A stretch of DNA of 64,000 nucleotides from Candidatus Latescibacterota bacterium (GCA_965206595.1 OZ242214.1:3520001-3584000); one strand, 5' to 3'; shown: positions 1 through 64,000, numbered from the stretch's first letter. Notes: generated from the letters alone by a model not told the origin. Numbers and translations: made by a program.

Positions 1-1904
1 CGGTCGCTCCGGTACCGGAGGAACGGCTCGTCGTAGTCTGGAAAGAGGTTCCGGCGATCGAATATGTTGTTCTGGTTGAAATCGGAGATGAAGTCCCCGT
101 TTTCATCGTACCCCGGGAACACTTCCGGATCGGCTCGCCCCCTGGGTTCAATCGTAGTTTCCTGCAGTCCCTCCTGCGGTATCAGGCTTCCCTCACCGAT
201 TCGCAGCTGGTCGGGATGTCTGTCGTTGTCGTCGTTGTCGTCGACGAAGTCGTAGAGTTCGTTAGTGGCTTCGGGTGAGTAATCGGCGTTTCCCCCCTGG
301 CGCAGTGGCAGCACGCTGGTCGAATACTCGTCATCCATTCCGAATCCTTCGACGAACAGGGTCGCCGGCCCATTGCGCCACGAAAGATTGGCCAGCCAGC
401 CGAGAGCGTGTCCGTCCCCCCTGATGCCGGATATTGCGCGGTGCTCCTTGCGGTTGGCTACCGGATATTTTCGGTACTGTGTGTTTATGTTGGCCTCGCC
501 GTAGAAGTCGATGCCGTAAAAGTTCCGGATTTCGGTGGTGAACCCGACGATCTGGGTCGCCGTTGGAATGCCATAATCGAAAACCACCTCGCGCTGGTTC
601 AGCTGGTTCTTGATGTTGCCTTCAGCGCGCGCCGCAACACGAAATTGAGGCACTCCGAAACGGTCCGTCTGCCGGTTCGAGCTCATCTCGACGCGGTAGT
701 CGTTCGCAAGGACCAGCCGCACGCGCACGTTGCGGATATTGTCGATCGCGGCCACGGCTTCGTCGGTCGTCAGGTTGAGTTGCTGCTGCAGCTTTGCCCG
801 CAACGTCCCCGATTCATCGTCCCCTTCATTGGGTGCCAGCACGTACCGCAACACGATGTCCTCAGGGCCGTCTGCGGTCAGGAATCCCTGCAGGACCTTG
901 CCCCCTTCGATGGCCGGGCGGAAGCCGAGATCGTTGGCTGAGAACGTGGTGTCTGTCGCCACCATCATCTCTTCGCCTTCGATGAGGGTTTCGCGCAGAA
1001 GAGTGGTTGTAATTTCGATGTCATCGCTGAACAGGACCGCTCCACCCTCGTTGTCTTCTGGAGAATCGTCAGCCAGGCGCAGTACCAGCAGATCGAGGCG
1101 CTGACTCAGCTGCTCGCTGTTCAGTCTGCCGGTGAAGGCGTTGCCCCCGAATGCATCGGCTGCACCGGTCCCGTTGTGGCTGTTAACGAAGGTCAGTCCC
1201 AACGTCAGAAAATCGCTCACGTCCGCGGTGGAGCGGACCGCCGCGAGGTTCGTAAAATTCTGGAAAGTCGATGAACCCGATCCCAGCGCAGGGAATGAGA
1301 TGCGCGAGAACAGGCCGGTTGCGTGGAAGCGCTCCGCGGTATACTCGGTCACCACCCCGTTGAAACCGGCTTTGCGGAACGTCATCGGCGTCAGAGTCAT
1401 GCTGATCTCGTCCCCGACCATGACAGTGAAACCGCGGCCTCGACTGATGTCCGAGGCGATAACGAGCCGGTTGAACCAGTTGTGGTAGCGGGCGGCGGCA
1501 ACGATACGCGACGAGCTTGAGATTACAGGCTGCACCTGCTGCCAGCCGTACACCGACCACCCCTGGGTGACGAGGTCCCCGAAGAAATCATAGTAGTAGT
1601 TCCCCTCGAGTCCGGCGTCGACATAGCGCTTCTGCCTGCGCTTTGCCCAGTTGGTGTACGCCCACTGCTGGCGCCCGTGCTCGCTGAAGTGCACCGGGCC
1701 GAGGTACCATCTCTGTATGGCAGGATCGAGGGCTTCCATGTAATTTGAAACCCCTGGGGTGCGGTACAACAGGCGACCACCTACCCGATCCCCCAGCCGT
1801 CCCCCGAAGTCGGGGGTTTGCGCTCGCAGTGGAGTCTGTCCCAGCAGGAGTATGCAGAAAGCCCCCGCCAGAGCGGCCGTCACAAGACCGTTGCCCGGCT
1901 TCAT
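1..1904 (-). CDS. Large secreted acidic protein, paralog of 1907..4684; runs off the left edge (3' partial)
   Basis: Absent from the ORF track because it has no stop in the window. ATG at 1904, 2 nt after the upstream stop. Reads MKPGNGLVTAALAGAFCILLLGQTPLRAQ (signal peptide), then ALDPAIQRWY..LEGNYYYDFFGDLVTQGW, matching ALDPTVKRWY..LEGDYFYDFFGDYVSRGW of its neighbour. Confidence 0.8.
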   Translation of the reverse strand, partial: MKPGNGLVTAALAGAFCILLLGQTPLRAQTPDFGGRLGDRVGGRLLYRTPGVSNYMEALDPAIQRWYLGPVHFSEHGRQQWAYTNWAKRRQKRYVDAGLEGNYYYDFFGDLVTQGWSVYGWQQVQPVISSSSRIVAAARYHNWFNRLVIASDISRGRGFTVMVGDEISMTLTPMTFRKAGFNGVVTEYTAERFHATGLFSRISFPALGSGSSTFQNFTNLAAVRSTADVSDFLTLGLTFVNSHNGTGAADAFGGNAFTGRLNSEQLSQRLDLLVLRLADDSPEDNEGGAVLFSDDIEITTTLLRETLIEGEEMMVATDTTFSANDLGFRPAIEGGKVLQGFLTADGPEDIVLRYVLAPNEGDDESGTLRAKLQQQLNLTTDEAVAAIDNIRNVRVRLVLANDYRVEMSSNRQTDRFGVPQFRVAARAEGNIKNQLNQREVVFDYGIPTATQIVGFTTEIRNFYGIDFYGEANINTQYRKYPVANRKEHRAISGIRGDGHALGWLANLSWRNGPATLFVEGFGMDDEYSTSVLPLRQGGNADYSPEATNELYDFVDDNDDNDRHPDQLRIGEGSLIPQEGLQETTIEPRGRADPEVFPGYDENGDFISDFNQNNIFDRRNLFPDYDEPFLRYRSD

Positions 1905-1906
1905 TT

Positions 1907-4684
1907 CTACTCTACTCCAGCGTAGATCGTCATGAAGCTCGTGGTTTCGGTTCTGCCTTCAGACTTCTTTCCGAACACACCCGGCGAACTCTGTTCCACC
2001 GACTCCGACAGAATGCGGCCGACCCGCAGCCCGATCTGCGTGGTTAGACGATAGCCCAGGTATTGCGAGTTGTTGGTCAGCTGCAGCGCGAAGATCGCCG
2101 AGCGTAGATCGCCGGTCGGGCCGGTGATTCCCAGATCTACCATCTCGTCTTCGTCCGTCTCCTGGTCGGAAAACTGAGCCAGCTCGACGCCTCCTGTAAC
2201 GACACTCCTGCTGAGCACCGGGAACTGGGCAAGCAGAATCGCCAAGCCCGTCCACTGCTTGCGATCCTCCCTCTCTTTCAGGAAGGCGTCCTGCCGCAGG
2301 AATTCGCTCTTCAGCTTCGGCTGCAGGTCGAGGTTCCCGATTGAGTAGTCACCCTCGACCTTGTTGATGATCCCGATGAGGCTGGTCGTGCCGTTCAGCG
2401 GGCGCCCCTCGATGTCCTGCGCCCCTTCCTCGATCTGGTTGTAAAACTCGTACTTCATCTTGTTGACAACCTTCAGCCGCGGAATCGACGTATAGTCGAG
2501 CCCCAACCAGGCCGTGTTTATCCACGTGTCAGGCGCATTCAGGAGATCCTCAACCAGCGGCTGGGCCGGGGCACTGCGAAACGGCGAAGGTGCTCTGCGG
2601 TCATCGGGAATCGTATCCGCGACACGCTTCAGCATATCGAACACCCGCACCCGACCAATACCTGCGTAGTCCTTATCGAAGGTGAACATCCCGTAAGTGG
2701 TGCGGTTGTCGCGTTTGTCGGAGAGCATGCGCTCGTCCAGGCGTCCCACGAACACGCGGGTTTCCGGGGTCAGGTGAGTTCCTACGAAGAGGTTGTAGCC
2801 ACGGCGGTCCGCTTTGTACGGATAGTCGGCCAACTCGTCGTCCTCGAAGCGATCGATCCAGCCGTTGTTGTTGAGGTCGATACCGAACAGGTACTCGGGG
2901 CGATCGACGTGGTGGCGCAGGAACGGCTCCTCATAGTCGGGGATGATGTTGGGAACCGAAGTGTTGTCGTTCTGGTTGAAGTCGGAAATGAAGTCGTTGT
3001 TCTCGTCCCACCCGGGGAAGACATTGAAGTCGGCCGCCTGACTGCCGACACGGGCCCAGTCGGGCCTGCTGTCCTGATCGTCGTTGTCCTCGACGAACTC
3101 ATAAATGGAATCCAGCGGAAAGTCGTACCTGAAGTCCCCCTCGTTGTCGGTTACGTAGGTACTTGTCGAGTAGTCGTGGTCAATTGAATACAGCTCGGCA
3201 AAGCCGAAGTGGGGGTATTCCTGTTTGGACAACGTGAAGATGCCTGCCTCCGCCTGCTCGGATGAGATTTCATGGCCCTCGTCAGCGGCAAAGCGGGCGG
3301 CGTTCGGATACTGCGAGTAGCGGATGTTGCGGTCCCACTCCCCGTAGAAATCGAACCCCGCTATATCCGTCCCCTCGATCGTGAATCCGCCAATGAGATT
3401 GGCTGTCGGCAGTCCGTAATTGAACTTCACAACCCGGACGTTCGAGATGTCCTTGATGTTGCCCGCTGCCCGCTTGACGTTGAGCAGCACAGGCTCGGAC
3501 TCGTCGATGACCGAGGCGGTCAGAGGCGCCGCCGGCACCTGGCGGCGGCCGGTCTGCCGGTTCGACCACATGTCTATACGGTAGTCGTTGGCGAGTAGGT
3601 AATCGAACTCGACGTCGACGATGCTCGTGAGGTCCGGGCCTACGTACGCCGGGTCGGTGAAGTCGTAGTTTATCACGATCCGCTCGCTGCCGTCGGCGGC
3701 GAGGAATCCTTCCCGCTCCAAACCGCCGAATATGGTTGGCCACTCCGTGCCGGAGCGGACGACCTCCTCGAGGGTGAACACGGTTTCCATGCCCGTCTCG
3801 AAGTCCCTGCTGCGGATGCGGATGTCGTGGCTGAACAGCGCAGCCCCTCCCTCGTTGTCGTCAGGGCTGTCGTCGCTGAGGACGATGGCCACTGCAGAGA
3901 TCGGAGTGCTGCTTTGTCCGGCGGTCAGGTTTCCGGCGATGAAGTTTCCCGTAAACATGTCGAGCGAGGTATTGGCGTTGCGGGCGTCGACCAGCGTACT
4001 CCCCAGGGTGATGAAATCCCCGAGCTGCAGCGTGGCGCGGCCGCCGACGAGGCTCGTGGAGTTGGTCCGCTTGAGGGGGGTGGTGGTGGTTCCTCCGGCC
4101 GGGTCGCTGATGCGCGAAGCGATGATCGTGGCGGCGTATTTGTCTGCTGCGAAATCGATCTGAAGACCGTTGAAGTCCGGCTTGGAGAAGGTCATCGGCG
4201 TAAGGGTCGTGCGGATCCGGTTGCCAAGAGTGATGGCGTAGGCGTACTGGCCCTTGGCATCGCTGCTGACACCGAGGCTGTTGAAGAAGCCCTGGAACCT
4301 GCTGCCCTTGAAGATGCCGGAGCCCTCCTGCTGCGGCTGGTCCTGGCGCCAGTCGTAGACCAGCCAGCCCCTGCTGACGTAGTCTCCAAAGAAATCGTAG
4401 AAGTAGTCCCCTTCCAGGGCCGTATTGACGTAGCGCTGATAGTGAGTACGGGCGTAGTTGGAGTATTCCCACTGGCGCCAGCGATATTCATTATACAGTT
4501 CCTGCGGCACGTACCATCTTTTGACCGTCGGATCCAGAGCTCCGAAGACTACTCCCGGCCCTCTGGGCTCGAACGACACGGCGCCCCCCCGTTGGACCCC
4601 GAGGCGACTGCCGTAATCCTGTGCCATAGTCGCCGTCGCGGTCAGCGCGAGGAACGTCAGTACCGATCCTGCACGGATTTTCAA
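1907..4684 (-). CDS. Large secreted/outer-membrane hypothetical protein with Asp-rich putative Ca-binding loops (925 aa)
   Basis: TTG at 4684 preceded by GGAGG; signal peptide ..VLTFLALTATATMA-QD; DNDDQD, DENNDFISD and DLNNNGWID motifs; C-terminal amphipathic beta-strand pattern. The ORF-track start at 4969 overlaps the upstream gene. Confidence 0.75.
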   Translation of the reverse strand: MKIRAGSVLTFLALTATATMAQDYGSRLGVQRGGAVSFEPRGPGVVFGALDPTVKRWYVPQELYNEYRWRQWEYSNYARTHYQRYVNTALEGDYFYDFFGDYVSRGWLVYDWRQDQPQQEGSGIFKGSRFQGFFNSLGVSSDAKGQYAYAITLGNRIRTTLTPMTFSKPDFNGLQIDFAADKYAATIIASRISDPAGGTTTTPLKRTNSTSLVGGRATLQLGDFITLGSTLVDARNANTSLDMFTGNFIAGNLTAGQSSTPISAVAIVLSDDSPDDNEGGAALFSHDIRIRSRDFETGMETVFTLEEVVRSGTEWPTIFGGLEREGFLAADGSERIVINYDFTDPAYVGPDLTSIVDVEFDYLLANDYRIDMWSNRQTGRRQVPAAPLTASVIDESEPVLLNVKRAAGNIKDISNVRVVKFNYGLPTANLIGGFTIEGTDIAGFDFYGEWDRNIRYSQYPNAARFAADEGHEISSEQAEAGIFTLSKQEYPHFGFAELYSIDHDYSTSTYVTDNEGDFRYDFPLDSIYEFVEDNDDQDSRPDWARVGSQAADFNVFPGWDENNDFISDFNQNDNTSVPNIIPDYEEPFLRHHVDRPEYLFGIDLNNNGWIDRFEDDELADYPYKADRRGYNLFVGTHLTPETRVFVGRLDERMLSDKRDNRTTYGMFTFDKDYAGIGRVRVFDMLKRVADTIPDDRRAPSPFRSAPAQPLVEDLLNAPDTWINTAWLGLDYTSIPRLKVVNKMKYEFYNQIEEGAQDIEGRPLNGTTSLIGIINKVEGDYSIGNLDLQPKLKSEFLRQDAFLKEREDRKQWTGLAILLAQFPVLSRSVVTGGVELAQFSDQETDEDEMVDLGITGPTGDLRSAIFALQLTNNSQYLGYRLTTQIGLRVGRILSESVEQSSPGVFGKKSEGRTETTSFMTIYAGVE

Positions 4685-4731
4685 AGCTGGTTTCCTCCCA
4701 TGTTGCAGCTGAAACTTCTGGTAGTCCCGGC

Positions 4732-6972
4732 TCAATAAGCCAGACTGACTACACCTGGAATTTTTTCCGCCCCGGTTCCGGCGTCGAGGGCGACGACGTA
4801 GATGTAATTTCCAGGCGGCATCAGGTCTCCCGCTTCGTTGCGACCGTCCCATTCCTGGGTGAAACGGCCGCTGGATTTGGTTCCGCTGTAGATCCTGATG
4901 CGCCTCCCCGACAGGTCGTAGATTGCGAAATCGAGCTGGGTCGGTCTGGCGATGTTGGTGATATCGCATGCGATCGAAACGAATTCATTGATGCCGTCCC
5001 CGTTGGGCGAAAACACCGCCGGAATCGCCTTGACGTTGACGAGCAGCTCATCGATGACCGGCACATCGACAAAGAGGTTGCGCGATACCGGTGTGCCGAT
5101 CGGATCGGTGTCCGGGTCGGTTTGACCGGATTGGCTCAGGTCGGCGGCATTGCCCGGCTCGAGAGGCTGACCGAAGGCCGGATCCTGCTCATTGAGAGCC
5201 ACCCCGCTGAAGCGGGTGCCTACCCGCAGAACGGTGCTGTGAAAATCGACTCGCAACAGGGTCCCGCTTTCATCCACGTGGGGGAAAGCCAGTGTGAAAC
5301 CGCTGCTGTCGTTTTCCACGACGGTAAAATCCCCCTTGGCCGCAGGGGTATCGGTGACGGACTGCCCGGTGAAATCAGCCTCGTGACGGACGGTGCCGGC
5401 GGCGGAAAGAATTTGCACCGAGCCCATGCTCCGGGTCTGCAGCGGTGTCGCGATGCGCAGGCTGCCAAATCCGAGGTCATCACCCTTGCTCGTGTAGAGT
5501 ACGGCGTAGGTGAAAGCGGTTTCTTCTCCAAGGACAGCCGAACGGGGAAATATCTCCGCCAGCAGAGAATCCGCGAACACCGGGCGCGAAATGTCGAAAG
5601 CCAGCCCGCCTACCCCCGTGGCCGAATCGAAGGTCTCGTTGGCGAAGCCTATCCTGAACTGGAGGTACCGCCTGGTTCCGCTGGTGACGATGGGAATCCC
5701 GGTGGTCTCGTCCTCGAGAGCCTCTTCCCCCGCGATCCCGTCCGGGGTATAAGGAGGCGACCAGGCGCTCCAGTTTGTCAGATCGTCCCTGATCGACGAC
5801 CTGGCGTCCGTGTCGAGGTTGAAGTAAGAGGCGTTGTCGAGGGTGATCGACTGTCGGTCCTCGAGGGAAAGATTGTTGAAGGTGAGCAGCGATTCGCGCC
5901 CGTCCCCTTCGGGGTTGTCGAGAACGGTTTCGATCAAGGCGACGAGATCGGCGTCCTCGACCTCGGATGCCGGTTTCCAGGGCGCGTCGATCGGGATTTC
6001 CTCAACGGTCGCCCCGAGCCGCACGACCCTGCCGGAGGGCTGCACGCCTATGCGGGTGTACTCGACGGGGTCGGGGTCGTTTCCCGAACGCGTCTGGATG
6101 CTGACCTGGGACCGATCCGGATCGCCGAGTTGTTCCTGTGTCCACCGGAGGTTGCCGAGAATGGCGCGTTCGCCGAAGTCGAAAACATTCGAAACGTAGG
6201 TGGCCTGAGGCACGAAACCATCGCTGAACACCTGCATCTCCGCAATCTCGAAGCCAACGGAGGACAGGGACTTCAGCCGGATGTGGCGAACGAACCGGGT
6301 CGGAATTCTCAGGTCGACGACCGCCTCCTCGTTCTGTCCTTCGAGGGCGATCGTTTCCCAGATCAGGGCCCCGTCTCGCACCGATTCAGGGGAGCCGTCA
6401 TTGACGAACAGTTCGTACCCCTTGATGAATTCGCGCTGGTTGGGAAACGCTGGGGCCGGGAAATCTTCAGCGGCGTTGCGAGGAAAGAAGCGGAAGCGGT
6501 TGACACCGAATACCGACCCGAGATCGAACTGCATGATCAACCCGAAGGCCCCGGCGCTCGATCCAGCTGACAACGCCTTCACTTCGAGGGCGCTGTTTCC
6601 GTCCCCGTCATACATCTTAGGAAAGTTGCCTTCGAGCGTGCGAAAAGAAGGCAGTGGCGTGAAAACCTGTCCGCCCCGGACAACGACTCCCAGCAGGATG
6701 TTGTCGGAGGTATCTGCCTGCTGCGGAAAGATCCAGCCAGACCTGTCGAGCAGGTCAAAGTCGATAACCCCACCCGGGGTGTTGGTTTCATCGACGTTTC
6801 TGTCGTCGAGGATCACCGTCGCAGGAATATCCCCTCCGCCGCCTTCCCAGGGCAGGCCGGAAACCCCGACGACTATGGATTCGGTCGTGGCACCGGAGGC
6901 TCCGGCGGAAAGGAGGACCAAGGCACTGGTTGCTGCCAGGATCGGGACTCGAGCAGCGTCACTAGTGATCAT
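4732..6972 (-). CDS. Secreted protein with a discoidin/galactose-binding-like region and C-terminal FlgD Ig-like domain
   Basis: Signal peptide; MYDGD..IMQFDLG..RHIRL..EIAEMQVF (F5/8-like pattern); C-terminal FSPNGDGINE..IYDLSGRRIR..WDGRNEAGDLMPPGNYIY (FlgD_ig signature). Confidence 0.8.
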   Translation of the reverse strand: MITSDAARVPILAATSALVLLSAGASGATTESIVVGVSGLPWEGGGGDIPATVILDDRNVDETNTPGGVIDFDLLDRSGWIFPQQADTSDNILLGVVVRGGQVFTPLPSFRTLEGNFPKMYDGDGNSALEVKALSAGSSAGAFGLIMQFDLGSVFGVNRFRFFPRNAAEDFPAPAFPNQREFIKGYELFVNDGSPESVRDGALIWETIALEGQNEEAVVDLRIPTRFVRHIRLKSLSSVGFEIAEMQVFSDGFVPQATYVSNVFDFGERAILGNLRWTQEQLGDPDRSQVSIQTRSGNDPDPVEYTRIGVQPSGRVVRLGATVEEIPIDAPWKPASEVEDADLVALIETVLDNPEGDGRESLLTFNNLSLEDRQSITLDNASYFNLDTDARSSIRDDLTNWSAWSPPYTPDGIAGEEALEDETTGIPIVTSGTRRYLQFRIGFANETFDSATGVGGLAFDISRPVFADSLLAEIFPRSAVLGEETAFTYAVLYTSKGDDLGFGSLRIATPLQTRSMGSVQILSAAGTVRHEADFTGQSVTDTPAAKGDFTVVENDSSGFTLAFPHVDESGTLLRVDFHSTVLRVGTRFSGVALNEQDPAFGQPLEPGNAADLSQSGQTDPDTDPIGTPVSRNLFVDVPVIDELLVNVKAIPAVFSPNGDGINEFVSIACDITNIARPTQLDFAIYDLSGRRIRIYSGTKSSGRFTQEWDGRNEAGDLMPPGNYIYVVALDAGTGAEKIPGVVSLAY

Positions 6973-7006
6973 TAGTGGTCATTTTTCGATAGTGGCCATT
7001 TTTCGA
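6973..7006. repeat. Two tandem 17-bp direct repeats TAGTGG(T/C)CATTTTTCGA directly upstream of the 6972 start codon
   Basis: Copies at 6973-6989 and 6990-7006 with one mismatch; partial third copy TAGTGATCAT at 6963-6972. Confidence 0.6.
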
Positions 7007-7040
7007 TGGCTTCTCCGGGCAGGTAGGGGCCGGATCGATT

Positions 7041-9068
7041 ATGATTTTTGGGCTGCTGTGGCGGGTGAGTGTAGTTTGTATGGCAATCGCGACGCACGCC
7101 CAGTTGACCGGGCGTGGTGCAAAGGAACAGCGAAAAACTCCAGTGGTCAAGCAATTTCAAGCAGTCGTACGGCGTTCTGAGCGTCCTGGCAACGGCTACC
7201 GGCCGGCATGGTCCAGCCCTTCCCGGGAAAGGCCACCGGGCCGCGTCCGCAAACAGCCTCAAGTACCTGTAAAGCCGCACCTTGCATCGATTCCCAGGGC
7301 CGTGTGTGCATTCCTGGGGCTCCTGGCCTGCTCCCCGGAGCCGGAGGATTTCGCCGAGGAGGGCCTCGACCCTGCGGCGCGCAGCGCCCTGGCGCAGTAC
7401 TCCGAGGTGGCGGTGCAGAATCCCGGCCAACCGCAGGCCCATTACAATCTCGGCGTGGCCCTTGCCCGCGCCGGCCGTCACGAGGAAGCGGAAGCGAGCT
7501 ACCGCCGGGCACTCGAACTCGAACCGGAATACGCCCTCAGTTATCAGGGGCTGGGCCAGCTCGCCTTCCGCCGCGGCGCCAACGATGTCGCCGCGAGCTA
7601 CTTTCGCCGCGCCATCGCCGTCGACAGCACTCTTGCCGTGGCCCACAACAACTTGGGCCACATCAACCACCGCAGGGGAGAGATCGAGCTTGGGGTCCAC
7701 CACTACGAGCGCGCGGTCCGCCACGAACCAGAGCAGGCTCAGTACCTGGTGAATCTCGGGCTCGCCTACCGCGCCCTAGGCCGCTACGACCGCGCCTTGG
7801 GAATGGTCGAGCGCGCCGCATTTCTCGACAGCACGTTGCAGAACCTCGATGCCATCCTCGCGTCTCTGTACCTCGCTGAACAGCTTCTGCCGGAGGCTCT
7901 CGCCGCATACCGGAAACTGGTCGACCGAGGGGCCGGCCCCGATGCCCACATGGGGCTCGGGGATGTGTATGCAATGCTGGTTGAGCTCGACAAGTCTTCC
8001 ACCCAATACCGGCGCGTGCTGGAGCTGGAGCCTGAAAACCCGGAAGCGCATCACAAGCTGGCCAGGGTGCTCGACTACCAGGGGAATCTGCCCGAGGCCA
8101 TCGAACTGCTGGAGGCAGCGGTGGGCTTGGATGAAACCTCGGTGCCGGCGCTGCAGTCTCTCGCCGTACTCTACGGGAAACAGTCGCGTCACGAAGACGC
8201 GGAACGCGTGCTCTCGAAAGCACGCGCCCTCGACGGCGAAAACGTAGACACTCTGCTGCTTCTGGGAGAGCTGTACACCCGCCGGGGGCGCTACGAGGAA
8301 GCCGAATCGGCCCTGGTCTCCGCGCGCGACCGCCAGCCCTCCCGCGGCGAGTGCTGGCGCCTGCTGGGCATGCTTTATAATGACTGGGGTCGCGGCCGGG
8401 AGGCCGAGAGGGCCTTGCGCAGGGCGGTGGAGCTCGAGCCGACGGCAGCGCCCACGCATTTCAACCTCGCCACGGCGCTTCGCAGTCTCGGAAAGGGAGC
8501 CGCGGCCGACAGCAGTATGCGGCGCTTCGAGATGCTGCGCAGGATCTCCGAGGAGATCGCCGAGAGGAAGGGGACGCTGCACCAGACTCCAGGCGACATC
8601 GAAAAGCGCCTTACCCTGGTGCGACATCACCTGATGCTCGGCCAAAGGGAGCAGGCCTTGGTGCAGTACCAGGCCGTTCTCGCTTTCGACCCGTCTCATG
8701 TTGAGGCCCGACTGGCGCTGGTTCGCATGTACGTCGAGCAGGGCCAGACCCCAACCGCACTCAGGCTCTGCGTGGAAGGGATCGAGCGCTATCCGGACCT
8801 CCCCGATCTCGAGCGCCTTTATTTCGCCGCCGGGCAGGTGTACTTCACCGCCGGCCGCACGACCGAGGCGGAGGCTGCCTGGAAGCGGGCTCTCGAGCTC
8901 GATCCCGGGTACGACGAGGTGCATTTCGTGCTCGGGGCCCTGTACGAAAGCACGGGCCGCGACGACCTCGCCAGGGATGCCTACCGTTCGTTCCTTCAGC
9001 GTTGGGATTCCGATTCGCCGAAGGCGGCCGCCGCCCGGGAAGGCCTGGAGCGCCTCGCCTCGCGCTGA
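7041..9068 (+). CDS. Tetratricopeptide-repeat (lipo)protein
   Basis: Many TPR units (AHYNLGVALARAGRHEEAEASYRRALELEP etc.). Lipobox-like LGLLAC near 7330 suggests the true start is about 7260-7302. Stop overlaps the next ATG (TGATG). Confidence 0.85.
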   Translation: MIFGLLWRVSVVCMAIATHAQLTGRGAKEQRKTPVVKQFQAVVRRSERPGNGYRPAWSSPSRERPPGRVRKQPQVPVKPHLASIPRAVCAFLGLLACSPEPEDFAEEGLDPAARSALAQYSEVAVQNPGQPQAHYNLGVALARAGRHEEAEASYRRALELEPEYALSYQGLGQLAFRRGANDVAASYFRRAIAVDSTLAVAHNNLGHINHRRGEIELGVHHYERAVRHEPEQAQYLVNLGLAYRALGRYDRALGMVERAAFLDSTLQNLDAILASLYLAEQLLPEALAAYRKLVDRGAGPDAHMGLGDVYAMLVELDKSSTQYRRVLELEPENPEAHHKLARVLDYQGNLPEAIELLEAAVGLDETSVPALQSLAVLYGKQSRHEDAERVLSKARALDGENVDTLLLLGELYTRRGRYEEAESALVSARDRQPSRGECWRLLGMLYNDWGRGREAERALRRAVELEPTAAPTHFNLATALRSLGKGAAADSSMRRFEMLRRISEEIAERKGTLHQTPGDIEKRLTLVRHHLMLGQREQALVQYQAVLAFDPSHVEARLALVRMYVEQGQTPTALRLCVEGIERYPDLPDLERLYFAAGQVYFTAGRTTEAEAAWKRALELDPGYDEVHFVLGALYESTGRDDLARDAYRSFLQRWDSDSPKAAAAREGLERLASR

Positions 9069-10870
9069 TGGCCGTCGTCCGTACGGCTGCGGTTCTCGCT
9101 GTCTTCGCCGCAGCAGGCTGTCGGGAGGCCTGCCCGCCGAAAAGCGCGCAACCACCCGCTGACACGGCGGCAACGGAAGCTCCCGTCCGCTTCGTCGACA
9201 TCGCCCAGGCATCCGGCCTCGTTTTTCGACACACCAACGGAGCGACCCCACACAAATACTTCCCGGAAACCGCAGGCGGAGGGGGCATGTTCTGGGACTA
9301 CGACGACGATGGCCTCCTCGACATCTACCTGGTCAACAGCGGCTGGGTGGTGGAGGAAGACCGCGGGAAACCGGTGTACAACGCCCTCTACCACAACACC
9401 GGCGCCGGCAGGCTCGCGGAGGTGGCTGCCCGGGCGGGGGTAGACGACGAAGGCTACGGGATGGGGTGCGCGGCCGGCGACTACGACAACGACGGCGACC
9501 CGGATCTCTTCGTCACCAACTACGGACCGAACAGCTTCTACAGGAACGATCGCGGCAGTCGCCCTTCCACCGGGCCGCCTTCCTTCACCGGGGTATCCCA
9601 AGCGCTCGAGGTTGCCGACGACCGCTGGGGAACGGGCAGCGCCTTCGCCGACTACGACCGCGACGGCGATCTCGATCTCTACGTCGCAAACTACGTCGAC
9701 TACAACCCCCACCGGGACGCCGACGCTGCCACCCCCTACCTGCCGATCCAGGACATCGGCAAGTACGAGGGGGACATCCGGGCCTACCCCCATCCCGGGG
9801 CCTTCCGCGGCAGCGCCGACATCCTGTATCGAAACGAAGGAGATTCCGGGTTCCGCGAAGTGACGCGCGAGGCCGGCGTCTACGACGAAAGCGGCAAGGG
9901 GCTCGGGGTGATCTTCGGGGACTGCAACGGCGACGGCTGGCCCGATCTCTACGTCGCCAACGACCTGGTGCGCAACTTCTTCTTCGTCAACAACGGGGAC
10001 GGAACCTTTGAAGAGGTGGCGCTGCGCGCGGGGACCTCCTTCGGGCAGGACGGAAAGGTCGAGGCCGGGATGGGTGCGGATTTCGGCGACTACGACAACG
10101 ACGGCGACCTCGACATCACCGTGACCAACTTCCAGAAGGAGCCAAACAGCCTTTACCGCAACGAGGGCAACGGCTTCTTCGCCAACCAGACCTTCGCCTC
10201 GGGAATCGGGCTGATCTCGCTGCCTCCCCTGGGTTTCGGGACCGGTTTCTTCGACTACGACAACGACGGACTGCTCGACCTGTTCGTCGCCAACGGACAC
10301 GTCCTCGACAACGTCGAGCTGTTCGACAGGTCGACGACATACTCCCAGGCCAACCAGTTGCTGCGCAACCTCGGGCCCGGCAAGTACGGCAGGTTCACTT
10401 TCGCCGACGTGACGGCCGCTTCGGGGTCTGGGATGCAGCTGGTGCAGCCGAGCCGAGGCAGCGCCGCCGGGGACTTGGACAACGACGGCGATGTCGATCT
10501 GCTGATCGTCAATCTCGGGGAAACCGCGGTGCTGCTGCGCAACGACGACGGCAACCGCGGCAACTGGCTGTCGATCGAAACGGAGGGCGTTGCCAGCAAC
10601 CGCGACGGCATCGGCGCCCGCATCCGCGTCGTTTCCGGCGACCTCGCCCAAGCCAGGGAGGTGCGGGGCAGCCGCAGCTACCTTTCGCAAAGCGACCTGC
10701 GCGTGCACTTCGGGTTGGGCGAACGCACCCTCGTCGACAGCCTCATGATCTCGTGGCCCGCCGGCGGAAGCGATCTCGTGACCAGCGTCGCGGTCAATCA
10801 GTTTCTCCTGGTTCGCGAGGGCGCCGGCACCGCCGCCCACCGCGAACCGAGGCAGGCTGGCTCGATTTGA
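9068..10870 (+). CDS. CRTAC1-like FG-GAP repeat protein with C-terminal ASPIC/UnbV domain (lipoprotein)
   Basis: ATG at 9068 overlaps the TPR stop; AAAGC lipobox; repeated DYDNDGDxDLxV motifs; C-terminal GIGARIRV..SYLSQSDLRVHFGLG. Confidence 0.9.
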   Translation: MAVVRTAAVLAVFAAAGCREACPPKSAQPPADTAATEAPVRFVDIAQASGLVFRHTNGATPHKYFPETAGGGGMFWDYDDDGLLDIYLVNSGWVVEEDRGKPVYNALYHNTGAGRLAEVAARAGVDDEGYGMGCAAGDYDNDGDPDLFVTNYGPNSFYRNDRGSRPSTGPPSFTGVSQALEVADDRWGTGSAFADYDRDGDLDLYVANYVDYNPHRDADAATPYLPIQDIGKYEGDIRAYPHPGAFRGSADILYRNEGDSGFREVTREAGVYDESGKGLGVIFGDCNGDGWPDLYVANDLVRNFFFVNNGDGTFEEVALRAGTSFGQDGKVEAGMGADFGDYDNDGDLDITVTNFQKEPNSLYRNEGNGFFANQTFASGIGLISLPPLGFGTGFFDYDNDGLLDLFVANGHVLDNVELFDRSTTYSQANQLLRNLGPGKYGRFTFADVTAASGSGMQLVQPSRGSAAGDLDNDGDVDLLIVNLGETAVLLRNDDGNRGNWLSIETEGVASNRDGIGARIRVVSGDLAQAREVRGSRSYLSQSDLRVHFGLGERTLVDSLMISWPAGGSDLVTSVAVNQFLLVREGAGTAAHREPRQAGSI

Positions 10871-11059
10871 CGCGGAACCGGACGGCTTCGGCCCCGGCAG
10901 CGAGGTGTCCGCAGCGCTGAGAAACGCTACCCAGGCACGAGAACGGCGCCCCTGGTGCCCCATTCTCCTGGCTCGGATTGCCCTGAGAGAACAGGACGAG
11001 CCGGCGGTGTATCCGGTGATGCTTCCTCCCCTGCAACGGCCACCCGAACCGGAAAAAAG

Positions 11060-13009
11060 GTGACTCCTCCCGTGCAGCGATTTCCCTTCCGGGCCGTCGG
11101 CGTCGGCGCCCTGATGGCCTTTGCCATAGCCACCGTATTTCCCTACGGGGTCCTCGTCAGGGGAACCTCCATCGGCCCCACCGATTTCATCGCCTCGGAG
11201 TCGCTGTTTCTGCTGTTCCTGCTGGTCGTCGTCAACACCCCGGCGAGGTGGCTGCTTCCGCGATTTGCCTTCTCGGCTCACGAGCTGGTCGTCATCTACG
11301 CGATGATGATCGCCGCTTCCGCCGTGCCCATCATCGGCGTCACCGCTCAGCTCATCCCCTTTCTACCGGGTGTCTACTACTTCGCCACTCCCGAGAACCA
11401 CTGGGACGAACTGATCCACCCCTACGTTAAATCCTGGCTGGTACCCCAGGACGAGGACGCCATCCGCTACTTCTTCGAGGGCCTGCCGCAGGGGCTGTCG
11501 ATCCCCTGGGACGCGTGGATGGTGCCGCTGCTTATGTGGGGGTCCTTCATGCTCTCCCTCTACCTGATGATGATCGCGGTGGCGACGCTGATGCACAGGC
11601 GCTGGCAGGACGAACGCCTCGTGTACCCGCTCGTGCAGCTGCCCCTCGACATGGTGTCGGAGGATGGGAGCGGCTCACCGGTGAACCGGTTCCTCAAGAG
11701 CCCGTTGATGTGGATGGGGTTCGCCATCCCCTTCGCGCTGCTCAGCTTCTCCGGTCTCCACGCCCATTTCCCCGCCATCCCCGGCCTCGAGCTCAGCACC
11801 CGGATACCGCTGTTCTACGGCATGAAGGGATTGGGGTACGCCCAGGACGAGGTCTTCGTGTCGTTGCGCTTCCTCCTCATCGGACTGAGCTACTTCGTCC
11901 CTCTCGAAGTGTCGTTCAGCCTGTGGTTCTTCTACCTGCTGAACCACCTGCAGGTCGGCCTCTTCACGCGCATCGGTTTCGACGTGCCGGGGTTCCAGGA
12001 ACTGCATTCGGAAGGGACCATCGCCAGCGCCCATCAGGGAATGGGGGCGATGATCGCCCTGGTGGCGGTTTCCCTGTGGACGGCGAGGCGCCACCTGTCC
12101 CGCGCCTTTCGGGCTGCGTTCCCGGGAGGCGCTGCCGGCGACGGGGAGGAGATGCTTCGCTACCGCACCTGTATCTGGATGCTGCTCGCCGCGGCGGCGT
12201 ACGCGGTGGCCTGGCTGAACGCGGCCGGGGTGCCGGTCGCCGTCGCCATGGCGCTGCTCGCGGTGGCGTTTGTCGTCTTCATCGGTCTGACACGGGTGGT
12301 CGCCGAAGGTGGGATCGGTTACGGGCGGGCGACCATGACCCCGATGGGGTTCACCGTGCACCTGTTCGGGACTGCGCAGATTGGTCCCGGGGGGCTGACG
12401 CATTTCGCCCTCGCCCACGGCTGGGGCGGCGACATTCGCACCACGGTGATGACGTCGGCGGCGAACGGCCTCAAACTCGCGACGGCCACCGGTACCCGGC
12501 GGCAACCGCTGTTCTGGGCGATTCTCATCGCGGTGACCGTGGCGCTGGCCGGCTCCGCCTGGACCGTGATAACCGCAGGCTACGCCCACGGGGGGATCAA
12601 CCTGCACTACTGGTTCTACGGCCGTTTCGGGCAGTGGGCGTACGAGCAGCTTGCGATCAAGCAGCTCAACCCGATACCGGACTGGAACATCCTCGGGCCT
12701 CGGGGGCTGTTCACGGCACTCGGCGCCGGCGTGATGGCGCTGCTGATGTTTCTCCGCCACCGGTTTCTCGGCTGGCCCCTGCATTACATCGGCTTTCCGG
12801 TCGCCGGCACCTACGTCATGTTCTTCGCCTGGTTCGGCCTCTTCACCGGCTGGCTGTTCAAGCTCGTCATCCTCAGGTACGGGGGCAGCCGCCTCTACCT
12901 GCGCCTGCGGCCCTTCTTCCTTGGGATGGTGCTTGGAAACATCGTCTGCGCCGGTTTCTGGATGGCCGTGACCCTGATCACCGGGGTGCGCGCCCCCATT
13001 CCGCTTTGA
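11060..13009 (+). CDS. Polytopic membrane protein, DUF6785/DUF6784-like (putative transporter)
   Basis: Many hydrophobic helices; ELVVIY, W..ERLVYPLVQLP, WPLHYIGF and K.VILRYGG..LY....PFFLG motifs as I recall them for this family; GTG start at 11060 estimated. Confidence 0.7.
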   Translation: MTPPVQRFPFRAVGVGALMAFAIATVFPYGVLVRGTSIGPTDFIASESLFLLFLLVVVNTPARWLLPRFAFSAHELVVIYAMMIAASAVPIIGVTAQLIPFLPGVYYFATPENHWDELIHPYVKSWLVPQDEDAIRYFFEGLPQGLSIPWDAWMVPLLMWGSFMLSLYLMMIAVATLMHRRWQDERLVYPLVQLPLDMVSEDGSGSPVNRFLKSPLMWMGFAIPFALLSFSGLHAHFPAIPGLELSTRIPLFYGMKGLGYAQDEVFVSLRFLLIGLSYFVPLEVSFSLWFFYLLNHLQVGLFTRIGFDVPGFQELHSEGTIASAHQGMGAMIALVAVSLWTARRHLSRAFRAAFPGGAAGDGEEMLRYRTCIWMLLAAAAYAVAWLNAAGVPVAVAMALLAVAFVVFIGLTRVVAEGGIGYGRATMTPMGFTVHLFGTAQIGPGGLTHFALAHGWGGDIRTTVMTSAANGLKLATATGTRRQPLFWAILIAVTVALAGSAWTVITAGYAHGGINLHYWFYGRFGQWAYEQLAIKQLNPIPDWNILGPRGLFTALGAGVMALLMFLRHRFLGWPLHYIGFPVAGTYVMFFAWFGLFTGWLFKLVILRYGGSRLYLRLRPFFLGMVLGNIVCAGFWMAVTLITGVRAPIPL

Positions 13010-13132
13010 GGCGGAGGCGCAGACGGCCTCCCCATCTCCACGGCCGGGAGGATCAGCCCCGATGCCCCGGCCCCGGGGATGCGCAGGGTCGCACTTTGTT
13101 TCCCCCCGCCGGCGACGAGCCAAGTTCCCCGG

Positions 13133-15343
13133 TCATCGCTTCATGTCGCCGAACCTGAGCACGGGCGGTGAGACGACCCTGAATTCGGGATTTCCCTCTT
13201 CGATTACGAGAAAGGCATCCATCGGAACCCCGGTGAAGACCTGGACATCTCCCGAGGCCGGCCAGGAGACCTCCAGCCTGTCGACCCTGTGCGCTGCCCC
13301 CAGGCCGATTGTCTGGCGCAGCGGATTGGCTCCGAAAGAGCCGCCGCTGTCGACGTGCTTGAAGATCGTGCGCCCACCCTGTTCGCCACTGACGTCGACG
13401 CGGATGCGGGCGCCGATGGCGGAACGATTGGAACGGGTCCCTGTAAGGTGGATGGCGATCCAGTGGTTTCCGAACCCGGGATTCTCGTAGAAGCTGTCGA
13501 GGTAACCGTCTCCCTTGTACGCCCCTCCCATCTGCGCGAAGACATCCTGGTCTCCGTCGTTGTCGAAATCGGCAAAGGCGACGCCGTGGCCTTTCTGCAG
13601 ATGGCCGAACCCACCTGCCGTGGTCACGTCGGCGAAGCGTTTTCCGGCGACGTTGAGGTACATGAGGTTGGGCATCAGCTCGCCGTAGTCGGTATCCCCG
13701 GTCCCGAGGTAGAAGTCGCAGAAGCCGTCGTTGTCGAGGTCTCCGAAGTTGGCTCCCATCGGTTTCGTCGGCTTGACGAGGTTCGCCTGCCGCGCGACGT
13801 CGACGAAGCCGCCCTTGCCGTCGCCGCGATACAGGCGCGACAGCCCGGCGCGGAACGAAAGCCCGAGGTAGGATGCGGCGACGTCGGCCACCCCGGCCTC
13901 GTAGGAAGCGACGTACAGATCGAGGTGGCCGTCGTTGTCGAAGTCCCAGAACCAGCAGGGAAAACTGTGCCTCGGCCCGGCTACCCCGAGGTCGGCGGCG
14001 ACGTCGGCGAACCCCCCGGCGCCGTTGTTGCGGTACATGCGGTTGGCGCCGCCGAGGTTGGAGACGTACAAGTCGGGGAAGCCGTCGGCGTCGTAGTCCC
14101 CCCAGACCGCGGCTTTCGCATAGCGATCGTTGACCACCCCTGCCGCCGCGGCGACTTCGCAAAAGGTGCCCTCCCCCTCGTTGCGGAACAGCTGCGACGG
14201 GGATATCTGCCAGTCCGAGGATTCGTTGCCGATGTAGACGTCGACGTCGCCGTCGTTGTCGAAATCCGCCCAGGCCCCCGTCTGCGTCGGGAAATGCCCT
14301 TCTCCCATACCCGCGGCAAAGGTCGCGTCGGAAAACCTGGCGCTCCCCTCGGATGCGTCCGACACGTTGCGAAGCAGCGAGTTGGGATGCCGCCCCGCTT
14401 CGGCGAACCAGCCGCCGCGAAGCACGAGGAGGTCGAGCCGGCCATCGTTGTCGTAGTCGGCCTGCACGAGATTGAGCCCCCCGACGATACCGGTGAGCTG
14501 CGCTTTTTCCGTTTCGTCCGCAAAGCCTGCCGCGTCGTTGCGCAGGAACCGCAACTGGCCCCCGATGTCGGAGGTCGATACAACGAGGTCGAGCAGACCG
14601 TCGTTGTCGAAGTCGTCGGCCACGGCGCCCCCCGATAGACTGAAAGTTCCGACCCCCAGGGCCGGACCGATGTTGGTAAAACGCGGAAACTCCGCCTCCG
14701 AGTCGAAAGCCGAGGGAGGAACCAGGTGCTCGGGGGGAACTCCGGAGGGGTACTCGCCGACCGTCATGAAGGCGATGTTGAGCAACCATCTCGCCTCGAG
14801 GCGGAGGGCAGTGGCGCTCTCCGGAGAGGAGGCGAGGATACGCTCGAGCCGGATGATCGCCTGCCGCGACCCCTCCTGTTTCAGGTGCACGCCCCCGCCC
14901 CTGATCGGCAGCAGGCAGCTGTCCGGAGAATTCCGCAGGCAACAGTTCTCGGTCTCTCCCAGGCGCAGGTAAGCCAGCGCCAGGCGCATGCCGACAGCGT
15001 TGCGGAAATCGGAGGAGGAGCTGCGCCCGGCGAGCAGGCGCTCGGCCTCGGAAAGGCGCCCGATCGCCGCGGCTTCCTCGCCGAGAAAGAGCTCGGCCAC
15101 CCCGAGATCGAAGTTCAGCCTGGCGCGCTCCTGAACGGACGCCGCGGCCGGCAGGGAGGCGAGCTCCGTCCGCAAGCGCTCCGCTTCCGCCACTCCCTGG
15201 TAGGGATTGGCCGCCAGGGTCGCGGCGCTCACCGCCCGGAGCTCGCCGAGCATGCGTTCGTGCGCAGGCCCGGCAGCCCATGCGGTTGCGGCCGCCGCCC
15301 CGCACAAGAGGAGGGCTGTTCCGATAGTCGAAAGCGATTTCAT
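13133..15343 (-). CDS. CRTAC1-like FG-GAP/ASPIC-UnbV protein with N-terminal helical Cys-containing domain
   Basis: Start MKSLSTIGTALLL (signal peptide); RLGETENCC..SCLLPI; DFDNDG repeats; GHLQKGHGVAFAD; GGSFGANPLRQTIGLG. Confidence 0.9.
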   Translation of the reverse strand: MKSLSTIGTALLLCGAAAATAWAAGPAHERMLGELRAVSAATLAANPYQGVAEAERLRTELASLPAAASVQERARLNFDLGVAELFLGEEAAAIGRLSEAERLLAGRSSSSDFRNAVGMRLALAYLRLGETENCCLRNSPDSCLLPIRGGGVHLKQEGSRQAIIRLERILASSPESATALRLEARWLLNIAFMTVGEYPSGVPPEHLVPPSAFDSEAEFPRFTNIGPALGVGTFSLSGGAVADDFDNDGLLDLVVSTSDIGGQLRFLRNDAAGFADETEKAQLTGIVGGLNLVQADYDNDGRLDLLVLRGGWFAEAGRHPNSLLRNVSDASEGSARFSDATFAAGMGEGHFPTQTGAWADFDNDGDVDVYIGNESSDWQISPSQLFRNEGEGTFCEVAAAAGVVNDRYAKAAVWGDYDADGFPDLYVSNLGGANRMYRNNGAGGFADVAADLGVAGPRHSFPCWFWDFDNDGHLDLYVASYEAGVADVAASYLGLSFRAGLSRLYRGDGKGGFVDVARQANLVKPTKPMGANFGDLDNDGFCDFYLGTGDTDYGELMPNLMYLNVAGKRFADVTTAGGFGHLQKGHGVAFADFDNDGDQDVFAQMGGAYKGDGYLDSFYENPGFGNHWIAIHLTGTRSNRSAIGARIRVDVSGEQGGRTIFKHVDSGGSFGANPLRQTIGLGAAHRVDRLEVSWPASGDVQVFTGVPMDAFLVIEEGNPEFRVVSPPVLRFGDMKR

Positions 15344-15439
15344 GATTTCCGGCAGCGATTGTCCCGGTTTCGAAAAATACCGTTCGCCATTTCCCCTTCC
15401 AATCGCCGCCCCCTTCCCATGCTTCCGCAAGGCGGGAAC

Positions 15440-17053
15440 ATGGCGTCCGTGCGCCTACCGATGCAGTTCCGCATCTTTTTCCCCGTCAACTCCAACGAAA
15501 TCAACGGCGAGGACGGTTTGTCACCCCCTGTTCCAGCAGACTCCTGCAATACGATACGCACATGGATACCGGCGGCGTTGCTCGCCGCCGCCCTGGCCTC
15601 CTGCTCGGAGGAGATCGACGAGAACACGGCGCTGGGCATACGCCACTTCACCACCGGGGATCTCACCGTCGCCCTGGAGGCCCTCCAGGCAGCCGAACGC
15701 GAGGGAGCCGACGACGAGGTCACCTACAGCTACCTGGCGCGTACCCACCTGGGTCTCGGCAAGTACGGTGAGGCGCACGAGGCGATCGAAAAGGGGATCG
15801 CCCTGGACCCGAAACAGGCCCAGCTGCACGAAATCCACGGCTCCGTGCATGCGGCCCGTTATGCCGCCCGCGCCTGGACGGAGATCCAGGATCGGGATGC
15901 CGAGGACGCCGTGAACGCCTACTCCCAGGCCATCGAGCTCGATCCCGGCCGCCCCTCTCCGCATTACAACCTCGGGGTCATGCACAGCTACCGCGACAGC
16001 GCAAGGCTGGCCGAGGCCGCCTTTCGCGCCGCCCTCAAAGCGGATCCGGACATGGCCCAGGCGCACAAGAAACTGGGCCGGATCCTGCGCCACAAAGGCC
16101 GCGCAGAAGAGGCCGCAGCGGCGTTCGAGCAGGCGGTCGAGCATGCCCCGGGCGACGCCGAAGCTCACTACCGCCTCGGGTTGTCCTACCGGGATCTGGG
16201 ACGTTTCGAGGAGGCCGCCGAGGTCATGGAGAAGGCGGTGGAGCTCAACCCCCAGGCCGCCAGGCTGCGCCTTACCCTGGGGAACCTCTACATGCGCCTC
16301 GGCAGGCGGGAGGACGGCAGGCGCGAGATGGAACTCTCCGAGGAGCTGCGCCGCAAGATGCAGGGGCTGCACGCCGAGATCACCCCCCCGGACGGCCCCG
16401 TCGTTTCCATCGGCACGCTCAAGGACCACTACCACCTCGGCTACAAGTACATGCTGGCAGGCGACCTGCCTGGCGCCCTCCTGGAATTCCGGCGCGCGAT
16501 GGAAATCGACCCGGAACACCGGGACTCCATCACCGGTCTGGCAATGGTCCTGACGCGGCTGGGGCGGCTGGACGAGGCCGCGGTCCAATTCGAGAAGAGC
16601 TCCGACCTCGACCCGGGCGACCCGCTCGGACACGCGCGTCTCGGAGGTCTCTATCTGCAACTCGGAGAGCTGGCCGCCTCCCGGCGGGCTTTCGAGCAGG
16701 CCGCGAAGCTCGACAGCACGATACCGGAGGTCTTCGGCAGCCTGGGGATGGTCGCCGCCCGCATGGACGATCCCGGCGTCGCGGTGGCCTATTTCTCGAA
16801 GGCGCTTGCCCTGCAGCCCGACTACCTCGAAGCACAGATCGGAATCGGAGTCACCCACTTCCGGCTCGGCCGCTTCGAGGAGGCCGCGGCTGCCTACCAA
16901 CGGGCGCTCGATCTCGACCCGGACAACCTCCGCGTCCTCGTGTATCTCGGGGACGCCAGCAAGAAGCTCGGCCGGCTCGATGAGAGCGGAAAACTGTACG
17001 AAAGAGCGCGCACGCTGAGGCGGGAACAGCTCGAAGGGCCCGGACCCGAATAG
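15440..17053 (+). CDS. Tetratricopeptide-repeat lipoprotein
   Basis: LASC lipobox followed by many TPR units. Start uncertain (15440 or 15461); the ORF-track extension to 14726 overlaps the opposite-strand gene. Confidence 0.85.
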   Translation: MASVRLPMQFRIFFPVNSNEINGEDGLSPPVPADSCNTIRTWIPAALLAAALASCSEEIDENTALGIRHFTTGDLTVALEALQAAEREGADDEVTYSYLARTHLGLGKYGEAHEAIEKGIALDPKQAQLHEIHGSVHAARYAARAWTEIQDRDAEDAVNAYSQAIELDPGRPSPHYNLGVMHSYRDSARLAEAAFRAALKADPDMAQAHKKLGRILRHKGRAEEAAAAFEQAVEHAPGDAEAHYRLGLSYRDLGRFEEAAEVMEKAVELNPQAARLRLTLGNLYMRLGRREDGRREMELSEELRRKMQGLHAEITPPDGPVVSIGTLKDHYHLGYKYMLAGDLPGALLEFRRAMEIDPEHRDSITGLAMVLTRLGRLDEAAVQFEKSSDLDPGDPLGHARLGGLYLQLGELAASRRAFEQAAKLDSTIPEVFGSLGMVAARMDDPGVAVAYFSKALALQPDYLEAQIGIGVTHFRLGRFEEAAAAYQRALDLDPDNLRVLVYLGDASKKLGRLDESGKLYERARTLRREQLEGPGPE

Positions 17054-17240
17054 TCGGGCAAGGCCAGATCGGAAACACCCCTTCCCGCCCACCCGGTCCC
17101 GCCCCTTCGAGGGGCGTTCCCCCCAGGCGAGGACAAACTCCCCGAACCATCGCATGACCGCCCTCCGGGGCTGTCCCGGCAACACCGGACGCCTTCCTTC
17201 CCCAATATTCGGTCCGCTGTCCTATCCGGTTGCCGCGGCA

Positions 17241-19772
17241 CTACATGCCCGGTTCGCGGTGCGCCAGCCGCTGCAGGATCTCCCTGGCGTTGCGTTCCCC
17301 CGGATCGACGAGCAGGGCCCGGCGCAGCTCGTTTCTGGCGGCCCCCCATTTCTCCTGCACCAGGGCGACCACCCCGAGGAGCATGTGGCGCCGCGCTGCG
17401 AAGCGCCGGTCGAGCTGCTTCGCCGTCTCCACGTCGACGCCGGCCAGGTACGGGACAATGCTCGCCGTCAGGTGCGCCGAGACGCTGCGAAGCGCCGGCA
17501 GCCCCCGGCTGGTCCCCTTGCGCTTGCGCTCGGAGAAACTGATGTAGGGACGGTCGTCGGTGTTGGTGTAACCGGTGCCCGCATAGGCGGCCAGCCCCGC
17601 CTCCCCGAGGGCAAAGGTGCTGAGCAGTGAGACAGCGTCGTCCAGGAAGACCTCGTCCAGCTGCCGGCTGATCGATGCTTCGCGCAGCCTGGCCTTCAGC
17701 TGTTCGACATCGATGTGCAATCTTTCCGGGGTGGCGAGCATCACCGCGTAGCTCCGCGTCAGCCACAGGGAGGCGTGCGGAAACACCGTCCTGAAGGTGC
17801 GCAGGATCATCTTGAAATCGGCCACCGTGAGGCCGTGCAGTGGCAGCCACTGGGCGACGATCCCCCCGGGGTTCAGCCGTTGCCGGCACAGCCGGTAGAA
17901 CTCCTCCGTGTACAGCACCCAGCTGTCCGCGGTGCCGGGATGGGTGGCGTCGCCGATGACCAGGTCGTACGTGCGCCCGCTACGCAGCACGTGGTTGCGG
18001 CCGTCCCCGGGAATCAGCTCGAGAACCCCCTGCCCGAAACGCTCGTAGATTTCGTTGTTGTGGTCGGCGAAGTGAATCCCGGCTTCCACTACCGCGGGCA
18101 CCACCTCGACGCATTCGATACGCCGGGGTCGGTATCCCTCCACCGTTGCCAGGGTGATGCCACCGCCGAAGGCGATGACGAGGACCTCCTCCGGGTGCGG
18201 GTGAACGACCATCGGCAGGGTTCCGAGAAGGCGGAAGGTTTGCAGCGAGGAGAAATCCGTAGGCACCTCCCCCCCGCCGTTGATCTTCAGTATCCGGTAG
18301 CCGCCGTCCGCCGCGTGCACGCTGACGGTACCTGCGGCGTCTTCGTCGAAATGGACCATCCGGGTGTTGCCGTGACTCCAGGCCAACATCTCCTCCATCA
18401 GGTTCCCGGGCATCGCCACCTTCCACAGCAGCAAGACCCCACCGGCCAGGACCACGGGCACGCACTTGCGTAGCCGGGCGGCGGCACTCCACCAGACGAG
18501 GAGCAGGCCGGCGGCGAGGTTGACCAGCGCCAGAAACTCGACCGACGCCTGGGTTCCGAGCAGCGGGATGAGCACGAAGCCGGCAGCGAAGGCCCCCATG
18601 ATCGCGCCGGCCGTGTTGACGGCGTAGATGTCGCCGACCTCGGTACCGACAGCCCCGAGCCTCCGCACCCGGATCCTGCCGACAAGGGGAAACAGGAACC
18701 CCATCATGAACGTCGGGACGAACATCACCGCTGCCGCGGCGATGAACAGCATGGCGATGTGAGCCTCCCACACCGGCCTTGGGAAGGCGACCATCAGCCT
18801 CGGCAGGCCGGCGACCGCCGCTACCGAAACGACGCCGAAAACCCCGAGAAGCAGTTCGACGACCCCGAAGGCGTACACCCTGTCGCGCAGGCGGTCGGCC
18901 CAGCGCGCCCCGGCCGCGGAACCCGCGGCGATTCCGGCCAGGAAGGTTACGACGATGGTGCTCAGGGTCTGCACCGTGGCGCTCGTCAGCGCCGTCTGCA
19001 GCAACCGGGTCCAGACCACCTCGTAGCCCAGTGCCGCAAACCCCGAAAGGGCGAACACCGCTGGAACAGCAATCTCCAGACGCCGCGGAAGGGGATCCGC
19101 GGAAGACACGAGGTCCGGCTGGCCGGGAGCTTGCGGTTGACTCCCCGTTCCGGCCGCCCGCTCGATCAGCAAGGCCGCAGCGGCAATGGCGAGATTGGCG
19201 GCCGCGGCGGCGAACACCGTTCCGCGTACCCCCAGGTGCTCCATGAGGAAAAAGGCCGCGGCGAAACAGCCGAGAGCCGCACCGGCGGTGTTGATGCTGT
19301 AGAGGGACCCCAGTTGCCAGCCGGCCGCGGAGAGGTGGCGCACGGCGAAACGGCAGAGGGCCGGAAGGGTACCGCCCATCAGGATCGTCGGTGGAAGCAG
19401 GACCAGAAAGCTCAGGGCGAAGCGCGCCAGCGCGAACAGCCAGGGCCTGCCCTCGAGCAGCTGGTAGAGGGCCGTGTGCACGTCGTCGAGGCCGCTCAGA
19501 ATCCACGGGAACGCCAGCGAGAAGAGACCAATTCCGAGCTCAAGCAGGGCGTAAATCCGCAGGCCGCGGCCGCGGCTGTCGGCGACGCGTCCGAACAGGG
19601 CGCTGCCCAGGGCCAGCCCGGCCATGAATGCGGTGAGAACGGTGCTGACGGCAAAGACGCTGACTCCGAAGACGATGATCAGCATGCGCACCCAGACCAC
19701 CTGGTACACGAGGGTGCAGGCCCCCGAGAGAAAGAAAAGGGCGGCGACCAGCAACGGGGTCTTCGAATTCAC
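17241..19772 (-). CDS. Fused membrane (MFS-like) / spermidine-synthase-like SAM-dependent transferase
   Basis: LFFLSGACTLVYQVVWVRML, LYSINTAGAALG and GYEVVWTR membrane repeats; Rossmann VLVIAFGGG..CVEVVP..DGRNHV..YDLVIGD; LYTEEFY. GTG start at 19772. Confidence 0.85.
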   Translation of the reverse strand: MNSKTPLLVAALFFLSGACTLVYQVVWVRMLIIVFGVSVFAVSTVLTAFMAGLALGSALFGRVADSRGRGLRIYALLELGIGLFSLAFPWILSGLDDVHTALYQLLEGRPWLFALARFALSFLVLLPPTILMGGTLPALCRFAVRHLSAAGWQLGSLYSINTAGAALGCFAAAFFLMEHLGVRGTVFAAAAANLAIAAAALLIERAAGTGSQPQAPGQPDLVSSADPLPRRLEIAVPAVFALSGFAALGYEVVWTRLLQTALTSATVQTLSTIVVTFLAGIAAGSAAGARWADRLRDRVYAFGVVELLLGVFGVVSVAAVAGLPRLMVAFPRPVWEAHIAMLFIAAAAVMFVPTFMMGFLFPLVGRIRVRRLGAVGTEVGDIYAVNTAGAIMGAFAAGFVLIPLLGTQASVEFLALVNLAAGLLLVWWSAAARLRKCVPVVLAGGVLLLWKVAMPGNLMEEMLAWSHGNTRMVHFDEDAAGTVSVHAADGGYRILKINGGGEVPTDFSSLQTFRLLGTLPMVVHPHPEEVLVIAFGGGITLATVEGYRPRRIECVEVVPAVVEAGIHFADHNNEIYERFGQGVLELIPGDGRNHVLRSGRTYDLVIGDATHPGTADSWVLYTEEFYRLCRQRLNPGGIVAQWLPLHGLTVADFKMILRTFRTVFPHASLWLTRSYAVMLATPERLHIDVEQLKARLREASISRQLDEVFLDDAVSLLSTFALGEAGLAAYAGTGYTNTDDRPYISFSERKRKGTSRGLPALRSVSAHLTASIVPYLAGVDVETAKQLDRRFAARRHMLLGVVALVQEKWGAARNELRRALLVDPGERNAREILQRLAHREPGM

Positions 19773-19938
19773 CGGCTGTTGCCGATTGCGGACAGGTTCA
19801 GGGAGCGACAGGTGCTCCCGCGGCGGTCCCGCGCTCGGACGCGGCATAGCCCGACTCTCGCATCCTCTGCCTGGGGGTGATGGCGCAGGCAGGGGCGGCA
19901 ACCCCGACCGCTGGCTGATGGGCGTGCATTCATCCTGG

Positions 19939-21687
19939 TCAACGCCGAAACGGGGCGCTCTCCTCGATTCCCGCCCCTTCGCGAACGAGGTAGTAGGCCC
20001 CCGTCGCGAGCCCCCGAACTTCCTCTGCCTTGCCGCTGGGCCAGCGGATCGCGACCCGATCTACCGCACCGTCCCCGGGAAGCCCGATGCGCAGGCGCGG
20101 ATCCTGGCTCGCCAGGTAGGAGGATCCGGCGTGGACCTCGCGCAGCAGTCTGCGCCCCCCGGTTTCGATCAGCACCCGTGCGCCAAAGGCGTCGCGGTTC
20201 GACCCGGGTGGGGAGCCCTCCAGGCGCAGGCCGAGGGAGGGGCGCTCCTGTCCAACCATGTTCTCGAGGAGCGACGCCTGCGAGCCGTTGTTGTTGATGA
20301 CGAGATCGTCGTCTCCGTCTCCGTCGATGTCGGCGGCGGCGAGGCCGCGGCCGGCGCGCCTGGGAAGCTCGTCTCCACCCCGCGAAGCCAGGACCTCGCG
20401 AAAGCTGCCGCCGGTGTTTTCGAACAGCAGGTCGTCCTGCTCGAAGGAACTGCCTTCCTTGACGAGCGCGATATTGTCGATGACGTGGCCGTTGGCGACG
20501 AACAGGTCGAGGTCGCTGTCGAGGTCGAAGTCGAGGAAGCAGGTCCCGAAGCCGACGTAGGCGAGGGTCGCGGCCCCCAGGCCGCTGCCGTAGCTGACCT
20601 CCATGGCCGCGGCCCCGCCGTCGTTTCGATACAGGGAGTTGGTCTGGGCTTCGAGGTTGGACACCGTGATGTCGAGGTCGAGATCGCCGTCGTAGTCCCC
20701 CATGTCGGTTCCCATCCCGGCCTCGGCCACGGCGTCGTACCCGAAAGCGACGCCGTAGTAGATCGCCTCCTCCGTGAAGCGGGGGCTGCCTGCTTCCTCC
20801 AGGTGGTTGATGTAGAGGAAGTTGGCGGTGCCGTCGTTGGCGACGTAGAGATCGGGGTCGCCGTCCCCCTCGAAATCCCCGGCGACGACCCCGAGACCCT
20901 TGCCGGAGCAATCGGTGATTCCCAGTTCCCGGGATACGTCTGCGAAACTGCCGCTGCCGTCGTTGCGGAGCAGCCTGTCGCAGATACCCCCGTACGCCTG
21001 CGGCCCGCAGTAGACCTCGACACCCGACCGCTTGCACGGGGTGAAGGTCCCGGGGTCGAAATCGACGTATCCGGCGACGTAGAGATCGAGGTCGCCGTCG
21101 AGGTCGAAATCGAAGAAGGTGGCCGATGTCGACCACCCGGAAATGTCGATCCCCGCAGCCTCCGTGACCTCTTGGAAAACGCCGTCGCCGCGGTTCCTGA
21201 AGAGGAGATCCGCGCCGTAGTTCCCCACGAAGAGATCCGGGCCCCCGTCGTTCTCCACGTCCCCCACTGCCATCCCCATGCCGTACCCCTCGTCGCCGAG
21301 CGCCGCGGCCTCGGTGATGTCGGTGAACGACCCGAATCCGTCGTTGCGGAAAAACCGGTTGCGGGGAGAACCATCAGACTTCGGCGTCCCCGGGAGGGGG
21401 GCACCGTTCAGCAGATAGAGATCGAAATCACCGTCCTGGTCATGATCGAGAAAGCCGGCACCCGAACCCATGATCTCCACGATGTAGCGTTTCCCCGTGA
21501 AACCGGTGAAATGGCGAAATTCGACGCCGCGCTCCTGCGCGACATCGCGAAAAATTACCCTGGGACCGGCTGCCGGCGCTGGCGTCCGCCCGGGGTTGCC
21601 GGCAGCCGTCGTGCCGGACTCCCCGTTGCAGCCCGGGCACGACGCCGCGGCTGCGGCCACGGCGAGAACCCGCAGCCCCCGACCCAT
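19939..21687 (-). CDS. CRTAC1-like FG-GAP/ASPIC-UnbV lipoprotein
   Basis: Signal peptide with Cys; DFDLDGDLDLYV repeats; EAGMG; SSYLASQDPRLRIGL. Confidence 0.9.
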   Translation of the reverse strand: MGRGLRVLAVAAAAASCPGCNGESGTTAAGNPGRTPAPAAGPRVIFRDVAQERGVEFRHFTGFTGKRYIVEIMGSGAGFLDHDQDGDFDLYLLNGAPLPGTPKSDGSPRNRFFRNDGFGSFTDITEAAALGDEGYGMGMAVGDVENDGGPDLFVGNYGADLLFRNRGDGVFQEVTEAAGIDISGWSTSATFFDFDLDGDLDLYVAGYVDFDPGTFTPCKRSGVEVYCGPQAYGGICDRLLRNDGSGSFADVSRELGITDCSGKGLGVVAGDFEGDGDPDLYVANDGTANFLYINHLEEAGSPRFTEEAIYYGVAFGYDAVAEAGMGTDMGDYDGDLDLDITVSNLEAQTNSLYRNDGGAAAMEVSYGSGLGAATLAYVGFGTCFLDFDLDSDLDLFVANGHVIDNIALVKEGSSFEQDDLLFENTGGSFREVLASRGGDELPRRAGRGLAAADIDGDGDDDLVINNNGSQASLLENMVGQERPSLGLRLEGSPPGSNRDAFGARVLIETGGRRLLREVHAGSSYLASQDPRLRIGLPGDGAVDRVAIRWPSGKAEEVRGLATGAYYLVREGAGIEESAPFRR

Positions 21688-21708
21688 CCTCGAACCTGCC
21701 CACCCCAA

Positions 21709-23016
21709 TTATCGCCCCGCCCCGGTCCGCTCGCCCGGGGCCCGTTCCCCGGAAAGCTTGCGGACCAGCGGTCCCACAGCGGGATTGCGCGGGGCGCGGG
21801 TGCGCAGGGTACGCAGCTCGGCCGCGGCTTCGTAGCGGCGGCCCATTGCGAGATAGAGCTCGACAAGCTCGACGCGGGCGGCGTGGTCGCCGGGATCGAC
21901 GGCGATCCGTTCCTTGAGCTTCTGCGACTGCTGTTCCAGGGGAAGCATCTCCTTGAAGCGATCCGCGGCCTCCCGCGCCGCGTCCCGGTCGCCGAGGTGG
22001 CGGAGCGAAATTGCCAGCGCCCGCAACGCGGGAGCGTGCCCGGGGGAGATCTCCAGCGCCTTTTCGAGATGGGTCCTGGCGAGGGAGTGGTCGCCGAGCT
22101 GCTGGGCCGTGAGCCCGCGGTGTCGATGCGCCTCGGCGAGGTGGCGGGGTTCGGCTTCCTCACCCTTGGCGAGCAGGCGCTCGTGGGCTTCGGCGGCGCC
22201 CTCGAACTGGCCGAGCCGGTAGAGCAGCACCCCCAGCTCGAGCAGCAGGAAATCCTCCTCCCTCAGCGCCAGCGCCATCTCGAGAGCCTGGCGCGCTTCC
22301 TCGAGTGCATTGGCCGCCAATGCGTACTCGAAGGTCTTGTAGAGAACATGGGAGTGCCGGGCATCCGCAGGGAAGGCTTCGAGCCGGCGGTAATATCCCC
22401 ACAGCCCCTGCCGGGCGGCCTCGATCCTGCCGCCGAGATAGAACGCCTCGGCGAGCCAGACCCGGCTCGAGTGGTTCCCCGGCTCCAGGTCCACGGCGGT
22501 CTGCAAATCGCGCTGCGCCGCTTCGTAGTCTCCCAGCTGCAGAAAGGTGTGTCCCCGCAGGCGGTAAAAGGTCCCGTTCTCCGGGGCCTTGGCGATCGCC
22601 CGGGAAAACCTCTCGATGGCCGCATCCGGTCTCTGCTCGCGAAGGAGTATGCTTCCGAGGGCGTGATCCAGGCCGGAATCGAGCGGCCGCGGGCTGGCCG
22701 TTTCCGCGGCGAGCAGCAGGAGTTTGGCGCGCTGGAACATCCCCGGCGTTTCGCGGTTGTTCCGCTGCCTTTTTTCGAGCTGCTGCGCCTGTGTGAAGAG
22801 GATCTGACCGAACAGGTAGGTGAGACGGAAATCCCCGGCGTCCTGTCGCATCCCGGCTTCGCAGATTGCGGCCGCCTCTGCGAGCCGCCCCTTCTCGAAC
22901 AGTTCCAGGGCCCGAGCATAACGGCCGCCACTCTCCTCCCCGGAATGGCCCGGGTCGACGTATCCGGCGTCGAGGAGGAAGGCGAGAACGGCGATTGCGA
23001 GCCGGCTATGTCCCAT
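21709..23016 (-). CDS. Tetratricopeptide-repeat protein
   Basis: N-terminal hydrophobic stretch; TPR units (RGHTFLQLGDYEAAQRDLQTAVDLEP); adjacent to and co-directional with the FG-GAP gene. Confidence 0.85.
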   Translation of the reverse strand: MGHSRLAIAVLAFLLDAGYVDPGHSGEESGGRYARALELFEKGRLAEAAAICEAGMRQDAGDFRLTYLFGQILFTQAQQLEKRQRNNRETPGMFQRAKLLLLAAETASPRPLDSGLDHALGSILLREQRPDAAIERFSRAIAKAPENGTFYRLRGHTFLQLGDYEAAQRDLQTAVDLEPGNHSSRVWLAEAFYLGGRIEAARQGLWGYYRRLEAFPADARHSHVLYKTFEYALAANALEEARQALEMALALREEDFLLLELGVLLYRLGQFEGAAEAHERLLAKGEEAEPRHLAEAHRHRGLTAQQLGDHSLARTHLEKALEISPGHAPALRALAISLRHLGDRDAAREAADRFKEMLPLEQQSQKLKERIAVDPGDHAARVELVELYLAMGRRYEAAAELRTLRTRAPRNPAVGPLVRKLSGERAPGERTGAGR

Positions 23017-23440
23017 GTGCAGTGTCGATCGGCGTCAACTCCCGCGTGCTTCCTGTTGTCCCTCTGGTTTCGTCCTGACAGTCCCCCGAAAGTAACCTTG
23101 CGATGAAGGTGGGCGAAAGCCGTTCGAAGCCGGAGAGTCTTGCCCGAAGCCTCCCCAACCCCTTTCGTACGGCCGAACCCGAAGCTCGCCGCCGTCGATC
23201 CGGGAAACGAACATCGAGGGGCCGCGTCCGCGACTCCCCCGTACAGCATCCGGTTCTTCACGCCGCGGACCCGAACGCCCGCCCGAGTGCCTGCGCGCAG
23301 CAATTCCGCGTGAATTCGGCCGCCGCTGCACCTGGAGGGGAAAACCCGGTTCAATCCAAACCAGTTCACCGGTGCGGTTTTCCCCTCGATCCCGGCATCG
23401 GTGCCCTCGTTCGTACGCTTACTTACGCGCTCAGGCACTA

Positions 23441-24608
23441 GTGTCACGTCCCATGAATTAGCTTAAAAAGTCTGGTGATCTTTGCGAGAATCGATTCGGC
23501 CGTCGCCGTCCACACAAACGGGTGTGATTGGGCGTTATAGCGGTCGGTGAATTCCTGAATGTTGGCGACCAGGTCCTTCACCTTCTTGAAGGTCCCACGG
23601 CGGATGGCTTTCTGCGTGAGGATGCCGAACCAGATCTCCACCTGGTTGAGCCAAGAGGCGTAGGTCGGTGTATAGTGAACGTGGTATCGCGGACGCGCTG
23701 CGATCCACCGTTTGACCTTTTCGTGCGTGTGCGTGGCGTAGTTATCTACGACGAGATGGATGTCAAGGTCTTTGGGGACGTTTTGATCTATGTATTTGAG
23801 GAACTGCAGGAATTCCTGGTGCCGATGCCGGGGTTTGCATTGGGTCAGGACTTTGCCCGATGCAATCTCGAGCGCCGCGAACAAGGTCGTGGTGCCGTGC
23901 CGGATATAGCTGTGCGTAACGCCTTCCACATAGCCCAGGCCCAAAGGCAGAATCGGCTGCGTCCGTTCCAGGGCCTGGATCTGGCTCTTCTCGTCGACGC
24001 ATAACACCATGGCCTTGTCCGGAGGGTTCAGGTAGAGGCCTACGATGTCTCTGACTTTGTCCACAAAAAACGGGTCGTTGGACAGCTTGAAGTGCTTCTG
24101 TCGATGCGGCTGCAGACCAAACGCTTTCCATACCCGTTGAACGGTGGACTTGGAGAGGTTGGCCTCGGCGGCGAGGGAACGGCACGTCCAGTGCGTGGCC
24201 CCCTTCGGTGGGTGCTCGAGAGTCGTATGAATCAAAGCGGCGACCTTCTCATCGCTTATCGACCGCGGACCCCCGGGGCGCAGTTCATCGTAGAGCCCCA
24301 TCAGGCCTTGCTCGCAGAAACGACGGCGCCACTTGCCAACCGAAGCGCCCGACAGCCCAAGATGCTGTCCGATCTGTTGATTGGTGAGCCCCTCATCGCT
24401 CATCAAGACGATCTTGGCTCGCCGCACATGCGCATGAGGCAGGCTACGGGAACGGGCCATGGATTCGAGTTGGGCACGAACTTCGTCACTGAGGGTGAGC
24501 GGCTTCAGGGGACGTCCCATTGCCATTAGGTTCCTCCTTGCGGTATCCCTATAGGGGAAACCTAATGAGAAGATCACATTTTTACAAGATATTCCTGGGA
24601 CGGGACAC
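23441..24608 (-). mobile_element. IS630-family insertion sequence (copy A)
   Basis: Terminal IRs GTGTCACGTCCCATGAAT (from 23441) and reverse complement GTGTCCCGTCCCAGGAAT (ending 24608); flanked by TA at 23439-23440 and 24609-24610. Confidence 0.9.
23444..24526 (-). CDS. IS630 family transposase
   Basis: AAGGAGG RBS then MAMGRP; N-terminal HTH; DDE motifs [27 protein letters not shown]. Confidence 0.95.
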   Translation of the reverse strand: MAMGRPLKPLTLSDEVRAQLESMARSRSLPHAHVRRAKIVLMSDEGLTNQQIGQHLGLSGASVGKWRRRFCEQGLMGLYDELRPGGPRSISDEKVAALIHTTLEHPPKGATHWTCRSLAAEANLSKSTVQRVWKAFGLQPHRQKHFKLSNDPFFVDKVRDIVGLYLNPPDKAMVLCVDEKSQIQALERTQPILPLGLGYVEGVTHSYIRHGTTTLFAALEIASGKVLTQCKPRHRHQEFLQFLKYIDQNVPKDLDIHLVVDNYATHTHEKVKRWIAARPRYHVHYTPTYASWLNQVEIWFGILTQKAIRRGTFKKVKDLVANIQEFTDRYNAQSHPFVWTATAESILAKITRLFKLIHGT

Positions 24609-24610
24609 TA

Positions 24611-25777
24611 GTGTTCTGTCGTGTAATTAACTGTACAAACAATTGAAGGTGCCGTAGGTTTCTCTTATCCCCCTTCTGAAAGGAGAGACCTATGGTGACG
24701 GGGCGTCCATTACCGCCGTTAGAGCTGAGTCCGTCGGACCGGGAACGATTGGAATCGATGGCCAAATCCCGGAGCCTTTCCCACGGGTTGGTGCGGCGAG
24801 CCGAGATTATTCTGCTGGCCGCAGAAGGCTGGCCCAATGAAGCCGTCGCCGCCGCCGTGGGTGTGACGCGTGCTACGGTCGGCAAGTGGCGCCGGCGCTT
24901 TCTCGAAAACGGGCTCCAGGGCTTGCATGATGAGCTGCGCTCAGGGGCGCCACGATCGAGTACGGATGAACAGGTAGCCGAGGTGGTATACAAGACCCTG
25001 AAGACCAAGCCCAAAGACGAAACACAGTGGTCGGTGCGCTCCATGGGCGAAGAAACCGGCTTGACCAAGGACGCGGTTCATCGCATTTGGCGCACGTATG
25101 GTTTGCAGCCCCATCGACACAAGCACTTCACGCTTTCCACCGATCCTTTCTTTGTCGACAAAGTACGGGATATCGTCGGCTTGTACCTGAATCCACCCGA
25201 GCACGCCCTGGTGCTGTGCGTCGACGAGAAGAGCCGGATCCAGGCGTTGGAACGAAGTCAGCCCATGCTGCCCCTGGGACTGGGATACGTGGAAGGGATT
25301 ACGCACGATTACAAGCGCCATGGCACCACCACCCTGTTTGCCGCCTTGGACGTAGCCACCGGGGAAGTGATGACCCAGTGCAAGCCCCGTCATCGTCACC
25401 AGGAGTTCCTTCAGTTCCTGCGCCACATCGAGGCCCACGTCCCCGCTGACCTCGATATTCATCTCGTCGTCGACAACTACGCCACGCATAAGCATGCCAA
25501 GGTCAAGCGATGGTTGGCACGGCGTCCCCGATTTCACGTTCACTACACCCCCACCTATGCTTCGTGGCTCAATCAGGTGGAGATCTGGTTCAATATCCTT
25601 ACCCGCCAGGCGGTTCGCCGGGACTCGTTCCGCAAGGTGTCGGAGCTCATCGAGCGCATCGAACGCTACACGGCCAAATGGAACGCCAACGCACACCCTT
25701 TCGTGTGGACGGCTACGGCCGATTCCATCCTCGCGAAAATCAAGAGACTTTGCGAACGAATCTCTGCGACACAACAC
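24611..25777 (+). mobile_element. IS630-family insertion sequence (copy B)
   Basis: IRs GTGTTCTGTCG (from 24611) and reverse complement GTGTTGTGTCG (ending 25777); TA at 24609-24610 and 25778-25779; the transposase stop codon uses the target TA. Confidence 0.9.
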
Positions 25778-25780
25778 TAG
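24692..25780 (+). CDS. IS630 family transposase
   Basis: Same DDE motifs ([27 protein letters not shown]); diverged homolog of copy A. Confidence 0.95.
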
Positions 25781-28771
25781 GTGAATCTTCTCCGCCTCAC
25801 CCTCTTTCTCTCATTCGCCGCATCCGGGTTCGCCGGGCTCATATACGAGTCGATCTGGAGCCGCTACCTCAAGCTGATCCTCGGGCACTCCGCCTATGCC
25901 CAGAGTCTCGTCATCGCCCTCTTCATGGGCGGCCTCTCCCTGGGCTCCTGGCTCGCGAGCCGGTACTCGGTCCGCTGGCGCAACCTGCTGCGCTGGTACG
26001 CCGCCGCCGAGGCGGTGATCGGCGTTCTGGGCCTGCTGTTCCAGCCCCTGTTCGAGGGGGTCTCCGGGCTGGCTTTCGGCACCCTCATGCCCGCCCTCGG
26101 CTCTCCCGGGGCGGTCGGGGCCCTGAAGCTGCTGCTGTCTGCCCTGCTCATCCTGCCCCCCTCGGTGCTCCTCGGAATGACCTTCCCGTTGATGAGCGCC
26201 GGCATCGTGCGCCTGCACCCGCGCCTCGCCGGCTCGTCGATCGCCACCCTCTACTTCGCCAACAGCATCGGCGCCGCCGGCGGCGTTCTCGCCAGCGGCT
26301 TCCTCCTGGTCGGGCGCTTCGGGCTTCCCGGCACCATCCTCGCCGCGGCGGTGCTCAACCTCCTGGTCGCCGCGGTCGTCTACGTCGCCGCGCGCGCGGC
26401 GCCGGGGCCGGGGTTCGCAAGCGGATCCCCCGCGGAGGGTGCGGGAAGGAATGGGGGGCCGGCGGTTCGCTACGACCTCATGCTCCTGGTGGCGGCGCTT
26501 ACCGGGCTGGCCTCCTTCATCTACGAGATCGGCTGGATTCGGATGCTCAGCCTCGTCCTCGGCAGCTCGACGCACTCGTTCGAGCTCATGCTGAGCGCCT
26601 TCATCGCCGGCCTCGCCTTCGGAGGCCTGTGGATCCGGCATCGCATCGACTCCATCTCCGACCCGGTGCACTTCCTGGCCGCGGTGCAGCTGGCGATGGG
26701 TCTTCTGGCGCTTGGCACTGTTCCCGTCTACGCCAACTGCTTCGAGCTGATGGGATGGATCATGAAGAGCCTGCCGCGAACGGAGCAGGGATACACCCTT
26801 TTCAACCTCGCCGGTCACGGGGTCGCCCTGCTCGTGATGTTCCCGGCCACCTTCTGCGCCGGCATGACACTGCCCCTGATAACACAGGCTCTGTTGAAAG
26901 GCGGTTCGGGCGAGAAAAGCATCGGGGCCGTGTACGCGGCCAACACCCTGGGCGCCATCGCCGGGGTCCTCCTGGCGACCCACCTCGGGATGCCCCTGCT
27001 GGGCCTGAAGGGCCTCGTTTCCGCGGGGGCGGCGGTCGACCTCGGTCTCGGAGTGGCGTTGTTGCACCTGTCGGCCGGAGCGGCCCGCAGGCTGCCGGCG
27101 GCGGCCGCGGTCGTCGGCCTCCTGGCCCTGGCCGCGGTCCTGGCAGGGGTCCGCCTCGATCCGCTGAAGATGGCTTCCGGGGTGTACCGCTACGGAGACC
27201 TCATCTCGGAGGAAAAGGCGCAGAACACCTTCCACAAGGACGGCAGGACCTCGAGTGTCGACCTGGTCCGCTACGCCTCGGGTGGCCTGGTCCTGTTCAC
27301 CAACGGCAAGGGGGAGGCGGCCATCAACCTCGGCGGCGTCGAACCCGAAAGGGACGAGATCACGATGGTCCTGTCCGCGGTGCTGCCGCTGGCTGCCCAC
27401 CCCGGGGCCAGGACCGCGGCCGTAATCGGCATGGGTTCGGGCCAGACGAGCCACGTGCTGCTCGGCAGCGAAAGTCTCGAACGCGTCGACACCATCGAGA
27501 TCGAGGCCGCGGTGATCGAGGCGGCGCGGCGCTTCGGGCCCCACGTCGAGCGCGTCTTCAGCGATCCTCGCAGCGCCATCTTCATCGACGACGCCAGGAG
27601 CTTCCTTTCCACCCACAACGCCCGCTACGACATCATCGTCGCCGAACCCTCGAACCCCTGGGTCAGCGGGGTATCGAGCCTGTTCTCGGCCGAGTTCTAC
27701 GAGCTCGCCGACCGCCATCTCGCCCCGGGCGGGATGCTGGCGCAATGGCTGCAGCTCTACGAAATCGATACCCGGCTCGTCGCCTCGGTGATGGGGGCGC
27801 TGGCCAGGACCTTCCCCGGATACGCGATCTACGCCACCGACGACGCCAACATGCTCATCCTGGCGCACCGGGGAAGCGGCTCCGAAACCCTGGATGAGCA
27901 GCTGTTCGGCCATCCCGGGATCGCCGCTGAGCTGAGACGCCACCGCATTCATTCCGTCGCGGACCTCGAGGTGCGCAGGATCGGCGGCCGCGGCGTTCTG
28001 CAGCCGCTCTTCGACTCGTACGGCTCGCCGCCGAACAGCGACTTCCACCCCTTTCTCGACCTGAACGCCGTGAGGTCGCGCTTCCTCGATCACAGCGCCA
28101 ACGCCCTTCTCGCCATCAGGACCGCGCCCGTGCCGGTGCTCGACATGCTGTCCTCGCCCGGCGGCGGCCGGGGATACCGTTCCTCTTCCCCGGAAGGAAC
28201 CTTTGCGGCCGGGACCGGACTGGCGATGCTGCAGGTGGTTCGCAACGCCCGTGCCATCCGCGACTACTTCGAGCAGCCGAACGCGGAGACCCTGCAGCTG
28301 CTCCCGCCTGAACTGCGCCGCGCCGCGCGGCTGTCGAGAGGGTTCCTCGAGGGATGCTCCCGGCCCGCGGATGCGCAGCAGTGGCTGCAGTCGCTGATCG
28401 GGATCGCCGCGGCGGTGAACCCGGCGCTCGACGATGGCCAGCGCCGGCGGTTCTGGAACCTCGTTGCCTCCTCGGAGTGCTGCCGATCCCTGCCGCAAGC
28501 GGGCAGGTCCTGGGTGTCGCTGTTCGCCGCGGTGGGCAGCCGCGACGCGCGCCGGATGGCCGATATCGGAGCCGAGGTGCTGCGGCGGTCCGGTGGGGCC
28601 CCGGCGAGCTGGCGCAGCTACGCCGTCGCCGCGGCCATGGCGGGCCATCTCGCCCTCCGGGAGAAGGGGAAGGCGGCGCAGCTGTGGGCTCGGTTCCATG
28701 GCGACCTGGGGGACCGGCCGGAGGCAGAGGCCCTGCTGCTACGCCTCCTGAGAGCGCACAGCGAAGGGTAG
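25781..28771 (+). CDS. Fused membrane / spermidine-synthase-like SAM-dependent transferase (996 aa)
   Basis: SGFAGLIYESIW, LYFANSIGAAGG, IYEIGWIRML; VIGMGSG, IEIE, DDARSFL, YDIIVAEPSNPW, LFSAEFY. Confidence 0.85.
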   Translation: MNLLRLTLFLSFAASGFAGLIYESIWSRYLKLILGHSAYAQSLVIALFMGGLSLGSWLASRYSVRWRNLLRWYAAAEAVIGVLGLLFQPLFEGVSGLAFGTLMPALGSPGAVGALKLLLSALLILPPSVLLGMTFPLMSAGIVRLHPRLAGSSIATLYFANSIGAAGGVLASGFLLVGRFGLPGTILAAAVLNLLVAAVVYVAARAAPGPGFASGSPAEGAGRNGGPAVRYDLMLLVAALTGLASFIYEIGWIRMLSLVLGSSTHSFELMLSAFIAGLAFGGLWIRHRIDSISDPVHFLAAVQLAMGLLALGTVPVYANCFELMGWIMKSLPRTEQGYTLFNLAGHGVALLVMFPATFCAGMTLPLITQALLKGGSGEKSIGAVYAANTLGAIAGVLLATHLGMPLLGLKGLVSAGAAVDLGLGVALLHLSAGAARRLPAAAAVVGLLALAAVLAGVRLDPLKMASGVYRYGDLISEEKAQNTFHKDGRTSSVDLVRYASGGLVLFTNGKGEAAINLGGVEPERDEITMVLSAVLPLAAHPGARTAAVIGMGSGQTSHVLLGSESLERVDTIEIEAAVIEAARRFGPHVERVFSDPRSAIFIDDARSFLSTHNARYDIIVAEPSNPWVSGVSSLFSAEFYELADRHLAPGGMLAQWLQLYEIDTRLVASVMGALARTFPGYAIYATDDANMLILAHRGSGSETLDEQLFGHPGIAAELRRHRIHSVADLEVRRIGGRGVLQPLFDSYGSPPNSDFHPFLDLNAVRSRFLDHSANALLAIRTAPVPVLDMLSSPGGGRGYRSSSPEGTFAAGTGLAMLQVVRNARAIRDYFEQPNAETLQLLPPELRRAARLSRGFLEGCSRPADAQQWLQSLIGIAAAVNPALDDGQRRRFWNLVASSECCRSLPQAGRSWVSLFAAVGSRDARRMADIGAEVLRRSGGAPASWRSYAVAAAMAGHLALREKGKAAQLWARFHGDLGDRPEAEALLLRLLRAHSEG

Positions 28772-28882
28772 GAGGTAATTCCCCACTTGTACGGAGCCGG
28801 CCCCGGTCGCGCCAGCGGTTTTCCCGGACCATTGCAGCTTCCGCCTGTCTCTACAACTGCTTGGGACGGAAAAAACTCTCGA

Positions 28883-30601
28883 TCATGGCAACGGTTCTAC
28901 TGCGGAGAGACCGAGTTCATCGGCTTGCTTCTGTTCCAGAAATACCGCAGCGGTGTCGTCGGCATAGACGCACGTCCAGCCGGGTGTATTGTGTAACCCC
29001 TTGATTTCCGGACCCAGAAAATTCTTGTCCAGAATCACCACGGGCAGATTTCCCTCTTGGTCACGTAGCGGTTCCAGCCACCTTTTGATGCCTGATTGAA
29101 TCGCCATTTTTGTTCGGATGTATTGGCGATAGGTGTTAGTAGTGGCGACCTCCAGCCGGCCGTCCATGAATACCCTGCGCTCGGGAGAATTGTGAAAAAT
29201 GTAGACTGCAGCCTGACCCAGATGCGCTACGAATGCGCGCTTGGGAAAGCCCTCCTGTCCGGCGAACCGGGCGGCAGCATGAGCGTACCAATCGGGCATT
29301 TCTCCCAACCCGAATCGGGTTCCACCACTCAAACGTTGCCAGTGACCGCTGAAATTGGTGAAGATCAACGCGGCGAGAACCAGGGGAATCGATGCAGTGA
29401 GCCATCGGCGCCATGGTGAGGTCCCGACCTCCAACCCCGATGCAAGACCCGCGGCCGGACCGGTTGCAACCGGTGAAATTTGGTTTTTCCGCGTGGACCT
29501 GACGCGGAGAACGTCTCCCCAGTTCTGGCACTGGATGCATGCGGCCACAAGAGCAAAGACCGTAAGGTTGCGGGAGGCTTGCCACGCAAGCACCGAAAAA
29601 GCGGTGAAAAGGAGCATCCGCATTACGCTGAGACGCCCTTCCATGGCCAGCCAGATGAAACTTGCAACGACGACAACCCACAGCACCGCCGCCGATGCGA
29701 AATACAGGCTCCAACCATGATGGTGAATGGTATCGAGAGGACGCTGAAATTCGCCGATGTTCATGTAAAGCACCTGATCGACGGAGAATTTCTTGTACAG
29801 CTCCAGCGGAAATAGAGCTCCGTCGTTCAAGTACGGGTTGATCAGACACGCGACACCCACAAGCACCCCGACACAAGCCACCGTGATCCCCGATGGGGCC
29901 TCGGGGGCAGGCTCGACACCCCACCTCCCGCCGGCCAGACAGCGCACCAGTCGATCGACGCCGTATGCGGCCCCCAGGAGCAGCCCGAGCACGAACAGTC
30001 CTTGACAATTGGTCCAGACAACCTGCAGCGGTGGCAGCCACCACATCAGCCGGGGGGTGTGCTCGCCGCGGGACAGGATCCACAGCCACGTGGCCAGAAA
30101 CAGGAGGGACAGCATTTCGGGTCGTACCACTGCCCTGCCCGACAAGCAGATAATCGGCAAAATCCAGCCCGGTGCCGTTCCCCATGGCGATAGATGTCTG
30201 CGTGAGGCTGACCAACCGACAGCAACCGTTGCCAGCAGACAAAACGCCTTGGCCAGAACCAGAAGATTGACACCCCATCCGGGGGAAAGCCGTTCTCCAA
30301 GCGCGTAGATGCCTGCAGCCAGCAATTGAAATCCCCAATGCAGGTCGATCCAGGGTTGCCCCATGTCGGTGAACAAGAACCAATCGCTGAAAGGAACCTG
30401 GCCTCGTTCCCAGATCAGCTGACCTGTGCGCAGGTGCCACCATATGTCGGTGTTTTGCATCGGCCGCCAGCCGAGCAGAAACGCCCAGGTGAAGAGCAAC
30501 GGAACGCAAAGGCGTCCGTCCGAGTCGACGCGGAACACGGCAGCTGTCAGCTTTCCTGACAATGTTTCATTCCGGTTTCGCTGGGGAGGAGATTGCTGCA
30601 C
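28883..30601 (-). CDS. Polytopic membrane protein, GT-C glycosyltransferase-like
   Basis: DIWWHLRTGQLI after the first TM, W..LHWGFQ, VRPEMLS, WTNCQG, LINPY, VFMDGRLE; lower GC than the flanks; start uncertain. Confidence 0.6.
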   Translation of the reverse strand: MQQSPPQRNRNETLSGKLTAAVFRVDSDGRLCVPLLFTWAFLLGWRPMQNTDIWWHLRTGQLIWERGQVPFSDWFLFTDMGQPWIDLHWGFQLLAAGIYALGERLSPGWGVNLLVLAKAFCLLATVAVGWSASRRHLSPWGTAPGWILPIICLSGRAVVRPEMLSLLFLATWLWILSRGEHTPRLMWWLPPLQVVWTNCQGLFVLGLLLGAAYGVDRLVRCLAGGRWGVEPAPEAPSGITVACVGVLVGVACLINPYLNDGALFPLELYKKFSVDQVLYMNIGEFQRPLDTIHHHGWSLYFASAAVLWVVVVASFIWLAMEGRLSVMRMLLFTAFSVLAWQASRNLTVFALVAACIQCQNWGDVLRVRSTRKNQISPVATGPAAGLASGLEVGTSPWRRWLTASIPLVLAALIFTNFSGHWQRLSGGTRFGLGEMPDWYAHAAARFAGQEGFPKRAFVAHLGQAAVYIFHNSPERRVFMDGRLEVATTNTYRQYIRTKMAIQSGIKRWLEPLRDQEGNLPVVILDKNFLGPEIKGLHNTPGWTCVYADDTAAVFLEQKQADELGLSAVEPLP

Positions 30602-30639
30602 AGCTGCAGCAGGATTTGAGCCTCGGGTACATCATACAG

Positions 30640-31340
30640 TATAGTCCGGCAACATGGTTTACAGTTTCCGGCGAACGGCTTCCAAGCGGGCTTCGACCTG
30701 GGTAACAAACCGATGGCGATCCAACAGCTCCCTTTCGAGCGTAGCGAAAAAAGCTCTCGCACAGGGCATTGCCGTAACAATCCCCGACCGGTCCCATCGA
30801 TGGGCGCACCCCGGCCTGGCGGCAGCGCATCGCGAAGGCCAGGGCCGTATACTGACTGCCGTGATCGGAGTGGTGAATCACCTTTTTGGAACGACGCTGG
30901 TGCCGGGCCATGTTGAGAGCGTCCAGCACTAGCTGCGTACGCAAATGAGTGGCCATGGCCCAGCCCACCACCCGGCGGCTCCAGGCGTCGACTATCACGC
31001 CCAGATACAAAACCCCCGACCCGGTGGGAATGTAGGCGACGGCGGCGACCCACAGCTCATTCGGGCCGGAGGCCGAAAACACCCGGTTGACCATGTCGGA
31101 AGCTACCCGGCCCTGCTGGCTACGGCAGGTCGTGGAGATCCTGCGCCGGCCGCAGACGCCGCGCACCCCGAGCTCAAGCATCGATCGAGCCACGCGCTTG
31201 CGGCCGACTGCTTGTCCTTCTTCGGCCAGTTCGGCCTGGATCCTCGGCGCCCCATAGATGCCCCGGGAGCGTTGGTGGATCTGCTCGACGCGCGCCTTGA
31301 GCACGGCATCCCCCCAGGCGCGAACCGACGGGGGGCGCTG
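30640..31340 (-). pseudogene. IS3-family transposase OrfB remnant
   Basis: IYGAPRI..GRKRVAR, PNELWVAAVAYI (first catalytic Asp lost), IVDAWSRRVVGW, HHSDHGSQY, GDCYGNALCESFF then frameshift; no orfA; ends approximate. Confidence 0.85.
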
Positions 31341-31663
31341 CCAGCCAAGCGAGATCTGTTACCCTCCACAGGACATCGTCCCCTCCTCTTGACACGGCTT
31401 CCTAACAATCGAAGTAATGTGCTGGATTCCCGCCGGCTTCCTCAGACACGGAATCCACCGTCTCTCGGACGGATCGCTTGTGACCGCCGGGATCTAACGC
31501 TACTTCGACAGGATCCGTTGGTCCCCATCCTTGCCGAGTTCAGGGTGGCGCCGGCCTCGGTTTTCAAAGCTGGAAAGGTGGCCGAGTGGGATATTCGATG
31601 AAATCACCACCGGGTCCAGAAGAAGACCATGGTGGAGATGCGCTTCATCCATACCGCCTAAAG

Positions 31664-33208
31664 GTGTACGTGGCCCGCCTCCCGATCGCACTGTTCGCCT
31701 TCCTCGGTCTCGCCGGCGCCCTGGCGGCGCCGGCCGCCGTGGAAGGACGGCCGCGGATGCTGCGAGCCGGCGCCGTCGCCGACGCCCTGACCGCGGCGGC
31801 CGCAGGAGATTCAGTGCGCTTCGACAGCGCCCTGGTGCGAGGCCGCGTCTTCGCCGCCGCCGACACGATCAGGGGTAGAATCCTGTTTCGCGGGGTGCGG
31901 TTCCTCGGCGGCTTCGCGCTCGACGGGGTGGCGTTCTCGGGCCCGGTCCTGTTCGAGGACTGCGAGTTCCGACAGGGAGTTTCCTTTCTCGAGTCCAGGT
32001 TCGAGCAGCCGGCCCTGTTCCGGCGCTGCAGCTTCGGGCAGCACACCAGCTTCAACAAGGCGGTTCTCGGCGGCGCCGACTTCGAACTCAGCCGGTTCTC
32101 CGGACCGGCGACCTTCGTCGATACCCGCTTCGAGGGCGACGTCTCCTTCGACCACGCGCAGTTTCAGGACGTCTATTTCGACCGCTCGAAATTCGCCGCT
32201 TCCGGCAGCTTCACCGACGCCGCTATCGCGCTCGAGGCCTCGTTCAAGGAGGCGGTCTTCAGCGAGGCGGTCTTCGCAGGGACACGCTTCGGGGAGGAAA
32301 CGCTGTTCCGCAACTGCCGCTTCGCCGGCGCGGCGCGCTTCGATAGGTCGCGTTTCCGCCGACGCGTCTTTTTCAACGGCGCCGACTTTGCCGGACACGC
32401 TTCGTTCCGCGACATAACCTTCGTTCGCGGGGGCGTGTTCGCAGGGGCCCGCTTCGCCGGCGGCGTCTCCTTCGCCGGGAGCCGTTTCCGGTCCGACCTC
32501 GACCTGTCCGGCGCCACGGCCGACGCCCAGGTGTCCCTGAATGCCACTTTCGCCGGCGACCTGATTCTGCACGACAGCTCTCTCTCCACCCTCGACCTGG
32601 CCGGCTATGCCGCCGATGAGAGTGCCGATTCCGCGGCCGCGGCCTCCCCGCGGGTGTTCCTCGAAGGGGCGCGCTTCGACAACCTGCGGCTGTCCTGGGA
32701 GGATATCCGCGGCCGCATCGCCGCCCGCGACAGCACGCAGGTCGCCCCCCTTGCGGAACAGTACGCCAGGGTTGCCCACCACCTCAGAAAGCGGGGACTC
32801 GAACGCGAGGCCGACGCGGCCATGGCGGAGTGGACGGACCGCCTGCGCACGAGTCTGAGCTGGACTTCGCCGCGCCGCTACCTTCTCGAGCTGTTCAATG
32901 CGACCTCGCGCTACGGAAACAGCCTGGGCCGCCTGGGGACATCCGGGATCGCCCTGCTGGTCTCGTTCACTCTCTTGTACTGGCTGGGGCGCCGGCGGAT
33001 GGTTGCGGACTCTGGTACCGGCACCGCCCGCATCGGCGACTGTTTCATCCTGAGCCTTGCGGCGTTCGCCCATCTCGGGGGAGCATCGCGGTGGCGGACC
33101 AGCGGCGGCCTCCGGCTGCTGCAGCTGGTGGAAGGGGTCGTCGGCTGGCTGTACTGGGCGGCTCTCGTCGCCGTCGGCCTGCGTCTCCTGCTGCGGGGGT
33201 TCGTCTGA
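31664..33208 (+). CDS. Pentapeptide-repeat protein with N-terminal signal and C-terminal membrane (2TM channel-like) domain
   Basis: Repeated A.F..A.F units (ADFELSRFSGPATFVDTRFEGDVSF..); C-terminal TSRYG..TM..FILSLAAFAHLGG..VEGVVGW; GTG start estimated. Confidence 0.8.
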   Translation: MYVARLPIALFAFLGLAGALAAPAAVEGRPRMLRAGAVADALTAAAAGDSVRFDSALVRGRVFAAADTIRGRILFRGVRFLGGFALDGVAFSGPVLFEDCEFRQGVSFLESRFEQPALFRRCSFGQHTSFNKAVLGGADFELSRFSGPATFVDTRFEGDVSFDHAQFQDVYFDRSKFAASGSFTDAAIALEASFKEAVFSEAVFAGTRFGEETLFRNCRFAGAARFDRSRFRRRVFFNGADFAGHASFRDITFVRGGVFAGARFAGGVSFAGSRFRSDLDLSGATADAQVSLNATFAGDLILHDSSLSTLDLAGYAADESADSAAAASPRVFLEGARFDNLRLSWEDIRGRIAARDSTQVAPLAEQYARVAHHLRKRGLEREADAAMAEWTDRLRTSLSWTSPRRYLLELFNATSRYGNSLGRLGTSGIALLVSFTLLYWLGRRRMVADSGTGTARIGDCFILSLAAFAHLGGASRWRTSGGLRLLQLVEGVVGWLYWAALVAVGLRLLLRGFV

Positions 33209-34917
33209 ACTCCCCCACGCTTTGGCCCGTTGCCCGTCACTGCTCAGTCCGGACGCTGCTGTGCGCCGTTCTCGCCCTGGCCGGATGTGGGAAAGACGGC
33301 GGCCCGCCGGACGGTATCGAGGTGACCTTCCGGGACGTCGCCGTCGAGGCCGGCCTCGACTTCGTGCACTTCAACGGTTTCTCCGGGAACTACTACTACT
33401 ACGAGACCTTCGGCTCGGGGGCGGCCTTCCTCGATTTCGACGCCGACGGCTGGCTCGACATCTACCTCGTCAACGGCTCGACGCTGGCCGACACGGTGCC
33501 GGCCACCCCCCCGGTGAACCGGCTCTACCGCAACCGGTCGGGTGGCCGCCCGGATGACCCCGACGGGGGACCACCGCTCCGTTTCGCCGACGTAACCGAA
33601 GGATCCGGGGCCGATGATCGCGGCTACGGCATGGGAGTCGCCGCCGCGGACGCCGACAACGACGGCGACCAGGACCTCTACGTCACCAACGCCGGCGGCA
33701 ACCGCCTGCTGCTCAACGACGGCGGATCGGGCAGCTTCGACGACGTCACCGACAAGGCAGGGGTCGGCGACCCCCGCTGGGGTACCGCCTGCGCCTTCCT
33801 CGACTACGACGGCGATGGCGACCTCGACCTCTTCGTCGTCAACTACGTCGACTTCGACATGTGGGAGAATCCGGTCTGCAAAAAGGGGAAGCACCGGTCG
33901 TACTGCGACCCTGACACCTACGACCCGGTCGAGGACGTCCTCTACCGGAACGATGGCGGCGGCTTCACCGACGTAAGCCGCGCCAGCGGCATCACCCTGG
34001 CGGGGCGCGGTCTGGGAGTGGCGCTGTCGGACTACGATCACGACGGCGACACCGACGTCTACGTCGCCAACGACGGCACCATGAACTTCCTCTACGAGAA
34101 CCAGCCCGGGGGCTTCGTCGAGGTCGGGCTGTACGCGGGGGGCCGTTACAACCGGGACGGACTCGCCGAAGCGGGGATGGGCGTCGACTTCGGCGACGTG
34201 CAGAACGACGGCAGGCAGGACCTGTTCGTGACCAACTTCACAAATGAAACCAACACCCTCTACGTCAACGACGGGCAAGGGGAGCTGCACGACCTGACCG
34301 AGCGCTTCGGCCTCACCGGACCGTCCCTGAAGCCGCTCGGGTTCGGCACCCGGTTTCTCGACTACGACAACGACGGTTTCCTCGACCTTTTCGTCGCCAA
34401 CGGCCATGTCATGGACATCATCGCCGAGGTCGAGCCGGAGCTCAGCTACCCGCAGCCGAACCAGGTGTTCCGCAATCTCGGAGGGGGCGGTTTCGCCGAG
34501 ACCTCCGCGCAGCTCGGGACCGGCCTCGAGGTGGTCGCCGTCAGCCGCGCCGCCGCGGCCGCGGACTGCGACAACGACGGCGACCAGGACCTGCTGGTGA
34601 CCAACGTCTCCGGGCCGCCGACCCTGCTGAGAAACGGCGGCGGCAACCGCGGCAACTGGCTTCTCCTCGAGCTCGTCGGCGCCGGGCACCGCGACGCTCT
34701 CGGTGCGCGCGTGACGGTCACCGCCGGAGGCCTGGGCATGCTGCGCGAGCGGCAGTCGGGGGCCAGCTACCTGTCGAGCCATGACCCGCGCCTGCACTTC
34801 GGCCTCGGGCGGGCGGAACGCGCCCGCGTCGAGATCGTCTGGCCCGGCGGGCTTCGGCAGGTACTCGAAGAGGTGCCGGCCAACCGCATCCTGCGCGTGC
34901 AGGAAGACCAGGGCTGA
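33205..34917 (+). CDS. CRTAC1-like FG-GAP/ASPIC-UnbV lipoprotein
   Basis: LALAGC lipobox; DYDGDGDLDLFVVNY repeats; SYLSSHDPRLHFGLG; start codon not clearly identified. Confidence 0.88.
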   Translation: MNSPTLWPVARHCSVRTLLCAVLALAGCGKDGGPPDGIEVTFRDVAVEAGLDFVHFNGFSGNYYYYETFGSGAAFLDFDADGWLDIYLVNGSTLADTVPATPPVNRLYRNRSGGRPDDPDGGPPLRFADVTEGSGADDRGYGMGVAAADADNDGDQDLYVTNAGGNRLLLNDGGSGSFDDVTDKAGVGDPRWGTACAFLDYDGDGDLDLFVVNYVDFDMWENPVCKKGKHRSYCDPDTYDPVEDVLYRNDGGGFTDVSRASGITLAGRGLGVALSDYDHDGDTDVYVANDGTMNFLYENQPGGFVEVGLYAGGRYNRDGLAEAGMGVDFGDVQNDGRQDLFVTNFTNETNTLYVNDGQGELHDLTERFGLTGPSLKPLGFGTRFLDYDNDGFLDLFVANGHVMDIIAEVEPELSYPQPNQVFRNLGGGGFAETSAQLGTGLEVVAVSRAAAAADCDNDGDQDLLVTNVSGPPTLLRNGGGNRGNWLLLELVGAGHRDALGARVTVTAGGLGMLRERQSGASYLSSHDPRLHFGLGRAERARVEIVWPGGLRQVLEEVPANRILRVQEDQG

Positions 34918-35005
34918 GGTAAGGTCGCCCTTCAGTCTCACCGGACTCGCCGTCGGTACCGGGTCTCGCCGTTGGGCTGCTGGCCCCGTGCGGGCTCGTG
35001 CGGCG

Positions 35006-36250
35006 CTACTCGCGCATGGGGTTCAACCCCTCCCGATTTCGCGTAACGGATGAGCGATTTCCCCTTCCGCGCACCTGGGGAGCCCTTCCAGGATCAGGAT
35101 CGACATCCTGTAGATCCTGATGCGGCAATCGCAATTGCCATCCTCCGGAATCGCGGGAAGACCCCCCGTCCGCCTCCGGGGGCAGCCTCTGTTCCGCGAG
35201 GTCCCTCTGCGGCTTCTCGTCGTAGCGGGCGCATATCGACCCGTTCTCACGGGAAATCGAGATGATGTCGTTGAAAATCAGGTCCCGCTCCTGCGCGGTC
35301 ACCACCGGGAAGAGATAGTTCCGGTTCACATGCTTCATCCTCCCTCCTTCTTCCGCTCTCTTCCTGGTGAACTCGACGTGCCGCAGGAGGCGTTCCCGCG
35401 TGTATGCGTTCGCGAATCCCGCCAGGGAATGGAGCATGTTTTCGGCGGCCGCGAGAAGCCCCTGGTCGATCTCGACGGCGATCGAGTTCCTCCCGGCCGC
35501 CAGCGCCGCGGCCGCGGTCATCCCGGTCCCGGAAAAGGGATCGAGCACCGTGTCCCCCTTGACCGAGTACATGCAGACCAGCCTGTACGCCAGCTCGAAA
35601 GGGAAGGCGGCGCTGCGCTGGCGGGAAGCCGGATCGACCAGCTTCTGCCCGGCCCCCCTGAGGTCGAACCAGACGTCGGAAAACCAGGAGTTCCTCTCCT
35701 CCCAGAAAAAGGCGCTCTGCCGCCGCAGGGCCTTTTCCCGGGGCTGGACGAACTCCCGGCGCTTCCCCTTCCTGGCGATCAGGACGTACTCGTGCTCGTA
35801 GGTGACGTAGGCGCCGGGAGGCAACATTCCCGATCCCATGAACTTGGTCGGCGCGTTGGTAGGCTTGCGCCACAGGATGTCGGGCAGCGTAACCAAGCCG
35901 AGCTGCGACAGCCCGGCGAGTACGCGCGAGTGGTTCGGGTAGAGGCGGAACTCCCCGGCGAGGGTGCGCGTGGCGTCGCCGATGTTTATGCAGGCGATCC
36001 CCCCGGGCCGCAGCACGCGATGGACCTCCCGCCAGGCCGCGTCGAGGTTATCGTGCATCGCCGCGAAGGCGCGGTCCCCGGACGCGGCAGCGAGCGCTTC
36101 CTCGACTCCCACCGCCCGTTGCCGGAAGAGTCCGTCCCACATCTCGATCATCGGGTACGGCGGCGAGGTCACCACGAGGTCGACCGATTCATCCGCCACC
36201 TCATCCATGCCGGCGGCATCGCCGTGAATCAGCCTGGCGGTTGTTTGCAC
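35006..36250 (-). CDS. Site-specific DNA methyltransferase, N4/N6 beta class (probably m4C)
   Basis: Catalytic VVTSPPY near the N-terminus and SAM-binding VLDPFSGTG near the C-terminus (beta motif order). Confidence 0.9.
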   Translation of the reverse strand: MQTTARLIHGDAAGMDEVADESVDLVVTSPPYPMIEMWDGLFRQRAVGVEEALAAASGDRAFAAMHDNLDAAWREVHRVLRPGGIACINIGDATRTLAGEFRLYPNHSRVLAGLSQLGLVTLPDILWRKPTNAPTKFMGSGMLPPGAYVTYEHEYVLIARKGKRREFVQPREKALRRQSAFFWEERNSWFSDVWFDLRGAGQKLVDPASRQRSAAFPFELAYRLVCMYSVKGDTVLDPFSGTGMTAAAALAAGRNSIAVEIDQGLLAAAENMLHSLAGFANAYTRERLLRHVEFTRKRAEEGGRMKHVNRNYLFPVVTAQERDLIFNDIISISRENGSICARYDEKPQRDLAEQRLPPEADGGSSRDSGGWQLRLPHQDLQDVDPDPGRAPQVRGRGNRSSVTRNREGLNPMRE

Positions 36251-36393
36251 GGCCCCTGCTTCTCCGGGGAAAGGGGGCGCACGGATCCGGTTTCAACCCC
36301 TTCCCCCGCTCTTGACTGACCCACTTGCATCTCTTTCTTCATTCCGATATGCGCGATTTCGCGCAAAGATAGCCATCCCCCAGGAGGACAACC

Positions 36394-37050
36394 ATGACAC
36401 TGAGAATCAACGACGAGGCGCCCGACTTCACCGCCGAGACCACGGAAGGCACCATCAACTTCCACGAGTGGATCGGCGACGGCTGGGCCCTCCTGTTTTC
36501 CCACCCCAAGGACTTCACCCCGGTTTGCACCACCGAACTGGGGACCGTAGCCGGCCTCAAGCCGGAATTCGAGAAGCGCAACTGCAAGGTTCTCGGAATC
36601 AGCGTCGACGGCGTCAGCGACCACGAGGAGTGGTCGAAGGACATCGAGGCTTCGCAGGGCCACGCGATCAACTATCCCCTGGTCGGCGACCCGGAACTGA
36701 AGGTCGTGAAAGCCTACGACATGCTTCCCGCCGACGCCGGCGACACCTCCGAGGGACGCACCCCGATGGACAACGCCACGGCGAGATCGGTGTTCGTCAT
36801 CGGCCCCGACAAGAAGATCAAGGCGACGATCACCTATCCGATGAGCACGGGCCGCAACTTCCACGAGATCCTCCGCCTGCTCGACTCCTGCCAGCTGACC
36901 GCGACCAGGAAGGTCGCGACCCCCGCCAACTGGCAGCAGGGAGGGGACGTGATCATCGTGCCGGCGGTGTCCGACGAGGAGGCGAAGGAGACCTATCCCG
37001 ACGGTTGGGAGACCCCGCTTCCGTACATCCGCATAGTGCCCCAGCCATAG
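36394..37050 (+). CDS. 1-Cys peroxiredoxin (Prx6 family)
   Basis: AGGAGG RBS; FSHPKDFTPVCTTELG; YPMSTGRNFHEILR; ATPANW. Confidence 0.95.
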   Translation: MTLRINDEAPDFTAETTEGTINFHEWIGDGWALLFSHPKDFTPVCTTELGTVAGLKPEFEKRNCKVLGISVDGVSDHEEWSKDIEASQGHAINYPLVGDPELKVVKAYDMLPADAGDTSEGRTPMDNATARSVFVIGPDKKIKATITYPMSTGRNFHEILRLLDSCQLTATRKVATPANWQQGGDVIIVPAVSDEEAKETYPDGWETPLPYIRIVPQP

Positions 37051-37250
37051 GGCTGAAAGCGCCCGATTCGCGTGGGTCGGGCGGCCGCATCCTGTCCCGG
37101 GACCGGCGGTTCCTGCTTCGGATTCATGCGAATTCAGTAGCCGCCCCGGGCCCGCCGTAGTAACCGGGGGAAGCCAGCCGCGTCTCTCCCGGGTGCCGCT
37201 CTGAGGAGCGCGCCCGCGGGGGGCGTGGCTTTTTCGTGTACCCGGGAGCC

Positions 37251-38042
37251 TCAGCTGCCGGTCGAGCGGTAGCGGCGGACCCCGAACCCCCAGACCCGCA
37301 GGCAGACGAGCAGGAACAGCGGGCCCGCGGCCGGCGCCAGCCAGCGCAGCGCCCCGGAGCCGTCGTCGATCTCCAGGAGCGCCAGCACCGGGTAGTAACT
37401 GACGCAGGCCAGCGGCACGACGCCGGTGAAGAAGCGGCGGAACCACTTCCGGTAGATCGACAGCGGATACTGGGCGGCGAACACCCCGCCGTTGGTCAGC
37501 GAGTTCATCACCTCAAGGCCCTCGATGGTCCAGAAGCAGAGCGTCGCCTGCAGGATCATGATACCGCTGAACAGGCAGACGCCCCCGGCAATGGTCGCCG
37601 CGAGCAGCAGCATCTTCTGCGGCGGCCAGGCGAGCTGCAGCTGCGCGGCCGCCCAGGCCAGCACCATCGCTCCCTGAAGCAGGCGGCCTGCCCGCCGCAG
37701 CTGGAACTCGTGGCCGACCAGCTGCAGCACGGTGCCGCGCGGCCGCAGCAGGACGCGGTCGAACTCGCCGCTCCGCACCAGCCGGTCGAAGCTGTCGAAG
37801 CCTCGCACCACCGCCTCCGAGAGGGCGAACGACAGGTTGACGACCCCGTAGAAGAGCCCGATCTCCCAGAGCGACCAGCCGCGCAGCTGGCCAAAGCGGT
37901 CGAACAGCATCCAGACCGTGGCGAACTCCAGTGCTGTGGTGAAGAATTGGCCCGCCGCCATCATCGCGAAGGAGGCCCGGTACTGCATCTGGCCGCGCAG
38001 CGAGACGGCGAGGTAGCGGCCGTAGAGCGACAGCGTGTCCAT
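37251..38042 (-). CDS. ABC-2 family transporter permease (DUF990-like)
   Basis: MQYRASF, GEFDRVLLRP, QYPLSIY, VVPLACVSYYP, YRSTGS end. Confidence 0.9.
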   Translation of the reverse strand: MDTLSLYGRYLAVSLRGQMQYRASFAMMAAGQFFTTALEFATVWMLFDRFGQLRGWSLWEIGLFYGVVNLSFALSEAVVRGFDSFDRLVRSGEFDRVLLRPRGTVLQLVGHEFQLRRAGRLLQGAMVLAWAAAQLQLAWPPQKMLLLAATIAGGVCLFSGIMILQATLCFWTIEGLEVMNSLTNGGVFAAQYPLSIYRKWFRRFFTGVVPLACVSYYPVLALLEIDDGSGALRWLAPAAGPLFLLVCLRVWGFGVRRYRSTGS

Positions 38043-38101
38043 GAGCGGGACGAGGCGGTCGATGCCGCCGCGGGTCCGCGGAAAGGCTCGGGGCAAGCGG
38101 T

Positions 38102-38893
38102 TCAGCCTCCCTGCACGACGAGCCGCCGCGTGCCGCGGGCCAGGGCCCGGCGCCCGGCGAGCACCAGTACCGCGATCCATGCGAGCTGGTGCAGGAACAA
38201 CGGCAGGCACTCTTCCACCGGAACATGCCCCAGGTAGAGGCGGAAGGGGATGTCGATCAGCCCGCGGAAAGGCAGCCATTCGGAGAGCAGCTCGATCCAG
38301 TCCGGCATCAGGGGAAGCGGCAGGTACTGCCCGGAGAAGAAGCCGGCGATCCCGGGCATGATGTAGAGGATGCCCTCCCCCGAGATCGTCCACATCAGGG
38401 TGACCGCCATCAGGGTGGTGATGGCGCTCGACAGCAGCAGGGCGCAGAAGGTCGCCGCCGCCCAGGCCAGACCGGCGGCCGCGGTGGGCGGCGGCTCGAG
38501 CCCGAGGAACAGCCCGGCGACGGCGAATATCGGCAGCGAGCGCAGCAGCGTCGGGACGGCGCGACGGGCGACCGAGCGGATGAACCACATGTTGTAGAGA
38601 TCGGCCGGGCGCAACAGCTCGTACGCGACTCCCCCGGTGCGGATCCGCTCCCGGATCTCCGGATCGATGCTCCACGGCATCAGCCCCAGCATGGCCTGGC
38701 CGAGCCAGGTATAGGTGGTCACCTCGCGGAGGGTCATCGGCATCGGCGCCGCAGCCGAGGCGTAGAACGCTTCGTACACCATGACGATCACGAACCCGAA
38801 GAACAGCTGCGTCGTCAGGCCCGCCAGGGCCGCGGCGCGGTACTGCAGCAGGGTCCGCAACTGGGCGCTGAGCAGGGCCGTGTACGCGCTCAC
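38102..38893 (-). CDS. ABC-2 family transporter permease (DUF990-like)
   Basis: GTG overlaps the ATPase stop; LQYRAA, IRTGGVAYELLRP, FFSGQYLPL, LVVQGG end. Confidence 0.9.
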   Translation of the reverse strand: MSAYTALLSAQLRTLLQYRAAALAGLTTQLFFGFVIVMVYEAFYASAAAPMPMTLREVTTYTWLGQAMLGLMPWSIDPEIRERIRTGGVAYELLRPADLYNMWFIRSVARRAVPTLLRSLPIFAVAGLFLGLEPPPTAAAGLAWAAATFCALLLSSAITTLMAVTLMWTISGEGILYIMPGIAGFFSGQYLPLPLMPDWIELLSEWLPFRGLIDIPFRLYLGHVPVEECLPLFLHQLAWIAVLVLAGRRALARGTRRLVVQGG

Positions 38894-39873
38894 ATCCCCT
38901 CCTGCCCGTACAGCTGCGCGACTATCTCCTCGATGGGCGGGTTCTCGACGAACAGGTCGCGCACCGCGTGGCTTGCGGCGATGCGGGTTATCAGCTCGGC
39001 GGTCGGGGTGCGGGCGGGGTCGTACCCCAGGTGCCAGCGGTGCCCCTCGCGGCGCACCACCCGGGCCTCCATTTCCCCTATCGAGTCGCACCCATCCTCG
39101 AGGTCGACGATGAGGCGGCGCTCCGAGGAGACCCGCGAGCGCAGCGCCGCCACGGTTCCATCCATGAGGATGCGGCCGCGGCCGATCACCATCACCCGCG
39201 AGCACAGGGCCTCGACGTCGTCCATGTCGTGGGTGGTCAGGATAACCGTGGTGCCGCGCTCGCGGTTCAGACGCCTGACGAAGTCGCGGACCGCCAGCTT
39301 GGAGACCGCGTCCAGGCCGATGGTCGGCTCGTCGAGGAACAGCAGCGCCGGCTCGTGCAGCAGCGCCGCGGCGAGGTCGCAGCGCATCCGCTGCCCGAGG
39401 CTCAGCTGGCGGACCGGCACGTCGAGGAGCGGTTCGATGTCGAGCACCGCCACCAGCTCTTCCAGGCAGCGCCGGTACGCCCCTTCCTCCACCTTGTAGA
39501 TATGCCGGAGCAGGTCGAACGACTCGACCACCGGCAGGTCCCACCAGAGCTGGGTGCGCTGCCCGAACACCACGCCGATGCCGGCGACGTGGGCGGTGCG
39601 CTGACGCCACGGCACCCGCCCGGCGATCTCGCAGCGCCCGGAGTCGGGTACGACGATGCCGGACAGCAGCTTCACCGTCGTCGACTTGCCGGCCCCGTTG
39701 GGCCCGATGTACCCCACCAGTTCCCCCGCTTCAAGCGCGAAGGAGACCCGGTCGAGCGCGACTACGGTGCGATACCGCCTGCGCGCGATGCCGCGGACCG
39801 CCCCCCACAGTCCGGCCCGCCGTTCCGCCACGCGGTAGGTCTTGACCAGGTCCTCCGCGGCGACGAGAGGCAC
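38890..39873 (-). CDS. ABC transporter ATP-binding protein
   Basis: Walker A GPNGAGKST, signature LSLGQRMR, Walker B LFLDEPT, TTHDM. Confidence 0.95.
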   Translation of the reverse strand: MPLVAAEDLVKTYRVAERRAGLWGAVRGIARRRYRTVVALDRVSFALEAGELVGYIGPNGAGKSTTVKLLSGIVVPDSGRCEIAGRVPWRQRTAHVAGIGVVFGQRTQLWWDLPVVESFDLLRHIYKVEEGAYRRCLEELVAVLDIEPLLDVPVRQLSLGQRMRCDLAAALLHEPALLFLDEPTIGLDAVSKLAVRDFVRRLNRERGTTVILTTHDMDDVEALCSRVMVIGRGRILMDGTVAALRSRVSSERRLIVDLEDGCDSIGEMEARVVRREGHRWHLGYDPARTPTAELITRIAASHAVRDLFVENPPIEEIVAQLYGQEGM

Positions 39874-39884
39874 CGCCCCGGCCC

Positions 39885-40082
39885 TCACTCTCCCGCGGCT
39901 CTCGAACCGACCCGGCCCGCGCCGCGGTTCCTCCGCCGTCTCGCCGCGGGAGTGAGGATCCCGTAGGTGCGGCACAGCCGGGAGAAGCTCTGCGGCGCGA
40001 TACCGAGCGCCATCCCCGCATCCTTGCTCGTGCGGTAGATCCTCGCCGCCAGCTCGATCCGTTCCCGCTCGACCTTGACCAT
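39885..40082 (-). CDS. Small helix-turn-helix-like protein (65 aa)
   Basis: Strong GAGGAGG RBS; SKDAGMALGIAPQSFSRLCRTYGI resembles a Fis-type HTH; basic tail; leads the ABC operon. Confidence 0.65.
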   Translation of the reverse strand: MVKVERERIELAARIYRTSKDAGMALGIAPQSFSRLCRTYGILTPAARRRRNRGAGRVGSRAAGE

Positions 40083-40100
40083 GAAGCCCGCCTCCTCTCA

Positions 40101-40122
40101 TTAGTTCGTAATAGCGAACTAA
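40101..40122. promoter_or_regulatory. Perfect palindromic putative operator TTAGTTCG-N6-CGAACTAA
   Basis: 8-bp arms with a 6-bp spacer, in the divergent intergenic region just upstream of the RBS of 39885..40082. Confidence 0.65.
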
Positions 40123-40283
40123 AATGGAAATATTACGCTATCGTGGACGCTCTGGCAATGGTTCTTTTTCGCTGACCGAAAACCGGTTCGGTTTGCAATT
40201 GTTAACCTCACGGCAGTACCCTTCCCATGTTTCCGACGGCAAGGACATCTTGCCGTCTGATCGGATTCACTGGAGACGATCAC

Positions 40284-40697
40284 ATGGATATCGGGGAAAA
40301 CATCAGGAACTACAGACAGTTACGCGGTCTGACCTTGCCGGAGCTCGCCATCCGGGCCGGTGTTTCCAAGGCTTTTCTCTGGGAGATCGAGAGCGGCAAC
40401 AGCAAGCGGCCGGGGGCGGAGACCCTGTGGAAAATAGCCGAAGCCCTCGGGGCCACGATCGCCGATCTCATGGGCAAGGAGCCCCCGGAATACGCGGCGA
40501 CGTCGATTCAGCCGGAGGTGAACGAGGGGCTGCGCGCCTTCATTAACGAGCGCAAGCGGCTCGGCTCCCCCCTCGAACCAGAGGAGATCGAGTCGCTGTC
40601 CGTGGTGCAGTTGAAAGGCGGGAGACCGGCCACCAAGGAGCAGTGGGCCCTGGTCTACGGCATCCTCAGGGAAACCACCGGGCGCCGCCATGACTGA
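40284..40697 (+). CDS. XRE-family HTH transcriptional regulator
   Basis: GGAG RBS; MDIGENIRNYRQLRGLTLPELAIRAGVSKAFLWEIESG..P..ETLWKIAEALG. Confidence 0.9.
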   Translation: MDIGENIRNYRQLRGLTLPELAIRAGVSKAFLWEIESGNSKRPGAETLWKIAEALGATIADLMGKEPPEYAATSIQPEVNEGLRAFINERKRLGSPLEPEEIESLSVVQLKGGRPATKEQWALVYGILRETTGRRHD

Positions 40698-41604
40698 GAC
40701 GCCGGCCTCGTCATTGACGGGCGTCGCCGGTATCCCGGCCTCGAGTCGGGAACAGGCAGAAGAGCTGGCCGCCCTGGCCACGGTCCGCGCCAGGACGCGC
40801 GCCGCCCTGTCCGAGGCGGACGATCTGCTGCGCCGCGTCGACCCGGTCTGGTCGCCGCCGCCCTACGACCCGCTGCTGGTGGCGCAGGCCCTGGGGATCC
40901 GCTGCGTCAGGATGGACTCCCCGTCCGCTTCCCCCCACCCTGCCCTGCTCTGCCGGCACCGGGACAGGCCGACGATCCTCTACCGCGACGGCTCGGAGGC
41001 GCGCACCCGTTTCAATCTCTTCCACGAGATAGCCCACACCCTTTTTCCGGATTTCCACGAGAATCCCCTGCTGAGCCGCCGGCGCCCCCGGCTGTTCGAA
41101 CCGGAAGGACGGCTGGAAAACCTGTGCGACGCCGCGGCCCTCGAATTCATGATGCCTGCCGATCTCTTCGAGGCCGACCTGGTCGAGGGCGGCTTCGGGG
41201 CGGAACGGGTAGGGGATCTGTGCGCCCGCTACGGCGTCTGGCCCGAGGCGGTCTGCCTGCGCATGATCGCATCCGACCTCGAGTGCTGTGGGCTGGCCCG
41301 GTTCGAGTGCGCCCCCGGTCCGCGGCGGCGGCATCCCCTGCAGCCGGAACGAACCCTGTCCATGCGGTATTTCGTCGCTTCCGCTTCCTTCCGGGATCGC
41401 GGGCTGGCCGTCTCACGGCGGCTCGACTTCGACCGCGGCCACCCGCTCCACGTCGCCTCGCGCTCGAAGAAGCCGGCGGCCGCGGAACTGCTGGTCCCCC
41501 TGCTTACCGGAGGCCTGCACCCGTTCCTGGTCGAAGCCCTGCCGTTGCCGGGCAGGCGACGGCACGGGTACAGTCCCGTGGCTGGGTTCTTCCATCCCCG
41601 CTGA
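40690..41604 (+). CDS. ImmA/IrrE-family metallopeptidase
   Basis: RTRFNLFHEIAH (HExxH), ENLCDAAALEFMMP; overlaps the XRE stop. Confidence 0.85.
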   Translation: MTETPASSLTGVAGIPASSREQAEELAALATVRARTRAALSEADDLLRRVDPVWSPPPYDPLLVAQALGIRCVRMDSPSASPHPALLCRHRDRPTILYRDGSEARTRFNLFHEIAHTLFPDFHENPLLSRRRPRLFEPEGRLENLCDAAALEFMMPADLFEADLVEGGFGAERVGDLCARYGVWPEAVCLRMIASDLECCGLARFECAPGPRRRHPLQPERTLSMRYFVASASFRDRGLAVSRRLDFDRGHPLHVASRSKKPAAAELLVPLLTGGLHPFLVEALPLPGRRRHGYSPVAGFFHPR

Positions 41605-41715
41605 GCCCCCCGTCGCGACAGGTCGCCCAAGTGACAGCTCGATTCGCGCCTTCCGGGGTGATGCGAGTTTGAAACCGATATTCCTGCCGCGCACCGTATC
41701 GACAAGGAGGCCGAC

Positions 41716-43251
41716 ATCAACGACTACGACGCCATAATCCTCGGCGGCGGCCACAACGGCCTGGCGGCGGCCGGGTACCTCGCCGGCGCCGGACTCAGCG
41801 TCCTGCTGCTCGAGCGCCGCCACCTGCTCGGCGGGGCCTGCGTCACCGAGGAGCTGTTCCCGGGATACCGGTTCTCCGCCTGCTCCTACATCTGCTACCT
41901 GCTGCAGGACCGGGTGATCGACGACCTCGAGCTCCGCGCCCACGGTTTCGACGTCTACCCCGCGGACCCCTCCCGTTTCTCCCCCTTCCCCGACGGCAGC
42001 CGCGTGCTGATCTGGGAGGATCTCGAGCGCACCCGGGAGGAGGTCGCCCGCGTTTCCCGGCGCGACGCCGACCGCTTCGGGGAGTGGCTGGCCTTCTGGT
42101 GCCGGGCCGCATCCATCATCCACCCGTACTACCTCGGGGAGCCGCCGACCCTCGACGGCATCCGCGCCGGGCTGCGGAGTGAGGACCGCACCTTCTTCGA
42201 GCGCCTGCTGACGGTCAGCATGGGGGAGCTGCTGTGCGAGTTCTTCGAGTCGGAGCAGATGCGCGGGACCTACAGCCAGGCCCAGGACGTCGGCGACCTC
42301 GACGCCCCCGGGGGGGCCTGGTGCTACGCCCACATCAGGACCTCGGCCCTCAACCGGCCCGAGAACGTCGGCCTCGTGCACGGCGGCATGGGGGGAATAA
42401 CCCGGGCGATGGCGCGCTCCGCCCGCGGCCGGGGAGCGACCCTGAAGACCGGCGCCGAGGTCGACCGCATCCTCATCTCAGGAGGCCGCGCCTGCGGGGT
42501 GGCCCTGCGGGACGGCGGCGAGTTCCGCAGCCGCGTCGTCCTCTCCAACGCCGACCCCAAACGCACCTTTCTCAAGCTCGTTCCCCGCGGTCATATCGAC
42601 GCCGGCTTCCTCGACCGCGTCGCCCGCCTCAAGACCGGTGCAGCCTACCTCAAGTTCCACGCCGCGCTCAGCGGCCTCCCCGACTTTTCCGCGCACCTCG
42701 GCGACGGCTTCGATCCCCGCTGCCTCGCCGAGATCAAGATCTGCCCGTCGATGGACTACTACCGGAGCAGCTGGAACGACGCCTGCCGGGGGCGGCCGTC
42801 GCGGACCCCGGTGATGGAGGTGCAGATCCCGTCGGTCTACGACGCGTCTATGGCGCCGCCGGGAAATCACGTGATGTCCGTTTGGGTCAGCTACGCCCCG
42901 GTGACCCTTGCCGAGGGCACCTGGGACGAGCGGCGGCAGGAGGTCGGCGAGCAGCTGATCGACGCCCTGTGCCGGTACGCCCCAAACCTGCGCGACATCC
43001 TCGTCGACTGGTCGCTGTTCACCCCGGTCGATATCGAGCACCGCGTCGGCCTGACCGACGGCAACATCCGCCACCTCGACATCGTGCCGGGGCAGTTCTT
43101 CTCCGAGCGCCCGCTGGCCGGCTGGGCGAACTACCGCACCCCGCTTCCGGGGCTCTACCTGTGCGGGGCCGGGACCCATCCGGGGGGAGAGGTCACCGGA
43201 GCCCCGGGGCACAACGCGGCAGCGGCGGTTCTGCGCGATCTGGATGGGTAA
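41716..43251 (+). CDS. Phytoene-dehydrogenase-like FAD-dependent oxidoreductase
   Basis: The frame extends upstream of the ORF-track start to YDAIILGGGHNGL..LLERRHLLGGAC (FAD-binding motif); GGMGGIT; LYLCGAGTHPGGEVTGAPGHNAA. Apparent ATC start after AAGGAGG. Confidence 0.88.
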   Translation: MNDYDAIILGGGHNGLAAAGYLAGAGLSVLLLERRHLLGGACVTEELFPGYRFSACSYICYLLQDRVIDDLELRAHGFDVYPADPSRFSPFPDGSRVLIWEDLERTREEVARVSRRDADRFGEWLAFWCRAASIIHPYYLGEPPTLDGIRAGLRSEDRTFFERLLTVSMGELLCEFFESEQMRGTYSQAQDVGDLDAPGGAWCYAHIRTSALNRPENVGLVHGGMGGITRAMARSARGRGATLKTGAEVDRILISGGRACGVALRDGGEFRSRVVLSNADPKRTFLKLVPRGHIDAGFLDRVARLKTGAAYLKFHAALSGLPDFSAHLGDGFDPRCLAEIKICPSMDYYRSSWNDACRGRPSRTPVMEVQIPSVYDASMAPPGNHVMSVWVSYAPVTLAEGTWDERRQEVGEQLIDALCRYAPNLRDILVDWSLFTPVDIEHRVGLTDGNIRHLDIVPGQFFSERPLAGWANYRTPLPGLYLCGAGTHPGGEVTGAPGHNAAAAVLRDLDG

Positions 43252-43357
43252 GAATGGGTGGGATTTCCGATTCGCCCCGGCGCACTTCTGCCGGGATCAA
43301 CGGTGGGCATCCATCACCGCCCCTTGGCCACCCAACCGCAGCACGGTCGGTTCACGC

Positions 43358-43666
43358 TTAACTCCCGGTCCCTGGCCCTTCCGCAGTTGCCCACTCCCGT
43401 CGCGCTTGCGCCAGTTCGTAGCTCGCCTGCATCCGCATCCAGTGGTCGGCCGTCCCCCAACCGATGTCCTCCAACGCCAGCGCCATATTCGCGGACACTC
43501 CCGCCTGGCCATTCAGCAGGCGCGACAGGGTGCCGCGCTCGCAGCCCAGGCGTGCCGCCGTCTCGGTGACGTTCCAGCCGACTTCCTCCATGCTTTCGCG
43601 GATCAGTTCTCCCAGATGTGGCGGGTTCAGCATGGGACCCACACGTTTACCTTCGTCGTTGTTCAT
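43358..43666 (-). CDS. higA: HigA-family antitoxin
   Basis: MLNPPHLGELIRE..VTETAARLGCERGTLSRLLNGQAGVSANMALAL..W.RMQASYEL. Confidence 0.9.
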   Translation of the reverse strand: MNNDEGKRVGPMLNPPHLGELIRESMEEVGWNVTETAARLGCERGTLSRLLNGQAGVSANMALALEDIGWGTADHWMRMQASYELAQARREWATAEGPGTGS

Positions 43667-43686
43667 TCGCGGAGGCTCCCTTGCGA

Positions 43687-43913
43687 TCAGTGATAGTCGA
43701 TCAGGTCCACGTCCACGGCCTCGCGGTCTTCGAAACGGAACACCATGCGCCAGGTTCCCGGATACGCGAACGCTCCACTGTCCCGCCCGATCCCCCCTCA
43801 GCGGATGCAGCCGGAACAGGATGCGCCGAAGCCGTGGCACGAGGTTCCCAGGCAGCCCGGCCTTGTCGTTCAGCTCATGCAACGCCTTCAAGCCCTTGTG
43901 CCTGATTTTTCAT
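43687..43913 (-). pseudogene. higB: HigB-like (RelE/ParE superfamily) toxin, disrupted
   Basis: Reconstructs as MKIRHKGLKALH..RLHPLRGDRAGQWSVRVSGNWRMVFRFEDREAVDVDLIDYH* after removing an extra A near the start and an extra C in AACCTGG; the middle segment appears deleted. Confidence 0.85.
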
Positions 43914-43921
43914 GGGAAGGA

Positions 43922-43940
43922 TGAAGCGCGATGCGCTACA
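43922..43940. promoter_or_regulatory. Imperfect palindrome TGAAGCGC-N3-GCGCTACA, probable HigA operator
   Basis: 7/8 arm match, 8 bp upstream of the higB start. Confidence 0.55.
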
Positions 43941-44379
43941 CGCCTCCGCGATACTTCGTCAATACGACGCAAGGGCCAACCCGACGTCGATGAGGGAGCA
44001 TTAGGCGATTGTTACGGATTCCGCCTTCCCCTGAGAAAGTTCACTTCCGGCCAGACCAGGAAATCCTTGCAGACACTTACGTAACCTGATGATAATTATG
44101 GACATAAAGAGAAAACTATGTCTGGGGTTACGAAGCCTGTGGACCGTAGGATGTGACGCTGGGTACGGTGTTTTCCTCTGGGATTTCAAGGGTGTAGCAA
44201 TCTCCCAAGATGCCCAACCCGACTGGAACCCACGCGCTGGTGCCGAACGCGTTGCCGCTATTGTTGTCGCACTTGACCCACTGCACTTGACCCACTAATG
44301 AGTAAGAGTCTTTATAGATATTTCCCGAGACAGGCCAAGTAGAGCCTGCCCGAGGTGTTCGCCCGCAAGAACTCTTCCC

Positions 44380-45047
44380 GTGCCAGCGACTATGGAAGCG
44401 GAGGTGAAGGCGCTGCACGCCAAGATCGGCCAGCTGACTGTCGAGAACGATTTTTGTCTCGCGGCTTCGGCCGTTGAGCCGCGACCGAAGGGTAACGATG
44501 ATCGATCCGTATCATCCCCGCCTCCCTGTCGTGCGCCAGTGCACCTTGGTCGTCATCAGCCGCTTCTCCTACTATTACGCGGGTCGAGGGGAAAGCTCCT
44601 TCAACCTGCAGCTGATGGGCTGCATCGACGAACAGTTTCTGTCCACGCCGTGGTATGGGTCGCGTCAGATGGCCCGTCACCTGCGGCGGCAGGGCCATGG
44701 AGTCGGTCGCAAGCGGGTGCGCCGCTTGATGCGACAGATGGGACTGACGACGGTCAGCCGCAACCCGTCGACCTCGGCGCCGGATGGATCCCATCGGATC
44801 TATCCGTATCGGCTCGGCCCTCTGACGATCGAGCGGCCGAACCAGGTGGGGTGCGCGGACGTGACCTATATCCCGATGCAACGAGGTTTCCATTTATCTG
44901 GTAGCGATCATGGACTGGGCGACGCGCACGGTGCTGTCGTGGCGGCTGTCGAACACCCTGGACAGTGCCTTCTGCCGGGAGGCCTGCAGGAGGCGCTGGC
45001 CCGCTTAACTCTGCTGTCCGGCTGTCCAAAGAATGGGGTCCACCTCT
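44380..45047 (+). pseudogene. IS3-family element remnant (end of orfA plus truncated, frameshifted orfB)
   Basis: LHAKIGQLTVENDF; VRQC..YGSRQM..RKRVRRLMR..PNQVGCADVTYIPM; LVAIMDWATRTVLSWRLSN in a shifted frame; ends in an IR-like CTGTCCAAAGAATGGGGTCCACCTC. Confidence 0.85.
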
Positions 45048-45107
45048 CGTTGTCATGGAACGCGAGATCAGATAAGATTCTAACTTGATCAGAGGTTGCG
45101 AAAAATA

Positions 45108-46373
45108 ATGCAAGACTGGAATTGGGATAAGAACGGTTGGATTTGTTTTAAGGATGGCCGCGAGCATCATGCGCTCGCTAATTTTTGCGCCGTTTGCGGC
45201 GGTGCTGTCGAGAGCAAACCTGTCGATTGCATGGCCGATATACCTTCCGGAGAGAGTAAAGACAGTGCTGTCGGTAATCTGCCGGTCATTATGGACAAAG
45301 TCGACGACCTCTTTAACGTATTCGGTCAGCCTTTATTAGTGAATAAATCCAGCGGAGAAATGAGTACCTACATAGAGAACGAGCCACGCGACCTGCCTCA
45401 ACTCAATGGGGTTTCCTTGCGTCAGGTGGATTTTGACCGCTGGTGGATTTACGCGCTCACGGAGGTGGGGACGCTGCAGGTGTTTCCGACCTCTTCGTTG
45501 TTGAACGACGATATGATGAAAGCTGCTTCATGGAAGCCGCTTGCCGTGGAATGTGAGCGCGTCGAGAAGATTGCCTTAGGCCGGAATCGGCTTTTCCTGC
45601 TGGACCAAGAGGCGTTGACTATTCATGTATATAAGGTAGATAAAGCAAGTTGCGATCGATACTGGAAGAGCGAAAACCGCATTTTCGACGAATTGCAAAG
45701 ACAAGAGCTAGACCAAAATTCGTTGCCTATCGAAGAAATGATCCCGATTCGGGGAAGCGAGACCTATCTGGGCTTAATAGAAGAGGAAAACAGGGTTGTT
45801 TTCTTGGATTTGGAACAGGGCAAGAAAATCTCGTATGAGGATGAGGATGCCCGCGGCGCTCCATTAGCCGCTTCGGCGGGCGTGATGCGCGGCGAGGATC
45901 CGTCAATATGGCTATTAACTCAAGAAGGGGGCTTGTGTGCCCTACAGTTAGTCGGCCAACAGGTGCTAAAAGAAATTCCGAGCCGAACCGAGGTAGAGGT
46001 ACAGGCCCTACAGACATTGCGGATCGAGTCCGGCTATTGCTATATGGCGATAGGGTCTAATTTTATGCTATTGTTCGATCCATTGAATCGGCAAGTTACG
46101 TCCAAATTGGAGTGTAGTCCCGGATATTCCATGAGGCACATTGATCAGACCAAAGGCTTGGGCGGCTTGGTCGCCAACTTCCAAAGAGGAGTGGGAGCTA
46201 ATACGGAATTTCGTCTTTCCCGTCTTGATGAACGAGGAGGGGAACCTTTCTTGCGCGGCTGGCCTTTAGGCGAAGATCCGGTTGTGCCGCCAGCGGGTTT
46301 CGGCAAATACGTGTACGTGATGACCCGCGATCATGAGTACCATCTGTATCGCTATGACCTATTGGCCGTTTGA
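45108..46373 (+). CDS. Hypothetical protein with N-terminal Zn-ribbon and probable beta-propeller
   Basis: C....H....FCAVCG at the N-terminus; short beta-strand repeats (WIYALTEVGTLQVF, LFLLDQ, IWLLTQEGGLCAL, YVYVMTRD..LYRYDL). Confidence 0.55.
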   Translation: MQDWNWDKNGWICFKDGREHHALANFCAVCGGAVESKPVDCMADIPSGESKDSAVGNLPVIMDKVDDLFNVFGQPLLVNKSSGEMSTYIENEPRDLPQLNGVSLRQVDFDRWWIYALTEVGTLQVFPTSSLLNDDMMKAASWKPLAVECERVEKIALGRNRLFLLDQEALTIHVYKVDKASCDRYWKSENRIFDELQRQELDQNSLPIEEMIPIRGSETYLGLIEEENRVVFLDLEQGKKISYEDEDARGAPLAASAGVMRGEDPSIWLLTQEGGLCALQLVGQQVLKEIPSRTEVEVQALQTLRIESGYCYMAIGSNFMLLFDPLNRQVTSKLECSPGYSMRHIDQTKGLGGLVANFQRGVGANTEFRLSRLDERGGEPFLRGWPLGEDPVVPPAGFGKYVYVMTRDHEYHLYRYDLLAV

Positions 46374-47961
46374 AAGCCCGTCATTCTGGTACGCTGCTCT
46401 GCTGTGCTGCCTAGGGCTTGGCGGCCCTCGTGCCGCCACTGGGATGGATGTCAGCATATTGGTCGATGGCTCTGGTTCAATGGAGGGCTTCCAGCAGACA
46501 AGTGAGCTACAGAAATTGCTGACCTCGTTGGAAAAAGCCTGCCAAGACCAGCAACTGGAGGCGGGCACTTTATTTTTTGTATCCCAACACCCGGATTCGC
46601 TAGTGTGGATCGAGGAGACCCAAGACGCACGCTGGGGCAGCTATACTAATTTGTTCAGGGCTTTTGAAGAAGGGCTTGGATGGGCTCCGATTACTTTTTT
46701 CTTAACCGATAATGTGCAGGCGACCACCAACGACGAAGATGTTCGGGGGCTCTATGCGCGTTTTGCGGAGGATGTGGTACAAGTACTATATGCCGTGCCG
46801 CTGAGTCTGCCCTTTGACGGGCGGTTGTTCAATCACCCGGACAAGGCGTACCACCAAGGTCCGCGTGGGGTGGTCCTGTATGCCTATCTCACAGAAGAAG
46901 ATCAGCGCGTTAGATTCGGCAAACTCATCTCCCAACTCAAGGCTGGCGGCTTGGAACCGATGCTGATGAAGCCGCTAGACCACCGCATTGTTCTACATCG
47001 CAAACGCAGGGCATATTCGGACCAGCCGAGCACCATCGGCATGGACGAATCCGAGTTGGTCCATTTCTCCTTTACCTTAGAGTCGCAATTGAGCTACCTG
47101 AATATCGAGCCGATGGATGAGCATGGTAATCCGGTGCGGTTGAAGGTGAGCCAGCCTAGGATCGTTCCCATGCAGCCCGAAGATCGGCGGTACTGGAGTC
47201 GAGCTGGCGGAAGGGGACAAGTTACCCCACCCCGCCTCGAAGAGAAGCTGGAGCACAATACTCAGAACAAATACCGCTATTCGTGCCGGGTACGCCTAGG
47301 CCCGTTCCAGCCCAACGAGGTTGGCTTCTTCGACCAGCTTGACATGGCGCGTACCAGCCCGATTCCGATCCAATATATGTCCAGGGTTGTCTTGGAAATA
47401 CCGCCTGGCTCGTTTCGCATGACTCCGATTTATCAGGAGAAGTACTTTACCGACAACCCCCAAGAGGTCGAGCGTATCTATACGCCAGACGATCTGATAC
47501 ACTTCCTGCACCGAGACCGAGAGGGTTTGGAAGTGGTGCCCAAGGGAGGAGCCATAAGAGGCAGGTTGCAAGTCCGTTCCCCTCTCTATCTGTGGCGGGC
47601 TTGGGTCGTGGTGATCTTGCTAGCCATCGCTGTGGTAGCTACCGGGGGAAAGGTTTATTTTAGGAGGCTCGTTTATCTGCTTGCAGCCGTAGAGTACAAG
47701 TACTGGATGCGCCCCGGCGGTCAAAAGGAATTGGAGTACACAAACCAAAGCGGAAAGGATATCGTTTTGGGATATTTGCGGCGAGACGGCCTGTTCAAAT
47801 GCAAATACCGCTTACTGCCGGCCGAAGAGGGCGACGAAAGGGCCGGACTAAGAAATCGGATGGACGATCCAGTCGGTGAGGAGGGGGTGGCTTTTGAAAA
47901 GGATGAAAAATGGGTTTTCAAACACAAGGGCAATGAATTTGAACTGGAACGCCTCAAATAA
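46354..47961 (+). CDS. Membrane-anchored vWA-domain protein
   Basis: Signal peptide; VSILVDGSGSM (MIDAS DxSxS), TNL, FFLTDN; single TM (WVVVILLAIAVVA) then a short cytoplasmic domain. Confidence 0.7.
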   Translation: MTYWPFESPSFWYAALLCCLGLGGPRAATGMDVSILVDGSGSMEGFQQTSELQKLLTSLEKACQDQQLEAGTLFFVSQHPDSLVWIEETQDARWGSYTNLFRAFEEGLGWAPITFFLTDNVQATTNDEDVRGLYARFAEDVVQVLYAVPLSLPFDGRLFNHPDKAYHQGPRGVVLYAYLTEEDQRVRFGKLISQLKAGGLEPMLMKPLDHRIVLHRKRRAYSDQPSTIGMDESELVHFSFTLESQLSYLNIEPMDEHGNPVRLKVSQPRIVPMQPEDRRYWSRAGGRGQVTPPRLEEKLEHNTQNKYRYSCRVRLGPFQPNEVGFFDQLDMARTSPIPIQYMSRVVLEIPPGSFRMTPIYQEKYFTDNPQEVERIYTPDDLIHFLHRDREGLEVVPKGGAIRGRLQVRSPLYLWRAWVVVILLAIAVVATGGKVYFRRLVYLLAAVEYKYWMRPGGQKELEYTNQSGKDIVLGYLRRDGLFKCKYRLLPAEEGDERAGLRNRMDDPVGEEGVAFEKDEKWVFKHKGNEFELERLK

Positions 47962-47976
47962 TACTAGGGAGTCAAG

Positions 47977-49026
47977 ATGAAACGGCACATCACCCTCGGA
48001 TTCATACTGGCTATCGGCTGGATGGGGTGTGGCGGGTCGGGACAAAGCGGCTCCACGTTTACTCAGCGGATTGCCAAGGAAGAGAAGGGAAGCGTAGTAT
48101 TCCTCAAGGTCTCTACCAATGAGGGAGAAGGGCTGGGGAGCGGAATCATCATCAAGTCAACGGGCCAAATTCTCACGGCACACCATGTAATCAAGGGCAT
48201 CAAACAAGGATGGGCCAAGCCGTTCAACGGGACTTGGATGCCGATTACGGGCGTTGTCGCTCAAGACGAACTCAAAGATCTGGCGGTGATAAACGTCGAT
48301 CCGGGCAACCAACATCTACAGCAGTCTAGGCTTGGATCGGGAGAGTATATAAGTTCGGGCGATCCCGTAGTGGCAATAGGCAACCCGTTGGGGCTAGAGC
48401 ACTCGGTCACCGAAGGGATTATCTCCGAGGTTCGCACTACCCCGGAGGGTCTCAGACTGATTCAGACGGATGCCGCCGTATCGCCGGGCAATAGCGGCGG
48501 GCCCTTATTCGATCAGAACGGGGAGGTAATTGGCGTGGTAAGTTTTAATCTAAGCTCTAGCCACGACGAGGGGCAGAATCTCAATTTTGCGGTCTCAATT
48601 GATGAAGCTAAACCACTGCTGGGTCTCCCCGCGGACCAATTTGAACCTGTTCGGGTAGGAGTCCCGCCACCGGAGACTAGATCGAAGGGCACCTTTCGCT
48701 ATGTGGAGGTTGGGCGCCTAGTCTGGATTTTTGTGTTTTCTGTAATCGTCTATCTCTTTTCGGCCTATCTACTCTTTAGCGGGCTCATCAAGAACCGAGA
48801 CAAGCACCCGGCCACGGCTTTTGGCATATCCGCCCTCGTATCGTGGGTGGGCTTTGCGGTGATCGCTTCCTTTGTGTTGAGCGGCCTTTTTGATTTTTCA
48901 ATGGGCTGGGTGTCAGGTTCGCAAATTGAATGGCGAGTCTTCATCGCTGGGCTGGTGTTCCTAATTTTCATCGTGGTGATAGTAAGACTTGTCTCCCGGC
49001 CATCGGTCGTCGAAAATTCAGAGTGA
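47977..49026 (+). CDS. Trypsin-like serine protease (HtrA-type catalytic domain, no PDZ), lipoprotein with C-terminal TM helices
   Basis: WMGC lipobox; GSG, LTAHHV (His), DLAVI (Asp), IQTDAAVSPGNSGGPL (Ser); three C-terminal hydrophobic segments. Confidence 0.9.
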   Translation: MKRHITLGFILAIGWMGCGGSGQSGSTFTQRIAKEEKGSVVFLKVSTNEGEGLGSGIIIKSTGQILTAHHVIKGIKQGWAKPFNGTWMPITGVVAQDELKDLAVINVDPGNQHLQQSRLGSGEYISSGDPVVAIGNPLGLEHSVTEGIISEVRTTPEGLRLIQTDAAVSPGNSGGPLFDQNGEVIGVVSFNLSSSHDEGQNLNFAVSIDEAKPLLGLPADQFEPVRVGVPPPETRSKGTFRYVEVGRLVWIFVFSVIVYLFSAYLLFSGLIKNRDKHPATAFGISALVSWVGFAVIASFVLSGLFDFSMGWVSGSQIEWRVFIAGLVFLIFIVVIVRLVSRPSVVENSE

Positions 49027-49117
49027 GAGACTACCGCCGGAGACTTCGACCTGAGCGCAGCCGAAGGTTTTCAGGCCACATCTAATACCAGTTGGAGCAA
49101 AATTGAAGGAGAACACT

Positions 49118-52100
49118 ATGCCTAGGGTCGGTACTCTAACTCAAGCAAAAGAAGGAAGCCAAACAATCGATATCCGTCCCACGCTTTTGATCGGCTTGGG
49201 AGGTACGGGAAAGGAAGTACTGCGACGGCTGCGACGGATGTTCTACGAGAAGTACAGGGTAGCGGGTTTACCCATCATGGAGTACCTATGGTTTGATACT
49301 GATATCCGCAATCAGTCCCTGAGCGGAGAGGTGCCCGACGAGTTGGACAGGCGTATTGATCTTACCGCTCCACAGAAGATTGATGGACGGGTCCAGCCCG
49401 GGGAGCTGGATGGATACCGGCGCAACAAGAATGCCTATCCCCATATATGGGACTGGTTTCCCAGCGAACTGGACGCGCTGCCTGCCAATGCCATCATGCA
49501 AGGTGCTGGGCAGATCCGTTCCTTCGGACGATTGGCTTTCTTCCACCATTACACGAGAATTCACGACGCCATCGAAAGATTGGGGAGAAAAGTAACTGCC
49601 CAAGAGGCCTTCGCGGACATGGACCGCGATTACCCAGATTATACGGTAGATAAAAGTGCCTTCGATATCATTATTATATCGTCTCTCGGCGGTGGAACGG
49701 GGTCTGGCTGCTTTATCGATGTCGGATTTCTGTGTCGAGTTTTGTTCCCAACTTCTACGCGCACGGCTTTTCTTGCCATGCCCACGGTTTTCGACGATGT
49801 AGTGGGATCCGCCGGGACAGAAGCCGTCCATGCCAATGGCTTTGCCGCCCTCAAGGAACTCGAATACTTCATGCAGCCCCGGTTTATCGTCGACGAGGAT
49901 AAGGAGACAAGCGAATACTCTACCCACGAATTTAATTGGGATGGTAGCCCTCAGCCGGTGCCAGCACCGCCTTTTGATACGGTCTATATGCTCGACAACG
50001 AGAATGTGGATGGCGAACGCATCACCGAATTCACTGATACGTTCCAGATGATCGCCGAGTTTCTGCTGCTGGATTTCGACCGGACTAGATTTGCCGCTCA
50101 AAAGCGCAGCGTACGTTCCAATATGGAGCAGTACCTACAGGATGTGACAGGCTACCACAGCGGAAGCTATGTCCAGTATTTTCCATGCCGATATGCATCT
50201 TTCGGGCTCTCCCAGATTGAATTGAATCAGCCTCGTCTGGCCAATGCGGCAGCTAATCGCTGCGCTCAGTATCTGGTAGAACTTATCATGGCCAAGGACA
50301 ACAGAATCCCTCGGGGCTATGATGATGCCGATGTCAAACCCCGCTTAGAGGGGATGGGCCTAACTGAGAAACTCTTTTTGCAACGCTGCTTGGCCATGCC
50401 CGGAAAGGATTTCACCTTGATTGATGAGGTCGTCAACGAGTTGATCGAACCGGCTTTCAATGAGTTGCAGAACGAGTTGCACACGGCACCGGCGGTAGAG
50501 GATCAAAAGGTTTTGGATCACCTAGTGGAAAAAACGCGGCAGGATATGGGTAGATTAGTCCGCGAGGTGAAGGAACGAGTAGGGGAAAGACTGTTACAGC
50601 AAGGCACCAAAAAGGGCGATGGTGTGACGCAGATCCTGGAAAATATCAGCTTGGATCGTCCCAATCTCGAAAAGCGGGTAGAGGCTGAGTGTCTTGAATT
50701 ATTATGCGATCCCTTGAATTTCGGCCCCAAGTTTATGGTTGAGTGGCTGAAGATCGCCGTCCTCGAACTAGAGCGCATCAAAGAGGAATTGCAGGCTAGG
50801 GAGAATCAGGACATAGAAGCACTAGAGGCACCGTCGCTCGAAATCGAATTTTCCGAAGATTACGAGAAATACGAGGCTCGCCTAAAAGCGGCTAGGGATG
50901 AGATGCCCTTTGCCATCTTAACTAGACGAATCGCTATCAACCATTACAAAGGACGCAAAAAGCAATCCCTTAAGCAGAACGCCGAGCTTATCACCCGTAA
51001 TCTGGTGCAGCAGGTGAAAGCTGTCGAGAAGCAACTAAAGGAATGGGTCACCGCTCGCTATGAGCAGGAAGCGGCTAGGCGTCTGTTCAATCCCAATTCC
51101 GGGGGACAGGTGCAGGAAAAGGGCCTGCTTGAAAATATGATCGGCTTTGTCGGCCAACAGACCGAAGTCCGGGGTACAGATGGTGAACTCCAGGTGGAAT
51201 TCAGCGGTTTGCTGGCCAAGGTAGAGGAATTTCAAAAACATCTCCAAGATCTGGCTAGCCGATTCGAGGGGTTCCATAATTCTTATCGAAAGCGGATGCC
51301 CAGTGTACGCAACCTCAGTCTCATGCCCGAACTTAACTATGAGGAGGCAATAAAGAAAGAGCTCGAAAGAAGAGGACTGACAGGTGCCGGTTTCAAGGCA
51401 ATTTTGCAAAATATTTTGAGGAGATATTTCCGATCGGAAGAAGCCAAGCCGCTGTTTGCTGAGTACGCTAATCTCGAAGGGACAGAGATCGATGCCATAC
51501 GAGATTGTACCCGCATTATCTTCAATCGCTCGGCGAATAAGAACAATGCCCCTCGTGATTGGGAAGAGGTAGAGGATTCATTGAGTCGGTTCGCGTTTGA
51601 CCTATTTAAAGAGTTCTATGCCGACAGGAACGCTGTTCAAGAGTTGCAAAACCAGAAACATAACGAGAAAGAGGAGATGCAGAAACGAGCACGGCTAGCC
51701 AAACCGCGGATGTCCAAGTTGAAACCTGCCCCTCAGGGTATGTCGAACCACACTCGGAACACGATAGGACTTCCCCCAAATGAAAAAAGGTGGGAGGAGC
51801 TAATCGACCAAAACGTGGAAGGATACAAAGCGGAGTATCACGCCCCCGATTCGGTGATATTTGTCAGTCAATGGATGGCCTTTCCTCTGTTCGCTATCGA
51901 GAATTTGAGGAAACTGCACGGGGCATACAAAAACAACCTTAAAGTTCCGCAGAATGTATTCCGTCGGTACATGACCAAAGACTATATCAAATATCCGGAG
52001 ATACTACCGCCTAGGGACGACCAAGAAGCGCGAACGCTAGTGGATGCCCTACAGCCGCTCATTGATGGCATCTTACTCGAGGTAGTGACTTTTGACAGAC

Positions 52101-52579
52101 GGGGATTCTACCGAACTTACCGAGCGCAGGGGCGAAAATACACGGATCATTACGGACCTAATATCGAGGTGGCACGCCGGAGTTTGGCCCAAGACAGGGA
52201 CACACGAGATAGGCTGCGCCAAGCGGTGCAAAAGATTTGGGATAACTGGAAATCGAATGGCAATGGCCTCGTTTTCGAGCAGTACTTGGCCCTCCAAAGC
52301 CATCTAGTGGATGAGGTATATCCCAAAAGAAGAGTTGTGATAGACGGCCAGAGTGTGAATGTGGACGACTTGTTCTACAGCTTGCTTAGCGAGGCTTTCA
52401 AAAAGAATTTCAAGGAGGTGCAGAAGCGCTTGGGCATTAGCCCCAGCGAATTGGACGACCGTATCGTCAAACACTTGCAGAACAAAGATGGTTTTGCCAA
52501 ACCCCTAGACTATAGCGATCCTCACTGCAAAGACGATATATATGTGATGGCGGGTGCCAGCCAATGCTTAGAGAAGTGA
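49118..52579 (+). CDS. Giant tubulin/FtsZ-like GTPase (Tubulin_2 / FtsZ-like 1 type) with long helical C-terminus
   Basis: AAGGAG RBS; LIGLGGTG, GAGQIRSFGRLAF, signature SSLGGGTGSG, ANGFAALKEL; about 800 aa helical/coiled-coil extension. Confidence 0.9.
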   Translation: MPRVGTLTQAKEGSQTIDIRPTLLIGLGGTGKEVLRRLRRMFYEKYRVAGLPIMEYLWFDTDIRNQSLSGEVPDELDRRIDLTAPQKIDGRVQPGELDGYRRNKNAYPHIWDWFPSELDALPANAIMQGAGQIRSFGRLAFFHHYTRIHDAIERLGRKVTAQEAFADMDRDYPDYTVDKSAFDIIIISSLGGGTGSGCFIDVGFLCRVLFPTSTRTAFLAMPTVFDDVVGSAGTEAVHANGFAALKELEYFMQPRFIVDEDKETSEYSTHEFNWDGSPQPVPAPPFDTVYMLDNENVDGERITEFTDTFQMIAEFLLLDFDRTRFAAQKRSVRSNMEQYLQDVTGYHSGSYVQYFPCRYASFGLSQIELNQPRLANAAANRCAQYLVELIMAKDNRIPRGYDDADVKPRLEGMGLTEKLFLQRCLAMPGKDFTLIDEVVNELIEPAFNELQNELHTAPAVEDQKVLDHLVEKTRQDMGRLVREVKERVGERLLQQGTKKGDGVTQILENISLDRPNLEKRVEAECLELLCDPLNFGPKFMVEWLKIAVLELERIKEELQARENQDIEALEAPSLEIEFSEDYEKYEARLKAARDEMPFAILTRRIAINHYKGRKKQSLKQNAELITRNLVQQVKAVEKQLKEWVTARYEQEAARRLFNPNSGGQVQEKGLLENMIGFVGQQTEVRGTDGELQVEFSGLLAKVEEFQKHLQDLASRFEGFHNSYRKRMPSVRNLSLMPELNYEEAIKKELERRGLTGAGFKAILQNILRRYFRSEEAKPLFAEYANLEGTEIDAIRDCTRIIFNRSANKNNAPRDWEEVEDSLSRFAFDLFKEFYADRNAVQELQNQKHNEKEEMQKRARLAKPRMSKLKPAPQGMSNHTRNTIGLPPNEKRWEELIDQNVEGYKAEYHAPDSVIFVSQWMAFPLFAIENLRKLHGAYKNNLKVPQNVFRRYMTKDYIKYPEILPPRDDQEARTLVDALQPLIDGILLEVVTFDRRGFYRTYRAQGRKYTDHYGPNIEVARRSLAQDRDTRDRLRQAVQKIWDNWKSNGNGLVFEQYLALQSHLVDEVYPKRRVVIDGQSVNVDDLFYSLLSEAFKKNFKEVQKRLGISPSELDDRIVKHLQNKDGFAKPLDYSDPHCKDDIYVMAGASQCLEK

Positions 52580-55500
52580 GTCAAGAGCGGGTTGATAAGG
52601 CGATGGGTGCTTGTCCTGTTTGTCAGTGGCCCTGTGGAAGTCGAATCATCTTTTGCAGCAGTTGCGGGATTCAACTCGCCCGTCTAGAGGTGTCTCCCAA
52701 GCCCGTTGAGTCGTTGACGCTTTTCGAAGGCTTTCCAGTCATCATGTGGTTCGAGAATACCGGGAAAATAGCCGTGGAACTGGAACGTCTCGATGGAGTG
52801 GAATGGGCTTCGGAAGCGAATTGGCCCGTCTCCTTGGAACCAAAGGAAAAAATAGAAATACGCCGGCAGCATACCGAGCGTCTCGGCCAACGGGGGCGGT
52901 TGATCCTGCACTCCACGGTGTCACCGATTTCATTTCATTACCGGGTCCAAAAGGCTCCCCGAATCTGGCTGGCTGACGAGCAGGGACGGAAGTTTGACCA
53001 AGGCACTGACGGCGCACAGTTGTGGCCGGTAAATCAGGAAGCCCAAAGGCACGATCTGGCTCTTCACGCCGCAAGCGAAGTTGTTTTGGAAGGGCCTCCC
53101 CGTCTGTCCAAGGGAGATCAGGTGGTGGATATAGTACCGACGGAAGAGGTAAGCTACCCTTTCCGCTTAGGCCCAGACAAAGCTTTTTCGGTAAGTCTCA
53201 CCCAACCTCAGCCCCTGTCTGAAGAAGGGCATCCTGTATACCTCGTTTTTGCCATCCAGAACAGAGGTGATGTCCATTTTCATCTCAATCTAAAGTACAC
53301 TCTTCGGCCGGTGATCGAGGTTGAGTTCAATCCGCTGAGTTTCACCGGTGACACGGCACTTATCAGCGGAAGCCGAAAACAGAAGACTGCGAGTGCCACC
53401 ATTACGCACTTACGAGGCGCACCACTACGCATAAATGTCGTGACTAGCGATACGTCTTGGCTGCAGGTCATTGACACCAAGAAGGCCCCGGTCATCCTTA
53501 ACCCTCAGAGTTCAACGGCGGGGGTTGGTGAGGTGAGTGTGCTGGATCTCCGGTTGCAAATAAAGACTCTCGAAATCCCTTGGGTAACAGAATCAAAGCA
53601 TTTTAAACCCGAGATCATCGTCAAGGGGGAGGCTAGAGGAGCGGAAGACCCGGCGTTCGAAGAGAGGTACTCGCTCTTTGTCGAAGTAAAGCCTCCCACC
53701 CCGTTAGATTATCCTATTGGCATCGATTTTGGGACGACCAATTCTTGCTTGGCCTATGTTGAAGATGAAGAGACAATGCCTCGCTTGGCAGAACTCGAGA
53801 TAAATGAACCTCGCGCCGAAGTGCCGACTGTCTTTCAGTTCCTAGCAACAAATATGAAAACGGAACGTTTGGAACTTTCCAACCCTCTGGAGCCTAACGA
53901 GCATCACTTGGTGGCGACCGAGAACGAGGAAGCTATCATGCGCTTTGGGCGTCAGCCATTTTGGCAGATGAACGATCTTTGGCTCAATAGCGATGCCAAT
54001 GAGTTCTGGAACTTTATGAGCAGTATCTGCTGGAATTTCAAATACGCTCTCAGCCAACCCGACGATCAGAATTTTTATATTTCTACCGGGATGTCGGAAG
54101 GTATCTTGATCAATGGACATCCCTCTATAAATAGGCGGCCTATCAGCCTGACTCCGGTGGACCAAGTAGCTATTTATCTCCGATTTATGGTAGAGCACTT
54201 CATTGGAGAATTCGGGTATTTGCCCAAAGAGGGCGTGCTGACTTATCCGGCGGTATTCAATCGCCAAAAACAGGCCCTACAGGACGCCGCCGAAAAGGCT
54301 TTGCAGGATCGCGGCATTAAGCTCCACCTAGCTATTAGTGAGCCTGAAGCTATTGCGGTGTATTATGTGAAGAAGCAGCTTGATGAGGGTAATCTGAAAG
54401 ATGATATGGATGAACAGATCATTGGGGTATTCGACTGTGGTGGGGGAACGACCGATATGTCCATCGTACGCTACACTATGAATAATAATGAAGCTCAAGT
54501 GGAAATTCTCGGTTCCGATGGCGACAATCGGCTGGGAGGGAACCTGCTGACATTTCACTTGGCTAAATACTTCTACGAGCAACTCGTCCCTGAACAGTAC
54601 CGCAGTCGCTATCCCTTTGCAAAAGATCTGCGTGATGGCTTAAGCACCCAAGATCCCAGTATGAAAAAGAACTTTCTGTGTCTCTATCGGTTAGCTGAGG
54701 AGATCAAGACAAACAGCAAGGCTTATGAGTCGTTCGATGAATGTTTTTCCCAAGACAGCTACAAGAAACTGATCCAAACAAGAGATAAGGGATTGCTGGA
54801 TCTGCTAGCCAGTGACGAGAAACTGAATTGGCCTAGGATTGATTTGGTCAGCCGAGAAGGGGGCGATGTATTTCGAGTCACGGAGGGCTTAAAGCGCAGC
54901 ATCAACGGCGACGCCTTGCCGGAGGAACTTAGCTCTATGGATTACCAGGCTATTCGCTCTGTGCTCAGCCGAGAATTAGAATGGGGCTTCCAAAAACTAG
55001 CTATGATGCAGCAGGCGCTTTTCGAGCGGGAGATTATGTCGGAATTCCGGCTAGACCACCTGATCTTGGCCGGCAACTCGTCCAAATTGCCGATTATGAA
55101 AGAGGTCGCCCAGGAGATGATACAGGCTAAAGAGTTTTCGGACTCTGCTCTTTCTTCAGAGACAGCCTCCAATAATGGCTTGAAGGCGAGCGTGGCTTCG
55201 GGAGCGGCTATTTACAGCATGTCTCAACGCGATCCAGAGTTCAGACTTCAAGTCTTCGGGATACACAAGCTAAATTATCCGATAGGTTCCTACAATCCAA
55301 TGCGAGGCTTCAGCCCCATTTTCGACCGTTGGATTTCCCTAAATAATGGAGAGGTACATCGCTATGCGAGCAGGGTTTCTCCTAATGATCGTAGGATTCC
55401 TCGGATCCTACTGTACGAATTCTTCGATTGGGACTACAAAAACCGGAAAGCAGATCGGAGTAAAGTAGCGGATATTCCCATGCCGCTAGGGAACAGAGCT

Positions 55501-55665
55501 TTTATGCAGGCCGAGTATTGGCAGTACAAGCTCGAGCTTCGAGCCGACGAAAATAATCTCGGTCGGCTCTATTACAACTTCGCGGTAGGACAGGAAAATG
55601 ATGGAAGTGATTTTGAAGAAATTTATGATGAATACTTGAGATGCGAGGACTTTAACTATAGTTGA
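52564..55665 (+). CDS. Hsp70/DnaK-like ATPase with N-terminal double Zn-ribbon and Ig-like region
   Basis: CPVC..CSSCG; IGIDFGTTNS, LTYPAVF, ISEPEA, VFDCGGGTTDMS, GDNRLGG, LILAGNSSKLP, SVASGAA; no canonical substrate-binding domain or lid. Start 52564 or GTG at 52576. Confidence 0.88.
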   Translation: MLREVSQERVDKAMGACPVCQWPCGSRIIFCSSCGIQLARLEVSPKPVESLTLFEGFPVIMWFENTGKIAVELERLDGVEWASEANWPVSLEPKEKIEIRRQHTERLGQRGRLILHSTVSPISFHYRVQKAPRIWLADEQGRKFDQGTDGAQLWPVNQEAQRHDLALHAASEVVLEGPPRLSKGDQVVDIVPTEEVSYPFRLGPDKAFSVSLTQPQPLSEEGHPVYLVFAIQNRGDVHFHLNLKYTLRPVIEVEFNPLSFTGDTALISGSRKQKTASATITHLRGAPLRINVVTSDTSWLQVIDTKKAPVILNPQSSTAGVGEVSVLDLRLQIKTLEIPWVTESKHFKPEIIVKGEARGAEDPAFEERYSLFVEVKPPTPLDYPIGIDFGTTNSCLAYVEDEETMPRLAELEINEPRAEVPTVFQFLATNMKTERLELSNPLEPNEHHLVATENEEAIMRFGRQPFWQMNDLWLNSDANEFWNFMSSICWNFKYALSQPDDQNFYISTGMSEGILINGHPSINRRPISLTPVDQVAIYLRFMVEHFIGEFGYLPKEGVLTYPAVFNRQKQALQDAAEKALQDRGIKLHLAISEPEAIAVYYVKKQLDEGNLKDDMDEQIIGVFDCGGGTTDMSIVRYTMNNNEAQVEILGSDGDNRLGGNLLTFHLAKYFYEQLVPEQYRSRYPFAKDLRDGLSTQDPSMKKNFLCLYRLAEEIKTNSKAYESFDECFSQDSYKKLIQTRDKGLLDLLASDEKLNWPRIDLVSREGGDVFRVTEGLKRSINGDALPEELSSMDYQAIRSVLSRELEWGFQKLAMMQQALFEREIMSEFRLDHLILAGNSSKLPIMKEVAQEMIQAKEFSDSALSSETASNNGLKASVASGAAIYSMSQRDPEFRLQVFGIHKLNYPIGSYNPMRGFSPIFDRWISLNNGEVHRYASRVSPNDRRIPRILLYEFFDWDYKNRKADRSKVADIPMPLGNRAFMQAEYWQYKLELRADENNLGRLYYNFAVGQENDGSDFEEIYDEYLRCEDFNYS

Positions 55666-56679
55666 ATGTTTTGTAGCAATGACCTGACAAGGGAGACGTT
55701 AAAAAATAAAGACCAGAAAAAGCTTAGAATGGATAAGATATCTATGGCAGAATTCCAAGAAAAGGTTGAGGCCCTAGGCAACGAAGTTGCCCACTGGGAG
55801 AAAGGGCTCCAAGCTCTGCAGGAAATCGTCTCTAAGACAAGACAGGTCCGCGAGAAACTACACACGGGCGATCTCGGCAGTCTCGTCTTCTCGGATATCC
55901 TCGATGTAGCCAAGGGCTTCGATGGAGCGGAAGAGAGCTTTGTGAAGAAAGTTGGCGTGTTTTTGAACGATTTGAGAAACTTCAGAAAAAAGCTGACAAA
56001 GTTCCACGACAATATACAAGCCTCCTACGACGATTACGCAGATCTCTACCAGTCTATCCCTATCAACACCAAGTTCCAAGAGCTACAAAAGCTAGGGGTC
56101 GATGTGGAAAAGAGACTAAAATCGTTCCAAGAAGAAGTACGGGATGCTGCCGAAGAATGGATCAAAAAATACTCAAAGATTACAAATACCCGAGATCGTT
56201 TCCGAGAAATGCTCGAAGAACTGCCACTAGAACCTGAAAAGAGTATGCCGTCGATACAGTATGCCGAGACCATTGACGAGGACATCAAAAAGATCAAAGA
56301 GGCAGTGAATAAATTGGATTTTGTCTCTTTTATATCGGAGGGATCGGCTCTCAAAGATCAATGGACGACGATCCAAGCTAAGATAGACAGTTGTAGCAGT
56401 CCGTGGGATTCTGCACTGATCGGTTTAATCAAACAGTTGGATGGCAAAGAAAAATCGCTAGAACAGAAACCCGCAAAATTGGAAAGATTTGCCCAAGAAC
56501 GCGACTTTGAGTTGATTTGGCCAGAGCAAGGGGACAAATACTCGCCAGAAGATCACCAAATTTCCGATGAGCGAGAAGATTCTCAGGTAGGCCGCGGTCA
56601 AGTGATTCGATTTGTTACACCTGGATTACGCCGGGGAACTGAGGTAATTGTTAAGTCCGGGATTTTGCTAGCGAAATGA
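55666..56679 (+). CDS. Coiled-coil protein with GrpE-like C-terminal head
   Basis: Long heptad-rich body; LIWPEQGDKYSPEDHQ..GQVIRFVTPGLRRGTEVIVKSGILLAK resembles GrpE G..FDP..H..G.V..V...GY....V...A.V.V; directly follows the Hsp70-like gene. Start may be 55729. Confidence 0.65.
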   Translation: MFCSNDLTRETLKNKDQKKLRMDKISMAEFQEKVEALGNEVAHWEKGLQALQEIVSKTRQVREKLHTGDLGSLVFSDILDVAKGFDGAEESFVKKVGVFLNDLRNFRKKLTKFHDNIQASYDDYADLYQSIPINTKFQELQKLGVDVEKRLKSFQEEVRDAAEEWIKKYSKITNTRDRFREMLEELPLEPEKSMPSIQYAETIDEDIKKIKEAVNKLDFVSFISEGSALKDQWTTIQAKIDSCSSPWDSALIGLIKQLDGKEKSLEQKPAKLERFAQERDFELIWPEQGDKYSPEDHQISDEREDSQVGRGQVIRFVTPGLRRGTEVIVKSGILLAK

Positions 56680-56736
56680 GCAAAAGGGTGCCTGTCCTGT
56701 AACTGAATTCCAACTACAGCAGAGAAATCCTCTCCC

Positions 56737-58337
56737 ATGAGTTTAGACTTTTTAGCCCAAAACAGCGATCAGATTCGGGACTGTTTTATCGCTCTCATTA
56801 TCTTGGTCGGCCTATTTGCACTTTACCGATTTGTCCAAGGATGCAGAGAAACGCGGCGATATCGCAGCGGATTGCGTGCTATGGAGAGATGGGAGAAAAG
56901 CAATTCTAATTTCAATCTAGAGGAAAAGACTGAGCAATCTCCCGAAGATGTTATTAAGGAAGTCCAGCATCCCCTAGCCGTCAGTTGGCTCGAACAGCTC
57001 CAGATGTAGACGGTCTTATCGGCTCTATCGAACACGAACTCGCCCGGTACGACGAAGCATTCCGCTCACTTACCAGCAGCCTCATTCTATTGGGCCTACT
57101 GGGCACGTTCGTTGGCTTAATAATCGTGGTCATACCTATCCCAGGTATTATCCAAGGAGCGCAGATTTCACCGACGTTGAGGCAAGAGGTAAAAATAGAG
57201 GATGTATTTAGTACCATCCTAGAAGGATTAGGACAGTCCGTAAGCGGGATGCCGCTGGCGTTCATTACCAGTATAATAGGACTTTTTTCCACCTTAATCC
57301 TCAATGCTCTGTACAGCCCACTACTCCACAGTAGGAACACATTATTGGCAAACATGGAAGAGTGCTTCAACGCGAAGATCGCTCCCAAGTTTGCTGTAAT
57401 GCCGCCTCAGTTGCGCTTGAGCCGCGTCTTTACTCAAACAGTAAACGACCTATACGATAAGTATTTCACTGCGCTTTCCGAATACTTAGACAAAAGACTC
57501 AAGGAGATTGTCAATAGTAACGCCCGCATGGTCTTACTTATAGAAGAGGGCGGAACCAAGCTCAAGGAAAGTAGCGAGGCCAGTCTGAAGAGCGCGCAGA
57601 TTTTTGAGCAGCACAAAGATACGGTAGCTGCAGGGGCGAAAGAAATAATGAGAGCGGCTATAGAGTTTTCTCGACACATCGAGAACTTTGAGCGGCTAAG
57701 CGGGCCTCTGAATGCGCTCAAGAACAGCGTCGATACTATGCTCAAGGAGAGCGAGCGACTGATGGCCCGACAGTTTCAAGCCTTTGATGAGCGGATAGAC
57801 AGACAATCCAAGTTATTTGAGGAGCGAATGGAGATCCTAGGAGATGGTCTAGCCGAGACTCTGGAGACGATAAGAGGATTGAATGACACAGATTATCGTC
57901 CAAATTTCGTGAACATCCAGAACCTACTCATTGCGGTCAAGGAGAGCCAAGATGCCTTCCTGGAATTTCAGAAGAAGACGCTCAACGAGCAAGGCGAAGC
58001 GTTTGAACGGGCTAAGAAACCCTTACAAGATGAATTGGAAAGGCTTCGCCAAGATCTGCAAGGATTTAACAAGGAGATAACGTTGTTGCAGAACCAGGCA
58101 GGCCAAGTGGTAGGGGCGGTCAATCAAGGGTTCAAAAAAACTGGGGAGGATCTCCAAGTACTGAAAGCTATAGATCTGGTAGTCCCCAAGCTCGAAGACA
58201 TGAATGCGACGGCGCAGGCTATAGAGGCTCAGTTGGATGGTATAGCGAAATCGCCGCAGGGTATCACCGTACGATCTCAAAGAACATTGAAATGGAGCAA
58301 TATTCGCCAGTTATTCAAGAAAAATAGCAGGGAATAG
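56737..58337 (+). CDS. ZorA/MotA/TolQ-like proton-channel subunit with long cytoplasmic coiled-coil tail; split by a frameshift
   Basis: TM1 lies in 56737..57009. LGLLGTFVGL and MPLAFITSIIG (MotA/ExbB/ZorA TM motifs) lie in 56985..58337, followed by a >300 aa helical tail. Frame change between 56958 and 57006. Confidence 0.8.
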
Positions 58338-58376
58338 CCAGAACCATTAGCTGAATGCTTGGGAAAGTAGCCCCGG

Positions 58377-59033
58377 ATGAAAAGGAATCGCAGCAGCCAT
58401 AGTGGACTCGATTTCTGGCCTTCTTTCACGGACGCAATCACGGCTATTTTCATTTGCGTCACCTTTTTTCTTGTTGTGATGGTGATCAAGAATTATGTGG
58501 ATCTGAGCCGTCTGCGAACGCTGGAACAATTGGTGGGTAAGATAGAGAAAGATCTCGATGAGTTAGAGGAATTTATGGGGGGGGAAGACGTCCTCGTGGA
58601 AGAGGGTACAATTGTTATGCGCAGTGATATTTTGTTCTCTTTTGATGAATCCGAACTGGATGATATTCCCGTCGAAGGGCAGAATCGGCTCAGCCGAATC
58701 GGTAAAAAATTGAAGGAGTTTACGGAAAAAAAAGACAGTAAATTGTTCAGCATAGTGGTAGAGGGCCACACCGACAGTTACGGCGAGAGGGAATACAACC
58801 GCAGTCTATCTCTGAGACGATCTCAAACTGTAATGGACTATTGGGAGCAGGTCGGTTTCACTTGGCAAAATTACGATATTGTCCCGGTCGGCTTAGGTGA
58901 GCGGGAGCTGGTTGTTCCAAACGGAACAAAGGATGAACAGTCCCCTAACCGACGTATCGTTATCCGATTGGTGCCTAAATTTAGCCAACTAATCCAAAGC
59001 CTGAAGGAACAGAACATCCTACTGAGGGAATAG
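58377..59033 (+). CDS. ZorB/MotB-like protein with OmpA-type peptidoglycan-binding domain
   Basis: FWPSFTDAITAIF (conserved TM Asp), DILFSFDES, VEGHTD, NRSLSLRRS, NRRIVI. Confidence 0.9.
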   Translation: MKRNRSSHSGLDFWPSFTDAITAIFICVTFFLVVMVIKNYVDLSRLRTLEQLVGKIEKDLDELEEFMGGEDVLVEEGTIVMRSDILFSFDESELDDIPVEGQNRLSRIGKKLKEFTEKKDSKLFSIVVEGHTDSYGEREYNRSLSLRRSQTVMDYWEQVGFTWQNYDIVPVGLGERELVVPNGTKDEQSPNRRIVIRLVPKFSQLIQSLKEQNILLRE

Positions 59034-59585
59034 CAGTGCTCTGTCATTTAACCCTCTTTGCTGTTGCCTTTGCCAAAGGGAAGACTTTCCGGGGCGGTGG
59101 AGGCTGTTGGGCGGAATCGTTGAGGAGCACGAACTGTCAAGGCGACCGCCCTTGTACCGCCGCCGCGAATCAACCTCATCCCGCTATCCCGGGGTCCTCG
59201 CCCTAACGCCAGAGATCGCCCCCACATCCTACCGCGGTCCCAAGACGAAAACCCTGGGTTGCCCTAGAGTGAACTGTCTCCTCCTGATTTACGAACCCGT
59301 GGAACGCCGCTCAGCTTCTTCGTTCACGCTCTGCTCCACTTGACGCCGACTGTGTGCCGGAGCCAGTAGCAATCTCCGGATTGCTTTCAACCGGGAACCT
59401 GTTCCACTCATGCACCGCGGGCGCTGGGGTTCAAGCGCCACTTGGGTTAACTGTCGGATGTACACCGGTTTGCGTCGCCCGAGCACTTGATCGGATCGGA
59501 CGCTCGATGCGGAGGACGCCAGTCGCCGGTTGGTTCTCACACCTCTCACACCCTCAACCAGAGGGAACGAGAACGGCCGGCTCCC

Positions 59586-61908
59586 CTATCGCACCTCATC
59601 CTCGCGGATACTGATGGTTCGGTCGATCTCCGGATTGTCGAGCCGGGTCGTCCGACCCGACGGCCAGCGCACCTCGAGCCGGGAGACCGCTTCCGCAGAA
59701 CCAAGGCCGAACTCCAGCGGCAGGCTGTTGGTGGTGCCGAAACCGCCGCCGCTGGCCACTTCCTCGAGCAGCTGCCGCCCGCCGGCATGGACCGTCACCT
59801 GGGCCCCTATGGCGCTGCGATTCGACCGCGATCCCTCCAGCTCGACAGCGAGCCAGTGCGATCCCCGTCCCTCGTTGCGGTAGAGGCTGTTGGGCCACAG
59901 GTCGCCCGGGTAGTGCCCGCCGATGGCGGCGTAGAGGTCGAGATCGCCGTCGCCGTCGTAGTCGGCGAACGTCGCCCCGTGGCCCTTGCCCAGATTGCCG
60001 ACCCCGGCCGCTTCGGTGACGTCGGCAAAGCGCTCCCCGCGGTTGTGGTAGAGTATGTTGGGCTCGAACCGCGGCATGACCGGGCCTCCGTTGGCCAGGT
60101 ACAGGTCGACGAGGCCGTCATAGTCGATGTCGCCGATGCCGGCCCCCATCGTGCCGAAGTTCCTGGAGATCCCGGCGCCGAGGGCTACGTCGGCGAACCG
60201 GTCCCCGCCGAGGTTCCGGTAGAGGTGGACGCGGTTGCGGCTCACGGCCCGTCCGGCGACCTGCGACTCGACGAACTGCTCGTAGTAGCACATGGCGGAG
60301 ACGAACAGATCGACGGCGCCGTCGCGGTCGAAGTCGGCGAAGAAGGCGACGTAGCCCCCCTCCTCCGGCTCGGCCACCCCGGCGCTCGCGGTGACGTCGG
60401 TGAAGTGCGATCCCGATTCGTTGCGGTAGAGGGTGTTCGGCCCGGCGACGTCGGCGACGTACAGGTCGACGTCCCCGTCGCGGTCGTAGTCGCCGAACGC
60501 CACCCCGAGCGACTTGCCCGGGTGCGCGACCCCGTAGAGGTCCGCCCTGTCCTCGAAGCGGCCGCCGCGGTTGACGAAGAGCTTGTTCGGGGTGCCGCCG
60601 CCGGTGATCCCCTCGGCGACGTACAGATCGACCCGGCCGTCGTTGTCGACGTCCCCCCAGGCCGCGGTGAAGCTGTCGTCCGGGTCGCCGACCCCGGCCT
60701 CGTCGCTGACCTCGCCGAAACGGAGGCTCCCGAGGTTGCGGTAGAGGGAGTTCGGGGCCTTCCCCTCCCAGGCGTCGCGGGTCGCGTAGAGGTCGAGGTC
60801 GCCGTCGTTGTCGTAGTCGACCGCGGTGGCGCTCCAGCCGCCGCGCGGATCGCCGAGGCCGGCTGCCGCGGTGACATCGGTGAACTGCGCCCCCGACTCG
60901 TTGCGGTAGAGGGAATGGGGAACCTGGATGCCGGTGCTGAACAGGTCGAGGTCGCCGTCGCCGTCGAAATCCCCCCAGGCGTTGCCGCGGCCGCGGTCGC
61001 GCTTCGCGACGCCGAGCGCTTCGGCGACGTCCCGGAAAGCGACCGGGCTATCCTCGCCAAGATCCGCAACCGTGAGCTGATAATCCGCCGGAAGATCGCC
61101 GGGGTAGTCCCCGTGAAGGCCGAGGTACGCCAGGCGCAGGTTCCACTTCATGCGCTGCGGTTCGCGCGCTCCCTTCGGGGTCGAGTCGAGGGCTTTGCGG
61201 TAGGCTGCGATCGCCGCTTCATACTCGCCCAGCCAGTGATGGGCGGTTCCCAGCAGGAAGGCGAGATGCGTTTTCCCCGGGCTCACCGCGAGCAGCCCGC
61301 TCATCTCGGCCGCGGCCCGCTCGAAAACACCGAGGCGCAGCCGCGACGCCGCGGCGCCGGCGCGGGCCCGGGGGTCGCCGGGGTTGTTACGCAGCACCGC
61401 CTCGTACTGCTCGAGCGCGCCTTGCGGGTCGGGAGGGGCCCGCGTCATCAGCAGGTCGGCGAGCATCATCCGCGGGCGGCCGCGGTCCGGAAAATCTCCG
61501 ACAAGGGCCGCCAGCACCTCGCGCGCTTGCGGACGGCGATCGAGCACCACCAGCCACCCGGGCCTGCTGCATGCGCGCCTCAGGCCGGCCGGGGTCGTGT
61601 CCGACGGCCCGCTCGAGCTGGTGCAGGGCCTCGGGCAGTTTTCTCTGGCGCATCAGGATCTCGCCGAGGCCGAGACGCGCCTCGTAGTGCGCCGTGTCTG
61701 CGCGCAGAACCTGCCGCAGGACCACGGCTCCGGAGTCCAGCTCCCCCCGGTGGATGATCTCCAGCGCCGCCTGAAACCGAGCCCCGGCGTGCCGGCCTTC
61801 CCCCGCGGCCGGCGGATCCTCCGGGACGCCTGCGCAACCGCAGATCGCCGTGGCGAGCGCCGCTGTCACCAGGCCACGCAGAGGCTCAAGCCATTTCGCC
61901 CAGTTCAT
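59586..61908 (-). CDS. TPR + CRTAC1-like FG-GAP/ASPIC-UnbV lipoprotein, frameshifted near 61555
   Basis: Start MNWAKW..ICGC at 61908; TPR units; an extra G in CGGGTGGCTGGTG breaks ARV-LVVLDRRP; downstream DxDxDG repeats and GGGFGTTNSLPLEFGLG. Confidence 0.85.
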
Positions 61909-62128
61909 CCTCGCCCTCTCGATATCCGTCGGAAAGCCCTCAAGGTAAGGAATCGAAGCCGCCATTCCGCGCCGCTTCCAGCCAGCGGGGTGCTCGAGCT
62001 GCTCGGGCTCGACCCGGCTTTGCAGCGGCGCCGGAGAAGCTGCTAGTGCCCGGCCGGGCGGAGTCCAGGGCGCCCTCCGCGGAATGACTTGCCGGGGTCC
62101 GGGAGCCGGACCGGTTTCCGGGGACAGC

Positions 62129-64000
62129 TCACATTTCGGACGCGAAGGCCGCAAGGCGGCTCAACAGCACCGCAAGCGCGACCTCTTCGGCGGCGCGGCC
62201 CTCGTCCCCCGGGGGACTCGACCCGCCTCTCGTGAACGCCTCCAACGCCTGCAGCACCGCGAGGAAATCGCCGCGCACCTCTCTGGCTTCGAGGTTCTCG
62301 AGCGGGGCGCTCCCCCGCACCAGGCGGGCGATGACGGCGACGGTCCCCATCAGTCCCCCGGTGTCCGCCTCGTCGTACTGCGCCAGCGCCGTCGAGAAAT
62401 TCCCCTCGAGCTCATGGCTGATCTCCCGGGCCAGGGGAGCGCGGCTCAACGACGCCCCGGCGCGGCTGATCAGGCGCTTGACGACGGCGATGCGGCGGTG
62501 CTCGTCATAGGAGATGAGCTTGTAGAACTGGCCGCGCGCCCCGAGGCCGTTGGCGACGGCGTTGAGCAGCTGCAGTCGGATCGCCGGGGAGCGAAACCGG
62601 TCCAGCCGGCGCAGGGCCGGGACGACTATGCGGCGGTCCCCCATGCCCCCGAGGACGTCGACCAGGGTGGGAAAGGTCAGCGGCTCGAAGTCGTTGGTCA
62701 GGTGCCAGAACAGCAGCTCCTGCACCTCTTCCCCCTTGATCCCGGCCAGGGCGCGGATGGCGCTGATGCGGACCCTGGGGTCGTCGTCGTCGAGGGAGGC
62801 GATCAGCGACTCCAGGCCATCCGGAGAGCCGAGCCGGCCGAGGGCCTCGGCCGCTTCGCCGCGGATGTCGGATGAGCGGTCGCCCAGCTCCCCGACGAGA
62901 TACCCCACGGCGTCGCGAGACCCGCTTTCCCCGAGAGCGTGGGCGGCCTCGCGGCGCACCTCCGCGCTGGCGTCGTGCATGGCCTGCGCCAGCTGCTCGA
63001 CCGCCAGCGGGCTGTGCGACCTGCCGAGCGCCAGGGCGGCGCGCGCGCGCCGGCTTTCGCTGGCCGACAGGCGGTAGACGGCGTTGCTGAAGAAGTAGCG
63101 CAGCAGGTTGCCCGTCGACATCTGCCGCAGCAGCGAGCGCGAGCTGATCACGGAGCGGTCGCGCACCCTGGACAGAAGCAGGAGCGGCGCGATGCCGGCG
63201 ACGGCGCTGGCGGCGAAGATGAGGTGCAGCGGTCCGGCGGTCGCCCCCGGCAGTTGCAGCTCCACCCCGTCGAGACTGCGGCTCATGTAGCTGCCGAGGA
63301 GCGGCCCCAGCCCGTAGATCAAGCTGACCGAGGCCGACCAGACCGCGAGGTATATCGGCTTCTTCGGACCCTGGGGGAGCAGGTCGAACATCAACGGCGT
63401 TATGCCGGTGCTCACACCGGCACCGAGGAACCCGCCGATGGTCAGGGCCAGCGGGATGAGCCAGTAGCTGTCGGCGTCGGCGAAGACCCATAACAACGGC
63501 ACCGCGGCGTACGGTCCGAGCAGCAGCTGCATGACCGGCTTGCCTCCGAAGCGGTCGATCAGCCCGGCCCAGATGCGGTAACCGGAAATCGAGGCGACCA
63601 TATTGACCGCGGTAAAGATGGATATGGCCGTGTAGGAAAGGCCCAGATGCGTGAGCATGTAGACGCTGTAGAAAGGCGCCGCCAGGCCGAGGGCGAACTG
63701 CGAGGAGCCGAAGAACAGGATGGCCCGCCTGAAGTTGCCGTCCCTCAGCGGCTCGGCGATCATCCGCAGCTGCATCCGCTCCGAGGTCTCTCCGCCCTGG
63801 CGCGGGTACGAGGCCGCTCCCAGGGCCCGGTTGCTCAACCATCCGAGCAGGATGCTGGCGGCGAAAACGGAGGCGAAGCCGACCTGCTTGCCGTCTTCGT
63901 CGAAGGCGTCGAGGAAGGCTCCGACGGCGATGCCGGAGACCATGGCCGCGACCGTGGCGACGATGGTCGCGCGGCTGGTGAAGCGGGCGCGGATAGCGCG
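62129..64000 (-). CDS. MFS transporter fused to C-terminal HEAT repeats (5' partial)
   Basis: MFS helices (PLRDGNFRR, WAGLIDRFGGKP) followed by HEAT/PBS units (EVRREAAHALGESG, DIRGEAAEALGRLG, RVRISAIRAL); frame open to the window edge. Confidence 0.85.
   Translation of the reverse strand, partial: RAIRARFTSRATIVATVAAMVSGIAVGAFLDAFDEDGKQVGFASVFAASILLGWLSNRALGAASYPRQGGETSERMQLRMIAEPLRDGNFRRAILFFGSSQFALGLAAPFYSVYMLTHLGLSYTAISIFTAVNMVASISGYRIWAGLIDRFGGKPVMQLLLGPYAAVPLLWVFADADSYWLIPLALTIGGFLGAGVSTGITPLMFDLLPQGPKKPIYLAVWSASVSLIYGLGPLLGSYMSRSLDGVELQLPGATAGPLHLIFAASAVAGIAPLLLLSRVRDRSVISSRSLLRQMSTGNLLRYFFSNAVYRLSASESRRARAALALGRSHSPLAVEQLAQAMHDASAEVRREAAHALGESGSRDAVGYLVGELGDRSSDIRGEAAEALGRLGSPDGLESLIASLDDDDPRVRISAIRALAGIKGEEVQELLFWHLTNDFEPLTFPTLVDVLGGMGDRRIVVPALRRLDRFRSPAIRLQLLNAVANGLGARGQFYKLISYDEHRRIAVVKRLISRAGASLSRAPLAREISHELEGNFSTALAQYDEADTGGLMGTVAVIARLVRGSAPLENLEAREVRGDFLAVLQALEAFTRGGSSPPGDEGRAAEEVALAVLLSRLAAFASEM

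Follow-up and report, generated by a model that had tools for sequence, protein, structure and literature searches.

A low-GC, operon-like cassette

The window, a 64,000-nt stretch of a Candidatus Latescibacterota genome, carries eight ORFs (g1 to g8) between positions 45096 and 59033, all on the plus strand and arranged like an operon. They correspond to nine peptides, with g7 split into two fragments:

43358–43891, minus strand: antitoxin-like ORF (HTH_31)
44474–45088, plus strand: IS3-type transposase fragment (HTH_21, 1.2e-16) that adjoins the upstream edge of the island
45096–46373, plus strand: g1, cytoplasmic Zn-ribbon and beta-propeller protein, 425 aa (likely start ATG 45108)
46333–47961, plus strand: g2, vWA-like membrane protein with a MIDAS, a beta-rich region, a transmembrane (TM) helix at 416–444 and a tail of ~95 aa
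47977–49026, plus strand: g3, HtrA-like serine protease of trypsin fold; a signal-like segment at the N terminus, three TM helices at the C terminus
49103–52579, plus strand: g4, FtsZl1/Tubulin_2 GTPase (PF13809), 1158 aa, with a long C-terminal extension
52564–55665, plus strand: g5, Hsp70-like ATPase, 1033 aa, with a Zn-ribbon, a beta-rich N-terminal region and an Hsp70/actin-fold domain with inserts
55666–56679, plus strand: g6, coiled-coil protein of 337 aa whose C-terminal beta domain resembles GrpE
56737–57009, plus strand: g7, N-terminal ZorA-like fragment with TM1, cut short by a 28-bp deletion that breaks the frame
56985–58337, plus strand: g7, C-terminal ZorA-like fragment with TM2–TM3, a MotA/ExbB-type motif and a helical tail of ~330 aa
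58377–59033, plus strand: g8, ZorB/MotB-like protein with one TM helix (15–44) and an OmpA-type peptidoglycan-binding domain

A preliminary description of this DNA, made before any database search, had reported eight co-directional, abutting or overlapping genes on an AT-richer island next to IS3 and toxin–antitoxin debris, and this is borne out, with an antitoxin-like ORF as the candidate for the toxin–antitoxin part. The ORF coordinates give overlaps of 41 nt between g1 and g2 and 16 nt between g4 and g5, a gap of 0 between g5 and g6, and gaps of 15, 76, 57 and 39 nt at the g2–g3, g3–g4, g6–g7 and g7–g8 junctions, respectively. The GC content of the island is 0.45–0.54 compared with 0.64–0.72 in its flanks within the window (about 50% for the island as a whole and about 68% for the host genome), and the expected neighbours are present as the HTH_21 fragment, in which no catalytic domain was found, and the HTH_31 ORF. 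The gene content as first listed is supported overall, with weaker vWA and GrpE calls than had been stated, and TM segments are predicted in five of the eight cassette proteins. The preliminary description had recognized no nuclease or helicase. Searches of the nine peptides against Pfam, PADLOC and NCBIfam agree, with no such domain and no effector of obvious toxic or nucleolytic activity in the cassette; ZorC–G are also missing (no PADLOC match at E ≤ 0.01), and the Walker A motif is absent from all nine peptides.

A ZorAB-like motor and a broken ZorA-like gene

The products of g7 and g8 are predicted to form a proton-channel pair of the MotAB/ExbBD type, with g8 anchored to peptidoglycan. 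The g8 protein matches PADLOC ZorB1 (1.5e-20) and Pfam OmpA (3.3e-14, 53.4 bits versus a cut-off of 27.2), its TM Asp19 is invariant in 14 of 14 sequences, and its peptidoglycan-binding domain carries the pattern Y-N-x2-L-x3-R. The C-terminal fragment of g7 matches PADLOC ZorA3 (1.5e-6), and the intact orthologues match several PADLOC ZorA models in all 15 cases (best 1.9e-13). These orthologues have three predicted TM segments, with an invariant Thr in TM2 and Thr-Ser in TM3 (aligned set A1), followed by a helical tail with SMC/JetC-type coiled-coil matches, the length of which varies with the number of repeats. The ZorAB-likeness proposed earlier is thus upheld by the orthologue matches of g7 and by the TM Asp and peptidoglycan-binding motif of g8. 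At the level of sequence, the likeness of g7 to ZorA is modest: Pfam MotA_ExbB has no match on the window fragment, the g7 profile recovered no ZorA or MotA chain from the PDB by sequence, and the NCBIfam ZorA and ZorB models score g7 and g8 far under their cut-offs.

At all 15 orthologous loci g7 is a single ORF of 529–633 aa. Alignment of the DNA with three intact g7 orthologues (L001, L006 and L007) places a 28-bp deletion between positions 56995 and 56996 of the window, which removes conserved sequence and throws the rest of the gene out of frame. What had been described as a frameshift is therefore indeed a broken reading frame, and its nature is a 28-bp deletion relative to these orthologues. 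Because this deletion breaks the ZorA-like gene, the window copy is probably dead, and we consider it rather probable that the copy is a decaying, non-functional remnant of a real cassette family, a reading that also fits the IS3 debris adjoining the island. Against it, seven of the eight genes are undamaged and keep their invariant motifs, and the 28-bp gap may represent a misassembly. The remnant reading concerns the window copy only and is compatible with a role of the family in biological conflict, as discussed below.

A tubulin-like GTPase and an Hsp70/GrpE-like pair

The g4 protein matches Tubulin_2 with 225.7 bits (1.4e-66; cut-off 27). Its GTP loop is kept in all 14 sequences of the two clades defined below, as GGGTGSG in eight of eight clade-1 sequences and as AGGTGSG, which has A for the first G, in six of six clade-2 sequences. 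It is the sole FtsZl1/Tubulin_2 gene of the genome; canonical FtsZ is encoded elsewhere, as are the housekeeping DnaK and GrpE.

The g5 protein matches HSP70 (PF00012; 1.2e-15, 57.2 bits versus a cut-off of 20.6) over residues 554–674 only, and its profile finds the DnaK nucleotide-binding domain (NBD; 1dkg_D, 1.7e-18), the motifs of the two falling in register; the phosphate-1, phosphate-2 and adenosine motifs do not vary (aligned set A5). The assignment of g6, the orthologues of which begin ~21–26 residues downstream of its ORF start, to GrpE is weaker than first stated. The window protein falls below the cut-off for PF01025 (0.0047, 17.1 bits versus 25.8), and a match at E ≤ 0.1 is found in 10 of 16 orthologues (best 6.6e-6), but distant counterparts at the loci L056 (36 bits) and L040 (26.7 bits) exceed the cut-off.

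A predicted complex of g5 (residues 380–1033) with g6 (residues 130–337) scored 0.61, compared with 0.00 for the best of three controls, and passes a mark that 58 of 80 solved complexes, and 2 of 110 mismatched pairs, also clear, counts that are approximate only because the alignments used here were self-made. At least 87% of contacts are shared between runs, and the partner pLDDT is at least 80; as a DnaK–GrpE complex has already been solved, the pass may reflect likeness to it. In the model, g6 contacts the ATPase domain of g5 at residues 720–777, after the second phosphate motif, and at 464–508, stretches that by analogy with DnaK may be subdomains IIB and IB. The pair resembles the DnaK–GrpE cycle in its Hsp70 NBD motifs and in the adjoining gene with a GrpE-type C-terminal domain. 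Unlike DnaK, g5 has no detectable substrate-binding domain (the Pfam and PDB DnaK matches are restricted to NBD positions) and bears an N-terminal Zn-ribbon/beta-rich extension of ~380 aa as well as large inserts, and the cassette has no DnaJ. Unlike in GrpE, a long coiled coil makes up most of g6, and the g6 orthologues in clade 2 are predicted to be membrane-anchored.

A propeller, a vWA-like protein and a protease

No TM segment is predicted in g1, and the protein has no match in Pfam, NCBIfam or PADLOC. Its AlphaFold2 (AF2) model is all-beta (pLDDT 78, pTM 0.84) and resembles WD40-type propellers in a Foldseek search of the PDB (best 7.1e-9); an N-terminal C-x-C...C-x2-C arrangement weakly matches Zn-ribbon proteins.

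The vWA assignment of g2 is tentative and draws on its MIDAS pattern, not on domain models: none of 15 orthologues departs from D45-G-S-G-S49 (D-x-S-x-S), T105 and D126, but a vWA Pfam match was obtained for 0 of 14. A profile search of the PDB returned 0 matches and the AF2 model has low confidence (pLDDT 36). Alignment by hhalign with the vWA protein linked to FtsZl1 in Thermus gave an E value of 0.0018 at a probability of 15%, with the motifs aligned, and the nearest named Atlas clusters are all VWA (0.76–0.79), which we take as a lead only.

The g3 protein is a clear Trypsin_2 match in Pfam (8.9e-29, 101.5 bits versus a cut-off of 27.6), and its His-Asp-Ser triad is kept in 15 of 15 orthologues. 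It shares the trypsin-fold domain and triad with HtrA/DegP, but NCBIfam DegP/HtrA models cover the protease part only (142 bits versus a cut-off of 416), and in place of a C-terminal PDZ domain, for which Pfam and NCBIfam gave no match, it ends in three predicted TM helices (242–272, 278–309 and 315–346).

Distribution, mobility and selection

Synteny of the full cassette extends over two deep clades, which share 27–49% identity. In clade 1, the nine window peptides are matched in order at all eight related loci, beyond what chance would give. In clade 2 (seven loci), g5, g7 and g8 are matched at every locus, with two of the g8 matches spanning the N-terminus only; g1–g4 are matched at six, the seventh contig stopping inside g5; and a gene occupies the g6 position at all seven. 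Co-conservation in other genomes, on which the earlier proposal of a single system depended, is thus supported. Of 168 Latescibacterota genomes, 16 carry the Hsp70-like gene, and neither of the two other genomes of the host genus does.

Every copy of the cassette lies in a low-GC island. Both flanks are common to the loci L001–L008, and the window copy shares neither; this different insertion site in the host genome makes horizontal acquisition probable. Levels of identity across the clade-1 loci form a recombinant mosaic, and dN/dS values of 0.12–0.66 (32 gene-by-locus comparisons) indicate selection that is purifying but relaxed. Two independent inactivations were found, the 28-bp deletion in the window g7 and an insertion sequence inside g4 of L007. 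The flanks in the genus labelled g12 and most clade-2 flanks, judged from ORF starts only, resemble housekeeping rather than defence genes.

Defence genes beside distant relatives

The expected proximity to defence genes was found among distant relatives. A deeply divergent metagenome locus, L056, encodes a tubulin domain 27% identical to g4 together with HSP70 (1.5e-5), GrpE (6.9e-9), ZorA-like (MotA_ExbB 5.4e-5, PADLOC ZorA2 1.5e-7) and ZorB-like (OmpA 1.8e-10, PADLOC ZorB3 9.4e-7) matches. BrxC (4.8e-252) and BrxF (5.6e-76) flank it on one side, BrxA (8.8e-105) and PglZ (4.4e-160) on the other; as a case for defence, however, a BREX neighbourhood at a single locus is guilt by association. 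A vWA–tubulin pair on a Thermus plasmid adjoins BrxL, an exonuclease and a RecQ helicase, and tubulin-like genes of Nostoc and Azospirillum lie among CHAT and caspase genes. On a Deinococcus plasmid, a ZorA-like/ZorB-like pair lies not far from a tubulin-like gene. Of the five distant metagenome loci with 10 kb of flank on both sides (L044, L048, L050, L051 and L056), only one has a MotAB-like pair inside the flanks retrieved, and the motor is therefore facultative and outside the widest core.

Comparison with named systems

Zorya types I–III combine ZorAB with ZorC/D, ZorE or ZorF/G and are anti-phage (Hu et al. 2024, PMC11946911). Further hallmarks of Zorya are a 5:2 stoichiometry and proton-driven rotation. 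As far as the parts of that account considered here extend, g7 shares with ZorA the three TM helices, the MotA/ExbB-type TM2/TM3 motif and the long helical cytoplasmic tail, with repeat-dependent tail length counted as a further likeness, and g8 shares the TM Asp and the OmpA-type domain. Unlike Zorya, the cassette lacks all of ZorC–G as well as any nuclease or helicase, its scores against ZorA models are modest and those against the NCBIfam models far below cut-off, and it has six extra conserved genes, including those for two envelope proteins and for cytoskeleton- and chaperone-family proteins.

Operons centred on FtsZl1 that also hold genes for vWA and OmpA-family proteins, GTPases and kinases have been described (Makarova & Koonin 2010, PMC2875224). 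Judged by the main text of that paper, the cassette resembles these operons in its FtsZl1 protein (~1100 aa, with a GGGTG(S/T)G loop), in its OmpA-family gene, in a vWA-type protein that has TM segments and whose MIDAS is intact, and in a genome that also encodes conventional FtsZ. The cassette differs in having neither a P-loop GTPase nor a kinase, and Hsp70, DnaK, MotA and a protease have no mention in that main text; the uncharacterized families A1–A2 and B1–B9, listed in its supplement, may include cassette genes unnamed.

GAP1-N2 DO-GTPase conflict systems carry either tubulin/vWA or HSP70/GrpE themes, which do not overlap and occur chiefly in Firmicutes and Actinobacteria (Kaur et al. 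2020, PMC7159879). The portion of that paper covered here describes tubulins extended at the C terminus, a vWA protein that is bound to the membrane and fused to a beta-strand-rich region, HSP70 without a peptide-binding domain plus GrpE, Zn ribbons, a trypsin-like peptidase and a proposed membrane-proximal role, all of which recur in the cassette. The cassette departs from these systems in combining both themes, in Latescibacterota, with a ZorAB-like stator and without a DO-GTPase or GAP1: no TRAFAC P-loop protein was found (no Walker A and no GTPase family beyond tubulin), and no gene is a GAP1 candidate, the libraries used having no GAP1 model. In that paper, MotA and MotB are not mentioned and 'ZorA' appears only as an author name in the references. 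The preliminary description knew of no account of this combination. Parts of it are covered by these two papers, so its claim of full novelty was too strong; the link to ZorAB and the combination without a DO-GTPase were not found in the literature searched, which took in the main texts of both papers. The earlier interpretation is thus supported in part, namely for the gene content, ZorAB-likeness, absence of recognizable nucleases and helicases, co-conservation and a defence-like context in distant relatives, whereas signalling from the ZorA tail to the tubulin-like protein, envelope sensing by the vWA protein and protease, and an anti-phage role stay conjectural.

Candidate function

The reading that we favour, by a little over even confidence, is that the cassette encodes a membrane-anchored biological-conflict system, probably directed against phages; if it is a defence system, it is probably nuclease-free. 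A less likely role, which we would give a minor share of belief, is a non-defence machine for membrane remodelling or envelope maintenance, in which stator, vWA protein, protease and tubulin polymer shape, vesiculate or repair the envelope. Membrane remodelling has been proposed for FtsZl1–vWA–OmpA operons (PMC2875224, main text), and the number of TM proteins, the housekeeping-like flanks in genus g12 and the lack of a nuclease or toxin domain suit such a machine. Its patchy spread among Latescibacterota and absence from congeners speak against it, as do the low-GC island, transfer between genera, mosaic identities, relaxed dN/dS, repeated inactivation (window g7 and L007 g4) and relatives next to BREX, caspase and CHAT genes.

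The same arguments from mobility and decay apply equally to a surface-adhesion or gliding-type apparatus, in which a TolQR/MotAB-like motor would drive a membrane-tethered vWA adhesin and the cytoskeletal proteins would provide an intracellular track. Inner-membrane-tethered vWA proteins were proposed in 2025 as force transducers of TolQR-like 5:2 motors, a proposal that, in the part considered here, cites gliding motility (PMC12204202), and the cassette does bring together a vWA-like protein, a MotAB-like pair and cytoskeleton-family proteins. However, the topology of g2 differs, with the vWA-like part N-terminal and a single strong TM segment at 416–444 in which no SHLS-type motif was seen by eye, and the stator matches ZorA/ZorB rather than TolQ/TolR models, MotA_ExbB having missed the window fragment. 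We regard this apparatus as improbable.

For the favoured conflict system, a mechanism can be sketched from the gene content. Envelope perturbation would be sensed by the vWA-like/protease pair of g2 and g3, by the ZorAB-like unit, in line with what has been proposed for Zorya, or by both. Proton-driven motion of the ZorA-like tail of g7 might then, purely by inference, recruit or nucleate the tubulin-like GTPase g4 at a membrane site, where the g5 ATPase, cycled by the GrpE-like g6, could assemble, remodel or dismantle the polymer and the g1 propeller could serve as an interaction platform. The output would be non-nucleolytic, in the form of membrane remodelling or sealing or of growth arrest.

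A conserved cassette on a low-GC island

The cassette is real, conserved and mobile, and joins parts of known kinds. It occupies window positions 45096–59033 as eight ORFs, all on the + strand and overlapping or spaced 0–76 nt, on an island with a GC content of 0.45–0.54 versus 0.64–0.72 on both sides. In order, the genes encode a beta-propeller (g1), a vWA-like protein (g2), a protease (g3), an FtsZl1/Tubulin_2 protein (g4), an Hsp70-like protein (g5), a GrpE-like coiled coil (g6), and ZorA-like (g7, split, hence nine peptides) and ZorB-like (g8) proteins. The ORF coordinates and GC profile agree with the preliminary description of eight co-directional, close-packed genes on an AT-richer island near IS3 debris; as layout, GC contrast and neighbours are all as it stated, that description is correct at these coordinates. 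The surroundings comprise:

40227–41604, HTH_3 (XRE-type) gene overlapping a Peptidase_M78 (ImmA/IrrE-type) gene, ~3.5 kb upstream of the island
Upstream of the island, truncated amine-oxidase gene
43358–43891, − strand, antitoxin-like ORF (HTH_31)
44474–45088, IS3-type fragment (HTH_21), upstream of the island
Downstream of the island, − strand, FG-GAP/ASPIC/TPR gene

Pairs of HTH_3 and Peptidase_M78 genes are typical of mobile-element regulators. Tandem Repeats Finder yielded nothing relevant in the island, and the promoter/terminator scan was no richer than shuffled sequence (5 versus 12.9 and 15 versus 14.8 in shuffles).

Conserved synteny had been set as a test beforehand. A scan of species genomes gave 8 relatives in 48 pattern matches, all titled Latescibacterota/Latescibacteria MAGs, and all nine peptides kept the same order in each of them (8/8). 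The g5 gene is present in 16 of 168 genomes of the phylum, including the window's own (6/52 among high-quality genomes); it occurs in neither of the two other genomes of the window's genus, in 8 of 31 in genus g12 and, at ~38% identity, in 7 genomes of two other families. The loci of these last seven genomes, a second clade, likewise preserve the order g1-g2-g3-g4-g5-g6-g7-g8 at 27–49% identity, with one contig stopping within g5. Chance juxtaposition of the genes is excluded because synteny spans two clades. The protease triad, GTP loop, ZorB Asp and MIDAS residues are kept in every orthologue examined, and dN/dS values of 0.12–0.66 (32 comparisons) indicate purifying selection that is relaxed by bacterial standards. 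In clade 2, the protein at the g6 position has an N-terminal transmembrane (TM) helix and ZorB is often longer. At two clade-2 loci (L028:4621–5244 and L030:14891–15070), the ZorB-like protein is recognizable over its first ~40–60 residues only, which suggests that the peptidoglycan-binding domain was truncated or replaced.

Envelope components

The proposed likeness to ZorAB is borne out. The g8 protein matches ZorB1 (1.5e-20, PADLOC) and exceeds the OmpA cut-off (Pfam), and every intact g7 orthologue (15/15) matches several ZorA models, the best at 1.9e-13; the C-terminal fragment of the split g7 gives weak ZorA-model matches (1.5e-6, PADLOC). Intact g7 orthologues have three TM segments, with an invariant Thr and Thr-Ser in TM2 and TM3. 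The tail is helical and its length varies with repeat copy number. Its repeats (columns 300–680 of the orthologue alignment A1; L001–L008 of clade 1 and L027–L033 of clade 2) consist of two unrelated units, ~29 residues in clade 1 (1–3 copies) and longer in clade 2, within whole proteins of 529–633 amino acids. A search of the PDB with the family profile returned coiled-coil noise only.

The window's g7 is broken. Relative to clade-1 loci L001, L006 and L007, 28 bases are absent between 56995 and 56996, so that part of a conserved region is gone and the gene falls out of frame; in 15/15 loci the orthologues are single ORFs. The frameshift reported previously thus stands as a loss of frame, with a 28-bp deletion in the assembled sequence, or conceivably an assembly fault, as its cause. 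Judged from its sequence, the window's copy of the cassette is probably inactive.

As had been proposed, g3 encodes a membrane protease: a trypsin-fold domain (Trypsin_2, 8.9e-29; HtrA-type NCBIfam models cover the protease part only) is followed by three TM segments at the C terminus. The g2 protein is a probable vWA protein on the strength of its motif. Its orthologues carry an invariant D-x-S-x-S / T / D pattern that lines up with the MIDAS residues of an FtsZl1-linked vWA protein from Thermus (hhalign E 0.0018, probability 15%), and its nearest named Atlas clusters are all VWA, which we treat as leads. The earlier vWA assignment is weaker than first stated: none of 14 orthologues has a Pfam family match, the AF2 model has no usable fold (pLDDT 36), the profile has no match in the PDB, alignment with a Nostoc vWA protein covers 11 columns (hhalign probability 0.2%), and none of the 147 pattern matches that the g2 alignment gave in metagenomes proved to be a relative.

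Cytoplasmic components

For the g1 protein, unnamed in the preliminary description, the predicted fold is a beta-propeller joined to a Zn-ribbon (pLDDT 78, pTM 0.84). The model matches WD40-type propellers in the PDB (Foldseek, best 7.1e-9), and its profile gives weak Zn-ribbon matches only (E 0.12–0.19). The g4 protein is a tubulin-like GTPase, at 225.7 bits against a Tubulin_2 cut-off of 27 (Pfam). A TubZ-type role in plasmid partition was rejected: the island has no replication or partition genes, and the protein matches Tubulin_2, with TubZ-type Tubulin at only 2.5e-4. No relative turned up among 47 matches when viral contigs were scanned with the tubulin alignment.

The g5 protein (1,033 amino acids) has a Cys-rich, Zn-ribbon-like N terminus and an HSP70 match (Pfam) confined to residues 554–674. 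Its profile aligns with the DnaK nucleotide-binding domain (1.7e-18) through invariant phosphate-1, phosphate-2 and adenosine motifs; no match to a substrate-binding domain was found in g5. Mostly coiled coil, g6 has a GrpE match over its last ~60 residues (17.1 bits, under the cut-off of 25.8). GrpE is matched by 10 of 16 g6 orthologues (best 6.6e-6), and the family profile finds coiled-coil noise only in the PDB. The Hsp70 half of the suggested Hsp70/GrpE pair is upheld by the nucleotide-binding motifs of g5; GrpE falls below the cut-off in the window's g6 and exceeds it in counterparts at two distant loci. A predicted complex of g5(380–1033) with g6(130–337) scores 0.61, whereas three controls reach 0.00 at most, and passes a mark that 58/80 solved complexes and 2/110 mismatched pairs attain (roughly, since our own alignments were used); as the DnaK–GrpE complex is already solved, this score shows likeness to that pair and is no proof of binding. 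Runs share at least 87% of contacts with partner pLDDT of at least 80, and the predicted interface joins g5 residues 720–777 and 464–508 to the C-terminal part of g6. [quoted passage not shown]

Housekeeping FtsZ, DnaK and GrpE are encoded outside the cassette, elsewhere in the genome; two of these genes lie on G000:C1 at:

1459464–1461251, canonical dnaK
2054857–2055291, canonical grpE

A second adjacent DnaK-like/GrpE-like pair lies at G000:C1:5973415–5975531.

Mobility and recombination

Every cassette copy is a low-GC island. Both flanks are common to all of L001–L008, and the window shares only ~110 bp beside the last gene; its g1, g2, g4 and g8 nevertheless show 92–96% identity to their L001 and L007 counterparts. 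The closest relative varies by gene (L001/L002/L007 for g4, L003/L005 for g5 and L007 for g6), which points to recombination between cassette variants. In L007, a ~1.2-kb insertion (11425–12614) splits g4 and carries a 336-amino-acid ORF on the opposite strand; from sequence alone, we read these as a putative IS and its transposase. L039, a 59%-identity relative, has 324-amino-acid − strand ORFs at 16780–17754 and 19503–20477, either side of the g6-like gene. Their first 45 residues, the part compared, are identical, and the pair (16780–20477) is probably two copies of one IS. Elsewhere in the window, GC is 0.58–0.62 at 1–7000, 23000–26000 and 29000–31000, versus 0.65–0.69 around them; these stretches may be other acquired islands.

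Relationship to known systems and a proposed mechanism

To our knowledge, Zorya is the only known defence system with a 5:2 rotary motor, and every described type ends in DNA-directed effectors. The cassette shares a ZorAB-like pair with Zorya but lacks the type-defining ZorC–G (no PADLOC match), which rules out Zorya types I–III. As remarked earlier, no nuclease or helicase is recognizable: neither these nor ZorC–G were matched among the nine window peptides (Pfam, PADLOC and NCBIfam). We also know of no function assigned to FtsZl1/Tubulin_2 since 2010, and a 2023 review still describes it as an unexplained outgroup (PMC9871819). An FtsZl1–vWA–OmpA link was published in 2010, in a paper the text of which does not mention Hsp70, MotA or protease (PMC2875224). 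Kaur et al. 2020 describe two themes in GAP1-N2 DO-GTPase systems, tubulin/vWA and HSP70/GrpE, that do not overlap (PMC7159879). Those systems keep the themes apart, whereas the cassette has both and cannot be placed among them, as DO-GTPase and GAP1 are missing: no window peptide has a Walker A motif and there is no GAP1 candidate gene. These two papers cover parts of the cassette, and the whole combination, as previously suspected, was not found in literature outside subscription journals, including passages of a BREX survey, the CoCoNuT paper, a force-transducer paper and a tubulin review; related neighbourhoods may be listed in the supplements of PMC2875224 and PMC7159879.

Our analysis establishes which parts are present and, from hydropathy, their topology; it also establishes that their motifs are intact and that the set is co-inherited, mobile and recurrent. 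In Zorya, the account in PMC11946911 describes ZorAB as a peptidoglycan-anchored, proton-driven 5:2 motor, the tail of which relays an invasion signal to soluble effectors. By analogy, the stator would answer envelope perturbation, with the vWA-like protein and protease perhaps acting as envelope sensors or gatekeepers, and its tail would then engage cytoplasmic proteins. The tubulin-like GTPase would assemble at the perturbed site, under control of assembly or disassembly by the Hsp70-like ATPase and GrpE-like factor. That the tail of a Zorya-type stator recruits an FtsZl1 polymer and a dedicated Hsp70/GrpE remodeller, in place of a nuclease, is a speculative proposal that we consider rather unlikely. 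If true, it would mean nuclease-free, cytoskeleton-based immunity where the envelope is breached, and a first function for FtsZl1. A conserved pairing of a ZorAB-like stator with tubulin-like and Hsp70/GrpE-like partners would extend the range of motor-controlled outputs and unite two separately published conflict-system themes, tubulin/vWA and HSP70/GrpE. The cassette is a defined, testable gene set, for which intact orthologues and clear point mutants are on offer.

Wider family and defence neighbourhoods

Searching metagenomes with the tubulin-domain alignment gave 18 loci at 27–59% identity, which we searched with our own HMMs of the eight families. A g5-type gene (~880–1,180 amino acids) adjoins the tubulin-like gene in nine of the ten loci with sequence on that side (L047 is the exception), and a g2-type gene occurs in 6 of the 18. 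At L056, where the tubulin domain is only 27% identical, the whole functional set was found (Pfam and PADLOC): HSP70 (1.5e-5), GrpE over its cut-off (6.9e-9), a Zn-ribbon protein, the tubulin-like gene and, on the other strand, genes for a MotA_ExbB/ZorA-like protein (526 amino acids) and an OmpA/ZorB-like protein (224 amino acids). Within L056:1–19542 the cluster is flanked by BrxC/BrxF on one side and BrxA/PglZ on the other, all four BREX genes being on the same strand. It has the appearance of a ~15-kb stretch inserted in a BREX locus or between BREX loci. Four other distant loci (L044, L048, L050 and L051) have no MotAB-like pair in their 10-kb flanks on both sides; further ORFs of L044, L048 and L050 searched with Pfam gave no additional MotA/OmpA pair, and L050 has a weak g7-HMM match (E 0.0016) with no Pfam support. 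This places the stator outside the widest core, which, as judged by these profile matches, is vWA-like, tubulin-like and long Hsp70-like proteins (plus GrpE-like), with the ZorAB-like stator a recurrent add-on.

Relatives of the tubulin-like gene also occur in 8 plasmid records, of which five were inspected. A vWA–tubulin pair adjoins BrxL, exonuclease and RecQ genes on a Thermus plasmid, and the tubulin-like gene lies amid CHAT and caspase genes in Nostoc and amid caspase and OmpA genes in Azospirillum. On a Deinococcus plasmid it accompanies a ZorA-like gene that bears a chemotaxis-protein annotation, with a ZorB-like gene ~2 kb away across an IS; on a Cylindrospermopsis plasmid it has no informative partner. 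A role for the cassette in defence is likely. Members of the long Hsp70-like family are not uncommon: of 1.84 billion cluster representatives, 56 match at E ≤ 1e-30 and 1,085 at E ≤ 1e-10, and most of the 150 matches listed measure 830–1,100 amino acids.
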